The translations under genes were made by a program, and so were the position numbers. Positions 1 through 64,000 of a stretch of DNA of 64,000 nucleotides are shown one piece after another (position 1 is the first letter of the stretch; every line of letters starts with the position of its first letter). This DNA comes from Vicinamibacteria bacterium (lineage in GTDB: Bacteria; Acidobacteriota; Vicinamibacteria; Marinacidobacterales; Marinacidobacteraceae), in contig CAXXLQ010000004.1 in assembly GCA_963668695.2 (NCBI GenBank), forward strand, positions 1,536,001 through 1,600,000, written 5' to 3'. The notes below the pieces were generated by a model. That model was not told where the DNA came from, searched no databases, and saw only the letters and a program-made list of their open reading frames with translations.

Positions 1-591
1 TTGTTCCTCGCCCTCACCACCTCGATCGGGGCTCCGGGGTGCGTCAACACCGAGGACAACGAGACCGCGGCGAGGATGGAACTGCCCGAACTCGTCGCCT
101 ATTGGGCCGTTCGCGGCCGGGATTCCGAGGGCAACAACTACATCCGGCCGGCGGTGCGTTTCCGGGTGCAGAACACGAGTCCGGAACCGGTCCAGTACGT
201 CCAGGTGATGTCGGTCTTCCGTCGCGAGTCGTCGCCGGAAGAGGCCTGGGGTACGGGATACCTGCACACGGTCTTCGAAGGACCCCTCGCGCCGGGAGAA
301 GCGACCGGGGAACACACCCTGCGCGCGGACTCCAACTACCTCTCGCAGGGCGCCCCCGAGCGCATGTTCGAGAACGAACTCTGGGAAGACGTCGAGGTCG
401 AGATGTTCGTCCGGGTCGGCGCGTCCTCGTGGGTTTCGCGGGGAACGACCATCGCGCTTCGTCGGCTCGGACCGCCGGGTGTCGAGAAGTACCTCGAGCC
501 CATCGAGGGCGAACCCCTCTACGGCGCAGCTCCGGGACCGGAAACCCCGCCCGCGGAAGATCCCGAACCCGAGACTCGTCCCGAGCGCTAG
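1..591 (+). CDS. Hypothetical exported/lipoprotein, probably 5'-truncated by the window edge
   Basis: Open frame from base 1 with a hydrophobic stretch ending in APGC (lipobox-like), GC3-rich codons, Pro/Glu-rich tail. Confidence 0.6.
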   Translation: MFLALTTSIGAPGCVNTEDNETAARMELPELVAYWAVRGRDSEGNNYIRPAVRFRVQNTSPEPVQYVQVMSVFRRESSPEEAWGTGYLHTVFEGPLAPGEATGEHTLRADSNYLSQGAPERMFENELWEDVEVEMFVRVGASSWVSRGTTIALRRLGPPGVEKYLEPIEGEPLYGAAPGPETPPAEDPEPETRPER

Positions 592-689
592 CGGCCTCTG
601 GATAACCCGGCGGAAGCGCCGGGGTGACGCGTGGCTACGCGATCATCGCGAGAGGCGATTACGCCCGACGCGGCGTCGCTTTCCGCTAC

Positions 690-1224
690 CAGCCGGTGGT
701 GGAACCCGGGTGAGCGCCGAGAGCGGCCAGTTCTCCCGGTGGGGGCGAGGCCCAGTTCTCCCGGTGGGGGTCCGGCTGACAAGGCGCGTGAGGGAGGAGC
801 CCCCACCGGGAGAACTGGCCCGGGTGTATTCCGACCGAAACGCAACGATGAGCGGCGCGCAGCGACGCGGTTCAGCCGGGATGGATCGCCGGCCGAGCCC
901 CCACCGGGAGAACTGGGCCGCGTGGGTTTCATCAGCGGTTGTTCAGCCGGGATGGATCGCCGGCCGAGCCCCCACCGGGAGAACTGGGCCGCGTGGGTTT
1001 CATCACCGGCTGTTCAGCCGGGATGGATCGCCGGCCGAGCCCCCACCGGGAGAACTGGGCCGCGTGGGTTTCATCACCGGCTGTTCAGCCGGGATGGATC
1101 GCCGGCCGAGCCCCCACCGGGAGAACTGGGCCGCGTGGGTTCCACCACCGGCTGTTTGGCGGGATGGATCGCCGCTCGAGCCCCCACCGGGAGAACTGGG
1201 CCGCGTGGGTTTCACCACAGGCTG
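690..1224. mobile_element. Modular MITE/REP-like element, copy 1, containing 5 x 71-bp tandem units (871-1224)
   Basis: Ends CAGCCGGTGG...CCACAGGCTG, right flank CTAG; internal modules shared with the other copies. Confidence 0.75.
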
Positions 1225-1346
1225 CTAGCCCACCAGGTCGCGCACTTTTCGCTGCACCGCTTCTTGGGGGCGACCAGCCCGGATTTCCATGGGCGTCCGG
1301 TTACCCTGGCTCCCAGGCGCCGGTAGTACGCGCTGCTGGACGGTGC

Positions 1347-1408
1347 GCGGAAAAGGGGTAATGAAGAATGCGGAAAAGAGGTAGTCGCACGTGCGGATAT
1401 TGGGTATC
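1347..1408 (+). promoter_or_regulatory. Three direct repeats (GCGGAAAAGRGGTA-like) with 23-bp period upstream of the AAA-DUF4143 gene; putative operator
   Basis: Copies start at 1347, 1370 and 1393 (third degenerate). Confidence 0.5.
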
Positions 1409-1418
1409 ATGACTCGCG

Positions 1419-2648
1419 ATGGATGTTTATCGCCCGCGTTTTCTGGATCGGATTCTCCCCGGGTTGCTTGCCGACCATCCGGCGGTCATGGTCACTGGCG
1501 CGCGTGCCACCGGCAAGACCACCACCGCGATGCGGCATGCGGCGACGGTCGTTCGACTCGATCGGGAGGCAGAAGCGTTCGCATTCCGGGCCGACCCCGA
1601 CGCGGCGCTCCGCGACCGGCCGGAACCGGTACTGCTCGACGAGTGGCAGGCGGTCCCGGAAGTGCTCGGTGCGGTGAAGCGCCTGGTGGACTCCGACCCG
1701 CGTCCGGGGCGTTTCTTGCTGACTGGCTCGGTCCGGGCCGAGGGGGACGCCCAAAGCTGGCCGGGCGTTGGGCGGGTGATCCGGGCGGAGATGCACCCCT
1801 TGACGGTGGCGGAGCGCCTGGGGTGCTCTCCTCGACCGCTCGTGGACCGGATCGTTGCCGGCGAGCCACTTCGCCCGCCGGATGATGTTCCCGACCTCCG
1901 CGGGTATCTCGAACTCGCGCTGGCGGGAGGGTTCCCCGAACCGGCGTTCGCTCGTTCGGCCGAAGCGTCCCGGCGGTGGTACCGCAGCTACGCAGATCAC
2001 CTCGTGACCCGGGATCCGGCCGGGGCGGCGAACGGTCGGGATCCGGCGCGCCTACGGAGGTTTCTCAGTGCCGTTGCCCTCAACTCCGCCGGGATCGCTA
2101 CCGAACGGACGCTGCACGAGGCTGCGGGAATCAACAAGCGCACCGGAATCGCCTACTGGCGCTTTCTCGAAACGCTCGGGGTGGTCGATGCAGTTCCCGC
2201 CTGGGCGTCGAACCGGTTGAAACGCCTGACCGGCGCGCCGAAGCGATACCTGGCCGACTCCGGACTGCTCGCCGCAGTGGCGCGCGCGAATCTCGATGCC
2301 GTGCTGGCGGACGGGGACCTGCTGGGTCGGATGCTGGATACGCTGGTCGCCGCGCAGTTGCGCGCGGAGGCAACCGTCGCGGTCAGCGAGCCGCTGCTCT
2401 ACCACCTGCGGCAGGAACAGGGCCGGCGGGAGGTCGACATCGTTGCGGAAATTGGCACGGGTCCGGTGGTCGGATTCGAGATCAAGGCAAGGGCGGCCCC
2501 GGGTCCGGGTGATGCGCGCCACCTGCGTTGGCTGCGGGATGAACTCGGAGACCGGTTCCTCGGTGGGGTGGTGTTGCACACCGGGCCCCACAGCTACCCG
2601 CTCGCCGAGCGGATCGTGGCCGCTCCCATCGGCACGCTGTGGGCGTGA
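1419..2648 (+). CDS. ATP-binding protein, AAA_14 + DUF4143 family (C-terminal PD-(D/E)xK-like domain)
   Basis: Walker A GARATGKTT, Walker B LLDEWQ, FLLTGS, GGFPE, PKRYLADSGL, EVDIV...FEIK. Confidence 0.9.
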   Translation: MDVYRPRFLDRILPGLLADHPAVMVTGARATGKTTTAMRHAATVVRLDREAEAFAFRADPDAALRDRPEPVLLDEWQAVPEVLGAVKRLVDSDPRPGRFLLTGSVRAEGDAQSWPGVGRVIRAEMHPLTVAERLGCSPRPLVDRIVAGEPLRPPDDVPDLRGYLELALAGGFPEPAFARSAEASRRWYRSYADHLVTRDPAGAANGRDPARLRRFLSAVALNSAGIATERTLHEAAGINKRTGIAYWRFLETLGVVDAVPAWASNRLKRLTGAPKRYLADSGLLAAVARANLDAVLADGDLLGRMLDTLVAAQLRAEATVAVSEPLLYHLRQEQGRREVDIVAEIGTGPVVGFEIKARAAPGPGDARHLRWLRDELGDRFLGGVVLHTGPHSYPLAERIVAAPIGTLWA

Positions 2649-2817
2649 GGCTGCGGAGGTGGACGCCGTGACCGCGTCGGCCGGAGGAGCAGCCTTCGCA
2701 CGTCGTCGCCTTGGCGGCAGCAACGTACTGCCGGCCGGAGATCCGGTAGTCCCTGGTCCACCACCGCTCGTAGGGGCCGGCTGGTAGGGGCTGGCTGGTA
2801 GGGGCTGGTTGGGCGGG

Positions 2818-3939
2818 CTATCCGTAGCGCCGCTGGTGGTCCCAGGTCGCGAAGCGGTCCGTCATGCCGGCGATGTAATCGCAGACCACCCGTTCCCGGG
2901 ACGATGGCCCGATCCGCAGCTGGAAGTGGGCCGGCAGGTCCCCCGGCGTTTCCAGGTAGTAGCGAAAGAGACCAGGCAGCCGCCGCGTCTCGGCCTCGGT
3001 AGTTGCCGCGACGCGCGGATGGCGGTACAGCCGTTCGTGGAGGACCGTCTTGAGTTCCCGCAGTTCGCTGTCCTGGCGTGCGGGAAGCTCGACAACGGGT
3101 GACACGGACTCGGGCGCTCCCGGGCCGCTGCTTCCGGGTTTCTCGATTCCGGATTCCCGGATCCGGCGTTCGGTTTCCTCGATGAGCGCGACCACGAGGT
3201 CTGCGATGACTCCGCGAAGCAGGGTACGGACGTTCACTCGCCCGTAGTTCTGCCCGCCTCCCGGAGACCCGGGCCAGTGCCGCCGGAACAGCGCCGCCTC
3301 CTCCAGGTCGGAAACTCCGATCAGGCCCGAGGCGAGGCCGTCTTCCATATCGTGCGCGCTGTAAGCGATCTCGTCGGCCACGTCCGCAATCTGCGCCTCG
3401 AGGGGCGGCGGCCCCAGGCCCCGAAGGTCATCCGGAACGAATCCTGTCCGGCTCGAATGGGCGAAGATCCCGTGCCGCGATTCGCGCGTCAAGTTGAGGC
3501 CCGGAAAGCCCGGATAGGCGCGTTCGAGTTCGTCCACGATGCGGAAGGACTGGATGTTGTGCTCGAACCCTCCGTGATTCCGCATCAGGCCGTCGAGAAC
3601 CTCTTCCCCCGCGTGGCCGAAGGGGGTGTGCCCGAGGTCGTGCGCGAGCGCCACTGCTTCGGTGAGGTCTTCGTTGAGGCGGAGCGCCCGGGCGATCGTG
3701 CGCGCGATTTGCGCGACCTCGAGGGTATGGGTGAGCCGGGTCCGGTAGTGGTCGCCTTCGTGGTTGATGAAGACCTGCGTCTTGTACTGAAGCCGGCGGA
3801 AGGCGCTCGAATGGATGATCCGGTCCCGGTCCCGCTGATACGCCGTCCGCAACGATTCGGACGCTTCCGGCCAGCGGCGGCCCGCCGTGCGCGAACTGCG
3901 GCAGGCCGCAGGACGCAGGCCCACCTCCTCTACCTCCAC
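2818..3939 (-). CDS. dgt: Deoxyguanosinetriphosphate triphosphohydrolase (dGTPase, HD family)
   Basis: YQRDRDRIIHS.AFRRLQYKTQVF, RTRLTHTLEV, HDLGHTPFGHAGE, DYIAGMTD. Confidence 0.95.
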   Translation of the reverse strand: MEVEEVGLRPAACRSSRTAGRRWPEASESLRTAYQRDRDRIIHSSAFRRLQYKTQVFINHEGDHYRTRLTHTLEVAQIARTIARALRLNEDLTEAVALAHDLGHTPFGHAGEEVLDGLMRNHGGFEHNIQSFRIVDELERAYPGFPGLNLTRESRHGIFAHSSRTGFVPDDLRGLGPPPLEAQIADVADEIAYSAHDMEDGLASGLIGVSDLEEAALFRRHWPGSPGGGQNYGRVNVRTLLRGVIADLVVALIEETERRIRESGIEKPGSSGPGAPESVSPVVELPARQDSELRELKTVLHERLYRHPRVAATTEAETRRLPGLFRYYLETPGDLPAHFQLRIGPSSRERVVCDYIAGMTDRFATWDHQRRYG

Positions 3940-3944
3940 GTGAG

Positions 3945-4194
3945 CAACCTGTGAACAAGGTGGCGCGGCCCAGTTCTCCCGTGGGGGCTCGACCGGCGAT
4001 CCATCCCGGCTGAACCGCTCCGCTTCGCTTCGCTCATCGTTGTGCTTCAGTCGAAATACGCACGGGCCAGTTCTCCCGGTGGGGGCTCCCCCCTCGCACG
4101 CCTCGTCAGCCGGGCCCCCACCGGGAGAACTGGCCCCACCGGGAGAACTGGGCCTCGCCGCTCTCGGCGCTCACGCCACCTTGTCCACAGGCTG
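3945..4194. mobile_element. Modular MITE/REP-like element, copy 2
   Basis: About 21-bp TIR CAACCTGTGAACAAGGTGGCG / CGCCACCTTGTCCACAGGCTG; right flank CTAA. Confidence 0.75.
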
Positions 4195-4203
4195 CTAACC
4201 CAG

Positions 4204-5151
4204 CTAACCCGGCGCGTAATAGCCGAGTTTGGTCCGCACCCGGAGATCCGGGAGGTTCGTCTGCACCACGATGCGCCGCCAGGCGCCGTCCTGCCGCGGA
4301 TTGTTGGAGATGTAGCCGACGTTGTACTGGCTCTTCAGTTCCTCGGCGATCCGGTCGTATACCGATTCCAATTCCGCCAGCTCGGCAGGGAAGAACCATT
4401 GGCCACCGGTTTCTTCGGCCAGGTTCTTGAGGACGTGCTCGGCCTCGGAGAAGCGCCGTCCCCGCCGGCGCGCGGTGTTCTGGAGCGAGATGGAGTAGAT
4501 GACGACGTCGGTGTCCTTGGTCAGGTCGAGTACCTGTTCGAAGGTGACGAGCGAGCTGGTGTCCCGGCCGTCGGACAGCAGGATGATGGCTTGCCGGTGG
4601 GCTTCCATACGCTGGCGCTCGAGCGAGCGCAGCGAGATGTACATCGCGTTGTGCAGTTTCGTCGTCCCGCCCGCCTGGGTCATCCGGATGGCCTGTTCGA
4701 GATCTCCATGGCTGTTGGTGAACTTCTGCAAGACGTTGGCGTGGCTGCCGAACTCGACCACCTCCGCCACGTCCTCAATGCGCAGGGTCCTGGTGAACCG
4801 GACCGCCGCCTCCTGGGCGAAGTGCATCTTGTCCACCATGCTGGCCGAGGTGTCGAGCAGCAGCACCATGCGGATTGGCAGGTCCTCCCGCGAGAAGGCC
4901 TCGATTTCCTGGAGGATGCCGTCCTCGTAGACCGAAAAATCTTCCTCGATCAAGTCGGTGATGAACCGCTCACGGCCGTCGGTGACCGTGACGTTGAGCG
5001 AGATCAGGTCCACCGTCACCCGGAACTGGTAGGCCTGCTGGAGGAGAGGGCCGGCCAGCGCCGTCAATCCGCTGAGGGCCAGCGCCAGCGTTCCTGCCAC
5101 CACAATCCCCCGCCAACTCCGGAGAGCCTTGCGGGAGGGGTGCGTTTGCAT
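4204..5151 (-). CDS. VWA-domain protein (acidobacterial VWFA-related type), exported
   Basis: Signal peptide; FRVTVDLISLNVTVTD; MIDAS LLLDTSASM; IILLSDGRD; LAEETGG; QYNVGY. Confidence 0.9.
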   Translation of the reverse strand: MQTHPSRKALRSWRGIVVAGTLALALSGLTALAGPLLQQAYQFRVTVDLISLNVTVTDGRERFITDLIEEDFSVYEDGILQEIEAFSREDLPIRMVLLLDTSASMVDKMHFAQEAAVRFTRTLRIEDVAEVVEFGSHANVLQKFTNSHGDLEQAIRMTQAGGTTKLHNAMYISLRSLERQRMEAHRQAIILLSDGRDTSSLVTFEQVLDLTKDTDVVIYSISLQNTARRRGRRFSEAEHVLKNLAEETGGQWFFPAELAELESVYDRIAEELKSQYNVGYISNNPRQDGAWRRIVVQTNLPDLRVRTKLGYYAPG

Positions 5152-5235
5152 CGGAATGGCTATTCTGACGCAAAGCCCAAGCTGGCCCCGGGCCGCCTCC
5201 GCCGTGGCGAAACGGGCTGCCAGCCCCGATTCCGA

Positions 5236-5787
5236 ATGATTCCCGCCGAATCGCCGCCGCCGAGCGAACAGGACACCCGGAATGCGAAGACCGCCGCGGT
5301 CCTGACGGCGAGCGACGGTTGCGCCGCGGGAGTGGTGCCGGATCGCTCCGGGACCATCGCTCGCGGGATCCTCCAGGAACTCGGGTTCCGTATTGCCGAC
5401 TCGGCGATCGTGCCCGATGACGTGGAAGCCATCCGGGAGAGAGTCAAGGCGTGGGCGGCGTCGGGCATCCGGCTGGTACTGACTACCGGCGGAACCGGCC
5501 TCGGTCCTCGGGACCGCACGCCCGAAGCGATTACGCCTCTACTCGATCGGGAACTACCGGGTTACGGCGAACTGCTGCGGTCCGAGGGTCTCCGGGATAC
5601 ACCGATGGCCGTGCTTTCCCGGAGCCTTGCGGGGAGCATCGGCGGCACCCTGGTGATCGTGCTGCCAGGGAGCCCCCGAGCCGTCAAGAGCGGCCTCCGG
5701 ACCCTCGCCCCGACGATCCCCCACGCCCTCCAACTGCTCGCCGGAGACACTGCCCATCGCCCTCCCGGAAATACTCATAACGGTTGA
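5236..5787 (+). CDS. mogA: Molybdopterin adenylyltransferase, MogA/MoaB family
   Basis: VLTASD, DRSG, IVPDD, TTGGTGLGPRDRTPEA, LPGSPRAV; start placed at ATG 5236 inside the longer track ORF. Confidence 0.85.
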   Translation: MIPAESPPPSEQDTRNAKTAAVLTASDGCAAGVVPDRSGTIARGILQELGFRIADSAIVPDDVEAIRERVKAWAASGIRLVLTTGGTGLGPRDRTPEAITPLLDRELPGYGELLRSEGLRDTPMAVLSRSLAGSIGGTLVIVLPGSPRAVKSGLRTLAPTIPHALQLLAGDTAHRPPGNTHNG

Positions 5788-5846
5788 TATACTTGGCTAA
5801 TTCTCCCTTGCCGCCCGCGGCATGAACCGGTAGGCAGACTCCGAAA

Positions 5847-6179
5847 ATGACACCCGAAGAACTGCAACTGCACGAAGCGAATCTTCTCGCCAAAAAAGCC
5901 GCCATCGAAAAACTCGTCCACACCCGCGTCTTCTCCCGGACCCCGCCGCACGGAGATGACGGCGACCGGTCCATGGTGGCCAACGACGACGAGATCGCGA
6001 TCCAGCTTCAGCAAAACGACGCGAAGCTGCTCCGCGCGATCGACAAGGCGCTCGCCCGCATCCAGGCCGGCGAATTCGGCATCTGTTCCGACTGCGAGGA
6101 GGAGATCCCGCGCGTTCGGCTGGAGGCGGTGCCCTGGACGCGCGTCTGCGTCCCCTGCAAGGAACGGCAGTATTCCTGA
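5847..6179 (+). CDS. TraR/DksA C4-type zinc-finger protein
   Basis: IDKALARI..GEFGICSDCEEEIP..RLEAVPW...CVPC. Confidence 0.9.
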   Translation: MTPEELQLHEANLLAKKAAIEKLVHTRVFSRTPPHGDDGDRSMVANDDEIAIQLQQNDAKLLRAIDKALARIQAGEFGICSDCEEEIPRVRLEAVPWTRVCVPCKERQYS

Positions 6180-6211
6180 ACGTCGCATAGCGGCCTCGGA
6201 ACACGCCCCGG

Positions 6212-7003
6212 ATGGATCTCGGCATCGCCGGGCGGGTCGCCGTCGTCGCCGCGGGAAGTCAGGGGCTCGGCCGCGCGGTTGCCGAAGCGCTGGCCGCTGA
6301 GGGTGCCCAGGTCGCGATCGGGGCGCGCGGCCGGGACGCGCTCGAGCGGACCGCCGCGGAGATCCGCGACCGCCACGGGGTGGAGGTTCTTGCCCATCGG
6401 GTAGACGTCGGGGATCCGGATGCCGCGTTCGGATTCGTCCGCGCCGCGGAGGAGCGGTTCGGGCAAGTGGACATCCTGGTCACGAACGCCGGCGGGCCGC
6501 CCCCGACCCGCCTGCGGGACACCACACCCGAGCAGTGGCGCGATGCGCTCGCACAGAACCTGCTCTCCTGCGTGAACCTGGTGCGCGCGGCCCTCCCCGG
6601 GATGATCTCGCGCCGCTGGGGGCGGATCCTCGCCATCGCCTCTGTCTCGGTGAAGCAGCCCGTGCCGGACATCATCCTGTCCAACACCGCGCGGTCGGGG
6701 ATCGCCGGTTTCATGAAATCGCTCGCGAACGAGGCCGCGCCCCACGGGGTGCTCGCCAACGTGCTTTGCCCGGGATATACGCGAACCGCGCGGCTCGTGG
6801 AGCTGGCGGACCACCTCGCGGAAGCGCGTGGTTGTTCGGTCGACGAGGTCTACGCCGAATGGTCGGCGGACATCCCGCTCGGACGGGTGGGGGAGCCGGA
6901 AGAGTTCGCCGCCGCCGCGGCATTCCTCGCCTCCGAGCGGGCCAGCTATATCACCGGAACCGTGCTGGCGGTGGACGGCGGCCACATCAAGAGCGTGACG
7001 TGA
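6212..7003 (+). CDS. SDR family oxidoreductase
   Basis: AGSQGLG, DILVTNAGGPP, SNTAR, IPLGRVGEPEE, ASYITG..LAVDGG. Confidence 0.92.
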   Translation: MDLGIAGRVAVVAAGSQGLGRAVAEALAAEGAQVAIGARGRDALERTAAEIRDRHGVEVLAHRVDVGDPDAAFGFVRAAEERFGQVDILVTNAGGPPPTRLRDTTPEQWRDALAQNLLSCVNLVRAALPGMISRRWGRILAIASVSVKQPVPDIILSNTARSGIAGFMKSLANEAAPHGVLANVLCPGYTRTARLVELADHLAEARGCSVDEVYAEWSADIPLGRVGEPEEFAAAAAFLASERASYITGTVLAVDGGHIKSVT

Positions 7004-8259
7004 CATTGGGCGGCGGGCCGGACCGGGATATCTACCGGTCTCTGCTGGCGTACGAGAACCTTGGACTCCTCTTGGAGTTGGCGGTCGAAGCGTTCAACGC
7101 GACGGTCTCAGAGTTCACCGCAGCTGGTTGCATCGCCCCCGTGCCTCCGCGCGACCGCCGCCGTATTGAGGACTTCGCCGACCTCCACGACATGCTCCGC
7201 AGTCGCTTCATCTTGGAGACCAAAGGTGACGTGTCGTTCCAGTGGCTTGCCGACACTTTCAAGCGCGACGTCAAAGGCCGTTCCGACTATGACTCCCTCT
7301 CTCGGACGTGTCACGAACTCTCGCCCACGTTCCGGTTCATTCAGAGCCACCGGAATCGCCAGCAACACAGCCGGGCACGCGGGACCCCCGCCCAGATCAG
7401 GGCCTTGGCCAGTGCCATCCAACAGGTTCTTGAACTTGCGACTCCCATGTTTCGCGAGACCCGAGCGGAAGAACTCGCGGCTCTTCACAATCACTGCCAT
7501 CGCGCGATCAACGTCCAGCTCCGGGAATCGGATGCGTCGTCGGAGGCTCCTCACGTCCCGAAAGGTCCGCCACTGGCCGCAAGATCAGTGCGCCTGGAGC
7601 TCACTTCCGGGTCTGGCGGCGAGCCGGTTTCTGAATGGATCGCACGCCGAGGAGATGTGCTGCCCCGAGAGGGCCAATGTGTGCTCCAGATCGGCGGACT
7701 TCAGGAGCCGGGCGGTGACGTCCTTCTCCGGCTGGCCCTGTGGATGACGAGCTTCCATGACCCAGCGAGCGGAGTCCTCCTCGAAAAGGTGGTGCTCCGG
7801 AATGCCGCCGTCCGGCAGGCCGTAGTTGCGGGGACCTTGGAGCTCCGCTGTGATTTCGGAATTAGCGCGGAGGGCTGGCTTGACCTCAACGTTTCAACAT
7901 CGGGGTCGCCGCCAGTGAGGATCGCCACACGCCGGTTTCCTTATCCGCAGCGCCCGGAGCAGTTCGCAAAGATCTGCGGGACGCGGTTAGATCTCGCGCG
8001 AGACGCCGTTTGGCAGCACGTTGATGCCTGGAGCACGGAGTTGGGCCGCGATGACGAGCCCGGCTCTGAAAAAGGGATCGAGGAGGCTGAGAAACTTCAG
8101 TATCGCCTACTGCGCGCTCTCGTGGACCTACACGATTGCATCCAAGGCTGCCTTGGCGTAGAGGGGCGGTACTTACCGGGCGAGGAGATTCTCGACGACG
8201 ATCTCAATGACCTGGTGCGCAACTGCACAGAGGGGTTTTCCGGGGGCTGGTCGGTGTGA
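7000..8259 (+). CDS. Hypothetical protein: putative HEPN-like N-terminus (RNRQQH) plus Hsp70 substrate-binding-like beta domain
   Basis: GTG overlaps the SDR stop (GTGA); RxxxxH motif; later segment resembles the DnaK SBD-beta (LRCDFGISAEGWLDLNV vs IEVTFDIDADGILHV). Confidence 0.6.
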   Translation: MTLGGGPDRDIYRSLLAYENLGLLLELAVEAFNATVSEFTAAGCIAPVPPRDRRRIEDFADLHDMLRSRFILETKGDVSFQWLADTFKRDVKGRSDYDSLSRTCHELSPTFRFIQSHRNRQQHSRARGTPAQIRALASAIQQVLELATPMFRETRAEELAALHNHCHRAINVQLRESDASSEAPHVPKGPPLAARSVRLELTSGSGGEPVSEWIARRGDVLPREGQCVLQIGGLQEPGGDVLLRLALWMTSFHDPASGVLLEKVVLRNAAVRQAVVAGTLELRCDFGISAEGWLDLNVSTSGSPPVRIATRRFPYPQRPEQFAKICGTRLDLARDAVWQHVDAWSTELGRDDEPGSEKGIEEAEKLQYRLLRALVDLHDCIQGCLGVEGRYLPGEEILDDDLNDLVRNCTEGFSGGWSV

Positions 8260-8260
8260 T

Positions 8261-8635
8261 CTAGCGTGCTGCAGCCGGGTGGTACTGGCGCACCAGCAGG
8301 TCGGCCGGAAGGTTCCATTTGGCCGAGAGGGCCCGGATCATCGGCAGTGTCAACGGGCGCCAGCGACTGAGCACTTCCGAGGTGCGTGGCTGGGAGCCGA
8401 TCAGGGCAGCGAGATCCTTCTGCCGTAGGCCGCGGGCTTTCATGGACTGCTGGATCGCCGAGACGGGATCGGGGGCCTCCACGGGCCAACCCGCGGCTTC
8501 GTAGGCTTCGACCAGCGTCACGAGGATCTCGAGTTCGTCGCTTTTGGTGTCTCAGGTGGCGCGCTCATGAGGCGGTCGATGGCAGCCAACGCCGCGCCGT
8601 CGTCGCTTTCGTTCTTGATCGGCTTGGATGTCCAT
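8261..8635 (-). pseudogene. higA: HigA-like antitoxin, frameshifted
   Basis: MDI/KPIKNESD..AALAAIDRLM/..DELEILVTLVEAYE..PDPVSAI..GLRQKDLA.LIGS..RTSEVL..RPLTLPMIRALS; +1 and -1 indels with an intervening stop. Confidence 0.75.
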
Positions 8636-8648
8636 CGTGAACCCCTCA

Positions 8649-8770
8649 TCAGATTGTGGACGCCTCGACCGCGTCGCAATGAACGTGCGCTCCAACAAAG
8701 CGTACGAATCCGATGCGGTTCGGATGATCCAAACGCATGATGAGTTCGCCCGTGATCCGGTCCTCCTGCA
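8649..8770 (-). pseudogene. higB: HigB-like toxin C-terminal remnant
   Basis: ELIMRLDHPNRIGFVRFVGAHVHCDAVEASTI resembles the HigB C-terminus (..FIRFVGTHAEYD.ID..TI); lies directly upstream of the higA remnant. Confidence 0.55.
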
Positions 8771-9106
8771 AACTCCGCCGGGGATGATGAGGCGCCGCCC
8801 GGGGCAGGGGGGTGGCGGGACTGGGGTTGGGAGCCGGCGCCGCGCTGACGTTGGCATGGCCGAGCGTCATCGGCGGTGGTTTCGCGCTCTCGCGCGATGC
8901 CGACCAGAGGTCCGGCGTTCCAAGCCGTCCCCGCGCTTTTTCGCGGTGAGCAGTGCGCGGTGCTGGCTGGACGTCGGTGTTCCCGGGCCGGCGGCGCCCT
9001 CCGGGGTCGCTGGATCGGTCCTTGCATACGTTGACCTCACGCCGCCGATCCGGTACCTTCCGCGCGCCGTTTATTCCTGTACTTCAGGAGTGCTCAGTAA
9101 GCCGTT

Positions 9107-11131
9107 TTGAACTCCCTGCTCTGGCTCATCCCGGTAATTCCCGGGTTGGGTGCGGCAATTAATGGACTCTTCGGGAAACGCCTCGGCCAGCGGCTGAGCG
9201 GCGCGCTCGCCTGCGGTTCGGTCGCAGCGTCGTTCCTGATCGCGCTCGGCTTCTTCTTCACGGTGTTCCTCGCCGAGGGCGGGGCGTCCGCCAGGGTCGA
9301 GCAGTCCCTGTTCTCCTGGATCCCGAGCATGGGGGTGGACTGGGCCTACCGCCTGGACTCGCTCTCGATGGTGATGATCCTGGTGGTCACCGGCATCGGC
9401 CTGCTGATCCACATCTACTCGCTCGGCTACATGAGCCACGACGGCGGCTTCAGCCGGTTCTTCGCCTACCTGAACCTGTTCATGTTTTTCATGCTGAACC
9501 TGGTTCTCGGGGCGAACATGCTGCTCATGTTCATCGGTTGGGAGGGGGTCGGACTCTGCTCCTACCTGCTGATCGGGTTCTGGTTCGAGCGGCCGGCGGC
9601 GGCGCAGGCGGGGAAGAAGGCGTTCATCGTGAACCGGATCGGAGACGCCGGTTTCATCCTCGCGGTGATGCTCACCTTCGTCACCTTCGGGACCCTGGAC
9701 TTTTATGGGGTCATGGGCGAGATCGGCGCTTCCGACATGCACGGCGGGGTGCTCACCGCGATCGGGATGCTGCTCTTCGTCGGCGCCGCCGGCAAGTCGG
9801 CGCAGATCCCGCTCTATGTGTGGCTGCCCGATGCGATGGAGGGGCCGACTCCGGTTTCCGCCCTGATCCACGCGGCGACCATGGTGACCGCCGGGGTCTA
9901 CATGGTGGCCCGCAGCGGTGTGCTCTTCTCGCACGCCCCGGCGGCGATGGCGCTGGTGGCCACCGTGGGGGCCGTAACCGCCCTCTTCGCGGCCTCCATC
10001 GCACTCTTCCAGAACGACATCAAGAAGGTACTTGCCTACTCCACCGTCTCCCAGCTCGGCTACATGTTCCTAGGCGCCGGCGTGGGAGCCTTTGGTGCGG
10101 CGATCTTCCACCTGATGACCCACGCCTTCTTCAAGGCGTGCCTCTTCCTTGGTTCCGGAAGCGTGATCCACGCCATGGAGCACGCCGAACACGCCTCCGG
10201 CGGGAAGCGCCACTACACCGAGATGCAGGACATGCGGAACATGGGCGGCCTCGCGCGCCACCTGCCCAGGACCGCGTACACCTTCATGATCGCCACCGTG
10301 GCGATCACCGGCATTCCGCCGCTCGCCGGGTTCTTCAGCAAGGACGAAATCCTCTGGAAGACCATCGACGGTGGCCACTCCGCGTTGTGGGTGCTCGCCG
10401 CGGCGGCGGCAGCGATGACCGCCTTCTACATGACCCGGCAGGTCATCATGACCTTCTGGGGCGACTTCCGCGGCGGCGCGAAGATGGAGAAGCACCTCCA
10501 CGAGTCGGCGCCTTCGATGACCGTGCCCCTCGTCATCCTCGCGGGCGGTTCGGTGCTCGCCGGTTTCGTCGGGGTCCCGGCGGCTCTCGGAGGCGCGAAC
10601 CGCATCGAACACTTCCTCGAGCCCGCCATCTTCGCCGGCGGCCACGGGCCGGCCGCGGCGCACCACGCTTCGAACGCCGTGGAGTACGCTTTCATGGCGA
10701 TTTCGGTGGCGCTCGCCGCCGGCGGCATCTGGTTCGCCTACCGGCGCTACTGGAAGGGGCCGACCCGGGACGCCTCGCTCGCCGGCAGCCGCGTCTACCA
10801 GACGCTGCTCAACAAGTACTACGTGGACGAGGCCTACGATGCGACCGCGGTGAACGGAACGCTGCGCGGCGGCGAGGGCCTCTACCGCTTCGATCAGCGG
10901 GTCGTGGACGGGGCCGTCAACGGCGCCGCGTCGGTCACGCGGCTCGCCGGTGATCTTTCCGATCTGAGCGATCAGAACCTCGTGGACCGTGCGGTCAACC
11001 TGATTGGCGAGATTCTGGGAGCCGCGTCCACGCGGTTCCGGCGGCTCCAGACCGGGCTCTTCCAGAACTACGCCCTTCTCATGTTGTTCGCCGTGGTCCT
11101 GCTCGCCGGGGCCCTAACCCTTTGGAGTTAG
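9107..11131 (+). CDS. nuoL: NADH-quinone oxidoreductase subunit L
   Basis: FIGWEGVGLCSYLLIGFW, GKSAQIPLYVWLPDAMEGPTPVSALIHAATMV, DIKKVLAYSTVSQLGYM. Confidence 0.97.
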   Translation: MNSLLWLIPVIPGLGAAINGLFGKRLGQRLSGALACGSVAASFLIALGFFFTVFLAEGGASARVEQSLFSWIPSMGVDWAYRLDSLSMVMILVVTGIGLLIHIYSLGYMSHDGGFSRFFAYLNLFMFFMLNLVLGANMLLMFIGWEGVGLCSYLLIGFWFERPAAAQAGKKAFIVNRIGDAGFILAVMLTFVTFGTLDFYGVMGEIGASDMHGGVLTAIGMLLFVGAAGKSAQIPLYVWLPDAMEGPTPVSALIHAATMVTAGVYMVARSGVLFSHAPAAMALVATVGAVTALFAASIALFQNDIKKVLAYSTVSQLGYMFLGAGVGAFGAAIFHLMTHAFFKACLFLGSGSVIHAMEHAEHASGGKRHYTEMQDMRNMGGLARHLPRTAYTFMIATVAITGIPPLAGFFSKDEILWKTIDGGHSALWVLAAAAAAMTAFYMTRQVIMTFWGDFRGGAKMEKHLHESAPSMTVPLVILAGGSVLAGFVGVPAALGGANRIEHFLEPAIFAGGHGPAAAHHASNAVEYAFMAISVALAAGGIWFAYRRYWKGPTRDASLAGSRVYQTLLNKYYVDEAYDATAVNGTLRGGEGLYRFDQRVVDGAVNGAASVTRLAGDLSDLSDQNLVDRAVNLIGEILGAASTRFRRLQTGLFQNYALLMLFAVVLLAGALTLWS

Positions 11132-11322
11132 CAGTCCGTGGACAGAGTGAACCGGCATTCGAGCGGCGATCCATCCCGGCTGAATCGCTTTGCTCTGCGT
11201 TGCGATCCAGTCGGAATACGGCTCCGGTATGCCTCCCGAATCGCGCCTTGTCAGCCGGGCGCCTCGCCCCCACCGGGAGAACTGGCCGCTCTCGGTGCTC
11301 GCCCCACCCTGCCCATGGACTG
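11132..11322. mobile_element. Modular MITE/REP-like element, copy 3, directly after the nuoL stop codon
   Basis: Ends CAGTCCGTGGACAGAGTG / CACCCTGCCCATGGACTG; left flank TTAG contains the nuoL stop. Confidence 0.7.
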
Positions 11323-11384
11323 CTGAGCTGATGGCTGACGCCGACCGCGGTTAGCCCTTCCAGCCTCAGCTCCGGAAAAGCCGA

Positions 11385-12989
<1,605 letters not shown>

Positions 12990-13349
12990 GCATCTCGGCA
13001 TTTGAGCGGCGATGCATCCCGGCTGACCGCTTCGCTCTGCGTTGCGATTCGGTCGGAATACGCCCGGTATGCCTCCCGAATCGCGCCTTGTCAGCCGGGC
13101 GCCTCGCCCCCACCGGGAGAACTGGCCGCTCTCGGCGCTCGACCTGCCTAGCAGCCTGTGGTGAAACCCAGGCGGCGTTCGAGCGGCGATGCATCCCGCC
13201 TGAACCGCGGCGCTTTGCGGCGCTTTGCGTTGCGTTTCGGTCGAAATACACCCGGTATTCCTCCCTCACGCGCCTTGTCAGCCGGGCGCCTCGCCCCCAC
13301 CGGGAGAACTGGCTGCTCTCGGCGCTCACCCGGGTTCCACCACAGGCTG
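12990..13349. mobile_element. Two adjacent modular elements (12990-13147 and 13152-13349) separated and flanked by CTAG
   Basis: Second element reads CTAG-CAGCCTGTGG...CCACAGGCTG-CTAG; first begins right after the nuoM TAG. Confidence 0.75.
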
Positions 13350-13420
13350 CTAGTCCACGGGCCGCTGGCGACGACTGAGATCGCCGCACTCCGCTCCCCG
13401 CGGGCGGCGGAGCGTTACCG

Positions 13421-13690
13421 GTGACCCAGGAGCCCTCACGCGCTCCGCAAGTCGCGCCCCGCGCCCGGATGCTGACTCTGCTCAGCCTCGGCTTTTCGGT
13501 GCCGATGGCGATCGTGATCGGTGGCGCGGCCGGCTGGCTGGCGGACCGCTGGCTCGGAACCGCGCCCTGGCTCTTCCTGGTATTCCTCGGCTTCGGAATC
13601 GTCGCCGGCCTCCGGAACGTAGTCCGCGCCGCTTTGGCGGTCGCGGGGGATGACCCGCCGGGTAACGACTCCGGGAGCGAGGACTCATGA
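13421..13690 (+). CDS. atpZ: AtpZ/AtpI-family ATP synthase accessory protein
   Basis: G..ADRWLGTAPW...FLGFGIVAGLRNV pattern; upstream of atpB. Confidence 0.8.
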   Translation: MTQEPSRAPQVAPRARMLTLLSLGFSVPMAIVIGGAAGWLADRWLGTAPWLFLVFLGFGIVAGLRNVVRAALAVAGDDPPGNDSGSEDS

Positions 13691-14139
13691 CAGAGTCGGC
13701 AACACCGCCTGATGGCGCCCGCGAGGTGCGCCTGACGCGCCGGGCTCTCGCCTTCGGAGCCGCCGCCGGGCTGATCGGGCTCGCGTTCGGCCCCCGGATC
13801 GGGCTTTCGGTGCTCGGCGGAGCGACGGTCTCGGTCCTGAACATCGTCGCCCTCCGCCGGACGGCTGCGGGCCTGACCGCCGCTGCTTCGGCCCGCTCGG
13901 CAATCGCGCTCGCGGCGCTCACCGGAGTGCGCTATCTCTTGCTCGGGGGGGCGCTGTTTGCGATAATTGCTCTCTGGGGCGCCGACGTGATCGGCGTCGT
14001 GTGCGGGTTGGGCGCGCCGCTGCTGGCCGTCCTGCTGGAGTTTGGAAGCGGGGGCTTCGCGGCCCTTCGTACACCGGCACCCCTTCCTCCACCGGATCGA
14101 CCGGAGGGCAGGGAGGAGCCCCCATCCGACGTCCGCTGA
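13687..14139 (+). CDS. atpI: ATP synthase subunit I-like membrane protein
   Basis: Four hydrophobic segments, G..S.LN...L and RY.LL motifs; position between atpZ and atpB. Confidence 0.7.
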   Translation: MTESATPPDGAREVRLTRRALAFGAAAGLIGLAFGPRIGLSVLGGATVSVLNIVALRRTAAGLTAAASARSAIALAALTGVRYLLLGGALFAIIALWGADVIGVVCGLGAPLLAVLLEFGSGGFAALRTPAPLPPPDRPEGREEPPSDVR

Positions 14140-14178
14140 CCGTTCCTCTTTCTTTCGGCCCCCATTCTTCGCGCGACC

Positions 14179-14868
14179 ATGGAAATCCACCATTCCTCAG
14201 CCCTCACCCACTGGATCGAGGAGTGGTTCCATGCCCATCCGCCCGACCATGTGGTGATGGCGGTTTTCGTGGCGGTCGTTCTCTCCGCCTTCGCGATCTT
14301 CTTCCGCCGCCGGATCTCGGTCGAAAACCCCGGCCGGCTCCAACTGCTCCTCGAAGGGCTGGTCGGCGGGCTGCTCTCGCTGCTCCGGGACAATGTGGGA
14401 GCGAAGGGACGCCCCTTCCTGGGTCTCGTCGGCACCCTCGCTCTCTTCATCCTGGTGAGCAACCTGTTCGGGCTGGTGCCGTATTTCTCTTCGCCCACGG
14501 TCAACATCAACATGCCGGTGGGCTGCGCGCTGGTGGCCTTTTTTTACTACAACTTCCAGGGCATCCGGGCGCACGGCGCGAGGAAGTACTTCGCGCACTT
14601 CCTCGGCCCGAGCCCGTATCTCGCCGTGTTGATGCTGCCGATCGAGATCATCAGCCACCTGAGCCGCATCCTTTCGCTCTCGGTCCGGCTCTTCGGAAAC
14701 ATCTTCGGCGAAGAGCTGGTGGTCATCGTGTTCGCCTTTCTGATCCCGTTCGTGGTGCCGGTCCCGATGATGGCCTTCGGGGTCTTCGGGAGCACCCTCC
14801 AGGCGTTCGTGTTCACCATGCTCACCGTCATCTACCTCGGCGGCGCGGTCGCCGCCGAGGAACACTGA
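14179..14868 (+). CDS. atpB: F0F1 ATP synthase subunit a
   Basis: FILVSNLFGLVP, SPTVNIN, IEIISHLSRILSLSVRLFGNI, LQAFVFTMLT.IY. Confidence 0.97.
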   Translation: MEIHHSSALTHWIEEWFHAHPPDHVVMAVFVAVVLSAFAIFFRRRISVENPGRLQLLLEGLVGGLLSLLRDNVGAKGRPFLGLVGTLALFILVSNLFGLVPYFSSPTVNINMPVGCALVAFFYYNFQGIRAHGARKYFAHFLGPSPYLAVLMLPIEIISHLSRILSLSVRLFGNIFGEELVVIVFAFLIPFVVPVPMMAFGVFGSTLQAFVFTMLTVIYLGGAVAAEEH

Positions 14869-14901
14869 TTCCAATCCCAACAGATCAAGGAGAAAACAAC
14901 C

Positions 14902-15225
14902 GTGTCCAACAAGTTTCGGACAACCCTGCTGGCCGTCTTCGGCGTTCTCGCCGCTTCCCCGGTCTTCGCCCAGGGAACCTGGGATCCGGTGGTGACCCAG
15001 TGGGCGATGATTTCGGCGGCCGGGGCGATCGCCATCGCCGCCGCCTTTGGCGCCACGGCCCAGGGACGCGCGGTTGCCGGCGCCTGTGAGGCCCTCGCCC
15101 GAAACCCCGGCGCCGCCGCGCAGATCCGCTTCTCGCTGCTCCTCGGTCTGGTGCTGATCGAGTCGCTCGTCATCTACGCCTTCGTCACCGCGCTCATCAT
15201 CTTCTTCGTCCGCTGGAACACCTGA
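14902..15225 (+). CDS. atpE: F0F1 ATP synthase subunit c with N-terminal extension
   Basis: AQGRA...ALARNP, GLVLIESLVIY; RBS AAGGAG upstream. Confidence 0.95.
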   Translation: MSNKFRTTLLAVFGVLAASPVFAQGTWDPVVTQWAMISAAGAIAIAAAFGATAQGRAVAGACEALARNPGAAAQIRFSLLLGLVLIESLVIYAFVTALIIFFVRWNT

Positions 15226-15451
15226 GTCCGGCTGGCGCGGACCGGGCTCTTGCGCCCGGTCCGCGCCGATCGAACTCATTGGGAACGCCGGCCAGTCCTC
15301 CCGGTGGGGACTTCAGACCGGCATAGCCGTTCGCGTCCGGCAGCCATGGACCCGGGCGGTAAGCCTGGTCCATGGTTACCGGCGCGCACGGCGCACCCGC
15401 CCAACGCCCCGACGGCGCGCCCGAACCAGCACCTCTGTCACGGACTGCTAG

Positions 15452-15720
15452 CAGCCGGTGGTCGAACCCGCGTGAGCGCCGAGGCTGGCCAGTTCTCCCG
15501 GTGGGGGCGAGGCCCAGTTCTCCCGGTGGGGGTCCGGCTGACAAGGCGCGTGAGGGAGGAATACCGGGTGTATTGCGACCGAAACGCAACGATGAGCGGC
15601 GCGCAGCGACGCGGTTCAGCCGGGATGGATCGCCGGCCGAACGCCGCGTGGGTTTCATCACCGGTTGTTCAGCCGGGATGGATCGCCGGGCGAACGCCGC
15701 CTGGGTTTCACTACAGGCTG
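15452..15720. mobile_element. Modular MITE/REP-like element with CTAG on both flanks
   Basis: CTAG-CAGCCGGTGG...CTACAGGCTG-CTAG. Confidence 0.78.
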
Positions 15721-15733
15721 CTAGGGTGTTTCC

Positions 15734-16804
15734 ATGGTTCGCCCGTTCCGGTGGGACTCCGAGCGCCGGGTTCTCTGTCTGCTGGACCAGCGCCGGCTCC
15801 CCTCGAAAGAGGTCTGGATCGAGTGCGCCGAACCCGGCCAGGTTGGGGAGGCCATCCGCGAAATGGTCATTCGCGGTGCTCCGGCGATCGGGGTTGCTGC
15901 CGCCTACGCGGTGGTCCTCGGGTTTGCCCGGAACCTGGCCAGCGGAACCGCCGCCGCCCGCTTCGAGGACCTGGCGGCGGCGCTCCTGAACACCCGTCCC
16001 ACCGCGGTCAACCTGGAGAGCGCCCTCGACCGGATGCGGGTCCGACTGGGATCGCTGCTCCCCGGTCCCCGCGCTGATCTCGTCGCCGGTCTCGAGGACG
16101 AGGCGAACCGGATCGCCGCGGAGGATCTGGAAGCGAACCGCCGCCTCGGCGCGCTCGGCGCCGGCCTGTTGCCCCCCGGCGGCGGGCCGGCCCGCGTCCT
16201 GACTCACTGCAATGCGGGCAGCCTTGCCACTTCCGGTTACGGCACCGCTCTCGGGATCGTCCGGGCGGCGGTGGAATCCGGCCGCCGGGTCGAGGTCTTC
16301 GCACCCGAGACCCGGCCGTACCTTCAGGGCGCTCGCCTCACCGCCTGGGAACTCATGGCCGAGAAGATTCCGGTGACCTTGATCACCGATGGGATGGTCG
16401 GCGCCCTGCTCGCCAGGGGAGGGGTCGATGCGGTCGTCGTGGGCGCCGACCGGATCGCCGCGAACGGCGACATCGCCAACAAGATCGGCACCTATCAGGC
16501 CGCCGTGCTCGCGAAGGAACACGGCGTCCCGTTCCTGGTGGCGGCGCCCTTTTCGAGCGTGGATCTGAAAACGCCCACCGGGCGGGACATCCCCATCGAA
16601 GAGCGCCCCCCGGAGGAAGTCGCCGAGATCGCCGGACGGCGGGTGGCGCCCGAGGGCGTCCGGGTATGGAACCCGGCCTTTGACGTAACCCCGGCGAGGT
16701 ACATCACCGCCATCGTCACGGAGCGAGGGATCGCCCACCCGCCCCTGGCCGCCTCCCTTGCCCGTCTCGCGGCCTCGCACGGAAAAGCTCCCGCAGCTAG
16801 GTGA
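15734..16804 (+). CDS. mtnA: S-methyl-5-thioribose-1-phosphate isomerase
   Basis: LLDQRRLP, IRGAPAIG, RPTAVNL, LTHCNAGSLAT, ETRPYLQGARLTAWE, NKIGTY, NPAFDVTP. Confidence 0.96.
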   Translation: MVRPFRWDSERRVLCLLDQRRLPSKEVWIECAEPGQVGEAIREMVIRGAPAIGVAAAYAVVLGFARNLASGTAAARFEDLAAALLNTRPTAVNLESALDRMRVRLGSLLPGPRADLVAGLEDEANRIAAEDLEANRRLGALGAGLLPPGGGPARVLTHCNAGSLATSGYGTALGIVRAAVESGRRVEVFAPETRPYLQGARLTAWELMAEKIPVTLITDGMVGALLARGGVDAVVVGADRIAANGDIANKIGTYQAAVLAKEHGVPFLVAAPFSSVDLKTPTGRDIPIEERPPEEVAEIAGRRVAPEGVRVWNPAFDVTPARYITAIVTERGIAHPPLAASLARLAASHGKAPAAR

Positions 16805-16852
16805 GGGCGATTTGCTAACATCGTGCCATCACGACGCCATGGAGGTGCAATC

Positions 16853-17089
16853 ATGGGTAGCCTCACCATCCGAAATCTGGATGACCACGTCATTCAGGCG
16901 CTTAAGGCGGAGGCCAAGGCGAACCAGCGTTCGATGGAGGCTGAAGCGCGCCACGCTCTACGGGAGCGATTCAACCGGCGTCTTCGCATGGTGCGGCTGC
17001 GGGAGCGTTCCGATGCGCTCTCCAGGCTCACCACGGACGTTCCTCAGACGGACAGTGTCCTGCTGCTGCGCGAAGACCGGGACCGGTGA
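16853..17089 (+). CDS. FitA-like ribbon-helix-helix antitoxin
   Basis: MGSLTIRNLDD.V..ALKAEAKAN.RSMEAEAR; TDSV.LLREDR tail; coupled to a PIN gene. Confidence 0.85.
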   Translation: MGSLTIRNLDDHVIQALKAEAKANQRSMEAEARHALRERFNRRLRMVRLRERSDALSRLTTDVPQTDSVLLLREDRDR

Positions 17090-17898
17090 GGCTTACGGTT
17101 GACGCCAGTGTGGTCGTCAAGTGGTACGTGCCCGAGGATCTGGCGGACAACGCGCGCTTGTTGCGCGCCCACCGTCTCGAACTCCATGCGCCGGACTTCC
17201 TTCTTGCCGAGTTCGCAAATGTCATCTGGAAGAAGTCTCGCCGAAAGGAAATCTCGGATGTGGCTGGTCACCTGGATGAGATTTCGCGTCTTCCGGAGAA
17301 CATCAGCCTGCGTTCCATGTCCAGCTTGATCGGCCGGGCCAGTCGGATTTCGCTGGCGCTCGATCAAACGGTTTACGACTGCCTCTATCTGGCCTGCGCG
17401 GAGGAAACGTCATCGCCGCTGGTCACGGCAGACCAGACGCTTGCCAACAAGGTCAGTGACAGCGCTCTGGACATCACCGTCCGCCACGTGGGCTCGGCCG
17501 ACTTCGCGGACGACATTGGTGCGGCCGGCACCGCACCAGTCATCACGCGGGAGACGGTTGCGAACCTGGTCGAGGCCTACCGCCTCCTTGAAGCGACCCG
17601 TGAAGCGTTACGCCGCGAGACAAAAGATGGGTTCGAGGTATTGGACATCGGTGCGCTTGAAATGCATCGTGACTCCGCGGCGCGTCGCCGCCTCGTCACG
17701 CTCTTGCGGGGGCTCTCGGAAGAGGAACGTATTGATCTCCTCGCGCTCGGGTGGCTGGGCCGGCCGGATGGTTGGGATTGGAAGTCCTGCTTTGAATACG
17801 CATGCGGCGAGATCGACACCGCCCACGAGAATTACCTGATCCGCAACGGCCAGTTCTGGCAGCGGGGATACGAGCGATTGTTTGACGTCGCTCTTTGA
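17086..17898 (+). CDS. vapC: VapC/PIN toxin with C-terminal DUF3775-like extension
   Basis: VDASVVVKW, EFANVIWK, VYDCLYLACA, LVTAD; C-terminal LSEEERIDLLALGWLGR. Confidence 0.8.
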   Translation: MRLTVDASVVVKWYVPEDLADNARLLRAHRLELHAPDFLLAEFANVIWKKSRRKEISDVAGHLDEISRLPENISLRSMSSLIGRASRISLALDQTVYDCLYLACAEETSSPLVTADQTLANKVSDSALDITVRHVGSADFADDIGAAGTAPVITRETVANLVEAYRLLEATREALRRETKDGFEVLDIGALEMHRDSAARRRLVTLLRGLSEEERIDLLALGWLGRPDGWDWKSCFEYACGEIDTAHENYLIRNGQFWQRGYERLFDVAL

Positions 17899-18968
17899 AG
17901 ACCATGCTCGTCCTGGGGATCGAGACCTCCTGCGACGAAACCTCGGCGGCGGTGGTCGAGGATGGTCGTCGCATCCTCTCGAACGTCGTTTCGTCGCAGG
18001 TCGCCGAGCACGCGGCCTTCGGCGGGGTGGTGCCCGAGATCGCCTCCCGGCAGCACCTCGTGAACCTTTCGCCGGTGGTGCGGCAAGCGCTGAGCGAGGC
18101 GCGCGTGGGACTCGCGGACATCGAGGCCGTTGCGGTAACCAGTGGCCCGGGACTCATCGGAGCGCTGCTTACGGGGGTCTCTTTCGCCAAGGCCTTCGCG
18201 TTCGCCCGCGGCATTCCGCTGGTGGGGGTGGATCACATCGAGGGGCATATCCGGGCCTGCTATCTGGAAGGTGGCGACGTCCCCCACCCGGCGCTGGCGC
18301 TGGTGGTCTCCGGGGGGCACACGAGTCTTTTCCTGCTCGCAGGCGAGAGTTCCTACCGGCTGCTCGGCAAGACCCGCGACGATGCGGCCGGCGAGGCGTA
18401 CGACAAGCTCGCCAAACGGCTCGGCCTCGGCTATCCGGGCGGTCCGGTGCTGGACCGGCTGGCGCAGCGCGGCGACGCGAACCGCCACCTGCTGTCGCTC
18501 CCGCACTTTTCGGACGGCGCCAAACTCGACTTCAGCTTTTCGGGCCTCAAGACCCAGGTCCTGCGGCTCATCGAGAAGGAAGGAATCGCGCCTTTGGCCG
18601 GCGGCGAGGATCCCGCCAGCCGACCCGATCTCTGCGACCTGGCGGCCAGCTTTCAGTCGGCGGTGGTGCGGGCGCTCCGCCGCTCGGTGGACCGCGCGCT
18701 TGACATGTTTGAAGTGAGGGCGGTCCTGCTGTCCGGCGGCGTCGCCGCCAACTCGGCGCTCCGTGCCCGCTTCCGCGCTCTCGGTGAGGAGCGCGGCCTG
18801 CCCGTGTTCTACCCGAGCATCGCCCTCTCCACCGACAACGCGGCCATGATCGCCGCCGCCGGTCACCTGGCACTCCTGCGGGGCGAAACGGCAGGTTCCG
18901 ACCTTACCGCCGACACCGAGTTGCGGCTTGGGGAGTCGGGACCGCGAAGGTCCCGGCGCCACCGGTGA
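17895..18968 (+). CDS. tsaD: tRNA N6-adenosine threonylcarbamoyltransferase
   Basis: LGIETSCDET, GGVVPEIASRQH, HIEGH, VSGGHT, DDAAGEAYDK, FSFSGLKT, TDNAAMIA. Confidence 0.97.
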   Translation: MKTMLVLGIETSCDETSAAVVEDGRRILSNVVSSQVAEHAAFGGVVPEIASRQHLVNLSPVVRQALSEARVGLADIEAVAVTSGPGLIGALLTGVSFAKAFAFARGIPLVGVDHIEGHIRACYLEGGDVPHPALALVVSGGHTSLFLLAGESSYRLLGKTRDDAAGEAYDKLAKRLGLGYPGGPVLDRLAQRGDANRHLLSLPHFSDGAKLDFSFSGLKTQVLRLIEKEGIAPLAGGEDPASRPDLCDLAASFQSAVVRALRRSVDRALDMFEVRAVLLSGGVAANSALRARFRALGEERGLPVFYPSIALSTDNAAMIAAAGHLALLRGETAGSDLTADTELRLGESGPRRSRRHR

Positions 18969-20545
18969 ACCCGAACGTGCGGGAGGCGCCGCCCGATCCC
19001 GATCGCGTAACCGCCGTCTACCGACTTCAGGCGAGCTCCGGGGACCCGGAGGAGTTCGCCCGCGCCATCGCCATCGAGCAGACGGTAGAGATTCCGCAGT
19101 CGCTCATTCCACCCGGACGGATTCAGGACGAAATCGTCGGGAAGGTCGAGTCGGTGGCGCCCGATCCGGACGCTTCGGGCGCCTCCCGAATCACCATCAG
19201 CTACGCGGCGGATCTCGCGACGGATCTCTTCGGCCTGCTGAGCGTGGCTATCGGCAACGCCTCGATGTACGGCGGAGTGCGACTCGTCGATCTGCAGCCA
19301 CCCCGGGCGCTCCTCGAGAGCCTCCCGGGACCGAACCACGGCGTCGAAGGGGTGCGGCGGCTTTGCGGTGTGCTCGGGCGTCCGCTGCTGGCCACGGCGG
19401 TAAAGCCCCGGGGCTCGAGCGTCCCCGAGTTGGCCGCGATCGCGGGCGCCTTCGCGCGGGCTGGTGGAGATCTGGTCAAGGACGATCAGAACCTGACCGA
19501 CGACTTCCCTGCTTTTCGATCCCGGGTGCTCGCCTGCGGCGAGGCGGTGGACCGGGCCAACCAGACCACGGGTCGGCGGTGCCTCTACCTCCCCCACGCC
19601 GGCGCCCGGGCGGAGGAACTCGAACGTTTCGTCGAGTTCGTCGCCGAGGCCGGTCTCCCCGGTGTCTTGATCTGCCCGATGATCGCCGGCCTCGACACGG
19701 TGCGGGCGTTGGCGGAGCGCTATCCGCTGATCTTCATGGCGCACCCCTCGCTGACCGGGGCCTACACGCACGCTCCCACCCAGGGAGTGGCCCACGGGGT
19801 CCTGCTCGGGACCCTCTTCCGGCTGGCCGGAGCGGACATTTCGGTGTTTCCGGATGCGGGCGGCCGCTTTGCGTATTCGGCAGCCGAGTGTGCGGAGATC
19901 ACCGGGCGGCTCCGGGAGCCGCTCGGCGCGCTCCGTCCGGCGTGGCCGGCCCCCGCCGGCGGGATGGGCCTCGCCGACGTAGGGCGCATCTGCGAGACCT
20001 ACGGCCCCGATACGGTCCTGCTGATCGGCGGGGCGCTCCTCGGCCACACCGGCGGCGTGGAGGCGGGAACCCGGGAGATCCTCGCGAGGATCCGCGAATC
20101 CCACCCCGAGGTGGCCATGGAACCGGCGGATCTGCCGCGCCCCGCGCTCCCCGAGCCGCGCCGGTTGGCCTTCAGCCGCGACTGGAACTGGGAGGGGCGC
20201 GACAGCTCGCCCTACAAGGACGCTCGAGATCTCGCGTTCCGGGGCGTGCGGCGGGTGGAACTCGTCGGGAAATTCGGGGAGCGAACGCGCTCGGACCTGC
20301 GCTACTTCGAGGTCGAACCGGGTGGCCACACGAGCCTCGAGCGGCACGTCCACACCCACGTGGTCATCGGGGCCCGCGGGGAGGGCGTCCTCCTGCTCGG
20401 GGATCGGCGGCTGCCGCTGCGGCACCTCGACGTCGCCTGCGTCGGCCCGCTGGAGGCCCACCAGTTGCGGAACGAGACCGCCGAGCCGTTCGGTTTCTTC
20501 TGCGTGGTGGACCACGACCGCGACCGCCCGATGAGGGCGGAGTAG
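18965..20545 (+). CDS. RuBisCO-like protein (form IV) fused to a cupin (putative MTRu-1-P isomerase + MTXu-5-P methylsulfurylase)
   Basis: IAIEQTVE, PGP.HG..G.R, TAVKPRG, GGDLVKDDQ, MAHPS, PAPAGGM; cupin RYFEVEPGGHTSLERHVHTH...HQLRN..EPFGFFCVVD.DRDRP. Confidence 0.85.
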   Translation: MNPNVREAPPDPDRVTAVYRLQASSGDPEEFARAIAIEQTVEIPQSLIPPGRIQDEIVGKVESVAPDPDASGASRITISYAADLATDLFGLLSVAIGNASMYGGVRLVDLQPPRALLESLPGPNHGVEGVRRLCGVLGRPLLATAVKPRGSSVPELAAIAGAFARAGGDLVKDDQNLTDDFPAFRSRVLACGEAVDRANQTTGRRCLYLPHAGARAEELERFVEFVAEAGLPGVLICPMIAGLDTVRALAERYPLIFMAHPSLTGAYTHAPTQGVAHGVLLGTLFRLAGADISVFPDAGGRFAYSAAECAEITGRLREPLGALRPAWPAPAGGMGLADVGRICETYGPDTVLLIGGALLGHTGGVEAGTREILARIRESHPEVAMEPADLPRPALPEPRRLAFSRDWNWEGRDSSPYKDARDLAFRGVRRVELVGKFGERTRSDLRYFEVEPGGHTSLERHVHTHVVIGARGEGVLLLGDRRLPLRHLDVACVGPLEAHQLRNETAEPFGFFCVVDHDRDRPMRAE

Positions 20546-20759
20546 GCGAGGGACGGTCCTTGGAATTGATGGACCCTCCCCAAACGGTTACTTTGTAGAG
20601 AGGCGGCGGGCCTAGGGAGACCCACCCATCTCCGGCATGGCCTGTCCTTCGAGGACCTTGTACCACGTGTACGTCGTCATGTCGCCCGTCGCTGAACATT
20701 TTGCCCGGACGGCGCCGCAGGGAAGGAACCGCCCCAGTTTCTCGGTGGGGGTCCTCCAG

Positions 20760-21226
20760 CAGCCTGTGGACAAAGTGACGTGAGCACCGAGGCCGGTGAG
20801 GCGCCCGGCTGACAAGGCGCGCGAGGGAGGAGCCCCCACCGGGAGAACTGGCCCGAGTGTATTTCGACCGATGTGCAACGCAGAGCGTCGCGAAGCGGCG
20901 CGGTTCAGCCGGGATGCATCGCCGGTCGCTTCCGGAGCGGGGCGCGAGCACCGCGGAGACCCCGGAGCGGAAGGGACGGGAGGCGGGGCTACCCGACCCC
21001 CATCCCTTCTGGCTCGGGCTTCCGGAGCGGGGCGCGAGCACCGCGGAGACCCCGGAGCGGAAGGGACGGGAGGCGGGGCTACCCGACCCCCATCCCTTCT
21101 GGCTCGGGCTTCCGGAGCGGGGCGCGAGCACCGCGGAGACCCCGGAGCGGAAGGGACGGGAGGCGGGGCTACCCGACCCCCATCCCTTCTGGCTCGGGAA
21201 TGCCGCCTGACTTTGTCCACAGGCTG
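20760..21226. mobile_element. Modular MITE-like element carrying a 3 x 90-bp tandem cargo
   Basis: Perfect 17-bp TIR CAGCCTGTGGACAAAGT / ACTTTGTCCACAGGCTG; right flank CTAG. Confidence 0.8.
20928..21197. repeat. Three identical 90-bp tandem repeats
   Basis: Units start at 20928, 21018 and 21108; each has an internal inverted repeat GAAGGGACGGG...CCCATCCCTTC. Confidence 0.95.
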
Positions 21227-21565
21227 CTAGGTCGGGATCGTCCCCCGAGAGGCGGGCGAAATGCGTATGGCCGACCCGCGTGAAGCGCGGCCGGGTCAGG
21301 GGCCCCCACCGGGAGAAACTGGCGCCGCCTCTGGCCGGCAGCGCGCCGGAGCGCGAAACGAGCGCCGATGCCGCTGCGCCATGCCGACGTCAGGGCCGCA
21401 CTCCCGGGGAGTCCTCAGCTCCGGGGCGCCGCCACGCTGGCGTCGCAGCCGGGACGCGCCCTCGTTCCTCTGCTCGGCGCCCCGGCGAGCCGGTGGCGTC
21501 TCGAACCCGGCGTGGGATGTTCCGGCGATCAGCACCTCAGTCGCAGTGGTGCGGGGTCACACCGC

Positions 21566-22048
21566 TCAGGATCGATCCAACGCACTCATGAACCGTCCAA
21601 ACCGCTCAAGGTCGCGCGTCACCAGCGGATGAGCCTGGCGCAGCTTGCCCACGAGAAAGTCCAGGCGATCCCAGTCATATTCCAACTCGAAGTAGTTACG
21701 CTTGAAGTGGCGGAACTGGAGCAGTTGCAAGAGCGGGGGGAAGGCAGCCTCTGATACCGCCGCCACCCGCACGCCCTTGATCTCCAGAGTCATCTTCTGC
21801 AGCAAGTCCGTGTGCCAGCGGTCGGAGCCGAGACGGTTTTCGAAGTGCTGCGAGATTCGCAGGAGGATCGTCTCCAGGCAGGTGTAGTAGTTCTCCAGCA
21901 GGCCAGCGATGATGAGCGCCGACACCGGCGTCTTGCCGAGCCTGGTGATCTCGTCGGTGAGCGCCCTCTCGAGGGTTCCGTGAACCGCCTCCAGCCGCCG
22001 CCGATGCAATTCGACGAGGGCTGTGAGTTCACGGATCGCTGCGTTCAT
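21566..22048 (-). CDS. HEPN-domain toxin (HepT-like) of an MNT-HEPN pair
   Basis: LENYYTCLE.IL.RI, WHTDLL.KM, FRHFKRNY..EYDWDRL; overlaps the upstream MNT gene. Confidence 0.85.
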   Translation of the reverse strand: MNAAIRELTALVELHRRRLEAVHGTLERALTDEITRLGKTPVSALIIAGLLENYYTCLETILLRISQHFENRLGSDRWHTDLLQKMTLEIKGVRVAAVSEAAFPPLLQLLQFRHFKRNYFELEYDWDRLDFLVGKLRQAHPLVTRDLERFGRFMSALDRS

Positions 22049-22448
22049 GGACCACTGCACCCCGGGCGCGAATGCGCTCGGCGATCTCCGCTGGGACCTT
22101 CTCCAGCTCGATCACGTCGACCGGTAGGGTCGTTCCCTCCATCGCGATGCCGAGTGTCCGAAAGAACTCGGCCGGCCCGTGCAGCCCCTCGATTGCGAAG
22201 TCGATGTCCGAGATTTCACTGAATCGCGACCGATCGAGCAGCGACCCCCACTGGTAGATGCGGCGCGGGTTTACTTGTTCCGCGATTGCCGCGACGATCG
22301 CGCTCGCGTCCCGGGTGGCCTGCTCGAAGCGTGCATCAATCCGCGCACGCCGCCGCCTTTCCTTTTCGGTCTGGAATGCCCGGGCCCGATCGAGATCGAT
22401 GCCGAACTCGTTTGCCACCGCGTGCCAGTATAAGCGGCGGCGGCGCAC
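22029..22448 (-). CDS. Minimal nucleotidyltransferase (MNT) antitoxin
   Basis: RRIYQWGSL...F.EISDIDFAIEG, VDVIELE; start uncertain. Confidence 0.85.
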   Translation of the reverse strand: MRRRRLYWHAVANEFGIDLDRARAFQTEKERRRRARIDARFEQATRDASAIVAAIAEQVNPRRIYQWGSLLDRSRFSEISDIDFAIEGLHGPAEFFRTLGIAMEGTTLPVDVIELEKVPAEIAERIRARGAVVHERSDP

Positions 22449-22513
22449 CCTCCGGACGACCGGTTCCCGGTGGTCCGAAGCGCCGGGGGCGTTCTGTCCG
22501 TCTGCCGAGTGCG

Positions 22514-25500
22514 CTACCGGACCACGTCGGCCAGCTCACGAAACCGGCAGAAGGCGTTGGCGAGCCGCATCTGGTGCGGGGTCTTGCACTCCGGAAAGAA
22601 CAGTTCCGGACTTGCCACCACGACCGCGAGGCAGCGGGCTCGCGACGTCGCCACATTGAGCCGGTTCAGCGAATAGAGGAAGTCCATCCCGCGTGGGGCC
22701 GCCTCGGGAGTGGAGGTCGCCAGCGAATAGAAGACCACTGGAGCCTCCTGTCCCTGGAACTTGTCCACGGTTCCGACTCGGGCTCGGCCGTCGAGTGCAC
22801 GAGTGAGGAGGTTGACCTGGGCGTTGTAGGGAGCGACGATCAGGATGTCCTTGGGGGTGATCCTGTGGCTCACGCCGTCGGCGCCGGTCCAGGAGCCGGC
22901 ATCGAGCAGGCCGTCGACGAGAGACGCGATGCGGTCGGCCTCCTCCGGCGACTCCCGCTGGTTGCCCTCGTGATCGACGGGGACGAACCGAAGGCCGGCC
23001 CCGGGCAGGGGGCCGCCCCGGACCGCCTGGCGTTCCAGGCCCGGCCGGACCTGCAAGCGATCCTCGTAGAACTGTTCCGAGGTGAACCGGCAGATCTCCG
23101 GATGCATCCGCCAGGTCTGCCCGAGGAAGAGACCGCGGTCTGGCGGGATCGTTTTCTCCCCGCCGAGGAGGTGGCCGAGCGCCGAGGCGGCCGAGCCCTC
23201 CGGGTGCACCCCTTGCGTCACCTGGTCGAGCTGCCGTGGGTCGCCGAGCAGCACCAGGCTCTTCGTGGACTGAGCCGAGGCAAGCGTATTGGCGAGCGAG
23301 AACTGTCCCGCCTCGTCCACCACCAGCACGTCCACGGAGCCCTGCATTCCCTGTCGGGCCCAGACCCAGGCGGTCCCGGCGATCAGGCGGACTTCGAGGT
23401 CAGCGGCAGCGGTTACGGCATTGGCGGAGCCGGTCTCTACCTGGACCCGGGCGTCCCTGCAACCCTCATACGGCGTGATCTGGGTTCCCCGGAACTCGAC
23501 GCCCTCTTGGTCCGCCGCCGAACAGACGTGATCCAGCAGGTTGGTGATGACCTGGTGGCTCTGGGCGGTCACCCCCACCCGCCGCCCGGCGGCCAGTAGC
23601 GCGGTGATGATCCGGGCGCCGGTGTACGTTTTTCCGCTCCCCGGAGGCCCCTGAATCGGCAGCACCGACCGGTCGAGGCCGAGCGCGAGGCGCCGGGCGG
23701 CGGGGAGGAGGTCCTCCCCGGGCCGAACCAGCGGCGCCCCGGACGAGCCGGAACGGGGCCGGACCCGCCGGAGCAGATCGAAAGCGGCCCGCCGCGTACT
23801 CCCTTCCGCAAATCCCTCTTCGGCCACCCGCTCGCCGAGCCGGAAGAGCGAATCACGCAGCGCCTGAGCGCCCAGAATGCCGAGAGGGACCAGCGCCAGC
23901 GGATGGGGCCGCCGCGCGATCTGCGGGCCGCGTTTCAGGATGAGAGCGCCGCTCCGGACCTCCACCACGGTTCCCGGCGACTCTTTCGTCGCGGGGTCAC
24001 GGACGTCTTGTCCGACCTCGATCCCGTGTTCCTGCGGCGGAAACCGGTAGCGACAGAGCGTGGATCGCTTTTCCTTGCCCACCTCTCCCTCGAACTCGAG
24101 ACCGCCCAGTGTCGTCCGCTCCTCGACCAATTCCTGGGCGTCCAGCCCCAAGAGGTGGAAGTACTCCCACCACTGGGATTTGTCTTCCCGCCGGTAGTAG
24201 TCGAGGAGATATCCGAGCAGACGACGTGCCGGGGCTTCCTCCTCCGCACCTTCGGCGAGCAGCCGTTCGACAAGTTCGGAGACTCGCAGAGCGGCCTCCA
24301 TCTGGGCCTGCTCCTTCTCCGGAGGGATTTCGACTACCGGTCGATCCACGGGGCCGATGTGGTCGGTCAGATCCCGACGCTGCTCTTCGAGCCAGCCATG
24401 GAGGACGAGGGTGGACAGACAGTCTTCGCGGTTGTAGCGCCGGATGACTTCCAGATCGGCCGGTTCCCCGGCGCCGCCGGAATCCAGCGCGGCGTCCATC
24501 CTGGCGCGCGCCCGGATCGCCTCGACGAGATCCTGTTCCCGGACGAACCCGTAGAAGGGTTCCATCTCCTTGATGGAGTAGCTCTCCACCGATGCGACGA
24601 CCCCCTGGCGAACGACCTGCAGCAAATCAACGAAGACCTGACGGCGGAGGAGGCCGTCCATCGTGTCCTCGCGGGTGGCGTAGCGGCTCATCAGCCGCTT
24701 CAGCGCACCGGTCTCGTAGCCGCCGTAGTGGTAGATGTGGAGTTCGGGAAAACGCTCGATCCGCTCCTCCACCATGTCCATGAAGTCTTCGAACGTGCGG
24801 CGCTCGCGGTCGCGGTCGAAAGCCCAGTGGTCGTCGTAGCGGCCGTCGCGATTCACGAAACCGAACAGGTACTCAAGCGCGTGGTCTGCGCCCGGCCGGG
24901 AGCTCTCAATGTCGAAGAACAGGTCCCCGCCGGAGGGCTCGGGAAGCGCCAATAGGCCGCGTCCAGCTTCTGGCGGGTCGGTCAGGTCGTGGAATGGCCG
25001 CCCCTGTTCACGCCCGGTGAGCTGCGCTTTCGCCTGGCGATGGATGCGCTCGAGTGAAGCCGCCTGAACTCCGGCGAGCGGCGGGTCCATCGGCAGGGGT
25101 AGCCGCGCAAGGCCCGCGAGCGTTCTGATGCCGCGTCTTTCGAGCCGTTCGCGCTGGTGGCGCGTCGCACCAGCGACGAGGGAGAGGTGATCATCCTCGT
25201 GCCGCCGGTCCTTGCAGACGTGGTTCCAGTCGCAGCGCGGGCAAAGCTCCACCGGTTCCGGATAGGGTTCCGCGGGCTCGGTGCAGTGCTCCTCGAACCG
25301 TTTTCTGAGCGCCCGCTCGAACGCCGCGAAGTCCGGGACGCGAAAGCGCTCGACCTCGCCGTCCCCCAGCGCGAGAACCATCGCTTCCGGCGCCGCGCCC
25401 TGAGCCTGCTCGAGAAGTCGGGAATAGACGGCGATCTGGAGCACCGCATCCGCCTTCGCCGCCGCGGCCAGCTTGGCGTCCACTACCTCGTAGGACCAAT

Positions 25501-25879
25501 CCCCGAGGTCGCTGCGGCCTGGAACCCGCACCAGGAAGTCGGGGTAGCCGCTCCAGCTTCCGTTGCCGAGTCGCCCTTGGTAGATGACCTCCACCCCGCG
25601 CCTCATCGCGGTGAGTGTTCGTTCCCCTCGCGGGGCGAAACCCCCGCCAGAATCGATGGTTTCGACCGTGCGGCCCTCGGCCCGATACCGCTCGAGGATG
25701 GCTCCTTCGTGTACCCGTCCGGCTTCGGCGAGTGCCTCCCGCCGGGGGTCCTCAAAGACGTGGGGCGGGGAGAGCTCGCCGAGGGCGACGCCCCGGGAGA
25801 GAGTCGTCAGGCGCCGGCAGGCGAGAAACCGGCTGAGATCCGTGGGGGCAAAGAAGAGCTGCCCGTTTCTTTGGTGCAT
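22514..25879 (-). CDS. TM0106-family RecB-like nuclease fused to an RNase H-like domain and SF1 (UPF1-like) helicase
   Basis: PTDLSRFLAC, GYPDFL..YEVVDAK...Q..Y, FFDIES, YSIKEME, IQGPPGSGKT, VDEAGQ, GDPRQL, GTVDKFQGQE, NRLNVATSRA. Confidence 0.92.
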   Translation of the reverse strand: MHQRNGQLFFAPTDLSRFLACRRLTTLSRGVALGELSPPHVFEDPRREALAEAGRVHEGAILERYRAEGRTVETIDSGGGFAPRGERTLTAMRRGVEVIYQGRLGNGSWSGYPDFLVRVPGRSDLGDWSYEVVDAKLAAAAKADAVLQIAVYSRLLEQAQGAAPEAMVLALGDGEVERFRVPDFAAFERALRKRFEEHCTEPAEPYPEPVELCPRCDWNHVCKDRRHEDDHLSLVAGATRHQRERLERRGIRTLAGLARLPLPMDPPLAGVQAASLERIHRQAKAQLTGREQGRPFHDLTDPPEAGRGLLALPEPSGGDLFFDIESSRPGADHALEYLFGFVNRDGRYDDHWAFDRDRERRTFEDFMDMVEERIERFPELHIYHYGGYETGALKRLMSRYATREDTMDGLLRRQVFVDLLQVVRQGVVASVESYSIKEMEPFYGFVREQDLVEAIRARARMDAALDSGGAGEPADLEVIRRYNREDCLSTLVLHGWLEEQRRDLTDHIGPVDRPVVEIPPEKEQAQMEAALRVSELVERLLAEGAEEEAPARRLLGYLLDYYRREDKSQWWEYFHLLGLDAQELVEERTTLGGLEFEGEVGKEKRSTLCRYRFPPQEHGIEVGQDVRDPATKESPGTVVEVRSGALILKRGPQIARRPHPLALVPLGILGAQALRDSLFRLGERVAEEGFAEGSTRRAAFDLLRRVRPRSGSSGAPLVRPGEDLLPAARRLALGLDRSVLPIQGPPGSGKTYTGARIITALLAAGRRVGVTAQSHQVITNLLDHVCSAADQEGVEFRGTQITPYEGCRDARVQVETGSANAVTAAADLEVRLIAGTAWVWARQGMQGSVDVLVVDEAGQFSLANTLASAQSTKSLVLLGDPRQLDQVTQGVHPEGSAASALGHLLGGEKTIPPDRGLFLGQTWRMHPEICRFTSEQFYEDRLQVRPGLERQAVRGGPLPGAGLRFVPVDHEGNQRESPEEADRIASLVDGLLDAGSWTGADGVSHRITPKDILIVAPYNAQVNLLTRALDGRARVGTVDKFQGQEAPVVFYSLATSTPEAAPRGMDFLYSLNRLNVATSRARCLAVVVASPELFFPECKTPHQMRLANAFCRFRELADVVR

Positions 25880-26032
25880 CGGCGGGCGAAGTCTATGGAT
25901 TGGCCAGCAAGGACGGGGCTGGCTATGGACCGACGCGGTCCGGGTGGGCATCTCGTGCCGGAGACCGCGGAAACCGCACGACTCCTCCGGATGGCTGTGG
26001 GTTCCGACCAGCCCGCCCCGGCAGAGCGGACC

Positions 26033-27298
26033 TCACGACCGGTCCAAGGTCCCCGGCGCCTCCCACAGCCGGCGGATCGGCACCGCGTACAGCCGCTCAC
26101 CGAACCGGGCGCTGGTTTCCCCGTCGAAGAGCACCACTCCGGCCGCGAATCGATCCCCGGTGGCATTCGCCAGTTTGCGTAGTCCCCGAAAGTCGCGACC
26201 CCTTACGGTGGAGGATGCCTTGACCTCCAATCCGGCGACGGCTCCGCCGGCTCGCTCGATCACCAGATCCACCTCGACACCGTCACGGTTGCGGAAATGG
26301 AAGAAAGTCGTCGCGGCGTCACTCCAGTCCGCCTGCCGTCTCAACTCCTGGAACACGAAGGTCTCCAGTAGTTGGCCCAGCAGCGTTCGGTTCCGGGCCA
26401 GTTCCTCGGCATTCGCGCCCAGCAGGGCGCACGCCAGACCGGTGTCGCCGAAGTGGAGTTTCGATGTCTTGATCAGACGGCTCACGCGATTGCTCCGCCA
26501 AGCGGGCAGGCGTTCCAGAAGGAACATCCGTTCGAGGAGAGTCAGGTAGCTGCGGATCGTGGGGCGCGTGAGCTGAAAGGGCGAGGCCAAATCGTTCACG
26601 TTGAAGAGCCCGGCGGTTTGGGCGGCCGAGACGCCGAGCAGGCGGGGCAGGGCTTCGAGGGCTCCGATCCGGGCTAGGTCCCGCACGTCGCGCTCGACCA
26701 GCGATGTTGCGTAATCGCGCAGCCAACGGGCGCAGCGCCGCTCCGTCGGCAGCGCGAGCGCCGCCGGATATCCCCCGGCGACGATCTGTTCGGCCAGTTG
26801 CTTTCCAAGTCTCTCACTTGGCGCCATCGGAAAACCGTCGCCGAAGACGGTGTCCAGGAAGTCGGGAATCCGGCCCGCGAGTTCTGCCTGCGACAGCGGA
26901 TGGAGCCGCACGATCTGCAGGCGACCCGCCAACGAGTCGGACAATCGCGGGAGGAGCAGCACCTGGGTCGAGCCCGCCATCAGGAAGCGCCCCGGGGAGC
27001 GCCTCCGGTCAATCTCGGTCTTCAGGGCCCGGAACAGCGAAGGGGTGCGCTGCACTTCGTCCAGAATGACGCGTTCGGGTAAATCGGCGGCAAAGCCGAT
27101 CGGATCCGCCTCGGCGGCGTCCCGCAGGGTGTCGTCATCCAGATTGACGTAGGCGTATCCGCGGCCTTGCCCGAACCGGCGCGCGAGGGTGGTTTTCCCG
27201 GATTGGCGGGGACCGTGGATCAGGACGGCCGGCGAGTCTTCGAGCGCTTCCGCGAGACGCGGCTCGACGAAGCGGGGGTACATGGTGTCCCGAGCCAT
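26033..27298 (-). CDS. ATP-binding protein, AAA_14 + DUF4143 family (start may be ATG 27283)
   Basis: GPRQSGKTT, ILDEVQR, GGYP, KLHFGDTGL, EVDLVIE...LEVK. Confidence 0.92.
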   Translation of the reverse strand: MARDTMYPRFVEPRLAEALEDSPAVLIHGPRQSGKTTLARRFGQGRGYAYVNLDDDTLRDAAEADPIGFAADLPERVILDEVQRTPSLFRALKTEIDRRRSPGRFLMAGSTQVLLLPRLSDSLAGRLQIVRLHPLSQAELAGRIPDFLDTVFGDGFPMAPSERLGKQLAEQIVAGGYPAALALPTERRCARWLRDYATSLVERDVRDLARIGALEALPRLLGVSAAQTAGLFNVNDLASPFQLTRPTIRSYLTLLERMFLLERLPAWRSNRVSRLIKTSKLHFGDTGLACALLGANAEELARNRTLLGQLLETFVFQELRRQADWSDAATTFFHFRNRDGVEVDLVIERAGGAVAGLEVKASSTVRGRDFRGLRKLANATGDRFAAGVVLFDGETSARFGERLYAVPIRRLWEAPGTLDRS

Positions 27299-27380
27299 CG
27301 GCAGATTGTAAAGTTATCTTCGCCAAAATGAAAACTCAGTGTTCGGCAGAATGAAAACATCAATCCGTCCAAACGAAAAT
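27297..27380 (-). promoter_or_regulatory. Four imperfect direct repeats (TTCGGCAGAATGAAAAC-like on +) with 22-23-bp period upstream of the AAA-DUF4143 gene
   Basis: Copies at 27297, 27319, 27342 and 27364 in an AT-rich patch. Confidence 0.55.
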
Positions 27381-27546
27381 GAAACAACTGCCAAAGGAGG
27401 GACCGCCGACCTCCAGGTCGGCATCGCAGCCCGGGAGGGCTGCGAAACGCGCAATGCCAATTCCGGAGGGCCGCGAAACGGGGAGCGCCGCCTCCCTTCG
27501 GTGATATAACGCCGAATCGGCCCATCCCTCGTTCCAAGGAGGCGTC

Positions 27547-29496
27547 ATGGCGAACTCATCCGGCAGTTCCCGCGAGTTCACGCTCCGGGCTGTTCTCCTC
27601 GGCCTGTTCATGGCCGTGGTGCTAGGGGCGGCGAACGCCTATCTCGGCATCCGCGCCGGCCAGACGGTCGCCGCGACCTTCCCGGCCGCGGTGGTCTCCA
27701 TGGTCGTTATCCGGGGGCTCTTCAAGGGGGGCACCCTCCTCGAAGAGAACATCGCCCGGACCACCGCCTCGGTGGGAGAGGCGCTGGCCGCCGGGGCCAT
27801 CTTCACGCTTCCGGCGTTCCTGATGGCGGGGGCGTGGGAGGAGTTCCACTACCTCGAGAGCACCCTGCTGATGCTGGTCGGCGGGCTGCTCGGCATCCTC
27901 TTCGTCGTCATCCTCCGGCGGAGCATGGTCAACGACCCCGAGCTGCCGTTCCCCGAGTCGGTCGCCGCCGCCGAGATCCACCGCGCCGGCAAGGGAGCGA
28001 GCGGCGGGCGGCTGCTCTTCCAGATGATGGGGGTCGGCGCCCTGATCGAGGTGTTCAAGAACTCGAAGGGGATCCAGCTCTTCACCGACCGGATCGCCGG
28101 GGCCTTCGGCTACGGCACCTTCCAGGGGTCGGTCTCGGTCGGCGGCCAGTCCTTCGGTGCCGCGGCGCAGCCCGGAGTGCTCCCCTTTTCCACTCCGTCG
28201 GCTTCGCCCGCCTACCTGGGCGTGGGCTACATCATCGGCTTCCGGCTGGCGGCGCTCACCTTCTCGGGAGGGGTCTTCGCCTGGTGGTTCATGATCCCGG
28301 CGGTCCTCTTCTTCAATCCCGAGTTCGCAGATGCGAACCGGTTGGCGGCGGCGGGAGCCGATTGGAGCGCGGTCAGCAGCGTCATCTGGGCGGAGCTCGT
28401 GCGGCCGATCGCGGTGGGGGCGATGATCGCCGGTGCGGTCTGGACCCTGCTCCGGATGCGGAAGTCGCTCGGCGAGGGGCTCCGCCGCTCCTTCGTCGAA
28501 ATCCGGACCGGCCACCCGGCCGGCTCGGGCGATGAGAAGGACCGCGACATTCCCTTCAGTTGGACCACCGCGGGCGTGGTCGCCCTCGTCATCCCGACCT
28601 TCTTCCTCTACAACTACTACACGGGCCAGGCGCTCGGAGCGCTCGGCTCCGCGATCGTGATGATCATCGCCGGGTTCTTCTTCTCGGCGGTCGCCGGCTA
28701 TCTGGTCGGCGTGATCGGGAGTTCCTCGAACCCGGTCTCCGGCCTGACCATCTCGACGCTGCTGCTGGCCGCCTTGTTGATGACCTTCCTCGGCGTCACC
28801 GGCATGCAGGGGGTGACGGCGGTGCTCGGGGTGGCCGCGGTGGTCTGCTGCGCCTGCGCGGTCGCCGGGGACATGCTCCAGGATCTCAAAGTGGGTCAGA
28901 TCCTCGGGGGCACCCCGTTCCGCATGGAATGGGCCGAGATCATCGGGGTGATCTTCGCCTCGTTCTTCCTCGTCCTCCCCATGATGCTCCTCCACCAGGG
29001 AGACATCGCGTCGGGCGGAATCGGGATTGGAGGCGAAGAGCTGCCCGCGCCCCAGGCGGGCCTGATGGCGCTCCTGTCCCAGGGCATCGTGGGCGGCGAC
29101 ATGCGCTGGCCGCTCGTGGTCTTCGGGATCGCGCTCTGTTTCTTCCTGATCCTGATTCAGGCGCCCTCCCCGATGCTCATCGCGGTGGGGATGTACCTGC
29201 CTCTCCAAACCACCTTCGCCATCTTCGTGGGTGGCTTCTTCCGCTGGGTGACCGATCAGCGGATGGCGTCGCTGCCGGCGGAACGGCGGTCCCTTGGGGA
29301 GAGTGCCGGGACGCTGATCGCGTCCGGACTCATCGCCGGGGAGGCGCTGATGGGGGTGGCGCTAGCCGGATTCGCGGTATGGGACTTCCAGCTTCCGGTG
29401 CTGGTGCCCGCGCCGTCCGGGGTGCCGGGATTCCTGGTGTTCGTGGTTCTCGGCTGGTTCCTGATCCGGATTCCGCTGCGCCACGCCCGGGGGTAG
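27547..29496 (+). CDS. OPT family oligopeptide transporter
   Basis: EFTLRA, ANAYLG, EENIART.AS.GE, LPFPES, GSSSNPVSG, QDLKVG.ILG.TP, LPAPQA, ASGLIAGE. Confidence 0.95.
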   Translation: MANSSGSSREFTLRAVLLGLFMAVVLGAANAYLGIRAGQTVAATFPAAVVSMVVIRGLFKGGTLLEENIARTTASVGEALAAGAIFTLPAFLMAGAWEEFHYLESTLLMLVGGLLGILFVVILRRSMVNDPELPFPESVAAAEIHRAGKGASGGRLLFQMMGVGALIEVFKNSKGIQLFTDRIAGAFGYGTFQGSVSVGGQSFGAAAQPGVLPFSTPSASPAYLGVGYIIGFRLAALTFSGGVFAWWFMIPAVLFFNPEFADANRLAAAGADWSAVSSVIWAELVRPIAVGAMIAGAVWTLLRMRKSLGEGLRRSFVEIRTGHPAGSGDEKDRDIPFSWTTAGVVALVIPTFFLYNYYTGQALGALGSAIVMIIAGFFFSAVAGYLVGVIGSSSNPVSGLTISTLLLAALLMTFLGVTGMQGVTAVLGVAAVVCCACAVAGDMLQDLKVGQILGGTPFRMEWAEIIGVIFASFFLVLPMMLLHQGDIASGGIGIGGEELPAPQAGLMALLSQGIVGGDMRWPLVVFGIALCFFLILIQAPSPMLIAVGMYLPLQTTFAIFVGGFFRWVTDQRMASLPAERRSLGESAGTLIASGLIAGEALMGVALAGFAVWDFQLPVLVPAPSGVPGFLVFVVLGWFLIRIPLRHARG

Positions 29497-29651
29497 AGCA
29501 ACAGTGGCCAAGGCCCCAAGGGCATGATCTGACGCGACGATCGGAACCCAAGAGTAGTGTCCGTTGCCAGGGTCCGTTGTGTGCCCCTGACCTTCATCTC
29601 AGGGCGATAGCGGTATCGCCTCCATCTCCAGCACAAAGGGAACAAGACCAA

Positions 29652-29870
29652 ATGAAAGTAAGTATCAAACAGTTCAATGTAGAAATGGATGTCAAGACAA
29701 AGGGGATCGAATTCGAGGTAAGAACCCCAAAAGGGGAGCACTTGGGGGATTTGGTGCTGACCAAGACCCGATTGGAGTGGCACACCGGGAAGGCACAGAG
29801 CGGCCCTCAAGTTGACTGGAAAGACTTCATTGGATGGATGGAACAAGCTGACGCGGAATCCAAGAAGTGA
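29652..29870 (+). CDS. Small hypothetical protein (72 aa), AT-rich relative to its flanks
   Basis: MKVSIKQFNVEMDVKTKGIEFEV...GDLVLTKT.LEW..G....VDWKDFIGWM; purine-rich upstream sequence. Confidence 0.65.
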   Translation: MKVSIKQFNVEMDVKTKGIEFEVRTPKGEHLGDLVLTKTRLEWHTGKAQSGPQVDWKDFIGWMEQADAESKK

Positions 29871-29981
29871 GTAGCGCGGCACGCGTCCCGGGCGGATGGG
29901 CCTTGCGGTCGGGTTACAAGGGGGCCGGAACGCGGCGCGACCCGCCGCCGATTGTGGACTCCCGGCGGCGGTACGCACCAC

Positions 29982-30096
29982 GATTGCCGCGATGCGGCGG
30001 GCGGTGTCCGTGAAGCGTTGGAGCTCTTCGGGGTCGATGGGCCGTTTGAGGACCGAACTCCCGCGATAGGAGAGCCACTTCTTTAGGACCTGGTAG
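29982..30096 (-). pseudogene. Isolated diverged copy of the 3' end of the type ISP-like R-M gene
   Basis: Translates to YQVLKKWLSYRGSSVLKRPIDPEELQRFTDTARRIAAI; collinear with 33276-33390. Confidence 0.85.
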
Positions 30097-30248
30097 TCAC
30101 GTTTGTCCTCGATGGGATTGGCTCACGGTTCCGATTCCCATACGGTACGCGCCCGACCAGATGAGAACCGTGTCCCCGACGACAAATCGCGCCGTTCCTC
30201 CCGCGCTTACCCACATTCGGACATGGGTCGGTCGCCCGTGAAACTACT

Positions 30249-32186
30249 GTGAAGATTTCAGACATTCTCTCAAGCATTGACGTTGGCACGTTGACTCTGC
30301 CGCAGTTCCAGCGCGGGTTCGTGTGGAACCGGGATCAGGTCCGCGCTCTCTTTTCATCGCTTTACCGCCGCCATCCGGTGGGTGGCATGCTCGTGTGGGT
30401 CACCGGACCGGAGACGGCAGCCCATCGCGGGGGTCAGGAGCTTCCGCCCGGAGCCGTCAAGCTGCTCCTTGATGGGCAGCAGCGCCTTACGACGCTCTAC
30501 GGCGTTCTGCGGGGCAAGCCGCCGCCGTTTTTTGATGGGGATGAACGGACGTTCACCGGACTCATGTTCCATCTTGGAGATGAGGTCTTTCAGTTCCGCC
30601 AGCCGGTCAAGATGCGCGATGACCCCCGTTGGGTCGACGTGACAGCGCTTATGACCGCTGGGGTCGAAGGCCTCTACCCACTTCTCCAACGTGCGGTTCC
30701 CGACGTGTCCCAGTGGGGGGACGCGCACCCGAAGCTCACCCGTCTTCTGGGCATCACCGAGATCGAGTTGCCGCAACAGGACCTCGTTGGAGAGGTCATG
30801 ACGCTGGAGATTGTGGTGGACATCTTCAATCGAGTGAACACCGGCGGCACGAAGCTGTCCAAGGGTGACCTCGCGCTCTCCCGCATCTGCGCCGACTGGC
30901 CGGATGCCCGCGACGTGATGAAGCAGCATCTGGCCGAATGGGGGAAGCACGGCTACGACTTCAGCTTGGACTGGTTGCTCCGGTGCGTGAACACGGTCCT
31001 TACTGGCGAGGCTGAGTTCCGCTTTCTGCACGACGTGGAATCCGACGACATCCGAGGAGGGTTGACGCGAGCGTCGAAGCAGATCGAGAAGGCCCTGAAC
31101 CTGATCGCCGCCAAGACGGGACTGGATCACGCGCGGGTCCTGTTCGGCGGTTTCGCTTTCCCGGTGATCGCGCGCTACCTCGACAGCAACGGCGGTGCGC
31201 TCTCGCCCCGCGATGAGGGCAAACTGCTCTTCTGGTACCTGCAGGCGGGAATGTGGGGACGCTTTTCCGGCTCGACCGAGACGAGGATCAACGAAGACAT
31301 CCACGCCGTCGAAAACGGCGGGCTCGACGGTCTCCTCGAGAAGCTGCGGGTATGGCGGGGAGGGTTTGAGGTCGAGCCTGAGCACTTCGACGCTTCTACG
31401 ATTGGGGCCCGGTTCTATCCGGTGCTCTACTTCCTGACGCGGATGGGTGAGGCGCGAGACCTCTGCAGCGGGCTGCCGCTCAAGAAGGGAATGCTCGGCA
31501 AGATGGCGAGCCTCGAAGTCCACCACATCTTTCCGAAGAAGGTGCTCCGGGAGGCGGACTACGATCGACGGCAGATCAACGCCCTCGCGAACTTCTGCTT
31601 CCTTACGAAGGACTGCAATCTCCACTTGGCGGCACAAGCGCCCGAGGACTACTTCCCCCGCATCGCCGCCGAACAACCCGGCGCTCTCGAATCGCAGTGG
31701 ATCCCGATGGACCGTCGGCTCTGGACGGTGGACCGCTTCCCGGAGTTCCTCGCGGCACGGCGGAAGCTGCTGGCCGAGGCGGCGAACGTTCATCTCGCGA
31801 GCTTTGTGGAGGGAGATGACCGCTGGGGAGCGGCGCAGATCGCGCGAGCCCCTGCGCCAGTACCCCCACCGCCGGGCGGGATCACGTCCGAAGATGAGCG
31901 GGAAGCACTCGACGAATTGCGAGCGTGGATGCGACTCCAGAAGCTCCCCGAGGGCGAGCTTTCTTGGGATCTCGCCGACGAGACAACCGGAGAACAGCTC
32001 GCGGTTGTGGATCTCGCGTGGCCTCGCGGGATTCAGGAAGGACTTAGCGGCAAGGTGGCTGTGCTCATCGACGAAGACGCCGCCACGCATCGAGCCGTGG
32101 CCGACGCCGGGTTCCGCTGTTTCGACACGGTGGAGCGGTTCCGGGAGCACGTAAGCCGAGAAGTCCTCGGAGACCGCACCGACTAG
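30249..32186 (+). CDS. GmrSD-like (DUF262 + HNH/DUF1524-like) modification-dependent restriction protein with an extra C-terminal domain
   Basis: LPQFQRGFVW, LLDGQQRLTT, IFNRVNTGG..L, EVHHIFP...NALANFCFL...N. Confidence 0.88.
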   Translation: MKISDILSSIDVGTLTLPQFQRGFVWNRDQVRALFSSLYRRHPVGGMLVWVTGPETAAHRGGQELPPGAVKLLLDGQQRLTTLYGVLRGKPPPFFDGDERTFTGLMFHLGDEVFQFRQPVKMRDDPRWVDVTALMTAGVEGLYPLLQRAVPDVSQWGDAHPKLTRLLGITEIELPQQDLVGEVMTLEIVVDIFNRVNTGGTKLSKGDLALSRICADWPDARDVMKQHLAEWGKHGYDFSLDWLLRCVNTVLTGEAEFRFLHDVESDDIRGGLTRASKQIEKALNLIAAKTGLDHARVLFGGFAFPVIARYLDSNGGALSPRDEGKLLFWYLQAGMWGRFSGSTETRINEDIHAVENGGLDGLLEKLRVWRGGFEVEPEHFDASTIGARFYPVLYFLTRMGEARDLCSGLPLKKGMLGKMASLEVHHIFPKKVLREADYDRRQINALANFCFLTKDCNLHLAAQAPEDYFPRIAAEQPGALESQWIPMDRRLWTVDRFPEFLAARRKLLAEAANVHLASFVEGDDRWGAAQIARAPAPVPPPPGGITSEDEREALDELRAWMRLQKLPEGELSWDLADETTGEQLAVVDLAWPRGIQEGLSGKVAVLIDEDAATHRAVADAGFRCFDTVERFREHVSREVLGDRTD

Positions 32187-32307
32187 GGCGCTTGGCCGAT
32201 ATGCCGAAGTTGTCGCCCGCGTCGGGACTAGCTATCTGCACGACCCTCGCAGGTCGCCCTGAAGGTCACGCTGTTGAGGCTCTACCGCTGGATGAGGCAC
32301 CAGTGCA

Positions 32308-33221
32308 ATGAGCAGACGGATCGCTCCAGCGGCGATCCAGGCGCTAAAGGAGGCCTTGACACTAATCTATTGGTACAAGGGCGACCTCAGAAGTTTCGTA
32401 TCTCAGTGCCTATCTGCACCGGACGTGTTGGCGCGGCTAGATTGGCAGGGATACAAGCGAGACGTCGTGGGGACTCTAGTCGACTACCTCGCCACCAACG
32501 AAGAGCTGTATCAAAAAGAACTCATTGGACTGATGTCGGCCGTGTGCCAGGTTGAGGACTTTTCTCATCTCCGCAGACTCGAGGACGGAAATGACAAGGC
32601 CAAAAAAGCAAGAGCTGCAGTAAATGCTCTGCGAGTGCATATGACGGGGCATCAAGATCTGCAGAGTGATAAAAAAGAAGTTGAGACTAGAAGAAGGGAG
32701 GCACGCAGTAGAGCGGTTCAGGCTAGTGCTGTTCGCCAGAAGCTAGAGGAGATCAAAGTAACCTATTCTGACTTGGCGGTATCGACTAACCCCCAGCGTC
32801 GGGGGTTCTTGTTGGAGAAGGTTCTGACGCGCCTGTTCGATGTAGTCGACCTCGACCCTAAGGCTTCCTTCAGAATAGATGGCGAACAGATTGACGGAGC
32901 ATTCAGTTTCGAAGGTACTGACTACTTGTTGGAAGCCAAGTGGCAGAAGGACCCGGTTAGCGCTACGGCACTAGACAGTCTGGCCGGGAAAATACGACGA
33001 AGCTCGACAATACTCTGGGTCTCTTCTTGTCCATCAACGGTTACTCCGACGACGCGATAGGAGCAGTCGCATCGGGGAGGCGCACTGTGATTCTGATGGA
33101 TGGTGCTGATCTCATGGCCGTACTTGAAGGCCGAATAGATCTAGTTCAACTGTTGCTGCGCAAGCGTCGTCACGCGGCTCAAACGGGCGGGATCTACCTT
33201 CGCGTGGAGGCGATCCTGTAA
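32308..33221 (+). pseudogene. Mrr-like PD-(D/E)xK restriction endonuclease with a 1-nt frameshift near 33000
   Basis: RGFLLEK, EQIDGAF...YLLEAKW; continues in another frame as (K)LDNTLGLFLSINGY...ILMDGADL; lower GC than flanks. Confidence 0.8.
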
Positions 33222-33245
33222 GGGAGTGACCGCAGCCGATCGGAG

Positions 33246-36200
33246 TCAGGGGGACGCGGTGGAGGTGACTTGCAGGATCGCGGCGATGCGGCGGGCGGTG
33301 TCGGTGAAGTGTTGGACTTCTTCGGGGTGGAGAGGGCGTTTCAGCACAGAACGCTCGCGATAGGAGAGCCATTTCTTCAGGACCTGGTAGCCGCCGAGGC
33401 GGTAGTTCCAGACGGCGGCCGGGACGTTTCGCCAGAAGGCGCGCTCGTTCAGCCAGATGTCGAAGGTGGAGTCGCCGAGCGTTGGGATGGCGTGGGCGAG
33501 CGCGCTGTGTTCGTCAGGGGCGAATGCGCGCTGACGGGCTCGGCCCGTTCCGGGCATCACGACGTCCCCCACTCCGAAGTGTCCCCAGCCGGCGGTGACG
33601 CCGAAGTCGCTCCCGGCCATGTTGTTCCCATCCGCTGTGGCAGGGACGGCTAGCACGGCGAGTTCCGGGCGAAGCGTGCCGTCCGACACTCCGGCGGCAG
33701 GAGTGTCCGGATCCAATAGCCGAGCCAGTTCCCTTCCTAGCGCCGCCGACTGAAGCAGGTCCTGCCGCGCGTCTTTCTCTTGGCCGTCGGGCCACCCCGG
33801 CACCGGAATCCGCGGCCACCCTACGGTGAGTGCTCCAGCGTTGGCCTGCCGGTATGCCGGGTCATGAAGCTTGGACAGCACGTGGTGAAACAGATCCTCG
33901 ACGGTTGCGTCGAGCCTTTCCAGATATTGCTCGGCAGCGGCGGACAGATTCGGGCGACACGGCAGACCAGCGCCACCCATTCGCAACGAGCCGCCCCGGA
34001 GCCACGCCGGGAAGAACTGAATCCCCCAATATCCGTACTTGAGATTGCCGAGATGAGAGGTGTACGTCCCTTGTGAGAAATCGGACTGGACTTCCCGCTC
34101 ATTGGCGCAGAGCCACTTGTTCCCTTCGAAGACGTGTGGCCGGTATTCGGCGCGCTTCCGGTCCAGCAGGGTGGTTTCCGCTTCCCAGTAAAGCCACCGT
34201 ACGTCGAACGGGCGATAGGCGAAGCGGACGAAGCCAGATTCGGTCGGCCCGCCGCGAGCCACGAGCACTTCGCGGACGGCGCGCGCCGGGAATCCCCCTG
34301 TCGTCTCCATCGCGTTGGGATAGCGCCGCGTGATTTCTTCATGGGTCAGGTCTTTGTCGAAGTAGTCTGCGATGCGCGCCTTGAGACGGTCGAGGTCTAC
34401 ATCAATGAGAAAGCCGTCGCGGCTTGTCTTGACCCCGGGAAAGGAGGCCGGAAAGAGTTCGGGAAGCGAGGGCCACAAGAACCAATCCTCACTGACCGCT
34501 ACCGGCTTGAAGGGGAGACCGAGTCGCACGTTCGGACGGAGCGCTGCGTAGCCGGCGTCCGGTGTCGCGGTGTCGAGGCTATCGAGCAGCGCGCGTCGGC
34601 GGTTGTCAGCCTTCGCTTCGATGAAGTCTCTATAGAGCACGCGAGCGCCGTCTCCACCGCTGGAGCGTGGACCAGAGCGGCACAGGAGAGTGATGCTCGT
34701 ACCGATCTTGATTCCGGGTGACTGTCCGGGCAGTGCGAAGATGGTTTCACTAGTTTGGCCGTCGGGGGCATATTCCGAAATGATCCGGTCGCCGTGCAGG
34801 TTGTCGATCCGGACAGAGTCGAACGCGTCGACGTAGCGCTCGCGCATTCCCGTGAAGGACAGTCCGTCTAGCCATGAGTAGTTGGAGATGAAGCAGACGA
34901 CACCGCGTCCGGTCTTCTCGACGATGCGGCGCTCCGCCATTCGAAAGAAACGGACGTAGAGATCGTTCAGCCCCCGACCCTTCGGCCGGCGCACGCGCTT
35001 TGTGGTCCGGTAGGCATCCGTGAGTTCGCGCTCCTCGTCCACCGCCATTCCGGCGAACCCGTTGTACGGGGGGTTGCCCAGGATCACGAGGATCGGCGTC
35101 TCCTGCTTCACCCTCTCCGCCCGGTCGCGCTCCTCCTCCAGTTCTGGAAAGAGAAGGTGCTTCCGCTCCTTCTGTTCCCATCCCGTGAGCGCATTTGTCA
35201 GGAAGACCTGCGCTCGCTCGGCCCCATCGTCGGACAGCGGCGCGTCAAGGCCCTGCATCGTCAGGCCGACCTGCAGATGGGCCACCACGAAGGGCGCCGG
35301 CATGATCTCGAAGCCGAAGACCCGCTTGGTCGCGGCCTCCTTCACCCGGGCGCCGACGAGAGCTCCCAGGCCCTTGACTTCGAGATTGGCAGCAATCCGG
35401 CGGAGGACCTCCGCCAGGTAGGCTCCGGTGCCGCAACACGGGTCGAGCACATAGACGTTCTCGGCGGCCAGCCCGTCCGCGATCCCGAGATCGTCCTTCA
35501 GCGCCCGGTCCACCCGGGCGACCATGTAGCGGACGATCTCGTTCGGCGTGTACCAGACGCCGAGCTGCTTCCGGAGTTCCGGGTCGAAGGCGGCGAGGAA
35601 CGGCTCGTAGAAGTACGGGACCGCCTCACCCTCCCGGAAGCGCGCGAAGAACGCCTTCCGGTCCACCCGATCGAGTGTCGCGGCGGTCCAGTCCAGCACC
35701 TCAACGAGGCCGAGGGGTTGGAGGCGGCCCGGATCGGAAATCTGCTGGAAGAGGGCTCGGAGCACGGGAGCGCGGAGATGCCAGACCGCGGTCTTCCAAT
35801 CGAAGCGGTCCTGCTTCGATGGGTGGGAGCGGGCCCAGAGCACCCACGCCGAGAACACCCCGTAGAACAGCGTTTGCACGAGCGTGGAGTGGAAGAAGCG
35901 TTTCCCGCGATCCCCCTCGAACCGGATCCCGAGCGCCTCTTCGAGCGCCGTGCGGAGCGACTCGAAGGCCGCGGCTTCGTCGGCCGCCTCGACCCGCGCG
36001 AGCCCGTCGCGCGCGTAGGAGGCGAGGAGCCAGGCGAGATCCTTCGGCTCGGTGAGCGCGGCGCTGTAGGACAGCACACGGGCGAGGTACTCGACGAGGC
36101 GACCGCCCACTTCCTGTGCGAAAGCGCGGGGTTTCTCCAGCTTCCGATGGAACTCCGCCGCAGTCTCTGCGAGGCGGAACGCCTCAAGGGTCGTCTGCCC

Positions 36201-36614
36201 TCGTGTCGCATCGGGGCCGACCAACCGAAACTCGCGCAGGTTGGTGACCAGCACCAGGCGGTAGCGAGCCCAGTAGCGGGCCACCTGCTCCCCGGCCGCG
36301 ACCTCCGCCACGTCATCTGCGTCGGGCTTGACTTCCACCACGCCGCGTTCCGGTATCTGTCCCGGACGGGGCCGCCTCCGTTGCAGTTGCTTGGCCGAAT
36401 AGAGCCCGACGTCCGGATGCCCCGCGCCCTGATCGGCGAGTTCGGAGACGCAGAAGACCTTGGGTTTCAAGCCGCTGCCGACGGTGTTCAGCAGGTTCAC
36501 GAGCGGGGGGTAGGTGGACCGCTCGACAGTCGCGCCGCCCGAAGCGCGCTGGCGGGCGAGATCACTCAGGTAGTGCTCGACCGCGGTGGTGAGTCGGGGG
36601 TTTGCTCGGGTCAT
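33246..36614 (-). CDS. Type ISP-like/IIG single-polypeptide restriction-modification enzyme (N6-adenine MTase; no helicase domain seen)
   Basis: N-terminal HPD...VEVK nuclease-like motif; GVWYTP, LDPCCGTG, GNPPY, YRPFD, GGYQVLKKWLSYR. Confidence 0.9.
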   Translation of the reverse strand: MTRANPRLTTAVEHYLSDLARQRASGGATVERSTYPPLVNLLNTVGSGLKPKVFCVSELADQGAGHPDVGLYSAKQLQRRRPRPGQIPERGVVEVKPDADDVAEVAAGEQVARYWARYRLVLVTNLREFRLVGPDATRGQTTLEAFRLAETAAEFHRKLEKPRAFAQEVGGRLVEYLARVLSYSAALTEPKDLAWLLASYARDGLARVEAADEAAAFESLRTALEEALGIRFEGDRGKRFFHSTLVQTLFYGVFSAWVLWARSHPSKQDRFDWKTAVWHLRAPVLRALFQQISDPGRLQPLGLVEVLDWTAATLDRVDRKAFFARFREGEAVPYFYEPFLAAFDPELRKQLGVWYTPNEIVRYMVARVDRALKDDLGIADGLAAENVYVLDPCCGTGAYLAEVLRRIAANLEVKGLGALVGARVKEAATKRVFGFEIMPAPFVVAHLQVGLTMQGLDAPLSDDGAERAQVFLTNALTGWEQKERKHLLFPELEEERDRAERVKQETPILVILGNPPYNGFAGMAVDEERELTDAYRTTKRVRRPKGRGLNDLYVRFFRMAERRIVEKTGRGVVCFISNYSWLDGLSFTGMRERYVDAFDSVRIDNLHGDRIISEYAPDGQTSETIFALPGQSPGIKIGTSITLLCRSGPRSSGGDGARVLYRDFIEAKADNRRRALLDSLDTATPDAGYAALRPNVRLGLPFKPVAVSEDWFLWPSLPELFPASFPGVKTSRDGFLIDVDLDRLKARIADYFDKDLTHEEITRRYPNAMETTGGFPARAVREVLVARGGPTESGFVRFAYRPFDVRWLYWEAETTLLDRKRAEYRPHVFEGNKWLCANEREVQSDFSQGTYTSHLGNLKYGYWGIQFFPAWLRGGSLRMGGAGLPCRPNLSAAAEQYLERLDATVEDLFHHVLSKLHDPAYRQANAGALTVGWPRIPVPGWPDGQEKDARQDLLQSAALGRELARLLDPDTPAAGVSDGTLRPELAVLAVPATADGNNMAGSDFGVTAGWGHFGVGDVVMPGTGRARQRAFAPDEHSALAHAIPTLGDSTFDIWLNERAFWRNVPAAVWNYRLGGYQVLKKWLSYRERSVLKRPLHPEEVQHFTDTARRIAAILQVTSTASP

Positions 36615-36911
36615 CCGGAAATGTGCTCGGCGGACGGAACTCGCCGTACGGAGGCCGGTGCATTCTCCGGCATAGCCGCGGGTTTCTCCTACCTCGGATC
36701 ATCCGGGGCGTTGCGGCAGTCGGCGCCGGGGCCGTAGGCATCGCGCGTGTTGCCCGCCGCCGGCGGGCCATGCTGATCAGGAGGTCGGCTTCCCTCGCCA
36801 GCGCGCCATCAGGCTCGCAGCGCTCCGTGCCTCACGCGGAACCGCTGCCCAGCGTTCCCGAGAACTCCTGCCGCGGGGCCGCGACGGGGTGCGCGTTCGA
36901 GAAGCGCGGGC

Positions 36912-37733
36912 TTACGGGAGTAGCTTGATGAGGGCCACTACCAGAGCCACTTGGGCCATCACCGCCCCGAACATCCACTTGATCAGGTCGGCACGCAATT
37001 CGGCGACGCGTTTCTCCACATCGGCCCGGATCATCGCCCGGGTGTGCTCCAGATCCTTCCGGATCATCGCCTGGGTGTTCTCCGAATCCTTCCGGATCAT
37101 GGCCACGTCCGCCTTCGTAGCTACGTCTCGCCGGATATTCGCTTCGGCGTCCTCCAGATCCTTCCGGATCATCGCCTGGGTGTTCTCCGAATCCTTCCGG
37201 ATCATGGCCACGTCCGCCTTCGTGGCTACGTCTCGCCGGATATTCGCTTCGGCGTCCTCCAGATCCTTCCGGATCATCGCCTGGGTGTTCTCCGAATCCT
37301 TCCGGATCATCGCCACGTCCGTCTTCGTGGCGACGTCTCGCCGGATGTTCGCCTCGGCGTTCTCCAGATCCTTCCGGATCATCGCCACGTCCGTCTTCGT
37401 GGCGGCGTCCTTCCGGATGTTCGCCTCGGCGTTCTCCAGATCCTTCCGGATCATCGCCACGTCCGTCTTCGTGGCGGCGTCCTTCCGGATGTTCGCCTCG
37501 GCGTTCTCCAGATCCTTCCGGATCATCGCCACGTCCGTCTTCGTGGCGGCGTCCTTCCGGATATTCGCTTCGGCGTTCGCCAGGTCCGTCTTCGTGGCGA
37601 CGTTCCTGATCCATGGACCCATGTGCTCTTCGGCCAGAACCTCGGCCAGCCCTTCCTCCATGCCGGCCTCCGTGAGCCGCTTCACGAACCGGTGGCTGTC
37701 GAACACTGCTTCTGCAACCTGTGCTGGAGTCAT
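36912..37733 (-). CDS. DUF1640/CCDC90-like membrane-anchored coiled-coil protein with an expanded stalk
   Basis: FDSHRFVKRLTEAG...AEVL head, repeated ATKTD necks, C-terminal LIKWMFG + TM; start at ATG 37733. Confidence 0.85.
   Translation of the reverse strand: MTPAQVAEAVFDSHRFVKRLTEAGMEEGLAEVLAEEHMGPWIRNVATKTDLANAEANIRKDAATKTDVAMIRKDLENAEANIRKDAATKTDVAMIRKDLENAEANIRKDAATKTDVAMIRKDLENAEANIRRDVATKTDVAMIRKDSENTQAMIRKDLEDAEANIRRDVATKADVAMIRKDSENTQAMIRKDLEDAEANIRRDVATKADVAMIRKDSENTQAMIRKDLEHTRAMIRADVEKRVAELRADLIKWMFGAVMAQVALVVALIKLLP
37030..37600 (-). repeat. Intragenic tandem repeats: about 3 x 72 bp, then about 3 x 105 bp
   Basis: ANIRKDAATKTDVAMIRKDLENAE x3, then ANIRRDVATK.DVAMIRKDSENTQAMIRKDLE x3. 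Confidence 0.9.
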
Positions 37734-38069
37734 GCTACCAGCCGGCGGCACGCGACCGGAGATCGCTCGACGGTCTCGGCGGCGATGTTCTCCCGGCGAG
37801 GAGAATCTGCGAGGCGGGCGGTGGGGCGGCCCTCCAGAGTGGGTTGGCGGTGAGCGTCGGTGGGGTGTGGTCGGTATCCAGCATCGGGAGTTCCTTCCTG
37901 GAGCGCGGTGACGGAAACGCGACGTCTCCGTCCTACCCACTTAGACGGAATCCCGCCCCGATTCTTCCCGCGTCAAGGCGGCGATGTGGAAAAGTCGAGT
38001 TGGAGATTCCCGCCTGTCACGGCGCTACGCCGCTGCCCAGACACGCCGTTCCAGACGAGTCGGCCGGGT

Positions 38070-39357
38070 GAACATGTCGCAGTAGCCCGATCTGCGGCGC
38101 GAACATGTCGCAGTAGCGGGGTCGGCTGGGCGCGAACATGTCGCAGTAGCGGGGTCGGCTGGGCGCGAACATGTCGCAGTAGCGGGCAGTCGGGGTCGGC
38201 TGGGCGCGAACATGTCGCAGTAGCGGGGTCGGCTGGGCGCGAACATGTCGCAGTAGCGGGGTCGGCTGGGCGCGAACATGTCGCAGTAGCGGGGTCGGCT
38301 GGGCGCGAACATGTCGCAGTAGCGGGATCTGCCGGGTGAACATGTCGCAGTAGCCCGATCTGTGGGGTGAACATGTCGCAGTAGCGGGGTCGGCTGGGCG
38401 CGAACATGTCGCAGTAGCCCGATCTGCCGGGTGGACATGTCGCAGTAGCGGGGTCGGCTGGGCGCGAACATGTCGCAGTAGCCCGATCTGCGGGGTGAAC
38501 ATGTCGCAGTAGCGGGGTCGGCTGGGCGCGAACATGTCGCAGTAGCCCGATCTGCGGGGTGAACATGTCGCAGTAGCGGAGTCGGTTGGACGAGAACATG
38601 TCGCAGTAGCGGGATCTGCGGGGTGAACATGTCGCAGTAGCGGGATCTGCGGGGTGAACATGTCGCAGTAGCGGGGTCGGCTGGGTGCGAACATGTCGCA
38701 GTAGCCCGATCTGCCGGGTGAACATGTCGCAGTAACGGGGTCGGCGGGGCGCGAACATGTCGCAGTAGCGGGATCTGCGGGGTGAACATGTCGCAGTAGC
38801 GGGGTCGGCTGGGCGCGAACATGTCGCAGTAGCCCGACCTGCCGGGTGAACATGTCGCAGTAGCGGAGTCGGTTGGACGGGAACATGTCGCACTAGCCCG
38901 ATCTGCGGGGCGAACATGTCGCAGTAGCCCGATCTGCGGGGTGAACATGTCGCAGTAGCGGGGTCGGCTGGGTGCGGACATGTCGCAGTAGCCCGATCTG
39001 CGGGGTGAACATGTCGCAGTAGCGGGGTCGGCTGGGCGCGAACATGTCGCAGTAGCGGGGTCGGCTGGGCGCGAACATGTCGCAGTAGCGGGATCTGCGG
39101 GGTGAACATGTCGCAGTAGCGGGGTCGGCTGGGCGCGAACATGTCGCAGTAGCCCGATCTGCGGGGTGAACATGTCGCAGTAGCGGGGTCGGCTGGGCGC
39201 GAACATGTCGCAGTAGCGGGATCTGGCGGGGGAACATGTCGCTCTAGCGGGGTCGGCTGGGGTCGAACATGTCGCAATAGCGGGATCTGGCGGGGGAACA
39301 TGTCGCTCTAGCGGGGTCTGCTGGGGTCGAACATGTCGCAGTAGCCCGATCTGCGGG
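38070..39357. repeat. Array of 40 copies of the core GAACATGTCGCAGTAGC with 16-bp (GGGGTCGGCTGGGCGC) or 14-bp (CCGATCTGCGGGGT / GGGATCTGCGGGGT) linkers
   Basis: Cores counted from 38070 to 39329, unit length 33 or 31 bp (one 41-bp unit). Confidence 0.95.
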
Positions 39358-39521
39358 CACCAGCTCGGAACTGGAGGTTCTTGCCGCCGCCCGCCTGCGG
39401 CGGGCTGTGCCGGCCTGGAGGCCGGCGGCCAGTTCTCCCGGTGGGGGCCCCTTGCCGGCGCGCCATGCCGGCTGTCGGCGTTCCGGTGCGACGGCGAGGC
39501 TACGGACTCGTTCGCGGCGCC

Positions 39522-40697
39522 TCACTCGGCGGCGCAGGTCGGCTCGGAACCGATGCGGCTCCGGTTGCGCGCGACGAGGTCGTACGCCGCCTGGCCGACG
39601 CGGTCGAAGACGGGAAAGAAGAACCCGATCATGCCGAGGATCGCGACGTTGCGCGCCCACGCGGGTCCCCAGTGCAAGCTCAGGAGAACGCCGAGCATGA
39701 CCAAATGGGTGACCGGGTTGTAGAGCAGCATCAACTTGACCGCGTGGAAGCCTTGAGCGATGTGCTTGCCGCCGGTGACGATGTGCAAACGCTTCGCGAG
39801 GGCGTCCGGGGCGATACCAAAGCGGTCGCCGATTCCACTCTGGAACGCGGTCCAGCGAAAGGCGCCGTCGAAATCGAAGGTCTCGAACCACCGTTTCGTC
39901 TTCGCGCAGATTCCGCAATCGCCGTCGTAGATGACCTCCGTCGTCGATTCGGGCCAGCGGGCGAACGCGAGATAGGCGGCGGGTGCTACGTAGAGAAACA
40001 GAACGAACGTGATTCCGGTGAAGACCGTCATCGACGCGTGAAACAGGATGCCGAGCCAAATCGCGAGAGGCCACCAGCGCGGCACGATGAAGCCGACGAA
40101 GAGGCTCAGTTCGGTCGCGATCGTCGCCCAGCCCATGAACTTGGACAGAGCCATCGGTGGCAGGAGAGCCGCGACGCGCGTGTAGAGGTCGTGCTCGATG
40201 TTGACGACGGTCCAGTGCTCGAAGAACTGACCGGAAAGCCAGTCGGGATCGAGCGCCTTGTTGAGTCCGGCGCCGAGGTAGATCAGCGCGATCTGTGCCC
40301 GCACGAGCCAGACCGACCGCTTCGACGCGTAGAGCCCGATGAGGGTGAGAATCGCCCCGCAGAAGAACGTGTTGTTGGCCCAGTAGATCCTCGACGAGGC
40401 GATCCCGACGAGTACCGTCGCACCGACCACGAAGGAAGCCAGCCGCACCCCGCGGTTGAAGATCAAACTGGCGGAGCCGACGAGGAACAGGATCTGCAGC
40501 GCGGTTCGGAACCGCACGGGATCCCCGATCCGGTCGAACACGGACACAAAGGGAAGGAACGGATCCGGGAGCGTCCACACGTGGCCGGTCGCGAGCATCG
40601 TGACAACGATGAGCTTGGCCGACAGCAGCAACGGTACGGGGAGCGGCGTGTCGCCGAGCCGCAGCGGATTCCACGACGGTTTCATCGTGGTGGCCAT
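39522..40697 (-). CDS. HTTM-like membrane protein with C-terminal DCC1/DUF393 thiol-disulfide oxidoreductase-like domain
   Basis: Q.ALIY.GAGLNK..PDWLSG, GILFH; VIYDGDCGIC. Confidence 0.8.
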   Translation of the reverse strand: MATTMKPSWNPLRLGDTPLPVPLLLSAKLIVVTMLATGHVWTLPDPFLPFVSVFDRIGDPVRFRTALQILFLVGSASLIFNRGVRLASFVVGATVLVGIASSRIYWANNTFFCGAILTLIGLYASKRSVWLVRAQIALIYLGAGLNKALDPDWLSGQFFEHWTVVNIEHDLYTRVAALLPPMALSKFMGWATIATELSLFVGFIVPRWWPLAIWLGILFHASMTVFTGITFVLFLYVAPAAYLAFARWPESTTEVIYDGDCGICAKTKRWFETFDFDGAFRWTAFQSGIGDRFGIAPDALAKRLHIVTGGKHIAQGFHAVKLMLLYNPVTHLVMLGVLLSLHWGPAWARNVAILGMIGFFFPVFDRVGQAAYDLVARNRSRIGSEPTCAAE

Positions 40698-41023
40698 GTC
40701 CACGTCTCCTCCGGACGTCCGTTGACGGTGAAAGCGACGACGACTCGGGCGCTGTCGTCCCGGCCGTAGGTCTGCTCGTATTGCCGGACTTTGTCGAGCA
40801 CGTGCTGGACGGCCTGCCAGTTGCCGCCCTTCGCCGGCTGCCGATAGCGCGCCTCGATCGCTTCGGGGTCGAGCTCGCGCCCGTCGATGACGACCGTGAT
40901 CGAGTAGAGGTTCTGAGAGTCCATCGGCGCCCAGCAGAAGTAGCGAGACGGGACGAAGCGCGCATAGCCGATCATGGCGATCTGGAAGCCGAGAAGTCCG
41001 ATGGCGGCGAGCGTGCGTGTCAT
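40682..41023 (-). CDS. Small hypothetical protein coupled to the HTTM-like gene
   Basis: MTRTLAAIGLL..., RYFCWAP.D, QYEQTYG, VNG.PEETWTWP; overlaps the downstream start. Confidence 0.7.
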   Translation of the reverse strand: MTRTLAAIGLLGFQIAMIGYARFVPSRYFCWAPMDSQNLYSITVVIDGRELDPEAIEARYRQPAKGGNWQAVQHVLDKVRQYEQTYGRDDSARVVVAFTVNGRPEETWTWPPR

Positions 41024-41040
41024 GCGCTTTGGACCAACCC

Positions 41041-42558
41041 CTAAGAATCGAGGATACGCGACGCACGGCGCCCAAACACGGCGCTTGCTGCCAAGCCGAC
41101 GACGACCTGAACCACGAGCGCCACCGGAGCAATCCACTGGAAGCTCACCGGGTCGCCTCCGGTCTCGGGATGGGCTCCGAAGATGGGTCCGGAGAACGCG
41201 ACGAGCACGGCCGCGGCGATACCTGCCGCGGTGCCCACGTAGGCGCCGACGGGACGCACTTGGGGAAGGAACAGCGCGAAGAGGAAGAGACCGAAAATCG
41301 GCGCGGTCAGGAGGTTCGACGTCTTGGACGTCACCTCGGTGATGTTGCCGGGGACGAGGTACATGAGGGAGCTTCCGAGCACGATGACTCCGCCGGTCGC
41401 CGCGGCGAGCCAGCGGGCCAGCCCGAGCTTGCTCGCGTCGTCGCGCGGATGCGCACGGAAGCGTCCCAGGAAGTCCGTGAGCACCACCGCTGAGATCGAG
41501 TTCACGCCGGAGTCGACGCTGGACATGGCGGCGGCGAACATGGCGGCGACGACGAGGCCCGCGATGCCGGTCGGAAGCTGGTGGCCGATGAAGAACGGGA
41601 ACACCTGGTCCGCGTCGCCGCGAAGCGACATCGCCTCGCCGAGCCGCTCGGGATGGGCCTCGAAGTAAGCGAGAAGAGCGAAGCCGACGAGCGCCAGCAC
41701 GAGCGTGACCACGGTGATGGCCGCCAACTGGGTGCGGTAGGCCCGCCGGGCCGCGCGCAGCCCGGTCGTTGCCATGAATCGCTGCACCGAAACCTGGTCG
41801 CCGCCCGCGGTGGCCGTGTACCAGACGAGCGTCGACATCAGCGTTCCGAACACGGTCACGCGCGTCGCCGGGTTCGTGCTGAACAGCGGCTGAGAGTCCC
41901 AGTTGGCATGCCACGTCGTCGGAAACCATTCGAAACCACCGAGCTCCAGGGTCACGATGCCGACAACCACCAGCGCCGCCGCGAGTAGCAGCGTGGACTG
42001 GATGCAGTCGGTGACGACGACGGCTCGCAGTCCTCCGAGGGACGTGTAGACGACCGCCACGACCGCCGTGCACAGGGCGATGAGGGGTACCGCGGATGGG
42101 CCGGCGCCGATCATCACCGTCATCGCCACCGCTGCCGCGTATACGAGAAGCGACATCCACGCGAGACGAAGAACGATGAACATCGACGCCCCGAGGAGCC
42201 GCGCCCCGGCGCCGAGGCGCACTTCGAGGAGCTCGTAGGCGCTCGTCACGCGGTGCTTCATATAGACCGGAAGCAGGCCGTAAGCGACGACGAAATAGAC
42301 GACGGGGAGCGCCAGGAGCTGAACGAGAAGGACGGGCCCCCGCCCGAGTGTTTCGCCGGGTACGGAAAGGTAGGACACCGTGCTGACGAGCGTCGCGAAC
42401 AGCGAGACGCCCACGGCGACGGGGTGAAGCCGTCCGCCCCCGACGAAGTACTCGCTCGTCGACGATTGACGTCTTCCGTAGAACCAGCCGAGCCAGAGAG
42501 TGAGACCCGCGTAGCCCGCGAGAACGAGCCAGTCGACAGCGGCCAAGCCTTGATTCAT
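41041..42558 (-). CDS. Sodium:solute symporter family transporter
   Basis: EYFVGG, SAYELLEVRLG, GGLRAVVVTD, DQVSVQRF, AAAMSSVDSG.NS. Confidence 0.93.
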   Translation of the reverse strand: MNQGLAAVDWLVLAGYAGLTLWLGWFYGRRQSSTSEYFVGGGRLHPVAVGVSLFATLVSTVSYLSVPGETLGRGPVLLVQLLALPVVYFVVAYGLLPVYMKHRVTSAYELLEVRLGAGARLLGASMFIVLRLAWMSLLVYAAAVAMTVMIGAGPSAVPLIALCTAVVAVVYTSLGGLRAVVVTDCIQSTLLLAAALVVVGIVTLELGGFEWFPTTWHANWDSQPLFSTNPATRVTVFGTLMSTLVWYTATAGGDQVSVQRFMATTGLRAARRAYRTQLAAITVVTLVLALVGFALLAYFEAHPERLGEAMSLRGDADQVFPFFIGHQLPTGIAGLVVAAMFAAAMSSVDSGVNSISAVVLTDFLGRFRAHPRDDASKLGLARWLAAATGGVIVLGSSLMYLVPGNITEVTSKTSNLLTAPIFGLFLFALFLPQVRPVGAYVGTAAGIAAAVLVAFSGPIFGAHPETGGDPVSFQWIAPVALVVQVVVGLAASAVFGRRASRILDS

Positions 42559-42605
42559 GCGCGCGGTGGCGTATAACACACTCGCGCGGAAAGGAGACTC
42601 GAACC

Positions 42606-43553
42606 ATGACACCGGCGGACGCCAAAAGAACCATTTGTGGACCGTTGATTCCGGTCATCACTCACTACCACGATGACCTCAGCGTCGATCACGATGCCGT
42701 CCGAGAGAACGTTCGCTACGTGGTGGAACGAGGCGTCCGGACCGGAAGCGGGGTGCTCCTGGCCGCCGGCGCCGGGGGCGACTTCCCGATGCTGACCCTC
42801 GACGAGAGGAAGGCAGTGAGCGAGACCGTCGTGCGGGCGGCCGACGGCCGGACGCCCGTGCTCATCGGAGCACAGGACACGAACCCCGCTGCGTCGGTCG
42901 AGCTCGCGCGCTTCGCCGAGGATATCGGCGCCTGGGGCATCCAGCTCGCGCCCGGCTATTACTACGCCTCGTCTCCCGACGACTGCTACCGGGTGTTCGA
43001 AGCGGTGCACGAAGCCACGAGCACGCTGGGAATCATGATCTACAACACGTACTGGGAGGGCTACGACATGTCGCTCGACGAGGTCGAACGGCTCGCCGAG
43101 CTGCCTCGCTGCGCCGCCCTCAAGTGGTCGACCGCGCGCGGCGTCGGCGATTACCAGCGCGGGGTCGAGCGGTTCCGGGAGCGCCTCGCCGTCATCGACA
43201 ACTACGGCCTCCAGGTCATGACCCACCTGCTCGGAGGGCGGGGATACATCACCCACCTGTGCACCGTCTGGCCCGAGCACGACCTCGAGGTGTTTCGTCT
43301 GCTGGAAGCGGGCGACTACGTCGCGGCGCAGCAGCGACTGAGCGCCGTTAACTGGCCGTGGTACGACTTCCGGGTGCGGATGTGGCGCCGCACTGGAGCG
43401 GAGAGCCCCGTCATCAACGCGGCGCTCGAGTTGACGGGCAGGAAAGGCGGCCCGAGCCGGCTCCCCACGCGCCGCCTCGACGAGTCCGAGCGCGAGGAGC
43501 TGAGAACGCTCCTCATCGACATCGGTGTGCCCGGCGTTCAGCCGGGTCCGTAG
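42606..43553 (+). CDS. DHDPS/NAL-family aldolase/lyase
   Basis: P.ITHY..D.SVD, AGAGGDF..LT.DERK, APGYYY, MIYN, ALKWS. Confidence 0.88.
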   Translation: MTPADAKRTICGPLIPVITHYHDDLSVDHDAVRENVRYVVERGVRTGSGVLLAAGAGGDFPMLTLDERKAVSETVVRAADGRTPVLIGAQDTNPAASVELARFAEDIGAWGIQLAPGYYYASSPDDCYRVFEAVHEATSTLGIMIYNTYWEGYDMSLDEVERLAELPRCAALKWSTARGVGDYQRGVERFRERLAVIDNYGLQVMTHLLGGRGYITHLCTVWPEHDLEVFRLLEAGDYVAAQQRLSAVNWPWYDFRVRMWRRTGAESPVINAALELTGRKGGPSRLPTRRLDESEREELRTLLIDIGVPGVQPGP

Positions 43554-43620
43554 TTACCGGATCTTTGGCCGGCGGATCTTCCAGGTCCTGGCGCCGGGCA
43601 GATTACGTAAACGAGGACGT

Positions 43621-43899
43621 TCAGATCGACGGCGGGCACTTCCCAGCGTCCAACTTGCGTGCGGTTTCTTCGTCTTCCAGGGCTGCGGCGGTTCGAAACG
43701 AATGGTCCAGGTTTACGAGCGGCTCTCCGAGGTCGAAGACCCGTTGCCGATAGCGACGCGGGGCCTGTGCGCGCGTCTCTTGGGCGAGTCCGGCTCGCAG
43801 GGTGTCGTTCGCGATGCGGGTGAGCGAGAGCTTCCGGGAGCGGGCGAGCCGCTCCAGTTCCTGGAGGACATCATCGTCGATCGCGAGCGTGGTACGCAT
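43621..43899 (-). CDS. VapB-like RHH antitoxin (orphan; toxin reduced to an N-terminal remnant)
   Basis: MRTTLAIDDDVL..L..LAR....SL..I.NDTLRAGL; followed by a frame reading (M)PAVDLNVLVY. Confidence 0.8.
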   Translation of the reverse strand: MRTTLAIDDDVLQELERLARSRKLSLTRIANDTLRAGLAQETRAQAPRRYRQRVFDLGEPLVNLDHSFRTAAALEDEETARKLDAGKCPPSI

Positions 43900-44042
43900 G
43901 AACGCATCATGGCATCACTGTCTACGTATCCACGCATCACCCGTCGGTAGTCCGCGTTCTGCCCGCCAGCGGCGGGCGATGCCGGTCGGAGACCGGCGGT
44001 CCCTTCCAGCCCGCACCGTCGGAGTGAAGGAGGGAGGAATTA

Positions 44043-44087
44043 TTTACGGTTTGACGTATATTCACGTGATATACGATATTGCGTATC
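44043..44087 (+). promoter_or_regulatory. hipBA promoter/operators: two TATAC-N8-GTATA-like palindromes overlapping a TTGACG -35
   Basis: TTTACGGTTTGACGTATA (44043-44060) and TATACGATATTGCGTATC (44070-44087); analogous to the HipB TATCC-N8-GGATA operator. Confidence 0.6.
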
Positions 44088-44101
44088 ACAAACGAAAGAC
44101 C

Positions 44102-44350
44102 ATGGATCCCATCGCGACGAGTCCGCGCGCCCTCGGTCAGGCGATTCGGTCGCTCCGCCGGCAGCGGGGCATGACGCAGGCCGAACTGGCGGAGGCGTGC
44201 GTGCTGCGGCAAGCCACCGTCTCGGCCGCCGAGAACGGTGCGCCCGGGACCCGGATGGCGACGGTTTTCCGGCTTCTCGCGGTGCTCGGCCGGGAGATCG
44301 TGCTCCGGGACCGCGAGTGGGTGCTCGTCGAACGAGACCATCTCGAATGA
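44102..44350 (+). CDS. hipB: HipB-like XRE HTH antitoxin
   Basis: LGQAIRSLRRQRGMTQAELAE....RQATVSAAENG. Confidence 0.88.
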   Translation: MDPIATSPRALGQAIRSLRRQRGMTQAELAEACVLRQATVSAAENGAPGTRMATVFRLLAVLGREIVLRDREWVLVERDHLE

Positions 44351-44366
44351 ACATCGGGCGTGCGGC

Positions 44367-45665
44367 ATGAGGTTTCCCGGTCGGACTCTCCACCTCTTCG
44401 AGAACGGGAGGCGTCTCGGGACGCTGACGCGCACGCCGTCCGGGCTCGCCCTCCAATACGCCCCCGATTGGCTCGCCTGGGAAGGCGCCACGCCGGTCTC
44501 GCTCTCCCTGCCGCTGGACCCGGCCGGCCACCGGGGGGAGCGGGTATTCCGATTCCTCGACAACCTGTTGCCGGACTCCGGAGGCATGCGCGCTCGGCTG
44601 GCCGCTCGCGTGGACGCTCCGGACACCCACCCGTACACCCTGCTCGCGTACCTCGGCCGCTGTTCGGCGGGCGCGCTGACCTTTGTCCCGGAAGGCGAGG
44701 ATCCCGGCCTACCCGGCGCCGTCCGGGGGACGCCGATTTCGGATGCCGAGGTGGCCCGACTGGTTGCGGAGCTGGACCGGCGTCCCCTTGGAGTCGGCCC
44801 GCGCTTTCGTATCTCGCTCGCGGGGGCGCAGCGCAAGACGGCCCTGCTGTTCTCGGATGGGGTCTGGCAACTCCCGCACGGATTCACGCCGACGACCCAC
44901 ATCCTGAAGCCCCAGATCGGCTCGCTGATGGGGGTGGACTTCAGCCGCAGCGTCGAAAACGAGTTCCTCTGCCTGAGCCTGGCGTCGGCGTTCGGGCTGG
45001 AGGTGGCCCCTGCCCGCATTGAAGACTTCGGTGAGGCTCGGGTCCTGGTGGTCGAGCGCTTCGACCGGCGCTGGACGGACGACGGCCGGCTCCTGCGGGT
45101 CCCCCACGAGGACCTCGCCCAGGCGCTCGGGGTCGCGGCAGGCCGAAAGTACGAGATGGACGGGGGACCCGGGATGATTCGGCTCCTCGGACTGCTCGAA
45201 GGTTCGGTCGCTTCGGAGAAGGACCGCCGCAGCTTCCTCCGGGCGCAGATCGTCTTCTGGCTCCTCGCCGCGATTGACGGCCATGCCAAGAACTACAGCC
45301 TGCGGCTGCTCCCCGGGAGCAGGTTCCGCCTCGCGCCGCTCTACGACATCGTCTCGGTGCAGCCGGCGCTCACCGGCGGGGGACTTCCGGCCGACGAAGC
45401 AGTGGTGTCGCTTGCGGTCGGAGACGCCGGTTTGCGGGTGGTGGATCGCATCGGACCGCAGCATTTCGTCGAGACCGCGAGAGCCGCCGGCGTTCCCGCG
45501 CGAGTCCTTCGAAGCCTCTTTGCAGAGCTGATCGAAACGCGCGCCAGGGCCTTCGAGGCCGTGCGTGAAGGCCTGCCTGACGATTTCCCGCACACCATGG
45601 AGGTTGCCATCTTCGACGCCATCACGGTCCGGCTGCAGGAGACCGCGGGCTATCTGAAGGGGTGA
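44367..45665 (+). CDS. hipA: HipA family Ser/Thr kinase toxin
   Basis: PVSLSLP, FLDNLLPD, RISLAGAQRKTAL, THILKP, VENE, VERFDR, DGHAKNYS, LAPLYD. Confidence 0.95.
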   Translation: MRFPGRTLHLFENGRRLGTLTRTPSGLALQYAPDWLAWEGATPVSLSLPLDPAGHRGERVFRFLDNLLPDSGGMRARLAARVDAPDTHPYTLLAYLGRCSAGALTFVPEGEDPGLPGAVRGTPISDAEVARLVAELDRRPLGVGPRFRISLAGAQRKTALLFSDGVWQLPHGFTPTTHILKPQIGSLMGVDFSRSVENEFLCLSLASAFGLEVAPARIEDFGEARVLVVERFDRRWTDDGRLLRVPHEDLAQALGVAAGRKYEMDGGPGMIRLLGLLEGSVASEKDRRSFLRAQIVFWLLAAIDGHAKNYSLRLLPGSRFRLAPLYDIVSVQPALTGGGLPADEAVVSLAVGDAGLRVVDRIGPQHFVETARAAGVPARVLRSLFAELIETRARAFEAVREGLPDDFPHTMEVAIFDAITVRLQETAGYLKG

Positions 45666-45797
45666 GCCGGCGGCCGGTCCCACCTCGCGGGGTTTCGGCC
45701 ATTCCCACTGGTCCGATAAGGCGGGGCAAGCTCAGCCTGCGCGCAGCGATGCCGGTCTTCATGAAGACCGGCGTTCCCTCCCTTTCCCGCCGGGCTC

Positions 45798-47201
45798 CTA
45801 CCCCCGCGTGGCGTGGCGGGCGATCACGGTGGCAACGGCCTCGGTGAGGCGCTTCGCGTAGGCGATCTCCAGGAACTCGTTCGGGCCGTGGGCGTTGGAG
45901 CCCGGGCCGAGGACGCCGGTGATGACGAACTGCGCCTCCGGGAAGCGCTCGCCGAGCATCCCCATGAACGGGATGGAGCCGCCCTCCCCCATGTGCATGG
46001 CGGGTTTCCCATAGGCGCCCATCGAGGCCTCGTCGAGCGCGGCGCCAAGCCAGGGGGCGAGCGCGGGCGCCGACCAACCCTGCGCCGGTTCGTGGAAGTG
46101 CAGGGTTACCTTGGCGCCGAACGGCGGATCGCGCTCCACGATCTCCCGGATCGCGGCCTGGGCTGCCGCCGGATCCACGGTGGGCGGAATCCGGATCGAA
46201 AGGTTCAGGGTGACCTGGGGCAGGAGGACGTTTCCGGCCTTTGCCAGCGAGGGCAATCCATCCTGTCCGGTCACCGCGAGGTTCGGGCGCCAGGTGCGGT
46301 TCAGGATGAGCTCGCTGGTGGGGACGCCCGGCCTGCCGGTGTTCCCGGCCCAGGGAAACCGGGTGAAAGTGTCCGGGCCCAGGGTCTCGGCTGCCGCTTC
46401 CGCCTGCGCGATCCGCTCGGCGGGGATGTCGGCGTGGAGCGCGTCGGGGACGATGCGGTCCGTTCCCGGTTCCTCGAGCCGGTCGAGCAGCTTCCGCAGC
46501 ACCAGGAAGGGCGCCGGGACGACCCCGCCGGCGTCGCCCGAGTGGACGCCCTCGGTGAGGACCTCAGCCTTCAGCGTGCCGCCGACCATCCCGCGGAGCG
46601 AGGTGGTGGACCAGAGTTGATCGTAGTTACCGGCACCCGAGTCGAGACAGATCACCAGGTCGGGGGTGCCGATCACGTCGGCGAAGGACTCCATGTAGGC
46701 GGGGAGGTCCGGCGAGCCGCTCTCTTCGGAGAACTCGACGAGCAGGACCACCCGGGCCCGCTTCTTCCCCTCGCGCGCGACCGCCTTGAGCGCCGCGAGC
46801 GCGCAGTAGAGCGCGTAGCCGTCGTCGGCGCCGCCGCGACCGTAAAGCTTGTCGCCCTCGCGGACCGGACTCCACGGTCCGAGTCCTTGGCGCCAGCCGA
46901 CCATCTCGGGCTGTTTGTCCAGATGGCCGTACATCAGGATCGTCCCGTCCGCCTCGCCGGGGCAGTCGAGCAGCAGCAGCGGCGTGCGTCCGGGGATGCG
47001 CCCGACGTGGAGGACGGCATCGTCCGGCGCGTGCTTCGCCATGAACCTTTTGCCCATCTGGAGCGCCGCTTCCATGTGGCCGTGCGCCTCCCAGTCGGGG
47101 TCGAAGAGCACGGAGACGTTCGGCACGGCGACGTATTCGGTGAGGGAGGGGAGGATCTCGTCCTCCCAGAAACGGTCCAGGAAGTCGCGGGTGTCGCTCA
47201 T
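45798..47201 (-). CDS. M20/M25/M40 family metallopeptidase
   Basis: YGHLDKQP, LYGRGGADDG, SEESGS, HSGDAGG, GEGGSIPF, NAHGPNE. Confidence 0.93.
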   Translation of the reverse strand: MSDTRDFLDRFWEDEILPSLTEYVAVPNVSVLFDPDWEAHGHMEAALQMGKRFMAKHAPDDAVLHVGRIPGRTPLLLLDCPGEADGTILMYGHLDKQPEMVGWRQGLGPWSPVREGDKLYGRGGADDGYALYCALAALKAVAREGKKRARVVLLVEFSEESGSPDLPAYMESFADVIGTPDLVICLDSGAGNYDQLWSTTSLRGMVGGTLKAEVLTEGVHSGDAGGVVPAPFLVLRKLLDRLEEPGTDRIVPDALHADIPAERIAQAEAAAETLGPDTFTRFPWAGNTGRPGVPTSELILNRTWRPNLAVTGQDGLPSLAKAGNVLLPQVTLNLSIRIPPTVDPAAAQAAIREIVERDPPFGAKVTLHFHEPAQGWSAPALAPWLGAALDEASMGAYGKPAMHMGEGGSIPFMGMLGERFPEAQFVITGVLGPGSNAHGPNEFLEIAYAKRLTEAVATVIARHATRG

Positions 47202-47243
47202 GGGCGGCGATTCTAGGGCGCGAGGACGCCCGGCCGCGTCGAG

Positions 47244-48153
47244 CACCCTGTGGTGAAACCCAGGCGGCCCAGTTCTCCCGGTGGGGGCTCGCCCGGCGAT
47301 CCATCCCGGCCAAACAACCGGTAGCGAAACCCACGCGGCCCAGTTCTCCCGGTGGGGGCTCGGCCGGCGATCCATCCCGGCCAAACAGCCGGTAGTGAAA
47401 CCCGCGCGGCCCAGTTCTCCCGGTGGGGGCTCGGCCGGCGATCCATCCCGGCCAAACAACCGGTGATGAAACCCACGCGGCGTTCGGCCGGCGATCCATC
47501 CCGGCTGACCGCGTCGCTTCGCGCCGCTCATCGTTGCGTTTCAGTCGGAATACACCCGGTATTCCTCCCTCACGCGCCTTGTCATCCGGGCGCCTCCCCG
47601 GCCTCGGCGCTCACCCGGGTTCCACCACCGGCTGTTAACCGCGTCGCTGCGCGCCGCTCATCGTTGCGTTTCGGTCGAAATACACGCGGGCCAGTTCTCC
47701 CGGTGGGGGCTCCTCCCTCGCGCGCCTTGTCAGCCGGGCCCCCACCGGGAGGACTGGCCCCACCGGGAGAACTGGGCCTCCCCGGCCTCGGCGCTCACGT
47801 GGGTTCCACCACCGGCTGTTCACCACTGCGCTTCGCTCCGTTCTGCGTTGCGTTTCGGTCGAAATACACCCGGGCCAGTTCTCCCGGTGGCGGGCTCGGG
47901 CATTTCTCCCTCACGCTCCTCCCTCGCGCGCCTTGTCAGCCGGGCCCCCACCGGGAGGACTGGCCCCACCGGGAGAACTGGGCCTCCCCGGCCTCGGCGC
48001 TCACGTGGGTTCCACCACCGGCTGTTCACCACTGCGCTTCGCTCCGTTCTGCGTTGCGTTTCGGTCGAAATACACCCGGTATTCCTCCCTCACGCGCCTT
48101 GTCAGCCGGACCCCCACCGGGCTCGGCGCTCACCCGGGTTCCACCACAGGCTG
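47244..48153. mobile_element. Compound cluster of the modular element (several nested or tandem copies, 71-bp subrepeats)
   Basis: Left end CACCCTGTGGTGAAACC; internal ends ...CCACCACCGGCTG; right end CCACAGGCTG-CTAG. Confidence 0.78.
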
Positions 48154-48202
48154 CTAGCGGACGCAGCGAAGCGTCCGATACAGTGGCGAGCGTCGCGATG
48201 GC

Positions 48203-48763
48203 ATGAACGGCCTCCTGAGACGCCTCTGGCGAACGCTCGAAACCGGCGCTGCACTGACCCTCGGCCTCATGGCCGCTCTCGTGATCTACCAGGTGGGCGC
48301 CCGCTACCTGTTCGGAAGCCCACCGAGCTGGACCGAGGAGCTCGCCCGCTTCCTGCAGGTCTGGCTCGTGCTGCTGGCGTCGCCGGTATGTCTCCGGCGC
48401 GGGATGCACCTCGCCGTGGACTACGTATCGCCCCGGCTCCCGCCGGGCGCCCGGGTGGCCCTCCGAACCGGGGTGCTCCTGATTTCGGCTGTCTTCTGCC
48501 TGACGTTCGCCGTCTACGGAACGCGCCTCCTGGCCGTCGCGGACCTCCAGACCTCCCCGGCCCTCGGGATCTCGATGGTCTGGCCCTATCTGGCGGTTCC
48601 GGTCAGCGGGGTGCTGATGGCGGTGGCGGCGGCGGTCCTCATCGTTTCCGAAATCCGGGGACGGGCAGTCGGGGAGTCAGACGGGGAATCAGACGGGCAA
48701 TCCGACTGGCAATCCGACCGGGAATCCGACCGGGAATCCGACCGGGAAGGTGACGAGCCGTGA
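48203..48763 (+). CDS. dctQ: TRAP transporter small permease
   Basis: QV.ARY.F..P.SWTEELAR, HLAVD, SPALGISM.W.Y. Confidence 0.9.
   Translation: MNGLLRRLWRTLETGAALTLGLMAALVIYQVGARYLFGSPPSWTEELARFLQVWLVLLASPVCLRRGMHLAVDYVSPRLPPGARVALRTGVLLISAVFCLTFAVYGTRLLAVADLQTSPALGISMVWPYLAVPVSGVLMAVAAAVLIVSEIRGRAVGESDGESDGQSDWQSDRESDRESDREGDEP
48671..48748 (+). repeat. About 6 x 12-bp in-frame repeat at the dctQ 3' end (xESD/xQSD)
   Basis: GGGGAGTCAGAC GGGGAATCAGAC GGGCAATCCGAC TGGCAATCCGAC CGGGAATCCGAC CGGGAATCCGAC. Confidence 0.85.
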
Positions 48764-50043
48764 TCGCCGCCCTGCTGGTCACGCTCGCGGTCCTGCTCCT
48801 GCTCGGGGTGCCGGTCGCCTTTGCGATCGGCCTGAGCGGCATGGCGGCGCTCCTCGCCGACGGCCAGATCCCCTTCGAACTCATCCCCCAGCGCGCCTTC
48901 GCCGCGCTCAACTCCTGGGCGCTGATGGCGGTGCCGCTCTTCATCTTCGCCGGGGAACTCATGAACGCCTGCGGGATCTCCCGGCGCATGGTCGAGGTCG
49001 TGGGACGGCTGCGGGGCGGACTGCCGATCGTGTCGGTGGTCTCCTCCATGTTCTTTGCGAGCATTTCGGGCAGCTCCAGCGCGAGCACCGCCGCCGTCGG
49101 CTCCATGATGATCCCGGCCATGAAGGAACGCGGATATCCGGCCGGCTTCGCCACCGCGCTCCAGGCGGCGGGCGGCGCCCTCGGGCCGATCATCCCGCCG
49201 AGCATCATCATGATCGTGATGGGCTACGTGACGGAGACCTCCATCGCGGCGCTCTTCGTGGGCGGCATCGTGCCCGGGTTTCTCATGGCGGGCGCGCTGA
49301 TCGCGATCAACCACCGGAGGTCGCGCCGCTACGAGGCGGCGGCCGCCGCCGCGGGGAAGGGACCCCCGCCCGCGGAAGGCTCGCTCGGCCGGGCGATCCT
49401 GGGCGCCCTCCCGGCGCTCGGGATGCCGGTGGTGGTGCTCGGGGGAATCCTGGCTGGGATCTTCACCGCCACCGAGGCCGCCGGGGTGGCGGTCGCCTAC
49501 GGCCTCGCGGTGGGGTTTTTCGTCTATCGCGAACTTCGCGTCCGCGATCTGCGCCCGTTGCTCGTGAGCGCGGCGCTCCGCTCGTGCGTCGTCCTCTTTG
49601 TCGCCACCAGCGCGTTCCTCCTCGCCTGGATCATTGCGGTGGGCCGGGTGCCCGACCAGGTCGGCGCCCAGGTGGAAGCCCTGGCCGGCGGCCAGCTCTC
49701 CTTCCTGATCGCCTGCAACGTGATCCTCATCGTGGTGGGCATGTTCATGGAGAGCATCTCGGCCATCATCGTCATCATGCCCATCCTGTTCCCGCTGGCG
49801 CTGCAACTCGGGATCGATCCGATCCACTTCGGGGTGTTGGCCTCGGTGAACCTGTGCATCGGCATGGTGACGCCGCCCTACGGGGCGACCCTCTTCGTTG
49901 CCTGCACGATCGCGAAGAAGAGCATCAGCGAGGTGGCGATCTGGACCGTCCGTCCGGTGCTCGCCATGGTGGCGGTGCTGGTGGCGATCACGGTGTTCCC
50001 GGACGCCGTGACGATCCTGCCGCGCTGGCTGGGCATGCTGTGA
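48760..50043 (+). CDS. dctM: TRAP transporter large permease
   Basis: AVPLFIFAGELM, SISGSS, IIPPSI, FTATEA, GIDPIHFG, TPPYG. Confidence 0.95.
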   Translation: MIAALLVTLAVLLLLGVPVAFAIGLSGMAALLADGQIPFELIPQRAFAALNSWALMAVPLFIFAGELMNACGISRRMVEVVGRLRGGLPIVSVVSSMFFASISGSSSASTAAVGSMMIPAMKERGYPAGFATALQAAGGALGPIIPPSIIMIVMGYVTETSIAALFVGGIVPGFLMAGALIAINHRRSRRYEAAAAAAGKGPPPAEGSLGRAILGALPALGMPVVVLGGILAGIFTATEAAGVAVAYGLAVGFFVYRELRVRDLRPLLVSAALRSCVVLFVATSAFLLAWIIAVGRVPDQVGAQVEALAGGQLSFLIACNVILIVVGMFMESISAIIVIMPILFPLALQLGIDPIHFGVLASVNLCIGMVTPPYGATLFVACTIAKKSISEVAIWTVRPVLAMVAVLVAITVFPDAVTILPRWLGML

Positions 50044-51131
50044 TGTTCCGGCGAGCTTCCGTTCTGCCCGTTCTGCCCGTCCTGCCCGTCCTGCCCGTCC
50101 TGCCCGTTCTGCCCGTTCTGCCCGTCCTGCCCGTTCTGCCCGTTCTGCCCGTTCTGCCCGTTCTGGCCGTCCTGATCCTGTTCGCGGGGTGCCGGCCGCC
50201 GGAAGGACGCCGCATCACGATCAAGGCCAGCACGAGCACCGCGGCAAATGAGCCCGCCGTCAAGGGGCTCGAGGTCTTCGCGCGCGAGGTCGCCGCGGCG
50301 ACCGGCGGCCGTATCGCGGTCGAGATCTACCCGAACAACGTGCTCGGGAACGAACGGGACGTCATCGAACTCGCGATCATCGGGGCCGTGGAACTGACGA
50401 CCCCCTCGAATGCCCCGCTCGCCACCTTCGCGCCCGAGCTGCTGGTGTTCGACCTGCCCTACCTGTTCCGCGACCGGCCGCACATGTACGAGGTGCTCGA
50501 CGGCCCCATCGGCCGGAGTTTCGAAGCGCCGCTCCGGGAGCGGGGACTCGTCCTCCTCGGCTACTTCGAAGCCGGACTCCGGCACCTCATGACCCGGGAC
50601 CGGGCGATCGAGCGCCCGGAGGATCTGTCGGGACTCAAGATCCGGACGATGGAGAACCCGCTCCACCTCCGGGCCTTCGAAGCCTTCGGAGCGAGCCCGC
50701 TCCCCATGGCCTACGGAGAGGTCTATACCGCCCTGGAGCAGGGGGTGATCGACGGCGCGGAGGCCGCCCGCTCGAACTACTTCTCGAAACGCTTCTTCGA
50801 GGTGGCTCCCAACTGGTCGGAGATCGGCTGGATGTACCTCGTGCAGCCGCTGGTGATGAGCGAGCGCTTCTTCTCGTCGCTCTCCGCCGAGGATCAGGCC
50901 GCCGTGCGGGCGGCGGCAGGGATGGCGGTCGCAGCAGAGCGCGAGGAGTACCAAAAGCAGGACGAGGAAGCGCTCGCGAAGCTGCGGGCCGCCGGGGTCC
51001 GCTTCACGCATCCCGATACCGACGCGCTGCTGGAGCTGGCGCGCGAGGTGTGGCGCGGCGCCGAACACATCGTGGATCCCGCTCTCGTCGAGGCCATCAC
51101 CGGGTACCGCCTGCGCGACCCCGCGCCGTAG
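50043..51131 (+). CDS. dctP: TRAP substrate-binding lipoprotein (DctP family)
   Basis: Lipobox LFAGC; LG.ERD.IE, FDLPYLF, DLSGLKIRTM, P.PMAYGEVYTALEQGVIDG. Confidence 0.92.
   Translation: MFRRASVLPVLPVLPVLPVLPVLPVLPVLPVLPVLPVLPVLAVLILFAGCRPPEGRRITIKASTSTAANEPAVKGLEVFAREVAAATGGRIAVEIYPNNVLGNERDVIELAIIGAVELTTPSNAPLATFAPELLVFDLPYLFRDRPHMYEVLDGPIGRSFEAPLRERGLVLLGYFEAGLRHLMTRDRAIERPEDLSGLKIRTMENPLHLRAFEAFGASPLPMAYGEVYTALEQGVIDGAEAARSNYFSKRFFEVAPNWSEIGWMYLVQPLVMSERFFSSLSAEDQAAVRAAAGMAVAAEREEYQKQDEEALAKLRAAGVRFTHPDTDALLELAREVWRGAEHIVDPALVEAITGYRLRDPAP
50061..50168 (+). repeat. 11-12 x 9-bp repeat (GTYCTGCCC; Val-Leu-Pro) inside the DctP signal peptide
   Basis: 11 VLP units followed by VLA. Confidence 0.95.
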
Positions 51132-51138
51132 TCGCAGC

Positions 51139-52398
51139 ATGGACCGCCATCGCGCGCTGACGCTGGCGGAGGGCGCCCGCGGCGAACTGCTCGCGCTCCT
51201 CGAGGCGCTGATCGCGGCGCCGAGCCCGTACGGCAGTTCCGCCGGAGAGGCGCAGACCCGCCTGGAGGGGTACCTGGAGCAGAACGGCTTCGCGGTCGAG
51301 ACCACGGAAGATTCCGCCGAAGCGCAGCGCGCTCATCCGGAGTTCAGCCCGCCCCCGCCGGCGGCCGAAGCTCCCGTGAACCTGGTCGCCACGCCCGCGG
51401 ACCCCGCGGGCCTCACGTTCTTCGCGCACGTGGATACCGAGGCCGTCACGGACGGTTGGTCCTCGCCGCCCTGCGAGGCAACCTTGTGGAACGGACGCGT
51501 TCATGGGCTCGGAGCCGCGGACGACAAGGGGGGTCTCGCGGCGGCGGCGGTGGCGGCGGCGCTCCTGCGGCGGCACTGCGGCCGGGCGCCGCTGCTTGCC
51601 AGCGTTCACGGAAAGGGGGGCGGGGCGCGCGGCACCCTTCCGGTCCTTGCCCGGATGTTGGCCCGGATGCTGGCCCGGATGCCGGAGGCGGGAGACTGCC
51701 TCTACGTGCATCCGCCCGAGAACGGCGCGGGCCTTGCCATCCTGAAGAACGCGAGCCGGGGCGTGCTCGATGTGGCCCTCCGGGTCACCGGCTGGTCCGG
51801 GCGGCCCCGGGAGATCGGAACCCCACAAAGCGTCCCGTTCGGGGAAGGCGGCAGCGCGCTCGATGGCTGCCTGCGGTTGGTCGAGACCCTCCGCCAGGGG
51901 GAACTCGCGGACTGCGAACTCAACCTCGGACGAGTGGTCGCCGGGGAGGCCGCCGGCCTGACGCCCGTGCGCTGCGATGCCGGGCTGCGGGTGCTGTTCC
52001 GCGGCGACCGCAGGGCCGCGGACGTGCTGGCCGCCATCCATCGTGCCGCCGCGAATCCCGCGCGTCCCGCGGCCGGCTCCGGCGAAGCGTTTCGCTTCGA
52101 GATCGCAGCGCCGGGGATTCGCGCGAATCCCGCCGAGACCCGCTGGAAGAGCGGTTTCGCAGTCCAGCTCCAGACGGCGGTCGCCGAGATCACCGGGCAG
52201 GAACCGGTCGCCTACGCCGAGCACCTGGCGAGCGACATCCGCTTCCCGATCCGCATCGGCGGGGTGTCCTCGGTCGGGGTCGGCTCCCTCGCCGGGAATT
52301 TCTACGGCCCCGACGAATGGGTGGATCTCGACGACCTGGTGCGCCTGGTGGCGGTGCTGGTGCTCTTTGGCGCGCACTGGACGGAAAGCGGCACCTAA
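51139..52398 (+). CDS. M20-family (ArgE/DapE-like) hydrolase, divergent
   Basis: FAHVDT, GRVHGLGAADDKGG, SDIRF, GPDEWVDLDDL; the usual EE and final His positions read GK and Y. Confidence 0.8.
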   Translation: MDRHRALTLAEGARGELLALLEALIAAPSPYGSSAGEAQTRLEGYLEQNGFAVETTEDSAEAQRAHPEFSPPPPAAEAPVNLVATPADPAGLTFFAHVDTEAVTDGWSSPPCEATLWNGRVHGLGAADDKGGLAAAAVAAALLRRHCGRAPLLASVHGKGGGARGTLPVLARMLARMLARMPEAGDCLYVHPPENGAGLAILKNASRGVLDVALRVTGWSGRPREIGTPQSVPFGEGGSALDGCLRLVETLRQGELADCELNLGRVVAGEAAGLTPVRCDAGLRVLFRGDRRAADVLAAIHRAAANPARPAAGSGEAFRFEIAAPGIRANPAETRWKSGFAVQLQTAVAEITGQEPVAYAEHLASDIRFPIRIGGVSSVGVGSLAGNFYGPDEWVDLDDLVRLVAVLVLFGAHWTESGT

Positions 52399-52684
52399 CA
52401 GCCTGTGGCAAAACCCACGCGGCGTTCGAGCGGCGATCCATCCCGCCAAACAGCCTGTGGTGGAACCCAGGCGGCGTTCGGCCGGCGATCCATCCCGGCT
52501 GAACCGCGTCGCTGCGCGCCGCTCATCGTTGCGTTTCGGTCGAAATACACCCGGGCCAGTTCTCCCGGTGGGGGCTCCTCCCTCACGCGCCTTGTCAGCC
52601 GGACCCCCACCGGGAGAACTGGGCCTCGCCCCCACCGGGAGAACTGGCCGCTCTCGGCGCTCACCCGGGTTCCACCACAGGCTG
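52399..52684. mobile_element. Modular element inserted exactly between two convergent stop codons
   Basis: CTAA-CAGCCTGTGG...CCACAGGCTG-TTAA. Confidence 0.8.
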
Positions 52685-54064
52685 TTAATCCCGACGCGTC
52701 GCCACCAGGAAGAGACGCCGGAACGGATAGACGGTGTAGCCGTCGGCGCGGCGCGGGTACGCCGCGCGCAAGCGCTCGCGGTACACCTCGAGGAAGCGCT
52801 CGAGGTCGGCGCCGTCCAGTCCGTTCAGGACCGGCCGGAGCCCCGTCGCCCGGACCCATTCGAGCACGGCGTCTTCGCCTTCGAGCCGGTGGAAGTACTC
52901 GGTCTCCCAGATGTCGAGCGTCGCCGCCTGGGGCGCGAGCAGGTCGTAGTACGCACCCCAATCGAGTACCCACTCGCGCGCGGCGGCAGCCGCGAGTGCC
53001 TCGTCGCCCAGCGGCGAGCCGCCTACGCCGCCGTTCGCCAGGGTCTCGCACATCAACACGTGGGACGGTTGGGAGTGACTGAGCGGCATCTGCACCGCGA
53101 GGCAACCGCGGGGGGCGAGATAGCCGAGCAGCCTGGGAAATAGCGTCGGGTGATGCTGGAGCCAGTGCAGGACGGCATTGGAGTAGATGAGTTGCGGTGC
53201 GTACTCGGGTTCCCAGTCCGCGATGTCGGCCCGGACCCACTCGCTGCGGCCCGGTTCTGCGGAGGCTTTGGCCAGCATCTCCGGGGAACTGTCGAGACCG
53301 ATCACGCGGGCGGTGGGGAACCGTTCCGCGATGATCCGGGTGACGGCCCCGGTGCCGCATCCGAGGTCGTAGACGAGCGACGCATCGGTGACCGGCACCC
53401 GGTGCAGGAGCTCAAGCGCCGGGCGAAACCGGTGGTCGCCGAACCTCTGGTACTGGTCCGGGTCCCAGGCGGCGCCCCTGGGTCGGAAGCGCCGGGACTC
53501 GCGCGTCGGGTCCATCGGCCCCATCGGCCGAGAACACTCCCCGGCCGGCGAGCCTCGGCGGCGGAACGGTTGTGCGTACCCCGCTCGGTCGAACACCACG
53601 TAGAGCGCCCCGCTCCCGCCGTCCTCGCGGCGCGCCTCGCCCCAAGTGGCGACCAGTTCGGGCTTCCAACCGGCGAGCCATTCGGGGACCCGCGGCGCCA
53701 ACACCGCCCGGCCCTCGGGGGAGCGGTATCCCTTGCCGTGGATCACCATCACGAAACGGTCTCCCGCCGCCCGGCGCGCCCTCAGGAAGCTCTCCAGCAG
53801 ATGGCGCGCTTCCTCCTGCGTCCTCTGGCGCAGCGAGACGGTGGAGTCGTCGCGCACCCGCCGCTTGCCGCTCTGGAGTTCCCGGAGCAGGGTGAACGGC
53901 GACGGGAGTCCGGAAGCCGAGGGCAGGTCCCGGACGGCGCCGAGGAGTTCCGGCGGCGTCTCGGCGACCGCCTGGGTGAACTCGGCCCGATCCCGCTCCG
54001 TCAGTCGGGGAGCCTCGGGCATCCTGAGCTGGGGTGGCTTCCGGCTACGGGACGGATCAGGCAT
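52685..54064 (-). CDS. tam: In-frame Smr domain + trans-aconitate 2-methyltransferase-like protein (Tam part could start at ATG 53524 or 53515)
   Basis: Smr: VIHGKG.RS...VL...W...GGSGALYV; Tam: WDPDQY.RF...RP..ELL, DLGCGTG, SNAVLHW, LAVQMP, YPFRRLF.VA. Confidence 0.8.
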   Translation of the reverse strand: MPDPSRSRKPPQLRMPEAPRLTERDRAEFTQAVAETPPELLGAVRDLPSASGLPSPFTLLRELQSGKRRVRDDSTVSLRQRTQEEARHLLESFLRARRAAGDRFVMVIHGKGYRSPEGRAVLAPRVPEWLAGWKPELVATWGEARREDGGSGALYVVFDRAGYAQPFRRRGSPAGECSRPMGPMDPTRESRRFRPRGAAWDPDQYQRFGDHRFRPALELLHRVPVTDASLVYDLGCGTGAVTRIIAERFPTARVIGLDSSPEMLAKASAEPGRSEWVRADIADWEPEYAPQLIYSNAVLHWLQHHPTLFPRLLGYLAPRGCLAVQMPLSHSQPSHVLMCETLANGGVGGSPLGDEALAAAAAREWVLDWGAYYDLLAPQAATLDIWETEYFHRLEGEDAVLEWVRATGLRPVLNGLDGADLERFLEVYRERLRAAYPRRADGYTVYPFRRLFLVATRRD

Positions 54065-54150
54065 GAAGGTTTCTGGTGAGCAGCCTGTTTGTGGGGGCGG
54101 AACACGCCGCATACACTCGGGTTCGGCCGCTCTTGAGGGAGGTACCCCCG

Positions 54151-54294
54151 ATGACGATACCGAAGACCCCTGCATTCCGCACGGGCTGTTTGCTGGCTCT
54201 CCTCTTCACTTTGGGCGGCTGTATTGCGAGTAGTCCGAGGACACCCTGCCCGAACAATCCGGTTCCCATGATGACGGAGGCACCCCCCCGATGA
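54151..54294 (+). CDS. Putative 47-aa lipoprotein sharing its N-terminus with the downstream peptidase
   Basis: GGAGG RBS; MTIPKTPAFRTGCLLALLFTLGGC; stop overlaps the next ATG (ATGA). Confidence 0.45.
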   Translation: MTIPKTPAFRTGCLLALLFTLGGCIASSPRTPCPNNPVPMMTEAPPR

Positions 54295-55715
54295 CGATAC
54301 CGAAGACCCCTGCATTCCGCACGGGCTGTTGGCTGGCGCTCGCTTTCGCCCTGAGCGGTTGCACGATGGATTCCGGATCGTCGGACCCAGCGGCTCCGGA
54401 TGCTGCCGACTACGGGATCCCGGACTCCAGGGAGCGGTTCGCAATCCAGCGCGACGCCATCGCCGAGAAGCTCCAGACAGTGCTCCTCCCCGCGATGCGC
54501 AACCACGGGATCGACATGTGGATCGTCCTGGACCGGGAGAACAACGAAGAGCCGCTCCACGTCGAACTCGGGGGCGGGTTCGCGGGAGTGCGCGGCGCGT
54601 TCATCTTCCATGACAACGGCTCGGATACCGTCGAGAAGCTCTACTACAGCTCCCACGAACAACCGGCGAACTCGGTCATCAGCCAGGTCTATGACGAGAC
54701 GATCTACTACGGATACAGCCGGGAAGGGCTCACCCCGCACATCCGGAAGGCCATCGAGGACCGGGACCCGCAGACGATCGGGGTCAACACCTCGCACACC
54801 CTTCCCGAAGCGGACGGGCTGACGGTCGGCCTCCGAAAGTTCCTGGTGGATGCGATCGGGCCCGAGTACGCGAGCCGGATCGTCTCGGCCGAGCTGTTGG
54901 TGCGCGACTTCCGGCTCCAGCGCACACCCGCCGAAACCGCCATCTACACCGACCTGCTCGCTTGGTCGGCCCGCTGGATGGAGGAGGCGCTCTCCACCGA
55001 AAACATCGTCACCGGCGTCACCACCGCGGAAGACGTCTCCTGGTGGCTGCTGGACCGGGCACTCGAGTTGGGGCTCACCGGCGGGGGCACCGTCCGGGTG
55101 GTACGGGAAGGAGAACTGCTCCCCATCCACGATCCGGACATCGCGCTCGAACCCGGAGACATCGTGGGGATCGACGGCGGGCTCCGCTATCTCCACTACG
55201 CGATCGACATCAAGCGCACCGCCTACATCCTGAAGCCCGGCGAGACCGCGATGCCGGAGAGCCTTCAGGAAGTCTGGCGGACCACTCACGAGGTCGGCGA
55301 TTTCTACGCGAGCATGATGGTGCCGGGCGCCGTCGGTTTCGAAACCTGGTCGGCCATCAATGCCGAGATGGAAAAGCGCGGCTACCGCGCGACCGGCCCT
55401 GACGCGGGCGGCGATGCGACCACCACCAGCGAGCCGGAAGTGGGGGTGTACGGCCACTCGGTCGGCAACGTGGCCCATGACATCGGCGCGCGGATTGCGG
55501 CCGACATCCCGTTCGCCTACGGGGACCGGGTCCGCTTCCCGCTCCAGGCGAACGAGTGGGTCTCCATCGAGTTCCACGCGAGCATCCCGGTTCCCGAATG
55601 GGACGGCAAGACCTGGTACGCGCGGTTCGAGGAGACGGCGCAGATCACCGAGGAGGGGGTGAAGTGGCTCATTCCGACGCAGAAGGAACTGTTCCTGATC
55701 GAACCCGCGCCCTGA
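54291..55715 (+). CDS. M24 family (Xaa-Pro-type) metallopeptidase lipoprotein
   Basis: Lipobox LSGC; GIDGG...DIKRTAY, YGHSVG, SIEF, FEE. Confidence 0.88.
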   Translation: MTIPKTPAFRTGCWLALAFALSGCTMDSGSSDPAAPDAADYGIPDSRERFAIQRDAIAEKLQTVLLPAMRNHGIDMWIVLDRENNEEPLHVELGGGFAGVRGAFIFHDNGSDTVEKLYYSSHEQPANSVISQVYDETIYYGYSREGLTPHIRKAIEDRDPQTIGVNTSHTLPEADGLTVGLRKFLVDAIGPEYASRIVSAELLVRDFRLQRTPAETAIYTDLLAWSARWMEEALSTENIVTGVTTAEDVSWWLLDRALELGLTGGGTVRVVREGELLPIHDPDIALEPGDIVGIDGGLRYLHYAIDIKRTAYILKPGETAMPESLQEVWRTTHEVGDFYASMMVPGAVGFETWSAINAEMEKRGYRATGPDAGGDATTTSEPEVGVYGHSVGNVAHDIGARIAADIPFAYGDRVRFPLQANEWVSIEFHASIPVPEWDGKTWYARFEETAQITEEGVKWLIPTQKELFLIEPAP

Positions 55716-57112
55716 TCGCGGGAACGACCGCCGTTTGGGGCCTGGTGCTCCTGCTCCCGGGCTGTGCCGCGCCCCCACCCGCCGAGATGAATCCGTATGG
55801 GGTTCCTTCGGAGCGGGAACAGTGGGAACTCAAGCGCACGATCGTGCAGAAGAAACTCGACGAAGCGCTGCCACCGGCCATGCGGGCCCACGACATCGAC
55901 ATGTGGATCGTGATGGACCGGGAGAACAACGAGGAGCCGCTCCACGACGAGGTGGGGGGTGGATATCCGGGGGTCCGCGGCGTGTATCTCTTCTTCGACC
56001 GGGGAGAGGAAGGCATCGAGAAGCTCTTCTTCGGATCCCACGTGCAGCCGAACACGGCCATCGTTCCCTGGCTCTACGACGCTACGACCTACTACGGCTA
56101 CCACCCGGAGGGGGTGGCGCCGCTCCTCCGGGACGCCGTGGCCGAGCGCGATCCGCAGCGGATCGGGGTGAACCGCTCCTACACGCTGCCCGAAGCCGAC
56201 GGGCTCACCGTGGGTCTCCTGGAGTACATCGAGAACGCGATCGGTCTCGAGTATTCGTCCCGGATCGTCTCCGCGGAGCTGCTGGTGCGCGATTTCCGGC
56301 TGCACAAGGTGCCGGAAGAGGTCGAGGTGTTCACCCAGCTACTGGAGTGGAGCGACCGCTGGATGAAGGAGGGTTTCGACATGGTCGTGCCCGGCGAGAC
56401 CACTGCTGCCGATCTCTTCTGGTGGATGGAGCAGCGGGCCAGGGACGTGGGGCTCGAAACCGGCCAGAGCGGATCCAACGTCGCCCGGATCGTCCGCGAG
56501 GGAGAGCAACTGCCGCTCGCCAGCGCCCACGCGATCGGGCCCGGCGACATCGTCGGCATCGACAGCGGGCTCAAGTATCTCGGCTACGAGACCGACATGA
56601 AGCGCACCATCTACGTCCTGCGCGAGGGAGAGACCGAGCCGCCGCAAAGCGTCCGGGACGCCTGGCAGGAGACGCTCGGGGTGGCCGACATCTACGTCGA
56701 GGAAATGATCCCGGGCCGTACCGGGACCGAAGTTTGGGCCGCCATCGTCGAGCGGGTTCAGGACCGCGGTTACCGGGTTGTGGGGCCGGACGCCGGCGGG
56801 GTCGCCGCCACCGACACCCGGCCGGAGATCGGCATCTACGGCCACTCGGTCGGCAACAACTCGCACGACATCGGGGCGCGGGTCGCGGAGGACTTCCCGC
56901 TCGCCTACGGGCAGCGGGTGCGGTTTCCCCTCGTTGAGGGCGAGTTCGTCTCGGTGGAGTTCCATCTGAGCACGCCGATCGCCGAGTGGGGCGGCACGAC
57001 CTGGTACTCCCGTTTCGAGGAAAACGCCCAGCAGGCCGCGGCCGGCGTGAACTGGCTGATTCCCCGCCAGGAGAGCCTGCTGCTGGTGGCCCCCGAGGGC
57101 GGACTTCGGTAA
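55712..57112 (+). CDS. M24 family metallopeptidase lipoprotein, paralog 2 (start uncertain: CTG 55712 or ATG 55787)
   Basis: LLLPGC lipobox-like; GIDSG...TDMKRT, YGHSVG, SVEFH, FEEN. Confidence 0.85.
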   Translation: MIAGTTAVWGLVLLLPGCAAPPPAEMNPYGVPSEREQWELKRTIVQKKLDEALPPAMRAHDIDMWIVMDRENNEEPLHDEVGGGYPGVRGVYLFFDRGEEGIEKLFFGSHVQPNTAIVPWLYDATTYYGYHPEGVAPLLRDAVAERDPQRIGVNRSYTLPEADGLTVGLLEYIENAIGLEYSSRIVSAELLVRDFRLHKVPEEVEVFTQLLEWSDRWMKEGFDMVVPGETTAADLFWWMEQRARDVGLETGQSGSNVARIVREGEQLPLASAHAIGPGDIVGIDSGLKYLGYETDMKRTIYVLREGETEPPQSVRDAWQETLGVADIYVEEMIPGRTGTEVWAAIVERVQDRGYRVVGPDAGGVAATDTRPEIGIYGHSVGNNSHDIGARVAEDFPLAYGQRVRFPLVEGEFVSVEFHLSTPIAEWGGTTWYSRFEENAQQAAAGVNWLIPRQESLLLVAPEGGLR

Positions 57113-57480
57113 GGGAATCGACCTCGCGCCAGCATCATCCCAGTCGACAGGTGAGAGCCTTGGGACGCGGAACAGCGCTCTTCGCGGGGATGGTGCCGCC
57201 GGCAAAAGAACGCCGACCGCTGGTCGGCATTGCCCGCCGTAGGCGGGCGAAGCGCGTGGAGCCGGTGCCCGTTACGGTGCCTGCCCCATCCCTACGAAAC
57301 GCGATTCTTGTGAGACATGAGGATAGCCTTGCTCATCCGGGACAGGAGACGGCCGTAGAGTGGCGGTTGGGTGACACCAACGCTTACGCACCAGGATGGG
57401 CACCAAGCCACGCCCGCTGTTCATCGCGCGCATCGTGATGGATACTCGCGACGCCGCGCAACAGCGGCGCGGTCGGGCGA

Positions 57481-58752
57481 TCAGTGGATCCTGCAGAGGA
57501 CCGGCTGCCTCGCCGAGGGCGGGATGCTCAACAGCGGTCGCAGCGCCGACGGCATCCCGCCGGGCGGGTCCAGCCACAGCGGACTGTCCTCGGTATCCCA
57601 GCAGCCGGGGATATCGTGCCCGTAGTAATCGTCCCGACCGAAGTCAATCTCGATGCCAGGCATGCAGTAGCTCATGAGGTCGGGACCGTCACAGACATGA
57701 GGGCCAGAGGCTCGGTGGGGCGCACAATCCAGAACGGCGCCGAGATTGTGGAACAACTCGTGCGCAATTAGGAGAGGGTCGCCAATTCCAAAATTCTTGG
57801 GGCCGAGAAGCAGAACCGTAGACCTGCCAGGCGCGTCGGCTCCGCCCACCTCCGCGTACCCCGCACCCGACCCGAAGTCGGTTGACTCGTCCTCGATGCT
57901 ATGACCAAAGAAGACGACGTACACCTTGTCTCCCGCAATGTCGATGCCGACGTCGAGGCTGGGACCGCATCTTGTTACGTGGTTGCATCGCCGAAACCAC
58001 TCTTCGGTATGTTCGCTTCGTACGAAAGTTACGTCTGGTTCGCCGTCGTAGGTGTCCACCCGCAGCCGCCGACCTGTTTGTGCGGCTATCAGGTCAACCG
58101 TCATTTGCATCGTGTCGGCGATCCAACCGTTGATGTCCAGTTCCTGGTCCACCCCGTCACTGGCAACCATATAGATCGGATGGAATTGCCAGCCTGACAC
58201 CTCGTCGGGACGATCCACCAGCGACCGTTCTTGACGAATTCCACGCTCCTTCACGATCAAGTCCAGTGCCGCTGTGCGTCCGTCGTAGCTGGCGGTAATC
58301 CTTGTTTTCCCCTCGGCGAGCGCCTCCACCAGCAGGAACCACCTCTCCGAACGGGAGGAATGGATATCCATAGATCGGGCCACTCCTTGATCAGATACCG
58401 TCCACTGCGCTTCAACGGATCCGCCTGAGCCGTCGATTCGGGCCTCAAGCTCAAAAGTGTCGCCCACCCACATTTCTTCCTCGTCCGCCGCGCGCACGGT
58501 CGAGCCGAAGCTGGTGGTATTGGCCAAAGTCCTGAAGATCACGATTTCCGGCGGCGGAGGTCGGGCCATCGGAGCCTCCGGGACGGTCGGAGCCTCCGGG
58601 ACGGTCGGAGCCTCACTTCCGCCGCACGCTACGTACGCGACCGCGGCGACCGTGCCAAGGGCCGCTCGGGCCCTACCAGCAGCCTGGGCAAGAAGTCGCT
58701 TTGGACGATTGCCGTCAATGATCTGAGCTCGCAGCATGGTGTTTATGGCCAT
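57481..58752 (-). CDS. Putative lipoprotein with Ig-like domain and zincin HExxH motif
   Basis: YVAC-GGS, PTVPEA x2, W..SD..VA...A.AEG.T.ITASY.G (Ig-like), AHELFHNLG, DLMSY; lower GC; start uncertain. Confidence 0.7.
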   Translation of the reverse strand: MAINTMLRAQIIDGNRPKRLLAQAAGRARAALGTVAAVAYVACGGSEAPTVPEAPTVPEAPMARPPPPEIVIFRTLANTTSFGSTVRAADEEEMWVGDTFELEARIDGSGGSVEAQWTVSDQGVARSMDIHSSRSERWFLLVEALAEGKTRITASYDGRTAALDLIVKERGIRQERSLVDRPDEVSGWQFHPIYMVASDGVDQELDINGWIADTMQMTVDLIAAQTGRRLRVDTYDGEPDVTFVRSEHTEEWFRRCNHVTRCGPSLDVGIDIAGDKVYVVFFGHSIEDESTDFGSGAGYAEVGGADAPGRSTVLLLGPKNFGIGDPLLIAHELFHNLGAVLDCAPHRASGPHVCDGPDLMSYCMPGIEIDFGRDDYYGHDIPGCWDTEDSPLWLDPPGGMPSALRPLLSIPPSARQPVLCRIH

Positions 58753-58896
58753 AGGGAGAAGGATGGTGCTCGGTTCTTCGTGGCCAGTCTGTTGTTTGGG
58801 GTGGTCGGACAACTATGACTGAGCCATGAAATGCGTCGGTCACGATTCGACGAAGTAGGGTCAAGTGGCGGAGGGCTTCGACCTCAGTCGTGGGAG

Positions 58897-59053
58897 CGGA
58901 TGAGCAGGAGTTCCGTCTGCCTCGGGATCAGTTCTTCGAGTTCCTTCGCTAAGGACTGTCAGGAATTCCGTGTGTAGGACGGAGACTTTGAAAACTGCGT
59001 TGGTTTTGGCTTCCCGGGATTGCCCTTCCACCAGCGGAAACCGCACCCGATCG
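58897..59053 (-). pseudogene. Degraded duplicate of the 3' end of M24 paralog 3
   Basis: 58897-58950 matches 61625-61677 and 59023-59053 matches 61774-61804. Confidence 0.8.
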
Positions 59054-59329
59054 GATCTGGTCAGCCAGAGGCTGCGTGGTGGGAGCCCGGACGGATATCG
59101 AGCTCTTCTGAGGTAGCCGTGTCGTGGATCCGCTCCGGCGAGTGCTCGCGCGAGCCCGGGACAACGCGGAAGATCTACTAGTCGCGGACCTCGACGCGGA
59201 ATCTTTGAGCCGCGCGCGTCCAACCTCCCGACAATTCTCCGTGAGACGACCCGAGCTCTGCACCGCCATCGCAGATCCGATTCCGTTTCCCTGAGGCGCT
59301 CTTGAGTTGTCTCAAGTGCTCCCGAAGTC

Positions 59330-59525
59330 GGTTGATCGAGTAAGAGTTCAAGAGAGCGGTTCGGATACTCGATGGCCCCGGGCACATTGCCCAGCTCGGC
59401 CTCGTAGGAAGCGAGAAGGTTGAAGACGTGGTGCTCGGCTCCGCGGAGTCGAAGCACCTGCTCGAGAATCTCAACGGCTCGCGCGGGCTCGCCCATCCGA
59501 TGGTACGCCCCGCCGAGGAGCGCCG
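59330..59525 (-). pseudogene. TPR-repeat gene remnant
   Basis: LLGGAYHRMGE..RAVEILEQVL.L......FNLLA....ELGN...AIEY..RSLEL..DQP, with no convincing start. Confidence 0.5.
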
Positions 59526-59674
59526 AGTGCGGAGGTTGCGGAAGTCCCGGATCAGGAGTTCGGCGGATGCCAGTCCGCGCCTTTCGGGCCCCTATACTCG
59601 GAGGCGATGGAGCGTGCGAAGCCTTCCTGTGGTCCACGCGGGCCATCGCGCTGGCCGGGACGGGAGCCGCCACG

Positions 59675-60394
59675 ATGACGGCCACTGCGCTTTCGCGCGT
59701 CCGGGCGCTGGCATTCGACGTGTTCGGCACGGTGGTGGACTGGCGCTCCACGGTGATCCGGGAAGGCGAGGCTCTGGGCCGCGCCAAGGGCCTGCGAGTC
59801 GACTGGGCCGCCTTCGCGGACGACTGGCGAGACGGCTACGGCCCGGCCATGAACCGCGTGCGGAAAGGCGAGCTTCCCTGGAAGACCATCGACGAGCTGC
59901 ACCGGCTGAATCTGGACGACCTGCTGGCCCGTTTCGGCATCGAGGGCCTCAGCGAACCCGAGAAGCACGGCTTCAACCGCGTCTGGCACCGGCTCGACCC
60001 GTGGCCCGACTCGGTGGCGGGCCTTTTGAAACTGAAGGAGAAGTTCACCGTGGCCACCCTGTCGAACGGGAACGTGGCTCTGCTCGTGAACATGGCCAAC
60101 CACGCCGGGCTTCCCTGGGACGCCGTGCTGTCGTCCGAGCTTGCCGGCCACTACAAACCGGACCGGGAGGTTTACCTGAAGGCGGCCAGCCTGCTCGGGC
60201 TGCCGCCGGGCGAGGTCATGATGGTCGCTGCTCACAAGGAAGACCTGAGGGGGGCCGCCGGAGCGGGTCTCTCGACCGCCTTCGTGACGCGGCCGCAGGA
60301 GAGGCCCAACCGCCGGATCGACCTCTCGTACGAGGACTCGTTCGACGTCAACGCCAAGGATTTCCTGGACCTGGCCGCGCAGCTCGGCGCGTAG
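59675..60394 (+). CDS. Haloacid dehalogenase type II (HAD superfamily)
   Basis: FDVFGTVVDWR, WHRLDPWPD, LSNGN, YKPD.EVY, MVAAH..DL. Confidence 0.93.
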   Translation: MTATALSRVRALAFDVFGTVVDWRSTVIREGEALGRAKGLRVDWAAFADDWRDGYGPAMNRVRKGELPWKTIDELHRLNLDDLLARFGIEGLSEPEKHGFNRVWHRLDPWPDSVAGLLKLKEKFTVATLSNGNVALLVNMANHAGLPWDAVLSSELAGHYKPDREVYLKAASLLGLPPGEVMMVAAHKEDLRGAAGAGLSTAFVTRPQERPNRRIDLSYEDSFDVNAKDFLDLAAQLGA

Positions 60395-60414
60395 CGGGCG
60401 AACTCGCTCGCTAA

Positions 60415-60795
60415 CAGCCTGTGGTGAAACCCACGTGAGCGCCGAGACGGGCGAGGCCCAGTTCTCCCGGTGGGGCCAGTCCTCCCGGTGGGGGCCCGGC
60501 TGACAAGGCGCGCGAGGGAGGAGCCCCCACCGGGAGGACTGGCCCGGGTGTATTTCGACCGAAGCGCAACGCAGAGCCCCGCGAAGCGGGGCGGTGAACA
60601 GCCGGCGGTGGAACCCGCGTGAGCGCCGAGGCCGGCGAGGCGCCCGCCTGACAAGGCGCGTGAGGGAGGAGCCCCCACCGGGAGAACTGGCCCGAGTGTA
60701 TTTCGACCGAAACGCAACGATGAGCGGCGCGAAGCGGCGCGGTTCAGGCGGGATGGATCGCCGCTCGAACGCCGCGTGGGTTTCACCACAGGCTG
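60415..60795. mobile_element. Modular element (double unit)
   Basis: CTAA-CAGCCTGTGGTGAAACCC...GGGTTTCACCACAGGCTG-TTAA. Confidence 0.8.
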
Positions 60796-60836
60796 TTAAG
60801 GCCCGACGCCAACTCCGTGAGGCGAAGCGGCTGGAA

Positions 60837-61256
60837 TCAGTCCGATTCGCCAGCCGACCAGTCGTCCAGTTCCAGACCGTTGATTCGGGAGAAGTGTCGG
60901 ATGTTGAGGGTGGCGAGCCGCGCCGGGAGGCAGACGGCGACCGAGGCGATCGCCAGATCCATGTCCTCGATTGGCGTTCCCCGTTGCTGGAGCACGGACT
61001 TCCAACGACCGAATGCGAGCGATGCGGGCTCGCTCCAGTCCACCCAGCGCACCGAAGCGCGGAACCTCTCGAACTCGTGTTCGAGCAGACGCCTCCTCTG
61101 GGAACCGGATTCCAAACGCGCCAGTCCGAAGCGGATTTCCGCCGCGACGGGCGTACACAAGTAAACGCTGGCCGGATCCTCATCGCGCAGGCGGCGGAGG
61201 GCGGCAGGACGGCGATGCATGAACGCCGAGACGGCGCTCGTGTCGAGGAGCAGCAT
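60837..61256 (-). CDS. vapC: VapC/PIN toxin
   Basis: LLDTSAVS, EIRFG, G.PI.DMDLAIA, LAT.N.RHFSRI.GL. Confidence 0.92.
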   Translation of the reverse strand: MLLLDTSAVSAFMHRRPAALRRLRDEDPASVYLCTPVAAEIRFGLARLESGSQRRRLLEHEFERFRASVRWVDWSEPASLAFGRWKSVLQQRGTPIEDMDLAIASVAVCLPARLATLNIRHFSRINGLELDDWSAGESD

Positions 61257-61516
61257 CAGAGCGGCGGATGGGTGCGACTACGGCGAGCGGATTCGAGGGC
61301 CTGCTGGAAGTCCCGTTCGCCCCGGCGCAGCAGCTTGACCTCGGAGTCGCTCAGGTGATCGTTGAGGAAGAGCCCCTCAGGCCAGCGGGCCCGTTCCTCG
61401 GCAGTCCGCCGGCACGATTCCACGATCACGCGGTTCCGGCTGATTCCCCGCTCCGCGGCAATCCGGTTCAGGCTGGCAAGCAGCGACTCCGGGAAGTGAA
61501 CGCTCGTGTTTGGCAT
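61256..61516 (-). CDS. RHH/CopG antitoxin
   Basis: MPNTSVHFPESLL.SLNRIAAERGISRNRVI; stop overlaps the vapC start. Confidence 0.85.
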   Translation of the reverse strand: MPNTSVHFPESLLASLNRIAAERGISRNRVIVESCRRTAEERARWPEGLFLNDHLSDSEVKLLRRGERDFQQALESARRSRTHPPL

Positions 61517-61620
61517 GGAACGAATATAGCCTAACATGTTAGGCCTGCCAGCCATCAAGATCGGCCTCGTCCGCCACCAGAAGGATGGGGCCGACCGGTG
61601 CGGGACCGCTCCGTCGCGGG

Positions 61621-63009
61621 CTACCGGATGAGCAGGAGTTGTGTCTGTCTCGGGATCAGTTCTTCGAGTCCTTCGCTGCCGACAACCGCGTTCTCCTCGT
61701 AACGGGCCGACCACTTCTTTCCGTTCCATTCGGAGATGGGCACGCCGACGTGGAACTCCATGGCGACGAACTCCCCTTCCACCAGCGGAAACCGCACCCG
61801 ATCGCCGTAGGCGAACGGTAGATCCGGGGCCACCCGGGCGCCGATGTCGTGAAGGTTGTTGCCGAGAGAGTGTCCATAGAGCGCGATCTCGCGCTCGGGT
61901 CCGATGTTGGAGACGCTCGGGTCCGTGCGGGTGTCCAGGACATAGCCGTCGCGCTGCGCCTCCGCAATGATCTCCTCGTAGATCTCGTGCCCGACGGCGC
62001 CCGGGCGCATCTTGCTCGCGTAGAGCCGTGAGGTCTGGACCACCTCCGCCCAGGCGTCGCGGATGCTTTCGGGCGGCTCGGTCTCTCCCGGGGCCAGCAC
62101 ATAGGCGGTTCGCTTCATGTCGGTGGCGAACTGCACGTAGAAGAGTCCCGCGTCCACCGCCACGATGTCGCCGGGCTGGATGGCGATATCCGGGTCGTGG
62201 CGCGGCATCAAGTCGCCGCCCCGAACCACCCGAACGGTCTGGAAGCTGGTCACGCCGAGTTCGCGGGCGCGGTCCTCGAACCAGCCGGCCATCTCGAGCG
62301 CGGTCGTTTGGCCGGGGACCACGTGAGGTCCGGTGAGGCCCTCGGTCTCCCAGCGGGCGGTCCACGCGACCAGATCCCGGTAGAGCTCCCGCTCCCGCGG
62401 CGTGCGGAGGTTGCGGAAGTCCCGGACCAGGAGTTCGGCGGATACCAGCCGATCGGAATACGGGCTCCCCACCGCCTCCACCAGGAAGTCCTTGAGGGCG
62501 ACCGTGAGTCCGTCGGCCTCCGGGAGCGTTCTCGAGGTATTGATCCCGATGCGTTCGGGGTCCCGGGCGTGGACCGCTTCCCGAAGGTGCGGAGTCAGGC
62601 CCTCCCGGCTGTAGCCGTAGTAGATCTTCTCGTCGTAGACCTGCTCGATCACCGAATCTCCCGGCTGGACGTGGGAGCCGAGGTAGATCTTCTCGGGCGC
62701 CTCCCCTCCGGAGTCGAAGAAGATGTAGGCGGAGCGCACTCCCGCGAAACCACCGCCGATCTCCTCGTGGAGCGGGTCCGGATGGTTCTCCCGATCGAGA
62801 ACGATCCACATGTCGATGCCGTGGGCCCGCATCGCCGGCAGCAGCGCGGTCCGGAGTTTCTCCTCGACGATCGCGCTCTTCACCCGAGCCCGTTCGAGAG
62901 CGCCGGGAATTCCGTACCCGGAGTCGTCCGGAGCGGCTGGCGACGAGGGCGGTGCCGGGGTGCAGTTGGCGGCCAGGAAGCCGAATAGAACGACAGCAGG
63001 GAAGCGCAC
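61621..63009 (-). CDS. M24 family metallopeptidase lipoprotein, paralog 3
   Basis: MRFPAVVLFGFLAANC; AVDAG...TDMKRTAY, YGHSLG, MEFH, YEEN. Confidence 0.88.
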   Translation of the reverse strand: MRFPAVVLFGFLAANCTPAPPSSPAAPDDSGYGIPGALERARVKSAIVEEKLRTALLPAMRAHGIDMWIVLDRENHPDPLHEEIGGGFAGVRSAYIFFDSGGEAPEKIYLGSHVQPGDSVIEQVYDEKIYYGYSREGLTPHLREAVHARDPERIGINTSRTLPEADGLTVALKDFLVEAVGSPYSDRLVSAELLVRDFRNLRTPRERELYRDLVAWTARWETEGLTGPHVVPGQTTALEMAGWFEDRARELGVTSFQTVRVVRGGDLMPRHDPDIAIQPGDIVAVDAGLFYVQFATDMKRTAYVLAPGETEPPESIRDAWAEVVQTSRLYASKMRPGAVGHEIYEEIIAEAQRDGYVLDTRTDPSVSNIGPEREIALYGHSLGNNLHDIGARVAPDLPFAYGDRVRFPLVEGEFVAMEFHVGVPISEWNGKKWSARYEENAVVGSEGLEELIPRQTQLLLIR

Positions 63010-63084
63010 GCAATTCACCTCGCGGAAAGGGCCGGGGGGCGCCGACAAAGCGCCACCCCAGCCACTGGCAATCAGATCAGACGA

Positions 63085-64000
63085 TCAGAAGCGCAGTTTC
63101 GCGCCGAGGCGGAAGATCCGCGGGGGGACGAAGGCCAGCACCCGCCCGAAGGCGCCGCCGGACAGGCTCTGCGTGTTGGTGATCGTGTTGATGTTGAGCG
63201 CGTTGAAGATGTCGAACTGGAGCGAGACCGTGCCCAGCGAACTGAGGCCCAGGTCGTAGGCGGCCCGCAGGTCCAGCACGTTGGCCGCCTCCCAGTGCTC
63301 CGCGTTGCGCTCGCCGGCGAACGCCCGGACGTTGCCCTGGTTCAGGCTTCGGCCGAGGGCGGCCCTCGAGTTGACCGTGCGGGTGAAGTGGTTGCCGCTG
63401 ATGTACTGATAGAACCCGCTGAGCGTCAGCCCGAAGTCGGCCTGGTAGGTTCCGAGCAGCTTGAACAAGTATGGGGTGGAGTTCGCGACGCGGGTGCCGT
63501 CCACGAGTTCCGGATTGTTCAGGGGGAACTGCGGTTGGCGCCCCAGGCGCCCGCGATCGTCGGGGACGGCGCGGTCCAGGTTTTCGAAGGAGCCGGGCCC
63601 GTAGTTCTCCGACTGCTCGCCGGCGGTGAACGAGCCCATGAACTGCCAGTTGGAGGTCAGTCGGCGGTGCAGGGTGAACTCGAAGCCGAAGTACTGGTGC
63701 TCGAACCCGTCGCGGGTGGTGAGGAAGTTCGGCGACAGACCGGTCTTCGACGCGTCGAGTTCGTAGAAGGTGATCCCGCCGCCGTCGTCGCCGGTCCCGA
63801 GCGTCCCGTCGGGGCCCGGGTCGGTTCCGGTCACCGCGGTGTAGTCGACCGGGGAGATGTCGGGATGGGTGAGCTGGGTGATGTCCCGGTCCCGCCGCCA
63901 CATGAAGGTGGCGCTCGCGGAGACGTTCGCGGCGACCTCGCGGGTGAGCCCGATGGTGAACTCGTCCGTGTAGGACGGGTCGAGGTTCCCGTCAATGGTC
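63085..64000 (-). CDS. TonB-dependent receptor, C-terminal part (runs off the window)
   Basis: Y.GFEF...RRL...WQ, LDLR..Y, DIFNALN, PRIFRLGAKLRF with terminal Phe. Confidence 0.9.
   Translation of the reverse strand, partial: TIDGNLDPSYTDEFTIGLTREVAANVSASATFMWRRDRDITQLTHPDISPVDYTAVTGTDPGPDGTLGTGDDGGGITFYELDASKTGLSPNFLTTRDGFEHQYFGFEFTLHRRLTSNWQFMGSFTAGEQSENYGPGSFENLDRAVPDDRGRLGRQPQFPLNNPELVDGTRVANSTPYLFKLLGTYQADFGLTLSGFYQYISGNHFTRTVNSRAALGRSLNQGNVRAFAGERNAEHWEAANVLDLRAAYDLGLSSLGTVSLQFDIFNALNINTITNTQSLSGGAFGRVLAFVPPRIFRLGAKLRF

Follow-up and report, generated by a model that had tools for sequence, protein, structure and literature searches.

The window analysed here, a stretch of 64 kb from a Vicinamibacteria bacterium, holds at 38070..39357 (plus strand) a tandem array of 40 head-to-tail units, each of which opens with the core GAACATGTCGCAGTAGC. 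To its left lies a gene for a coiled-coil protein (36912..37940, minus strand) with 105-bp and 72-bp tandem repeats of its own. The flank between the start codon of this gene and the array (37941..38069) is kept at orthologous loci except for about ten bases beside the first unit and a few substitutions, and it is not shared with arrays at other loci. The coiled-coil gene itself adjoins an array only at the orthologous locus, where the ORFs measure 342, 234, 187, and 118 aa. The right flank (39358..39521, plus strand) carries copies of two other dispersed hairpin repeats, seen as GCCCGCC..GGCGGGC at 39389, GTGCCGGCC..GGCCGGC at 39407, the reverse of CCCCACCGGGAG at 39429-39451, and ATGCCGG..CGGCGTTCC at 39465-39484. 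Other dispersed repeats, several REP-like families among them, are abundant in this genome. Beyond the right flank, a gene for a DCC1-like/MauE-like membrane protein (39522..41132, minus strand) has its stop codon towards the array. A scan of 36.5-40 kb returned no promoter-like sites and two terminator-like sites, both within the DCC1-like gene and no more than in shuffled sequence. The preliminary description had placed the array between a defence block (about 29.5-36.8 kb of the window) and a transporter block. The orthologous locus in L049 lacks the defence block, and there only 139 bp separate a transporter gene from the coiled-coil gene. A link between array and defence block is thus not supported; their proximity is incidental.

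The preliminary description, which had counted 40 units with a constant 17-bp core, holds up on recounting. With up to three mismatches allowed, the core matched 40 times, always on the plus strand, from 38070 to 39345 (33 exact copies, five with one mismatch, two with two), against a mean of 0.15 and a maximum of 2 in dinucleotide shuffles. At the same tolerance no further copy was found in the 64-kb window outside the array. Twenty units are 33 bp long (class A) and 18 are 31 bp long (class B); one measures 41 bp and one 29 bp. The 41-bp unit (38167-38207, plus strand) is a 33-bp unit with an 8-bp insertion beginning GGGCAGTC at 38184, and it belongs to a run of six A units (units 2-7, 38101..38306, plus strand). 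This run, already noticed at the left, is a local amplification that interrupts the alternation of A and B. The 29-bp unit is a truncated B unit at the right end (39329..39357, plus strand). The two linker classes are as first described, and both B sub-variants (CCGATC and GGGATC) are present; their alternation is less irregular than was thought, since the class switches in 29 of 37 adjacent pairs against 18.9 expected (shuffles, p=0.0005). Tandem Repeats Finder (TRF) scored periods of 64, 128, and 287 bp, which points to an A+B dimer of 64 bp that is organised into blocks of higher order.

The best-scoring period, 287 bp, is also the distance (nine units) between two marker A units with the linker GGAGTCGGTTGGACGR (units 16 and 25; the stretch from the first marker to the second spans 38561..38880, plus strand). 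In agreement with the earlier observation, GGAGTCGGTTGGACG occurs twice, at 38578 and 38865. Variation of the core is indeed concentrated towards the right, where 39232-39312 holds three of the seven variant cores and five of the nine mismatches. Four units at 39201..39328 (plus strand) belong to the unit type that prevails in the sister genome CBDHFO, with a core ending in CGCTCTAGC in the A units and the linker GGGATCTGGCGGGG in the B units; the B unit is identical in L017 and L049. What had been read as core degeneracy here is a second unit subtype rather than decay. The two small dyads that had been pointed out exist in the sequence. However, GCGA-ACATG-TCGC draws on the linker before it, and other genomes do not preserve it; CCCG-ATCTG-CGGG is limited to the "CC" sub-variant of B.

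A coding repeat was considered and rejected. A 442-aa ORF on the minus strand runs through the core in each of the three frames by turns (LLRHV, YCDMF, and ATATCS), as expected if the units break any reading frame. The ORF has 35 database look-alikes, 32 of them in one-member clusters and with no Pfam domain.

We found that the array belongs to a non-coding repeat family that had not been described before, and of which it is a hypervariable copy. The family is confined to a lineage of Vicinamibacteria and dispersed over many sites in a few genomes of marine Acidobacteria. The genome scan returned 63 loci, among them about 30 arrays of 5-59 units with the core ACATGTCGC..TAG, periods of 30-34 bp, and the same A/B alternation; its threshold was three exact 9-mers, so that arrays with decayed cores fall outside this sample. 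The seven array-bearing assemblies are all Acidobacteriota (Ca. Marinacidobacterium and other Vicinamibacteria), and the Marinacidobacterium lineage of the carriers was confirmed. There are at least nine loci in CBDHFO, four in OZ244986, and four in OZ252286, all of them intergenic. Solitary 9-mers numbered nine in 594 kb against 3.5 expected, and only two of these resemble units. The family is dispersed and intergenic, and it takes the form of arrays only. Its repeating unit is a dimer of 63-64 bp, formed by two diverged monomers, A (33 bp) and B (30-31 bp), in which the A core is ACATGTCGC followed by TCTAGC or AGTAGC and the B core is ACATGTCGC followed by AGTAGC. Neighbouring units switch class in 38 of 38 pairs in L062, 39 of 39 in L043, and 54 of 57 in L010. 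L003 and L043, which are different loci of one genome, have blocks of several unit variants in common, in the same order.

The preliminary description had asked for a genome search with the core and had allowed for a lone array with no conserved neighbours. The search places the family at many loci, so that the array in the window is far from lone, but conserved neighbours are absent: BLAST clustering of 204 flank ORFs returned none except IS genes and true orthologues. A Pfam scan of 144 of 199 flank ORFs, which left out duplicate IS21 ORFs, most ORFs of L011, L024, L057, and L034, and six long distal ORFs, revealed no recurring enzyme or binder. No match of the array to plasmid or phage sequences was obtained with blastn. 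Every arrangement relative to the flanking genes occurs, with no bias in orientation. A polarity set by replication was ruled out (orientation against local GC skew, 15:12), and so was G-richness or G-quadruplex formation as a family trait, since the units of OZ219815/6 are not G-rich. We found no published work on the core sequence, on Marinacidobacterium, or on tandem repeats of Vicinamibacteria.

Near-identical units of 31-33 bp are hard to resolve with short reads, and the exact count of 40 is that of the assembly alone, without reads. It is nevertheless hardly credible that mis-assembly produced the repeat number or the entire array, since the family occurs in seven independent assemblies, including megabase-scale chromosomes, the flanks match those of orthologous loci, and the unit variants are ordered in a non-random way.

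The window is 93-96% identical to three array-carrying genomes, and the orthologous locus was compared among them. It contains 40 units in the window, about 35 and an IS in L049, about 12 in L057, and five in L011 (exact cores: 33 in L049 and 11 in L057). A second orthologous pair differs as strongly, with 32 units in L038 and five in L024. The terminal truncated unit and the flank beyond it are identical in all four orthologous arrays, the ends of which are fixed while the differences are internal. The marker unit (GGAGTCG.TTGGACG), of which the shorter orthologous arrays have a single copy close to the 3' end, is duplicated in nine-unit blocks. Fixed ends and internal differences indicate growth by block duplication rather than by addition at one end, and the polarised unit-by-unit growth first offered as one possibility is not supported. 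The arrays change via internal duplication and loss of blocks, such as would result from unequal recombination, or from slippage during replication, between 64-bp dimers.

With head-to-tail units of 10-100 bp and unit numbers that differ between close relatives, the arrays are minisatellites (VNTRs) by definition. They could be no more than that, functionless and slippage-prone DNA between genes in which concerted evolution keeps the core constant and IS insertions are harmless. The strongly variable unit number at orthologous loci, the higher-order blocks typical of unequal crossing-over, and the lack of any conserved neighbour, orientation rule, or structure in our searches agree with this, as does one decaying array (L055, with six of 14 cores intact), which demonstrates that decay does occur. 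Concerted evolution is expected to homogenise whole units, yet when the units of one array are compared, identity is 98-100% in the 9-bp centre ACATGTCGC and only 66-94% in the linkers. In L043 (39 units) mean pairwise identity was 0.98-1.00 for the 9-mer and 0.70 for the linkers, and 43 of 45 cores found with a mismatch-tolerant walker were intact. In L038 the values were 1.00 and 0.66, with 19 distinct linkers in 23 units. Between assemblies the linkers have diverged throughout, yet core, A/B order, and dimer length have outlasted this divergence. We therefore regard an entirely neutral origin as unlikely.

The spacing is likewise conserved. The mean period is 31.5-32.3 bp across the family, which bears out the earlier remark that the 31/33-bp period is close to three helical turns, and the dimer length of 63-64 bp is maintained by three monomer combinations (33+31, 33+30, and 32+32 bp). 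The explanation that we prefer, to which we give a probability of about 40%, is that the family is a non-coding satellite with predicted phased sites for a DNA-binding protein encoded elsewhere. Selection on each single unit would keep the 9-17-bp core, which would be the recognition sequence of an unlinked protein that binds double-stranded DNA. Cores about 32 bp apart would put the bound copies on one face of the helix, where they could form a cooperative filament or wrap. Such a nucleoprotein, or the distortion of the DNA, would also account for the preference of the IS21 target-selection machinery for the arrays. No candidate binding protein was found beside the arrays among the 204 clustered flank ORFs or in the Pfam scan of 144 of 199. 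The conservation of the core could also be caused by a core-specific amplification enzyme or by recognition at the RNA level, and a 32-bp phasing would arise just as well by simple descent from a single ancestor of 64 bp.

Recognition at the RNA level would mean that an unlinked nuclease cuts a transcript at the cores into decoys, antitoxins, or guides of 31-33 or 64 nt. A sequence-specific RNase would also impose conservation of the core by sequence only, the TAG of the core shuts the three plus-strand frames, and the unit size is near that of ToxI-type repeats, which are about 36 nt long. The preliminary description had likewise thought of a processed repeat RNA. The results speak against a structured one: RNAalifold detected no compensatory base pairs on either strand in 31 dimers, and no Watson-Crick pairs were among the top mutual-information pairs. 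Single 128-nt stretches folded with z-scores of -1.0 to -5.7, with no common fold. Rfam gave no match for the whole window at the gathering score and none for the array and its flanks at E<=1. There is no shared leader or promoter-like flank, the orientation to neighbouring genes is inconsistent, no toxin or cas family is adjacent, and two recurring linker classes imply that no memory is carried. A role as repeat RNA is thus quite improbable.

Two RNA-based systems were considered by name. With type III toxin-antitoxin (ToxI) repeats, which stand immediately before an endoribonuclease toxin gene of the same orientation, the arrays share tandem units of 30-odd nucleotides, but the genes downstream of the arrays vary by locus, none matched a family of the ToxN/AbiQ type, and there is no conserved fold; this candidate was rejected. 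CRISPR arrays, like those described here, have regularly spaced direct repeats with a constant core in tens of units. The preliminary description had already dismissed CRISPR, and rightly: CRISPR repeats measure about 23-55 bp and alternate with unique spacers of comparable size, but here the constant part is only 17 bp (9 bp family-wide), the 14/16-bp linkers recur in two classes, the ends are fixed so that growth is not one-ended, there is no leader, and no cas families were found in the 64 kb (61 window ORFs) or among the 144 flank ORFs scanned.

The core-specific enzyme is the basis of another possible, though doubtful, explanation, in which the repeat is selfish: a REP-associated (RAYT-type) transposase, a nuclease, or a recombinase would nick or recombine the core, duplicating units and seeding new arrays. 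As copying would be limited to units with a preserved core, the core would be conserved without benefit to the host. The dispersed, multi-locus distribution and the ordered variant blocks common to L003 and L043 would follow, and the richness of this genome in other dispersed repeats, with several further REP-like families, makes such an origin plausible. GTAG followed by a hairpin is a feature of REPs, and B units resemble this layout: a stem of at least 4 bp was present in 41% of 112 distinct 31-bp B units (16% in shuffles) and in 66% of 38 distinct 30-bp B units (15% in shuffles). The A linkers show no such excess (17% vs 14%), the units stand head-to-tail with no inverted pairs, practically no units are solitary (the two in 594 kb), and no Y1/RAYT, HUH, or other candidate enzyme was detected among the 144 flank and 61 window ORFs.

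REP/BIME elements of enterobacteria and pseudomonads are dispersed, intergenic, GC-rich clusters with two alternating unit types that are favoured by IS; their units are imperfect palindromes, and a RAYT (Y1 transposase) gene can stand between them. The family described here is like them in being dispersed, GC-rich, and intergenic at many loci, in its two alternating unit types with defined linkers, in the GTAG beside a small palindrome in B units, and as a target of IS. It differs in that all units of an array lie head-to-tail on one strand and are not alternately inverted, the core forms no hairpin, arrays reach 59 units, single units are almost absent, and the ORFs scanned (window and array flanks) include no RAYT gene. 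That REPs are IS targets is known (from a preprint, bioRxiv 10.1101/2025.01.17.633520).

The arrays are a recurrent landing site for an IS21-family element. In CBDHFO such an element lies inside or against seven of nine array loci. Five identical 2.5-kb IstA/IstB elements sit inside arrays with 5-bp target duplications, in both orientations, and in three of the five cases the insertion point is CATGT of the core. Nearly all matches to the IS end motif in the 594 kb around arrays, on which this enrichment rests, are inside or abut arrays (in L033 one is about 400 bp off). In one and the same genome, six intact copies lie in arrays that add up to about 11 kb, and about 170 kb of flanking DNA hold none, which makes uniform insertion very unlikely and counts further against a neutral minisatellite. 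In four other assemblies, arrays are bordered by related IS ends, and other arrays adjoin integrase, serine-recombinase, Mutator, and IS630-like genes. It is conceivable, but rather improbable, that the arrays are protein-coated "landing pads" which attract the target-choosing ATPase of IS21-type elements, along with other mobile DNA, to sequence where insertion does no harm. Compatible with this idea are the IS21-lineage DNA at seven of nine loci, the IS ends in four other assemblies, the other mobile-element genes at arrays, and the core kept by every unit. If true, it would be a bacterial transposon sink kept at several chromosomal sites, loosely like the transposon-trapping clusters of eukaryotes.

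Other known repeats resemble the family in part. STAR elements of Staphylococcus aureus and MIRU minisatellites of mycobacteria are spaced direct repeats whose number varies between strains; they share with our arrays short conserved direct repeats, recurring spacers, many intergenic loci, and variable copy number. They have no sequence relationship to the family, which has a strict A/B dimer, much longer arrays, and a core conserved across assemblies with diverged linkers; overlap with flanking ORFs of the MIRU type was not seen. The sopC site of F (12 copies of 43 bp) and the RK2 iterons are tandem protein-binding sites beside par or rep genes. Like these, the arrays consist of tandem sites a whole number of helical turns apart, in which the core is constant and the sequence between cores varies, binding being a prediction in our case. 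A function as centromere or iteron was rejected, since no ParA/ParB/Rep family is encoded within 6 kb of the scanned arrays or in the window, a genome may have nine or more chromosomal loci, and no plasmid matched.

REP/RAYT and CRISPR were once unexplained arrays with conserved cores, which later marked real machinery. The present family can be tested through its per-unit core conservation, its fixed two-unit period of 64 bp, the extreme variation of length among close relatives, and its strong attraction of one IS lineage. Should there be such a binding protein, the arrays would represent a new type of nucleoprotein site on the chromosome, in a phylum about which little is known; otherwise they would still be useful for strain typing and as a natural example of IS21 elements that insert in a region-specific way.

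The CGGCGTTCC hairpin repeat of the right flank is also found near other arrays, at four times its density over the loci overall, which matches the expectation for intergenic DNA. Sixteen of the 19 copies near arrays are on the right side and in the same orientation.

The array takes up the intergenic space between a membrane-protein gene (39522-41132, minus strand; DCC1-like/MauE-like by Pfam), whose stop codon faces it, and the start of a coiled-coil protein gene (36912-37940, minus strand). It contains 40 copies of GAACATGTCGCAGTAGC (38070-39345), all on the plus strand, of which 33 are exact, five carry one mismatch and two carry two. Dinucleotide shuffles gave a chance expectation of 0.15 matches, and no further copy was found elsewhere in the 64-kb window. 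Twenty units are 33 bp long and 18 are 31 bp (classes A and B); there is also one 41-bp unit, a 33-bp unit with an 8-bp insertion, and the last unit is truncated to 29 bp. Neighbouring units switch class in 29 of 37 pairs, compared with 18.9 expected (p = 0.0005). TRF detected periods of 33, 64, 128, 192 and 287 bp, the last of which (nine units) scored best. All array details listed in the preliminary description were recovered, with their coordinates. The variant cores that it noted at the right end are present; however, they do not represent decay, since A units across the family usually carry ...CGCTCTAGC (B units ...CGCAGTAGC) and these are A-type cores. The four right-end units match common units of the arrays in assembly CBDHFO.

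A scan of 185,579 species genomes for three ACATGTCGC motifs spaced 16-32 bp returned 63 loci (designated L0xx), the majority of which are unrelated repeats with other periods. The search for the core proposed in the preliminary description did reveal a family: the same core (ACATGTCGC, then A/T, G/C and TAG) with 30-34-bp periods was found in seven Acidobacteriota assemblies, namely CBDHFO010000017, OZ244986 and OZ252286 (Ca. Marinacidobacterium, of the class Vicinamibacteria), OZ219815/6 (Vicinamibacteria), JAJDUD and JAJEIY, which carry about 30 arrays of 5 to 59 units. This range is a lower bound, as three exact 9-mers were required, and diverged relatives such as a 32-bp sister array (L023, 9315-9995) were missed. 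Between assemblies the linkers differ, and the 33/31 lengths and the A, B, A, B order are kept. Class switching is near-perfect in most arrays (38/38 pairs in L062, 39/39 in L043, 54/57 in L010). The mean period is 31.5-32.3 bp, and dimer length is held constant by three monomer combinations (33+31, 33+30 and, in L038, 32+32). It is secure that the array belongs to a dispersed, non-coding, hypervariable satellite family of A/B dimers. No paper on the core sequence, the genus name, or Vicinamibacteria together with tandem repeats was found in the literature library consulted.

On the plus strand every core contains TAG; all three minus-strand frames are open. Each 31-bp unit shifts the reading frame, so that a 442-aa minus-strand ORF renders the core first as LLRHV, then as YCDMF and then as ATATCS. 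A search of 5.8 billion proteins yielded 35 similar sequences, all of which derive from ENA assemblies, one being in NCBI as well, and lack Pfam domains; 32 are one-member clusters and the other three hold 2, 2 and 3 sequences. The same three-frame pattern was seen in the four that were inspected. A coding repeat was rejected, as already argued from the unit length: the frame is not kept, and the look-alikes are gene-caller artefacts on related arrays.

Within single arrays, mean pairwise identity is 0.98-1.00 for the 9-mer ACATGTCGC and 0.66-0.94 for the linkers of the same units. In L043 (39 units) the values are 0.98-1.00 and 0.70, and 23 units of L038 share one core and have 19 different linkers. 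Using a walker tolerating up to three mismatches, 43 of 45 cores were intact in L043 and 6 of 14 in L055, a decaying array. Because the core is near-identical while linkers vary within arrays, homogenisation of whole units is ruled out as the cause; either selection preserves the core in each unit, or the agent that copies units needs it. Outside arrays the 9-mer occurs nine times in 594 kb (3.5 expected) and only two of these sites resemble units; the element therefore exists essentially only as arrays.

A processed repeat RNA, one of the functions proposed earlier, is very unlikely. When 31 A+B dimers drawn from 12 arrays were folded with RNAalifold (about -4 to -5 kcal/mol), neither strand showed a compensatory pair, and the only predicted helix joined the self-complementary ACAUGU to its neighbour. 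No Watson-Crick pairs were among the top mutual-information pairs of 112 distinct B units and 126 distinct A units, and no sigma-70-like promoter was found in the gap holding the array. Palindromes of at least 4 bp occur in the B linkers of 41% of 31-bp units and 66% of 30-bp units (15-16% in shuffles); A linkers show no excess (17% vs 14%). The small dyads described earlier are thus real features of some units rather than a defining trait of the family.

Outside the masked array, the window is 93-96% identical on both sides to L049/L050 (CBDHFO), L057 (OZ252286) and L011 (OZ244986). The left flank is common to all four orthologous loci except for roughly the last 10 bp before the first unit, and the truncated last unit and right flank are the same in all. 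The arrays between these flanks comprise 40 units (window), about 35 (L049, which also carries a 2.5-kb insertion sequence), 12 (L057) and 5 (L011); an artefact is hardly credible for loci with such constant ends. Two further orthologous sets hold 32 and 5 units (L038, L024) and 31, 14 and 27 units (L026, L034, L028). L011 and L057 each have one copy of a marker unit (linker GGAGTCG.TTGGACG), close to the 3' end; the window has two, 287 bp apart. Such arrays behave as hypervariable minisatellites in which internal blocks are duplicated and lost. Polarised unit-by-unit addition, as suggested in the preliminary description, is unsupported: the orthologous arrays have the same ends and differ in the interior. 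Such behaviour would suit a neutral minisatellite, and the family fits the generic minisatellite definition; with near-identical cores among varying linkers, we consider neutrality doubtful. L034 (OZ252286) is orthologous to L026 (CBDHFO) on both sides, with CTP-transferase and aminotransferase genes on the left and isocitrate dehydrogenase and malate dehydrogenase genes on the right. An extra Fic-like gene lies directly left of L034, and its CBDHFO counterpart is beside the L017 array, about 480 kb away, which hints at exchange between arrays.

Five CBDHFO arrays are interrupted by identical copies of a 2521-2523-bp element, which encodes IstA (470 aa) and IstB (265 aa, PF01695). Insertions occur in both orientations with 5-bp target duplications (CATGT within the core three times, GCTGG in an A linker and GGTTC in a B linker once each), so that insertion points of this IS21 element vary within the unit. 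A sixth intact copy abuts the sister array in L023. Arrays in L017, L028 (twice), L014 and L015 are adjoined by diverged ends of this IS lineage, and the L020 array has a short stretch resembling an IS end about 30 bp to its right. In 594 kb around arrays, the end motif is always inside or against an array with one exception (L033, about 400 bp away). In the CBDHFO loci analysed, the arrays (about 11 kb) contain six intact copies and the flanks (about 170 kb) contain none; by our estimate this makes uniform insertion over these loci very unlikely. IS110-family elements are reported to target REP elements (10.1101/2025.01.17.633520); no such report was found for IS21. A sequence of about 100 bp recurs at three array ends (left flanks of L010 and L062, right flank of L062), and an HTH_32/HTH_29 ORF lies 672 bp from the L062 array. 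The 100-bp sequence may derive from the 3' end of an IS630-like transposase gene. These features point to further IS debris at arrays.

Genes consistently linked to the core, which the preliminary description proposed to look for, did not emerge: BLAST clustering of 204 ORFs within 6 kb of arrays grouped nothing beyond IS21 genes and true orthologues. Non-orthologous loci have different left flanks. Many mobile, toxin-antitoxin or defence genes (integrase, serine recombinase, DDE and Mutator transposases, HipA, Fic-like, MazF, RES, AbiEii, HsdM) occur near arrays, as occurrences without a genome-wide baseline. Arrays lie between convergent, divergent and co-directional genes in either orientation, and orientation relative to local GC skew is 15:12. 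A selfish repeat driven by an enzyme that needs the core would explain its conservation; with no recurring binder or enzyme in Pfam searches (144 of 199 locus ORFs), it is unlikely. We tentatively favour (probability about 0.4) arrays as putative binding sites for an unlinked sequence-specific DNA-binding protein, because conservation is of primary sequence only and independent of orientation and context, the core is enforced on every unit, and spacing averages three helical turns. Cooperative binders make use of three-turn phasing: in the pap region, the sites for Lrp are spaced by roughly 32 bp, and plasmid centromere and iteron arrays are further phased cooperative sites. A bound or distorted array could account for the regional preference of IS21.

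Known kinds of repeat that come closest are REP/BIME clusters, STAR and MIRU minisatellites, plasmid centromere arrays, CRISPR and ToxI. Of the defining features of REP/BIME, the family clearly shares a dispersed intergenic location. CRISPR, ToxIN, centromere and coding-repeat memberships each fail on the features tested, and cas, par, rep, ToxN-like and Y1-transposase families were absent from Pfam scans of 61 window ORFs.

Left of the array lie a GmrSD-type nuclease gene (30249-32186, plus strand) and a type ISP/IIG-like restriction-methylase gene (33246-36614, minus strand), both assigned by Pfam. Window positions 27499-29499, at a transporter gene, and 36792-37709, at the coiled-coil gene, align to positions of L049 only 139 bp apart; the two defence genes, absent there, were therefore inserted into the window's strain within a segment of about 7.3 kb (29500-36791, including a 250-aa ORF). 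As judged from this alignment, the defence block is an event separate from the array. The insertion site is a variable hotspot; OZ252286 (L057) has a hipA gene there instead. The coiled-coil gene, recognised by Pfam, has its own in-frame tandem repeats of 105 and 72 bp, and its ORF is 342, 234, 187 and 118 aa long at the four orthologous loci; it is a second hypervariable repeat, coding, adjoining the non-coding array. Beyond the membrane-protein gene, Pfam identified a sodium:solute symporter, a DHDPS-family enzyme and a HipA kinase. Further upstream of the array is a defence-type neighbourhood comprising a HepT-like/nucleotidyltransferase toxin-antitoxin pair (21566-22448), an adjoining 1145-aa protein (22514-25951) combining PD-(D/E)XK, RNase H-like and SF1 helicase domains, and two DUF4143 ATPases (1419-2648 and 26033-27298).

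Other repeats were observed. A 90-bp tandem repeat (20928-21198, three perfect copies) lies inside a 117-aa ORF (20857-21210) with no Pfam match. The motif CCCCACCGGGAG, usually CCCCACCGGGAGAACTGG, has 35 sites in 64 kb (21 on one strand, 14 on the other; e.g., 801-1193, 4116-4151, 39435, 47740-47981 and 60464-60684), partly within 71-bp tandem arrays (870-1224 and 47253-47481), and is another abundant dispersed repeat family of this genome. A REP-like element, with a variable hairpin followed by ATGCCG-stem-loop-stem-CGGCGTTCC, is present in four intergenic regions (8880-8950, 15260-15330, 39465-39484 and 45740-45790); of 19 copies near arrays, 16 lie to the right and share the orientation of the cores. 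The sister repeat in L023 has 21 units of 32 bp with the core AGCATGCGTCTATCCC, arranged in 96-bp triplets, and lies between a main-family array and the intact IS21 copy, directly adjoining both.
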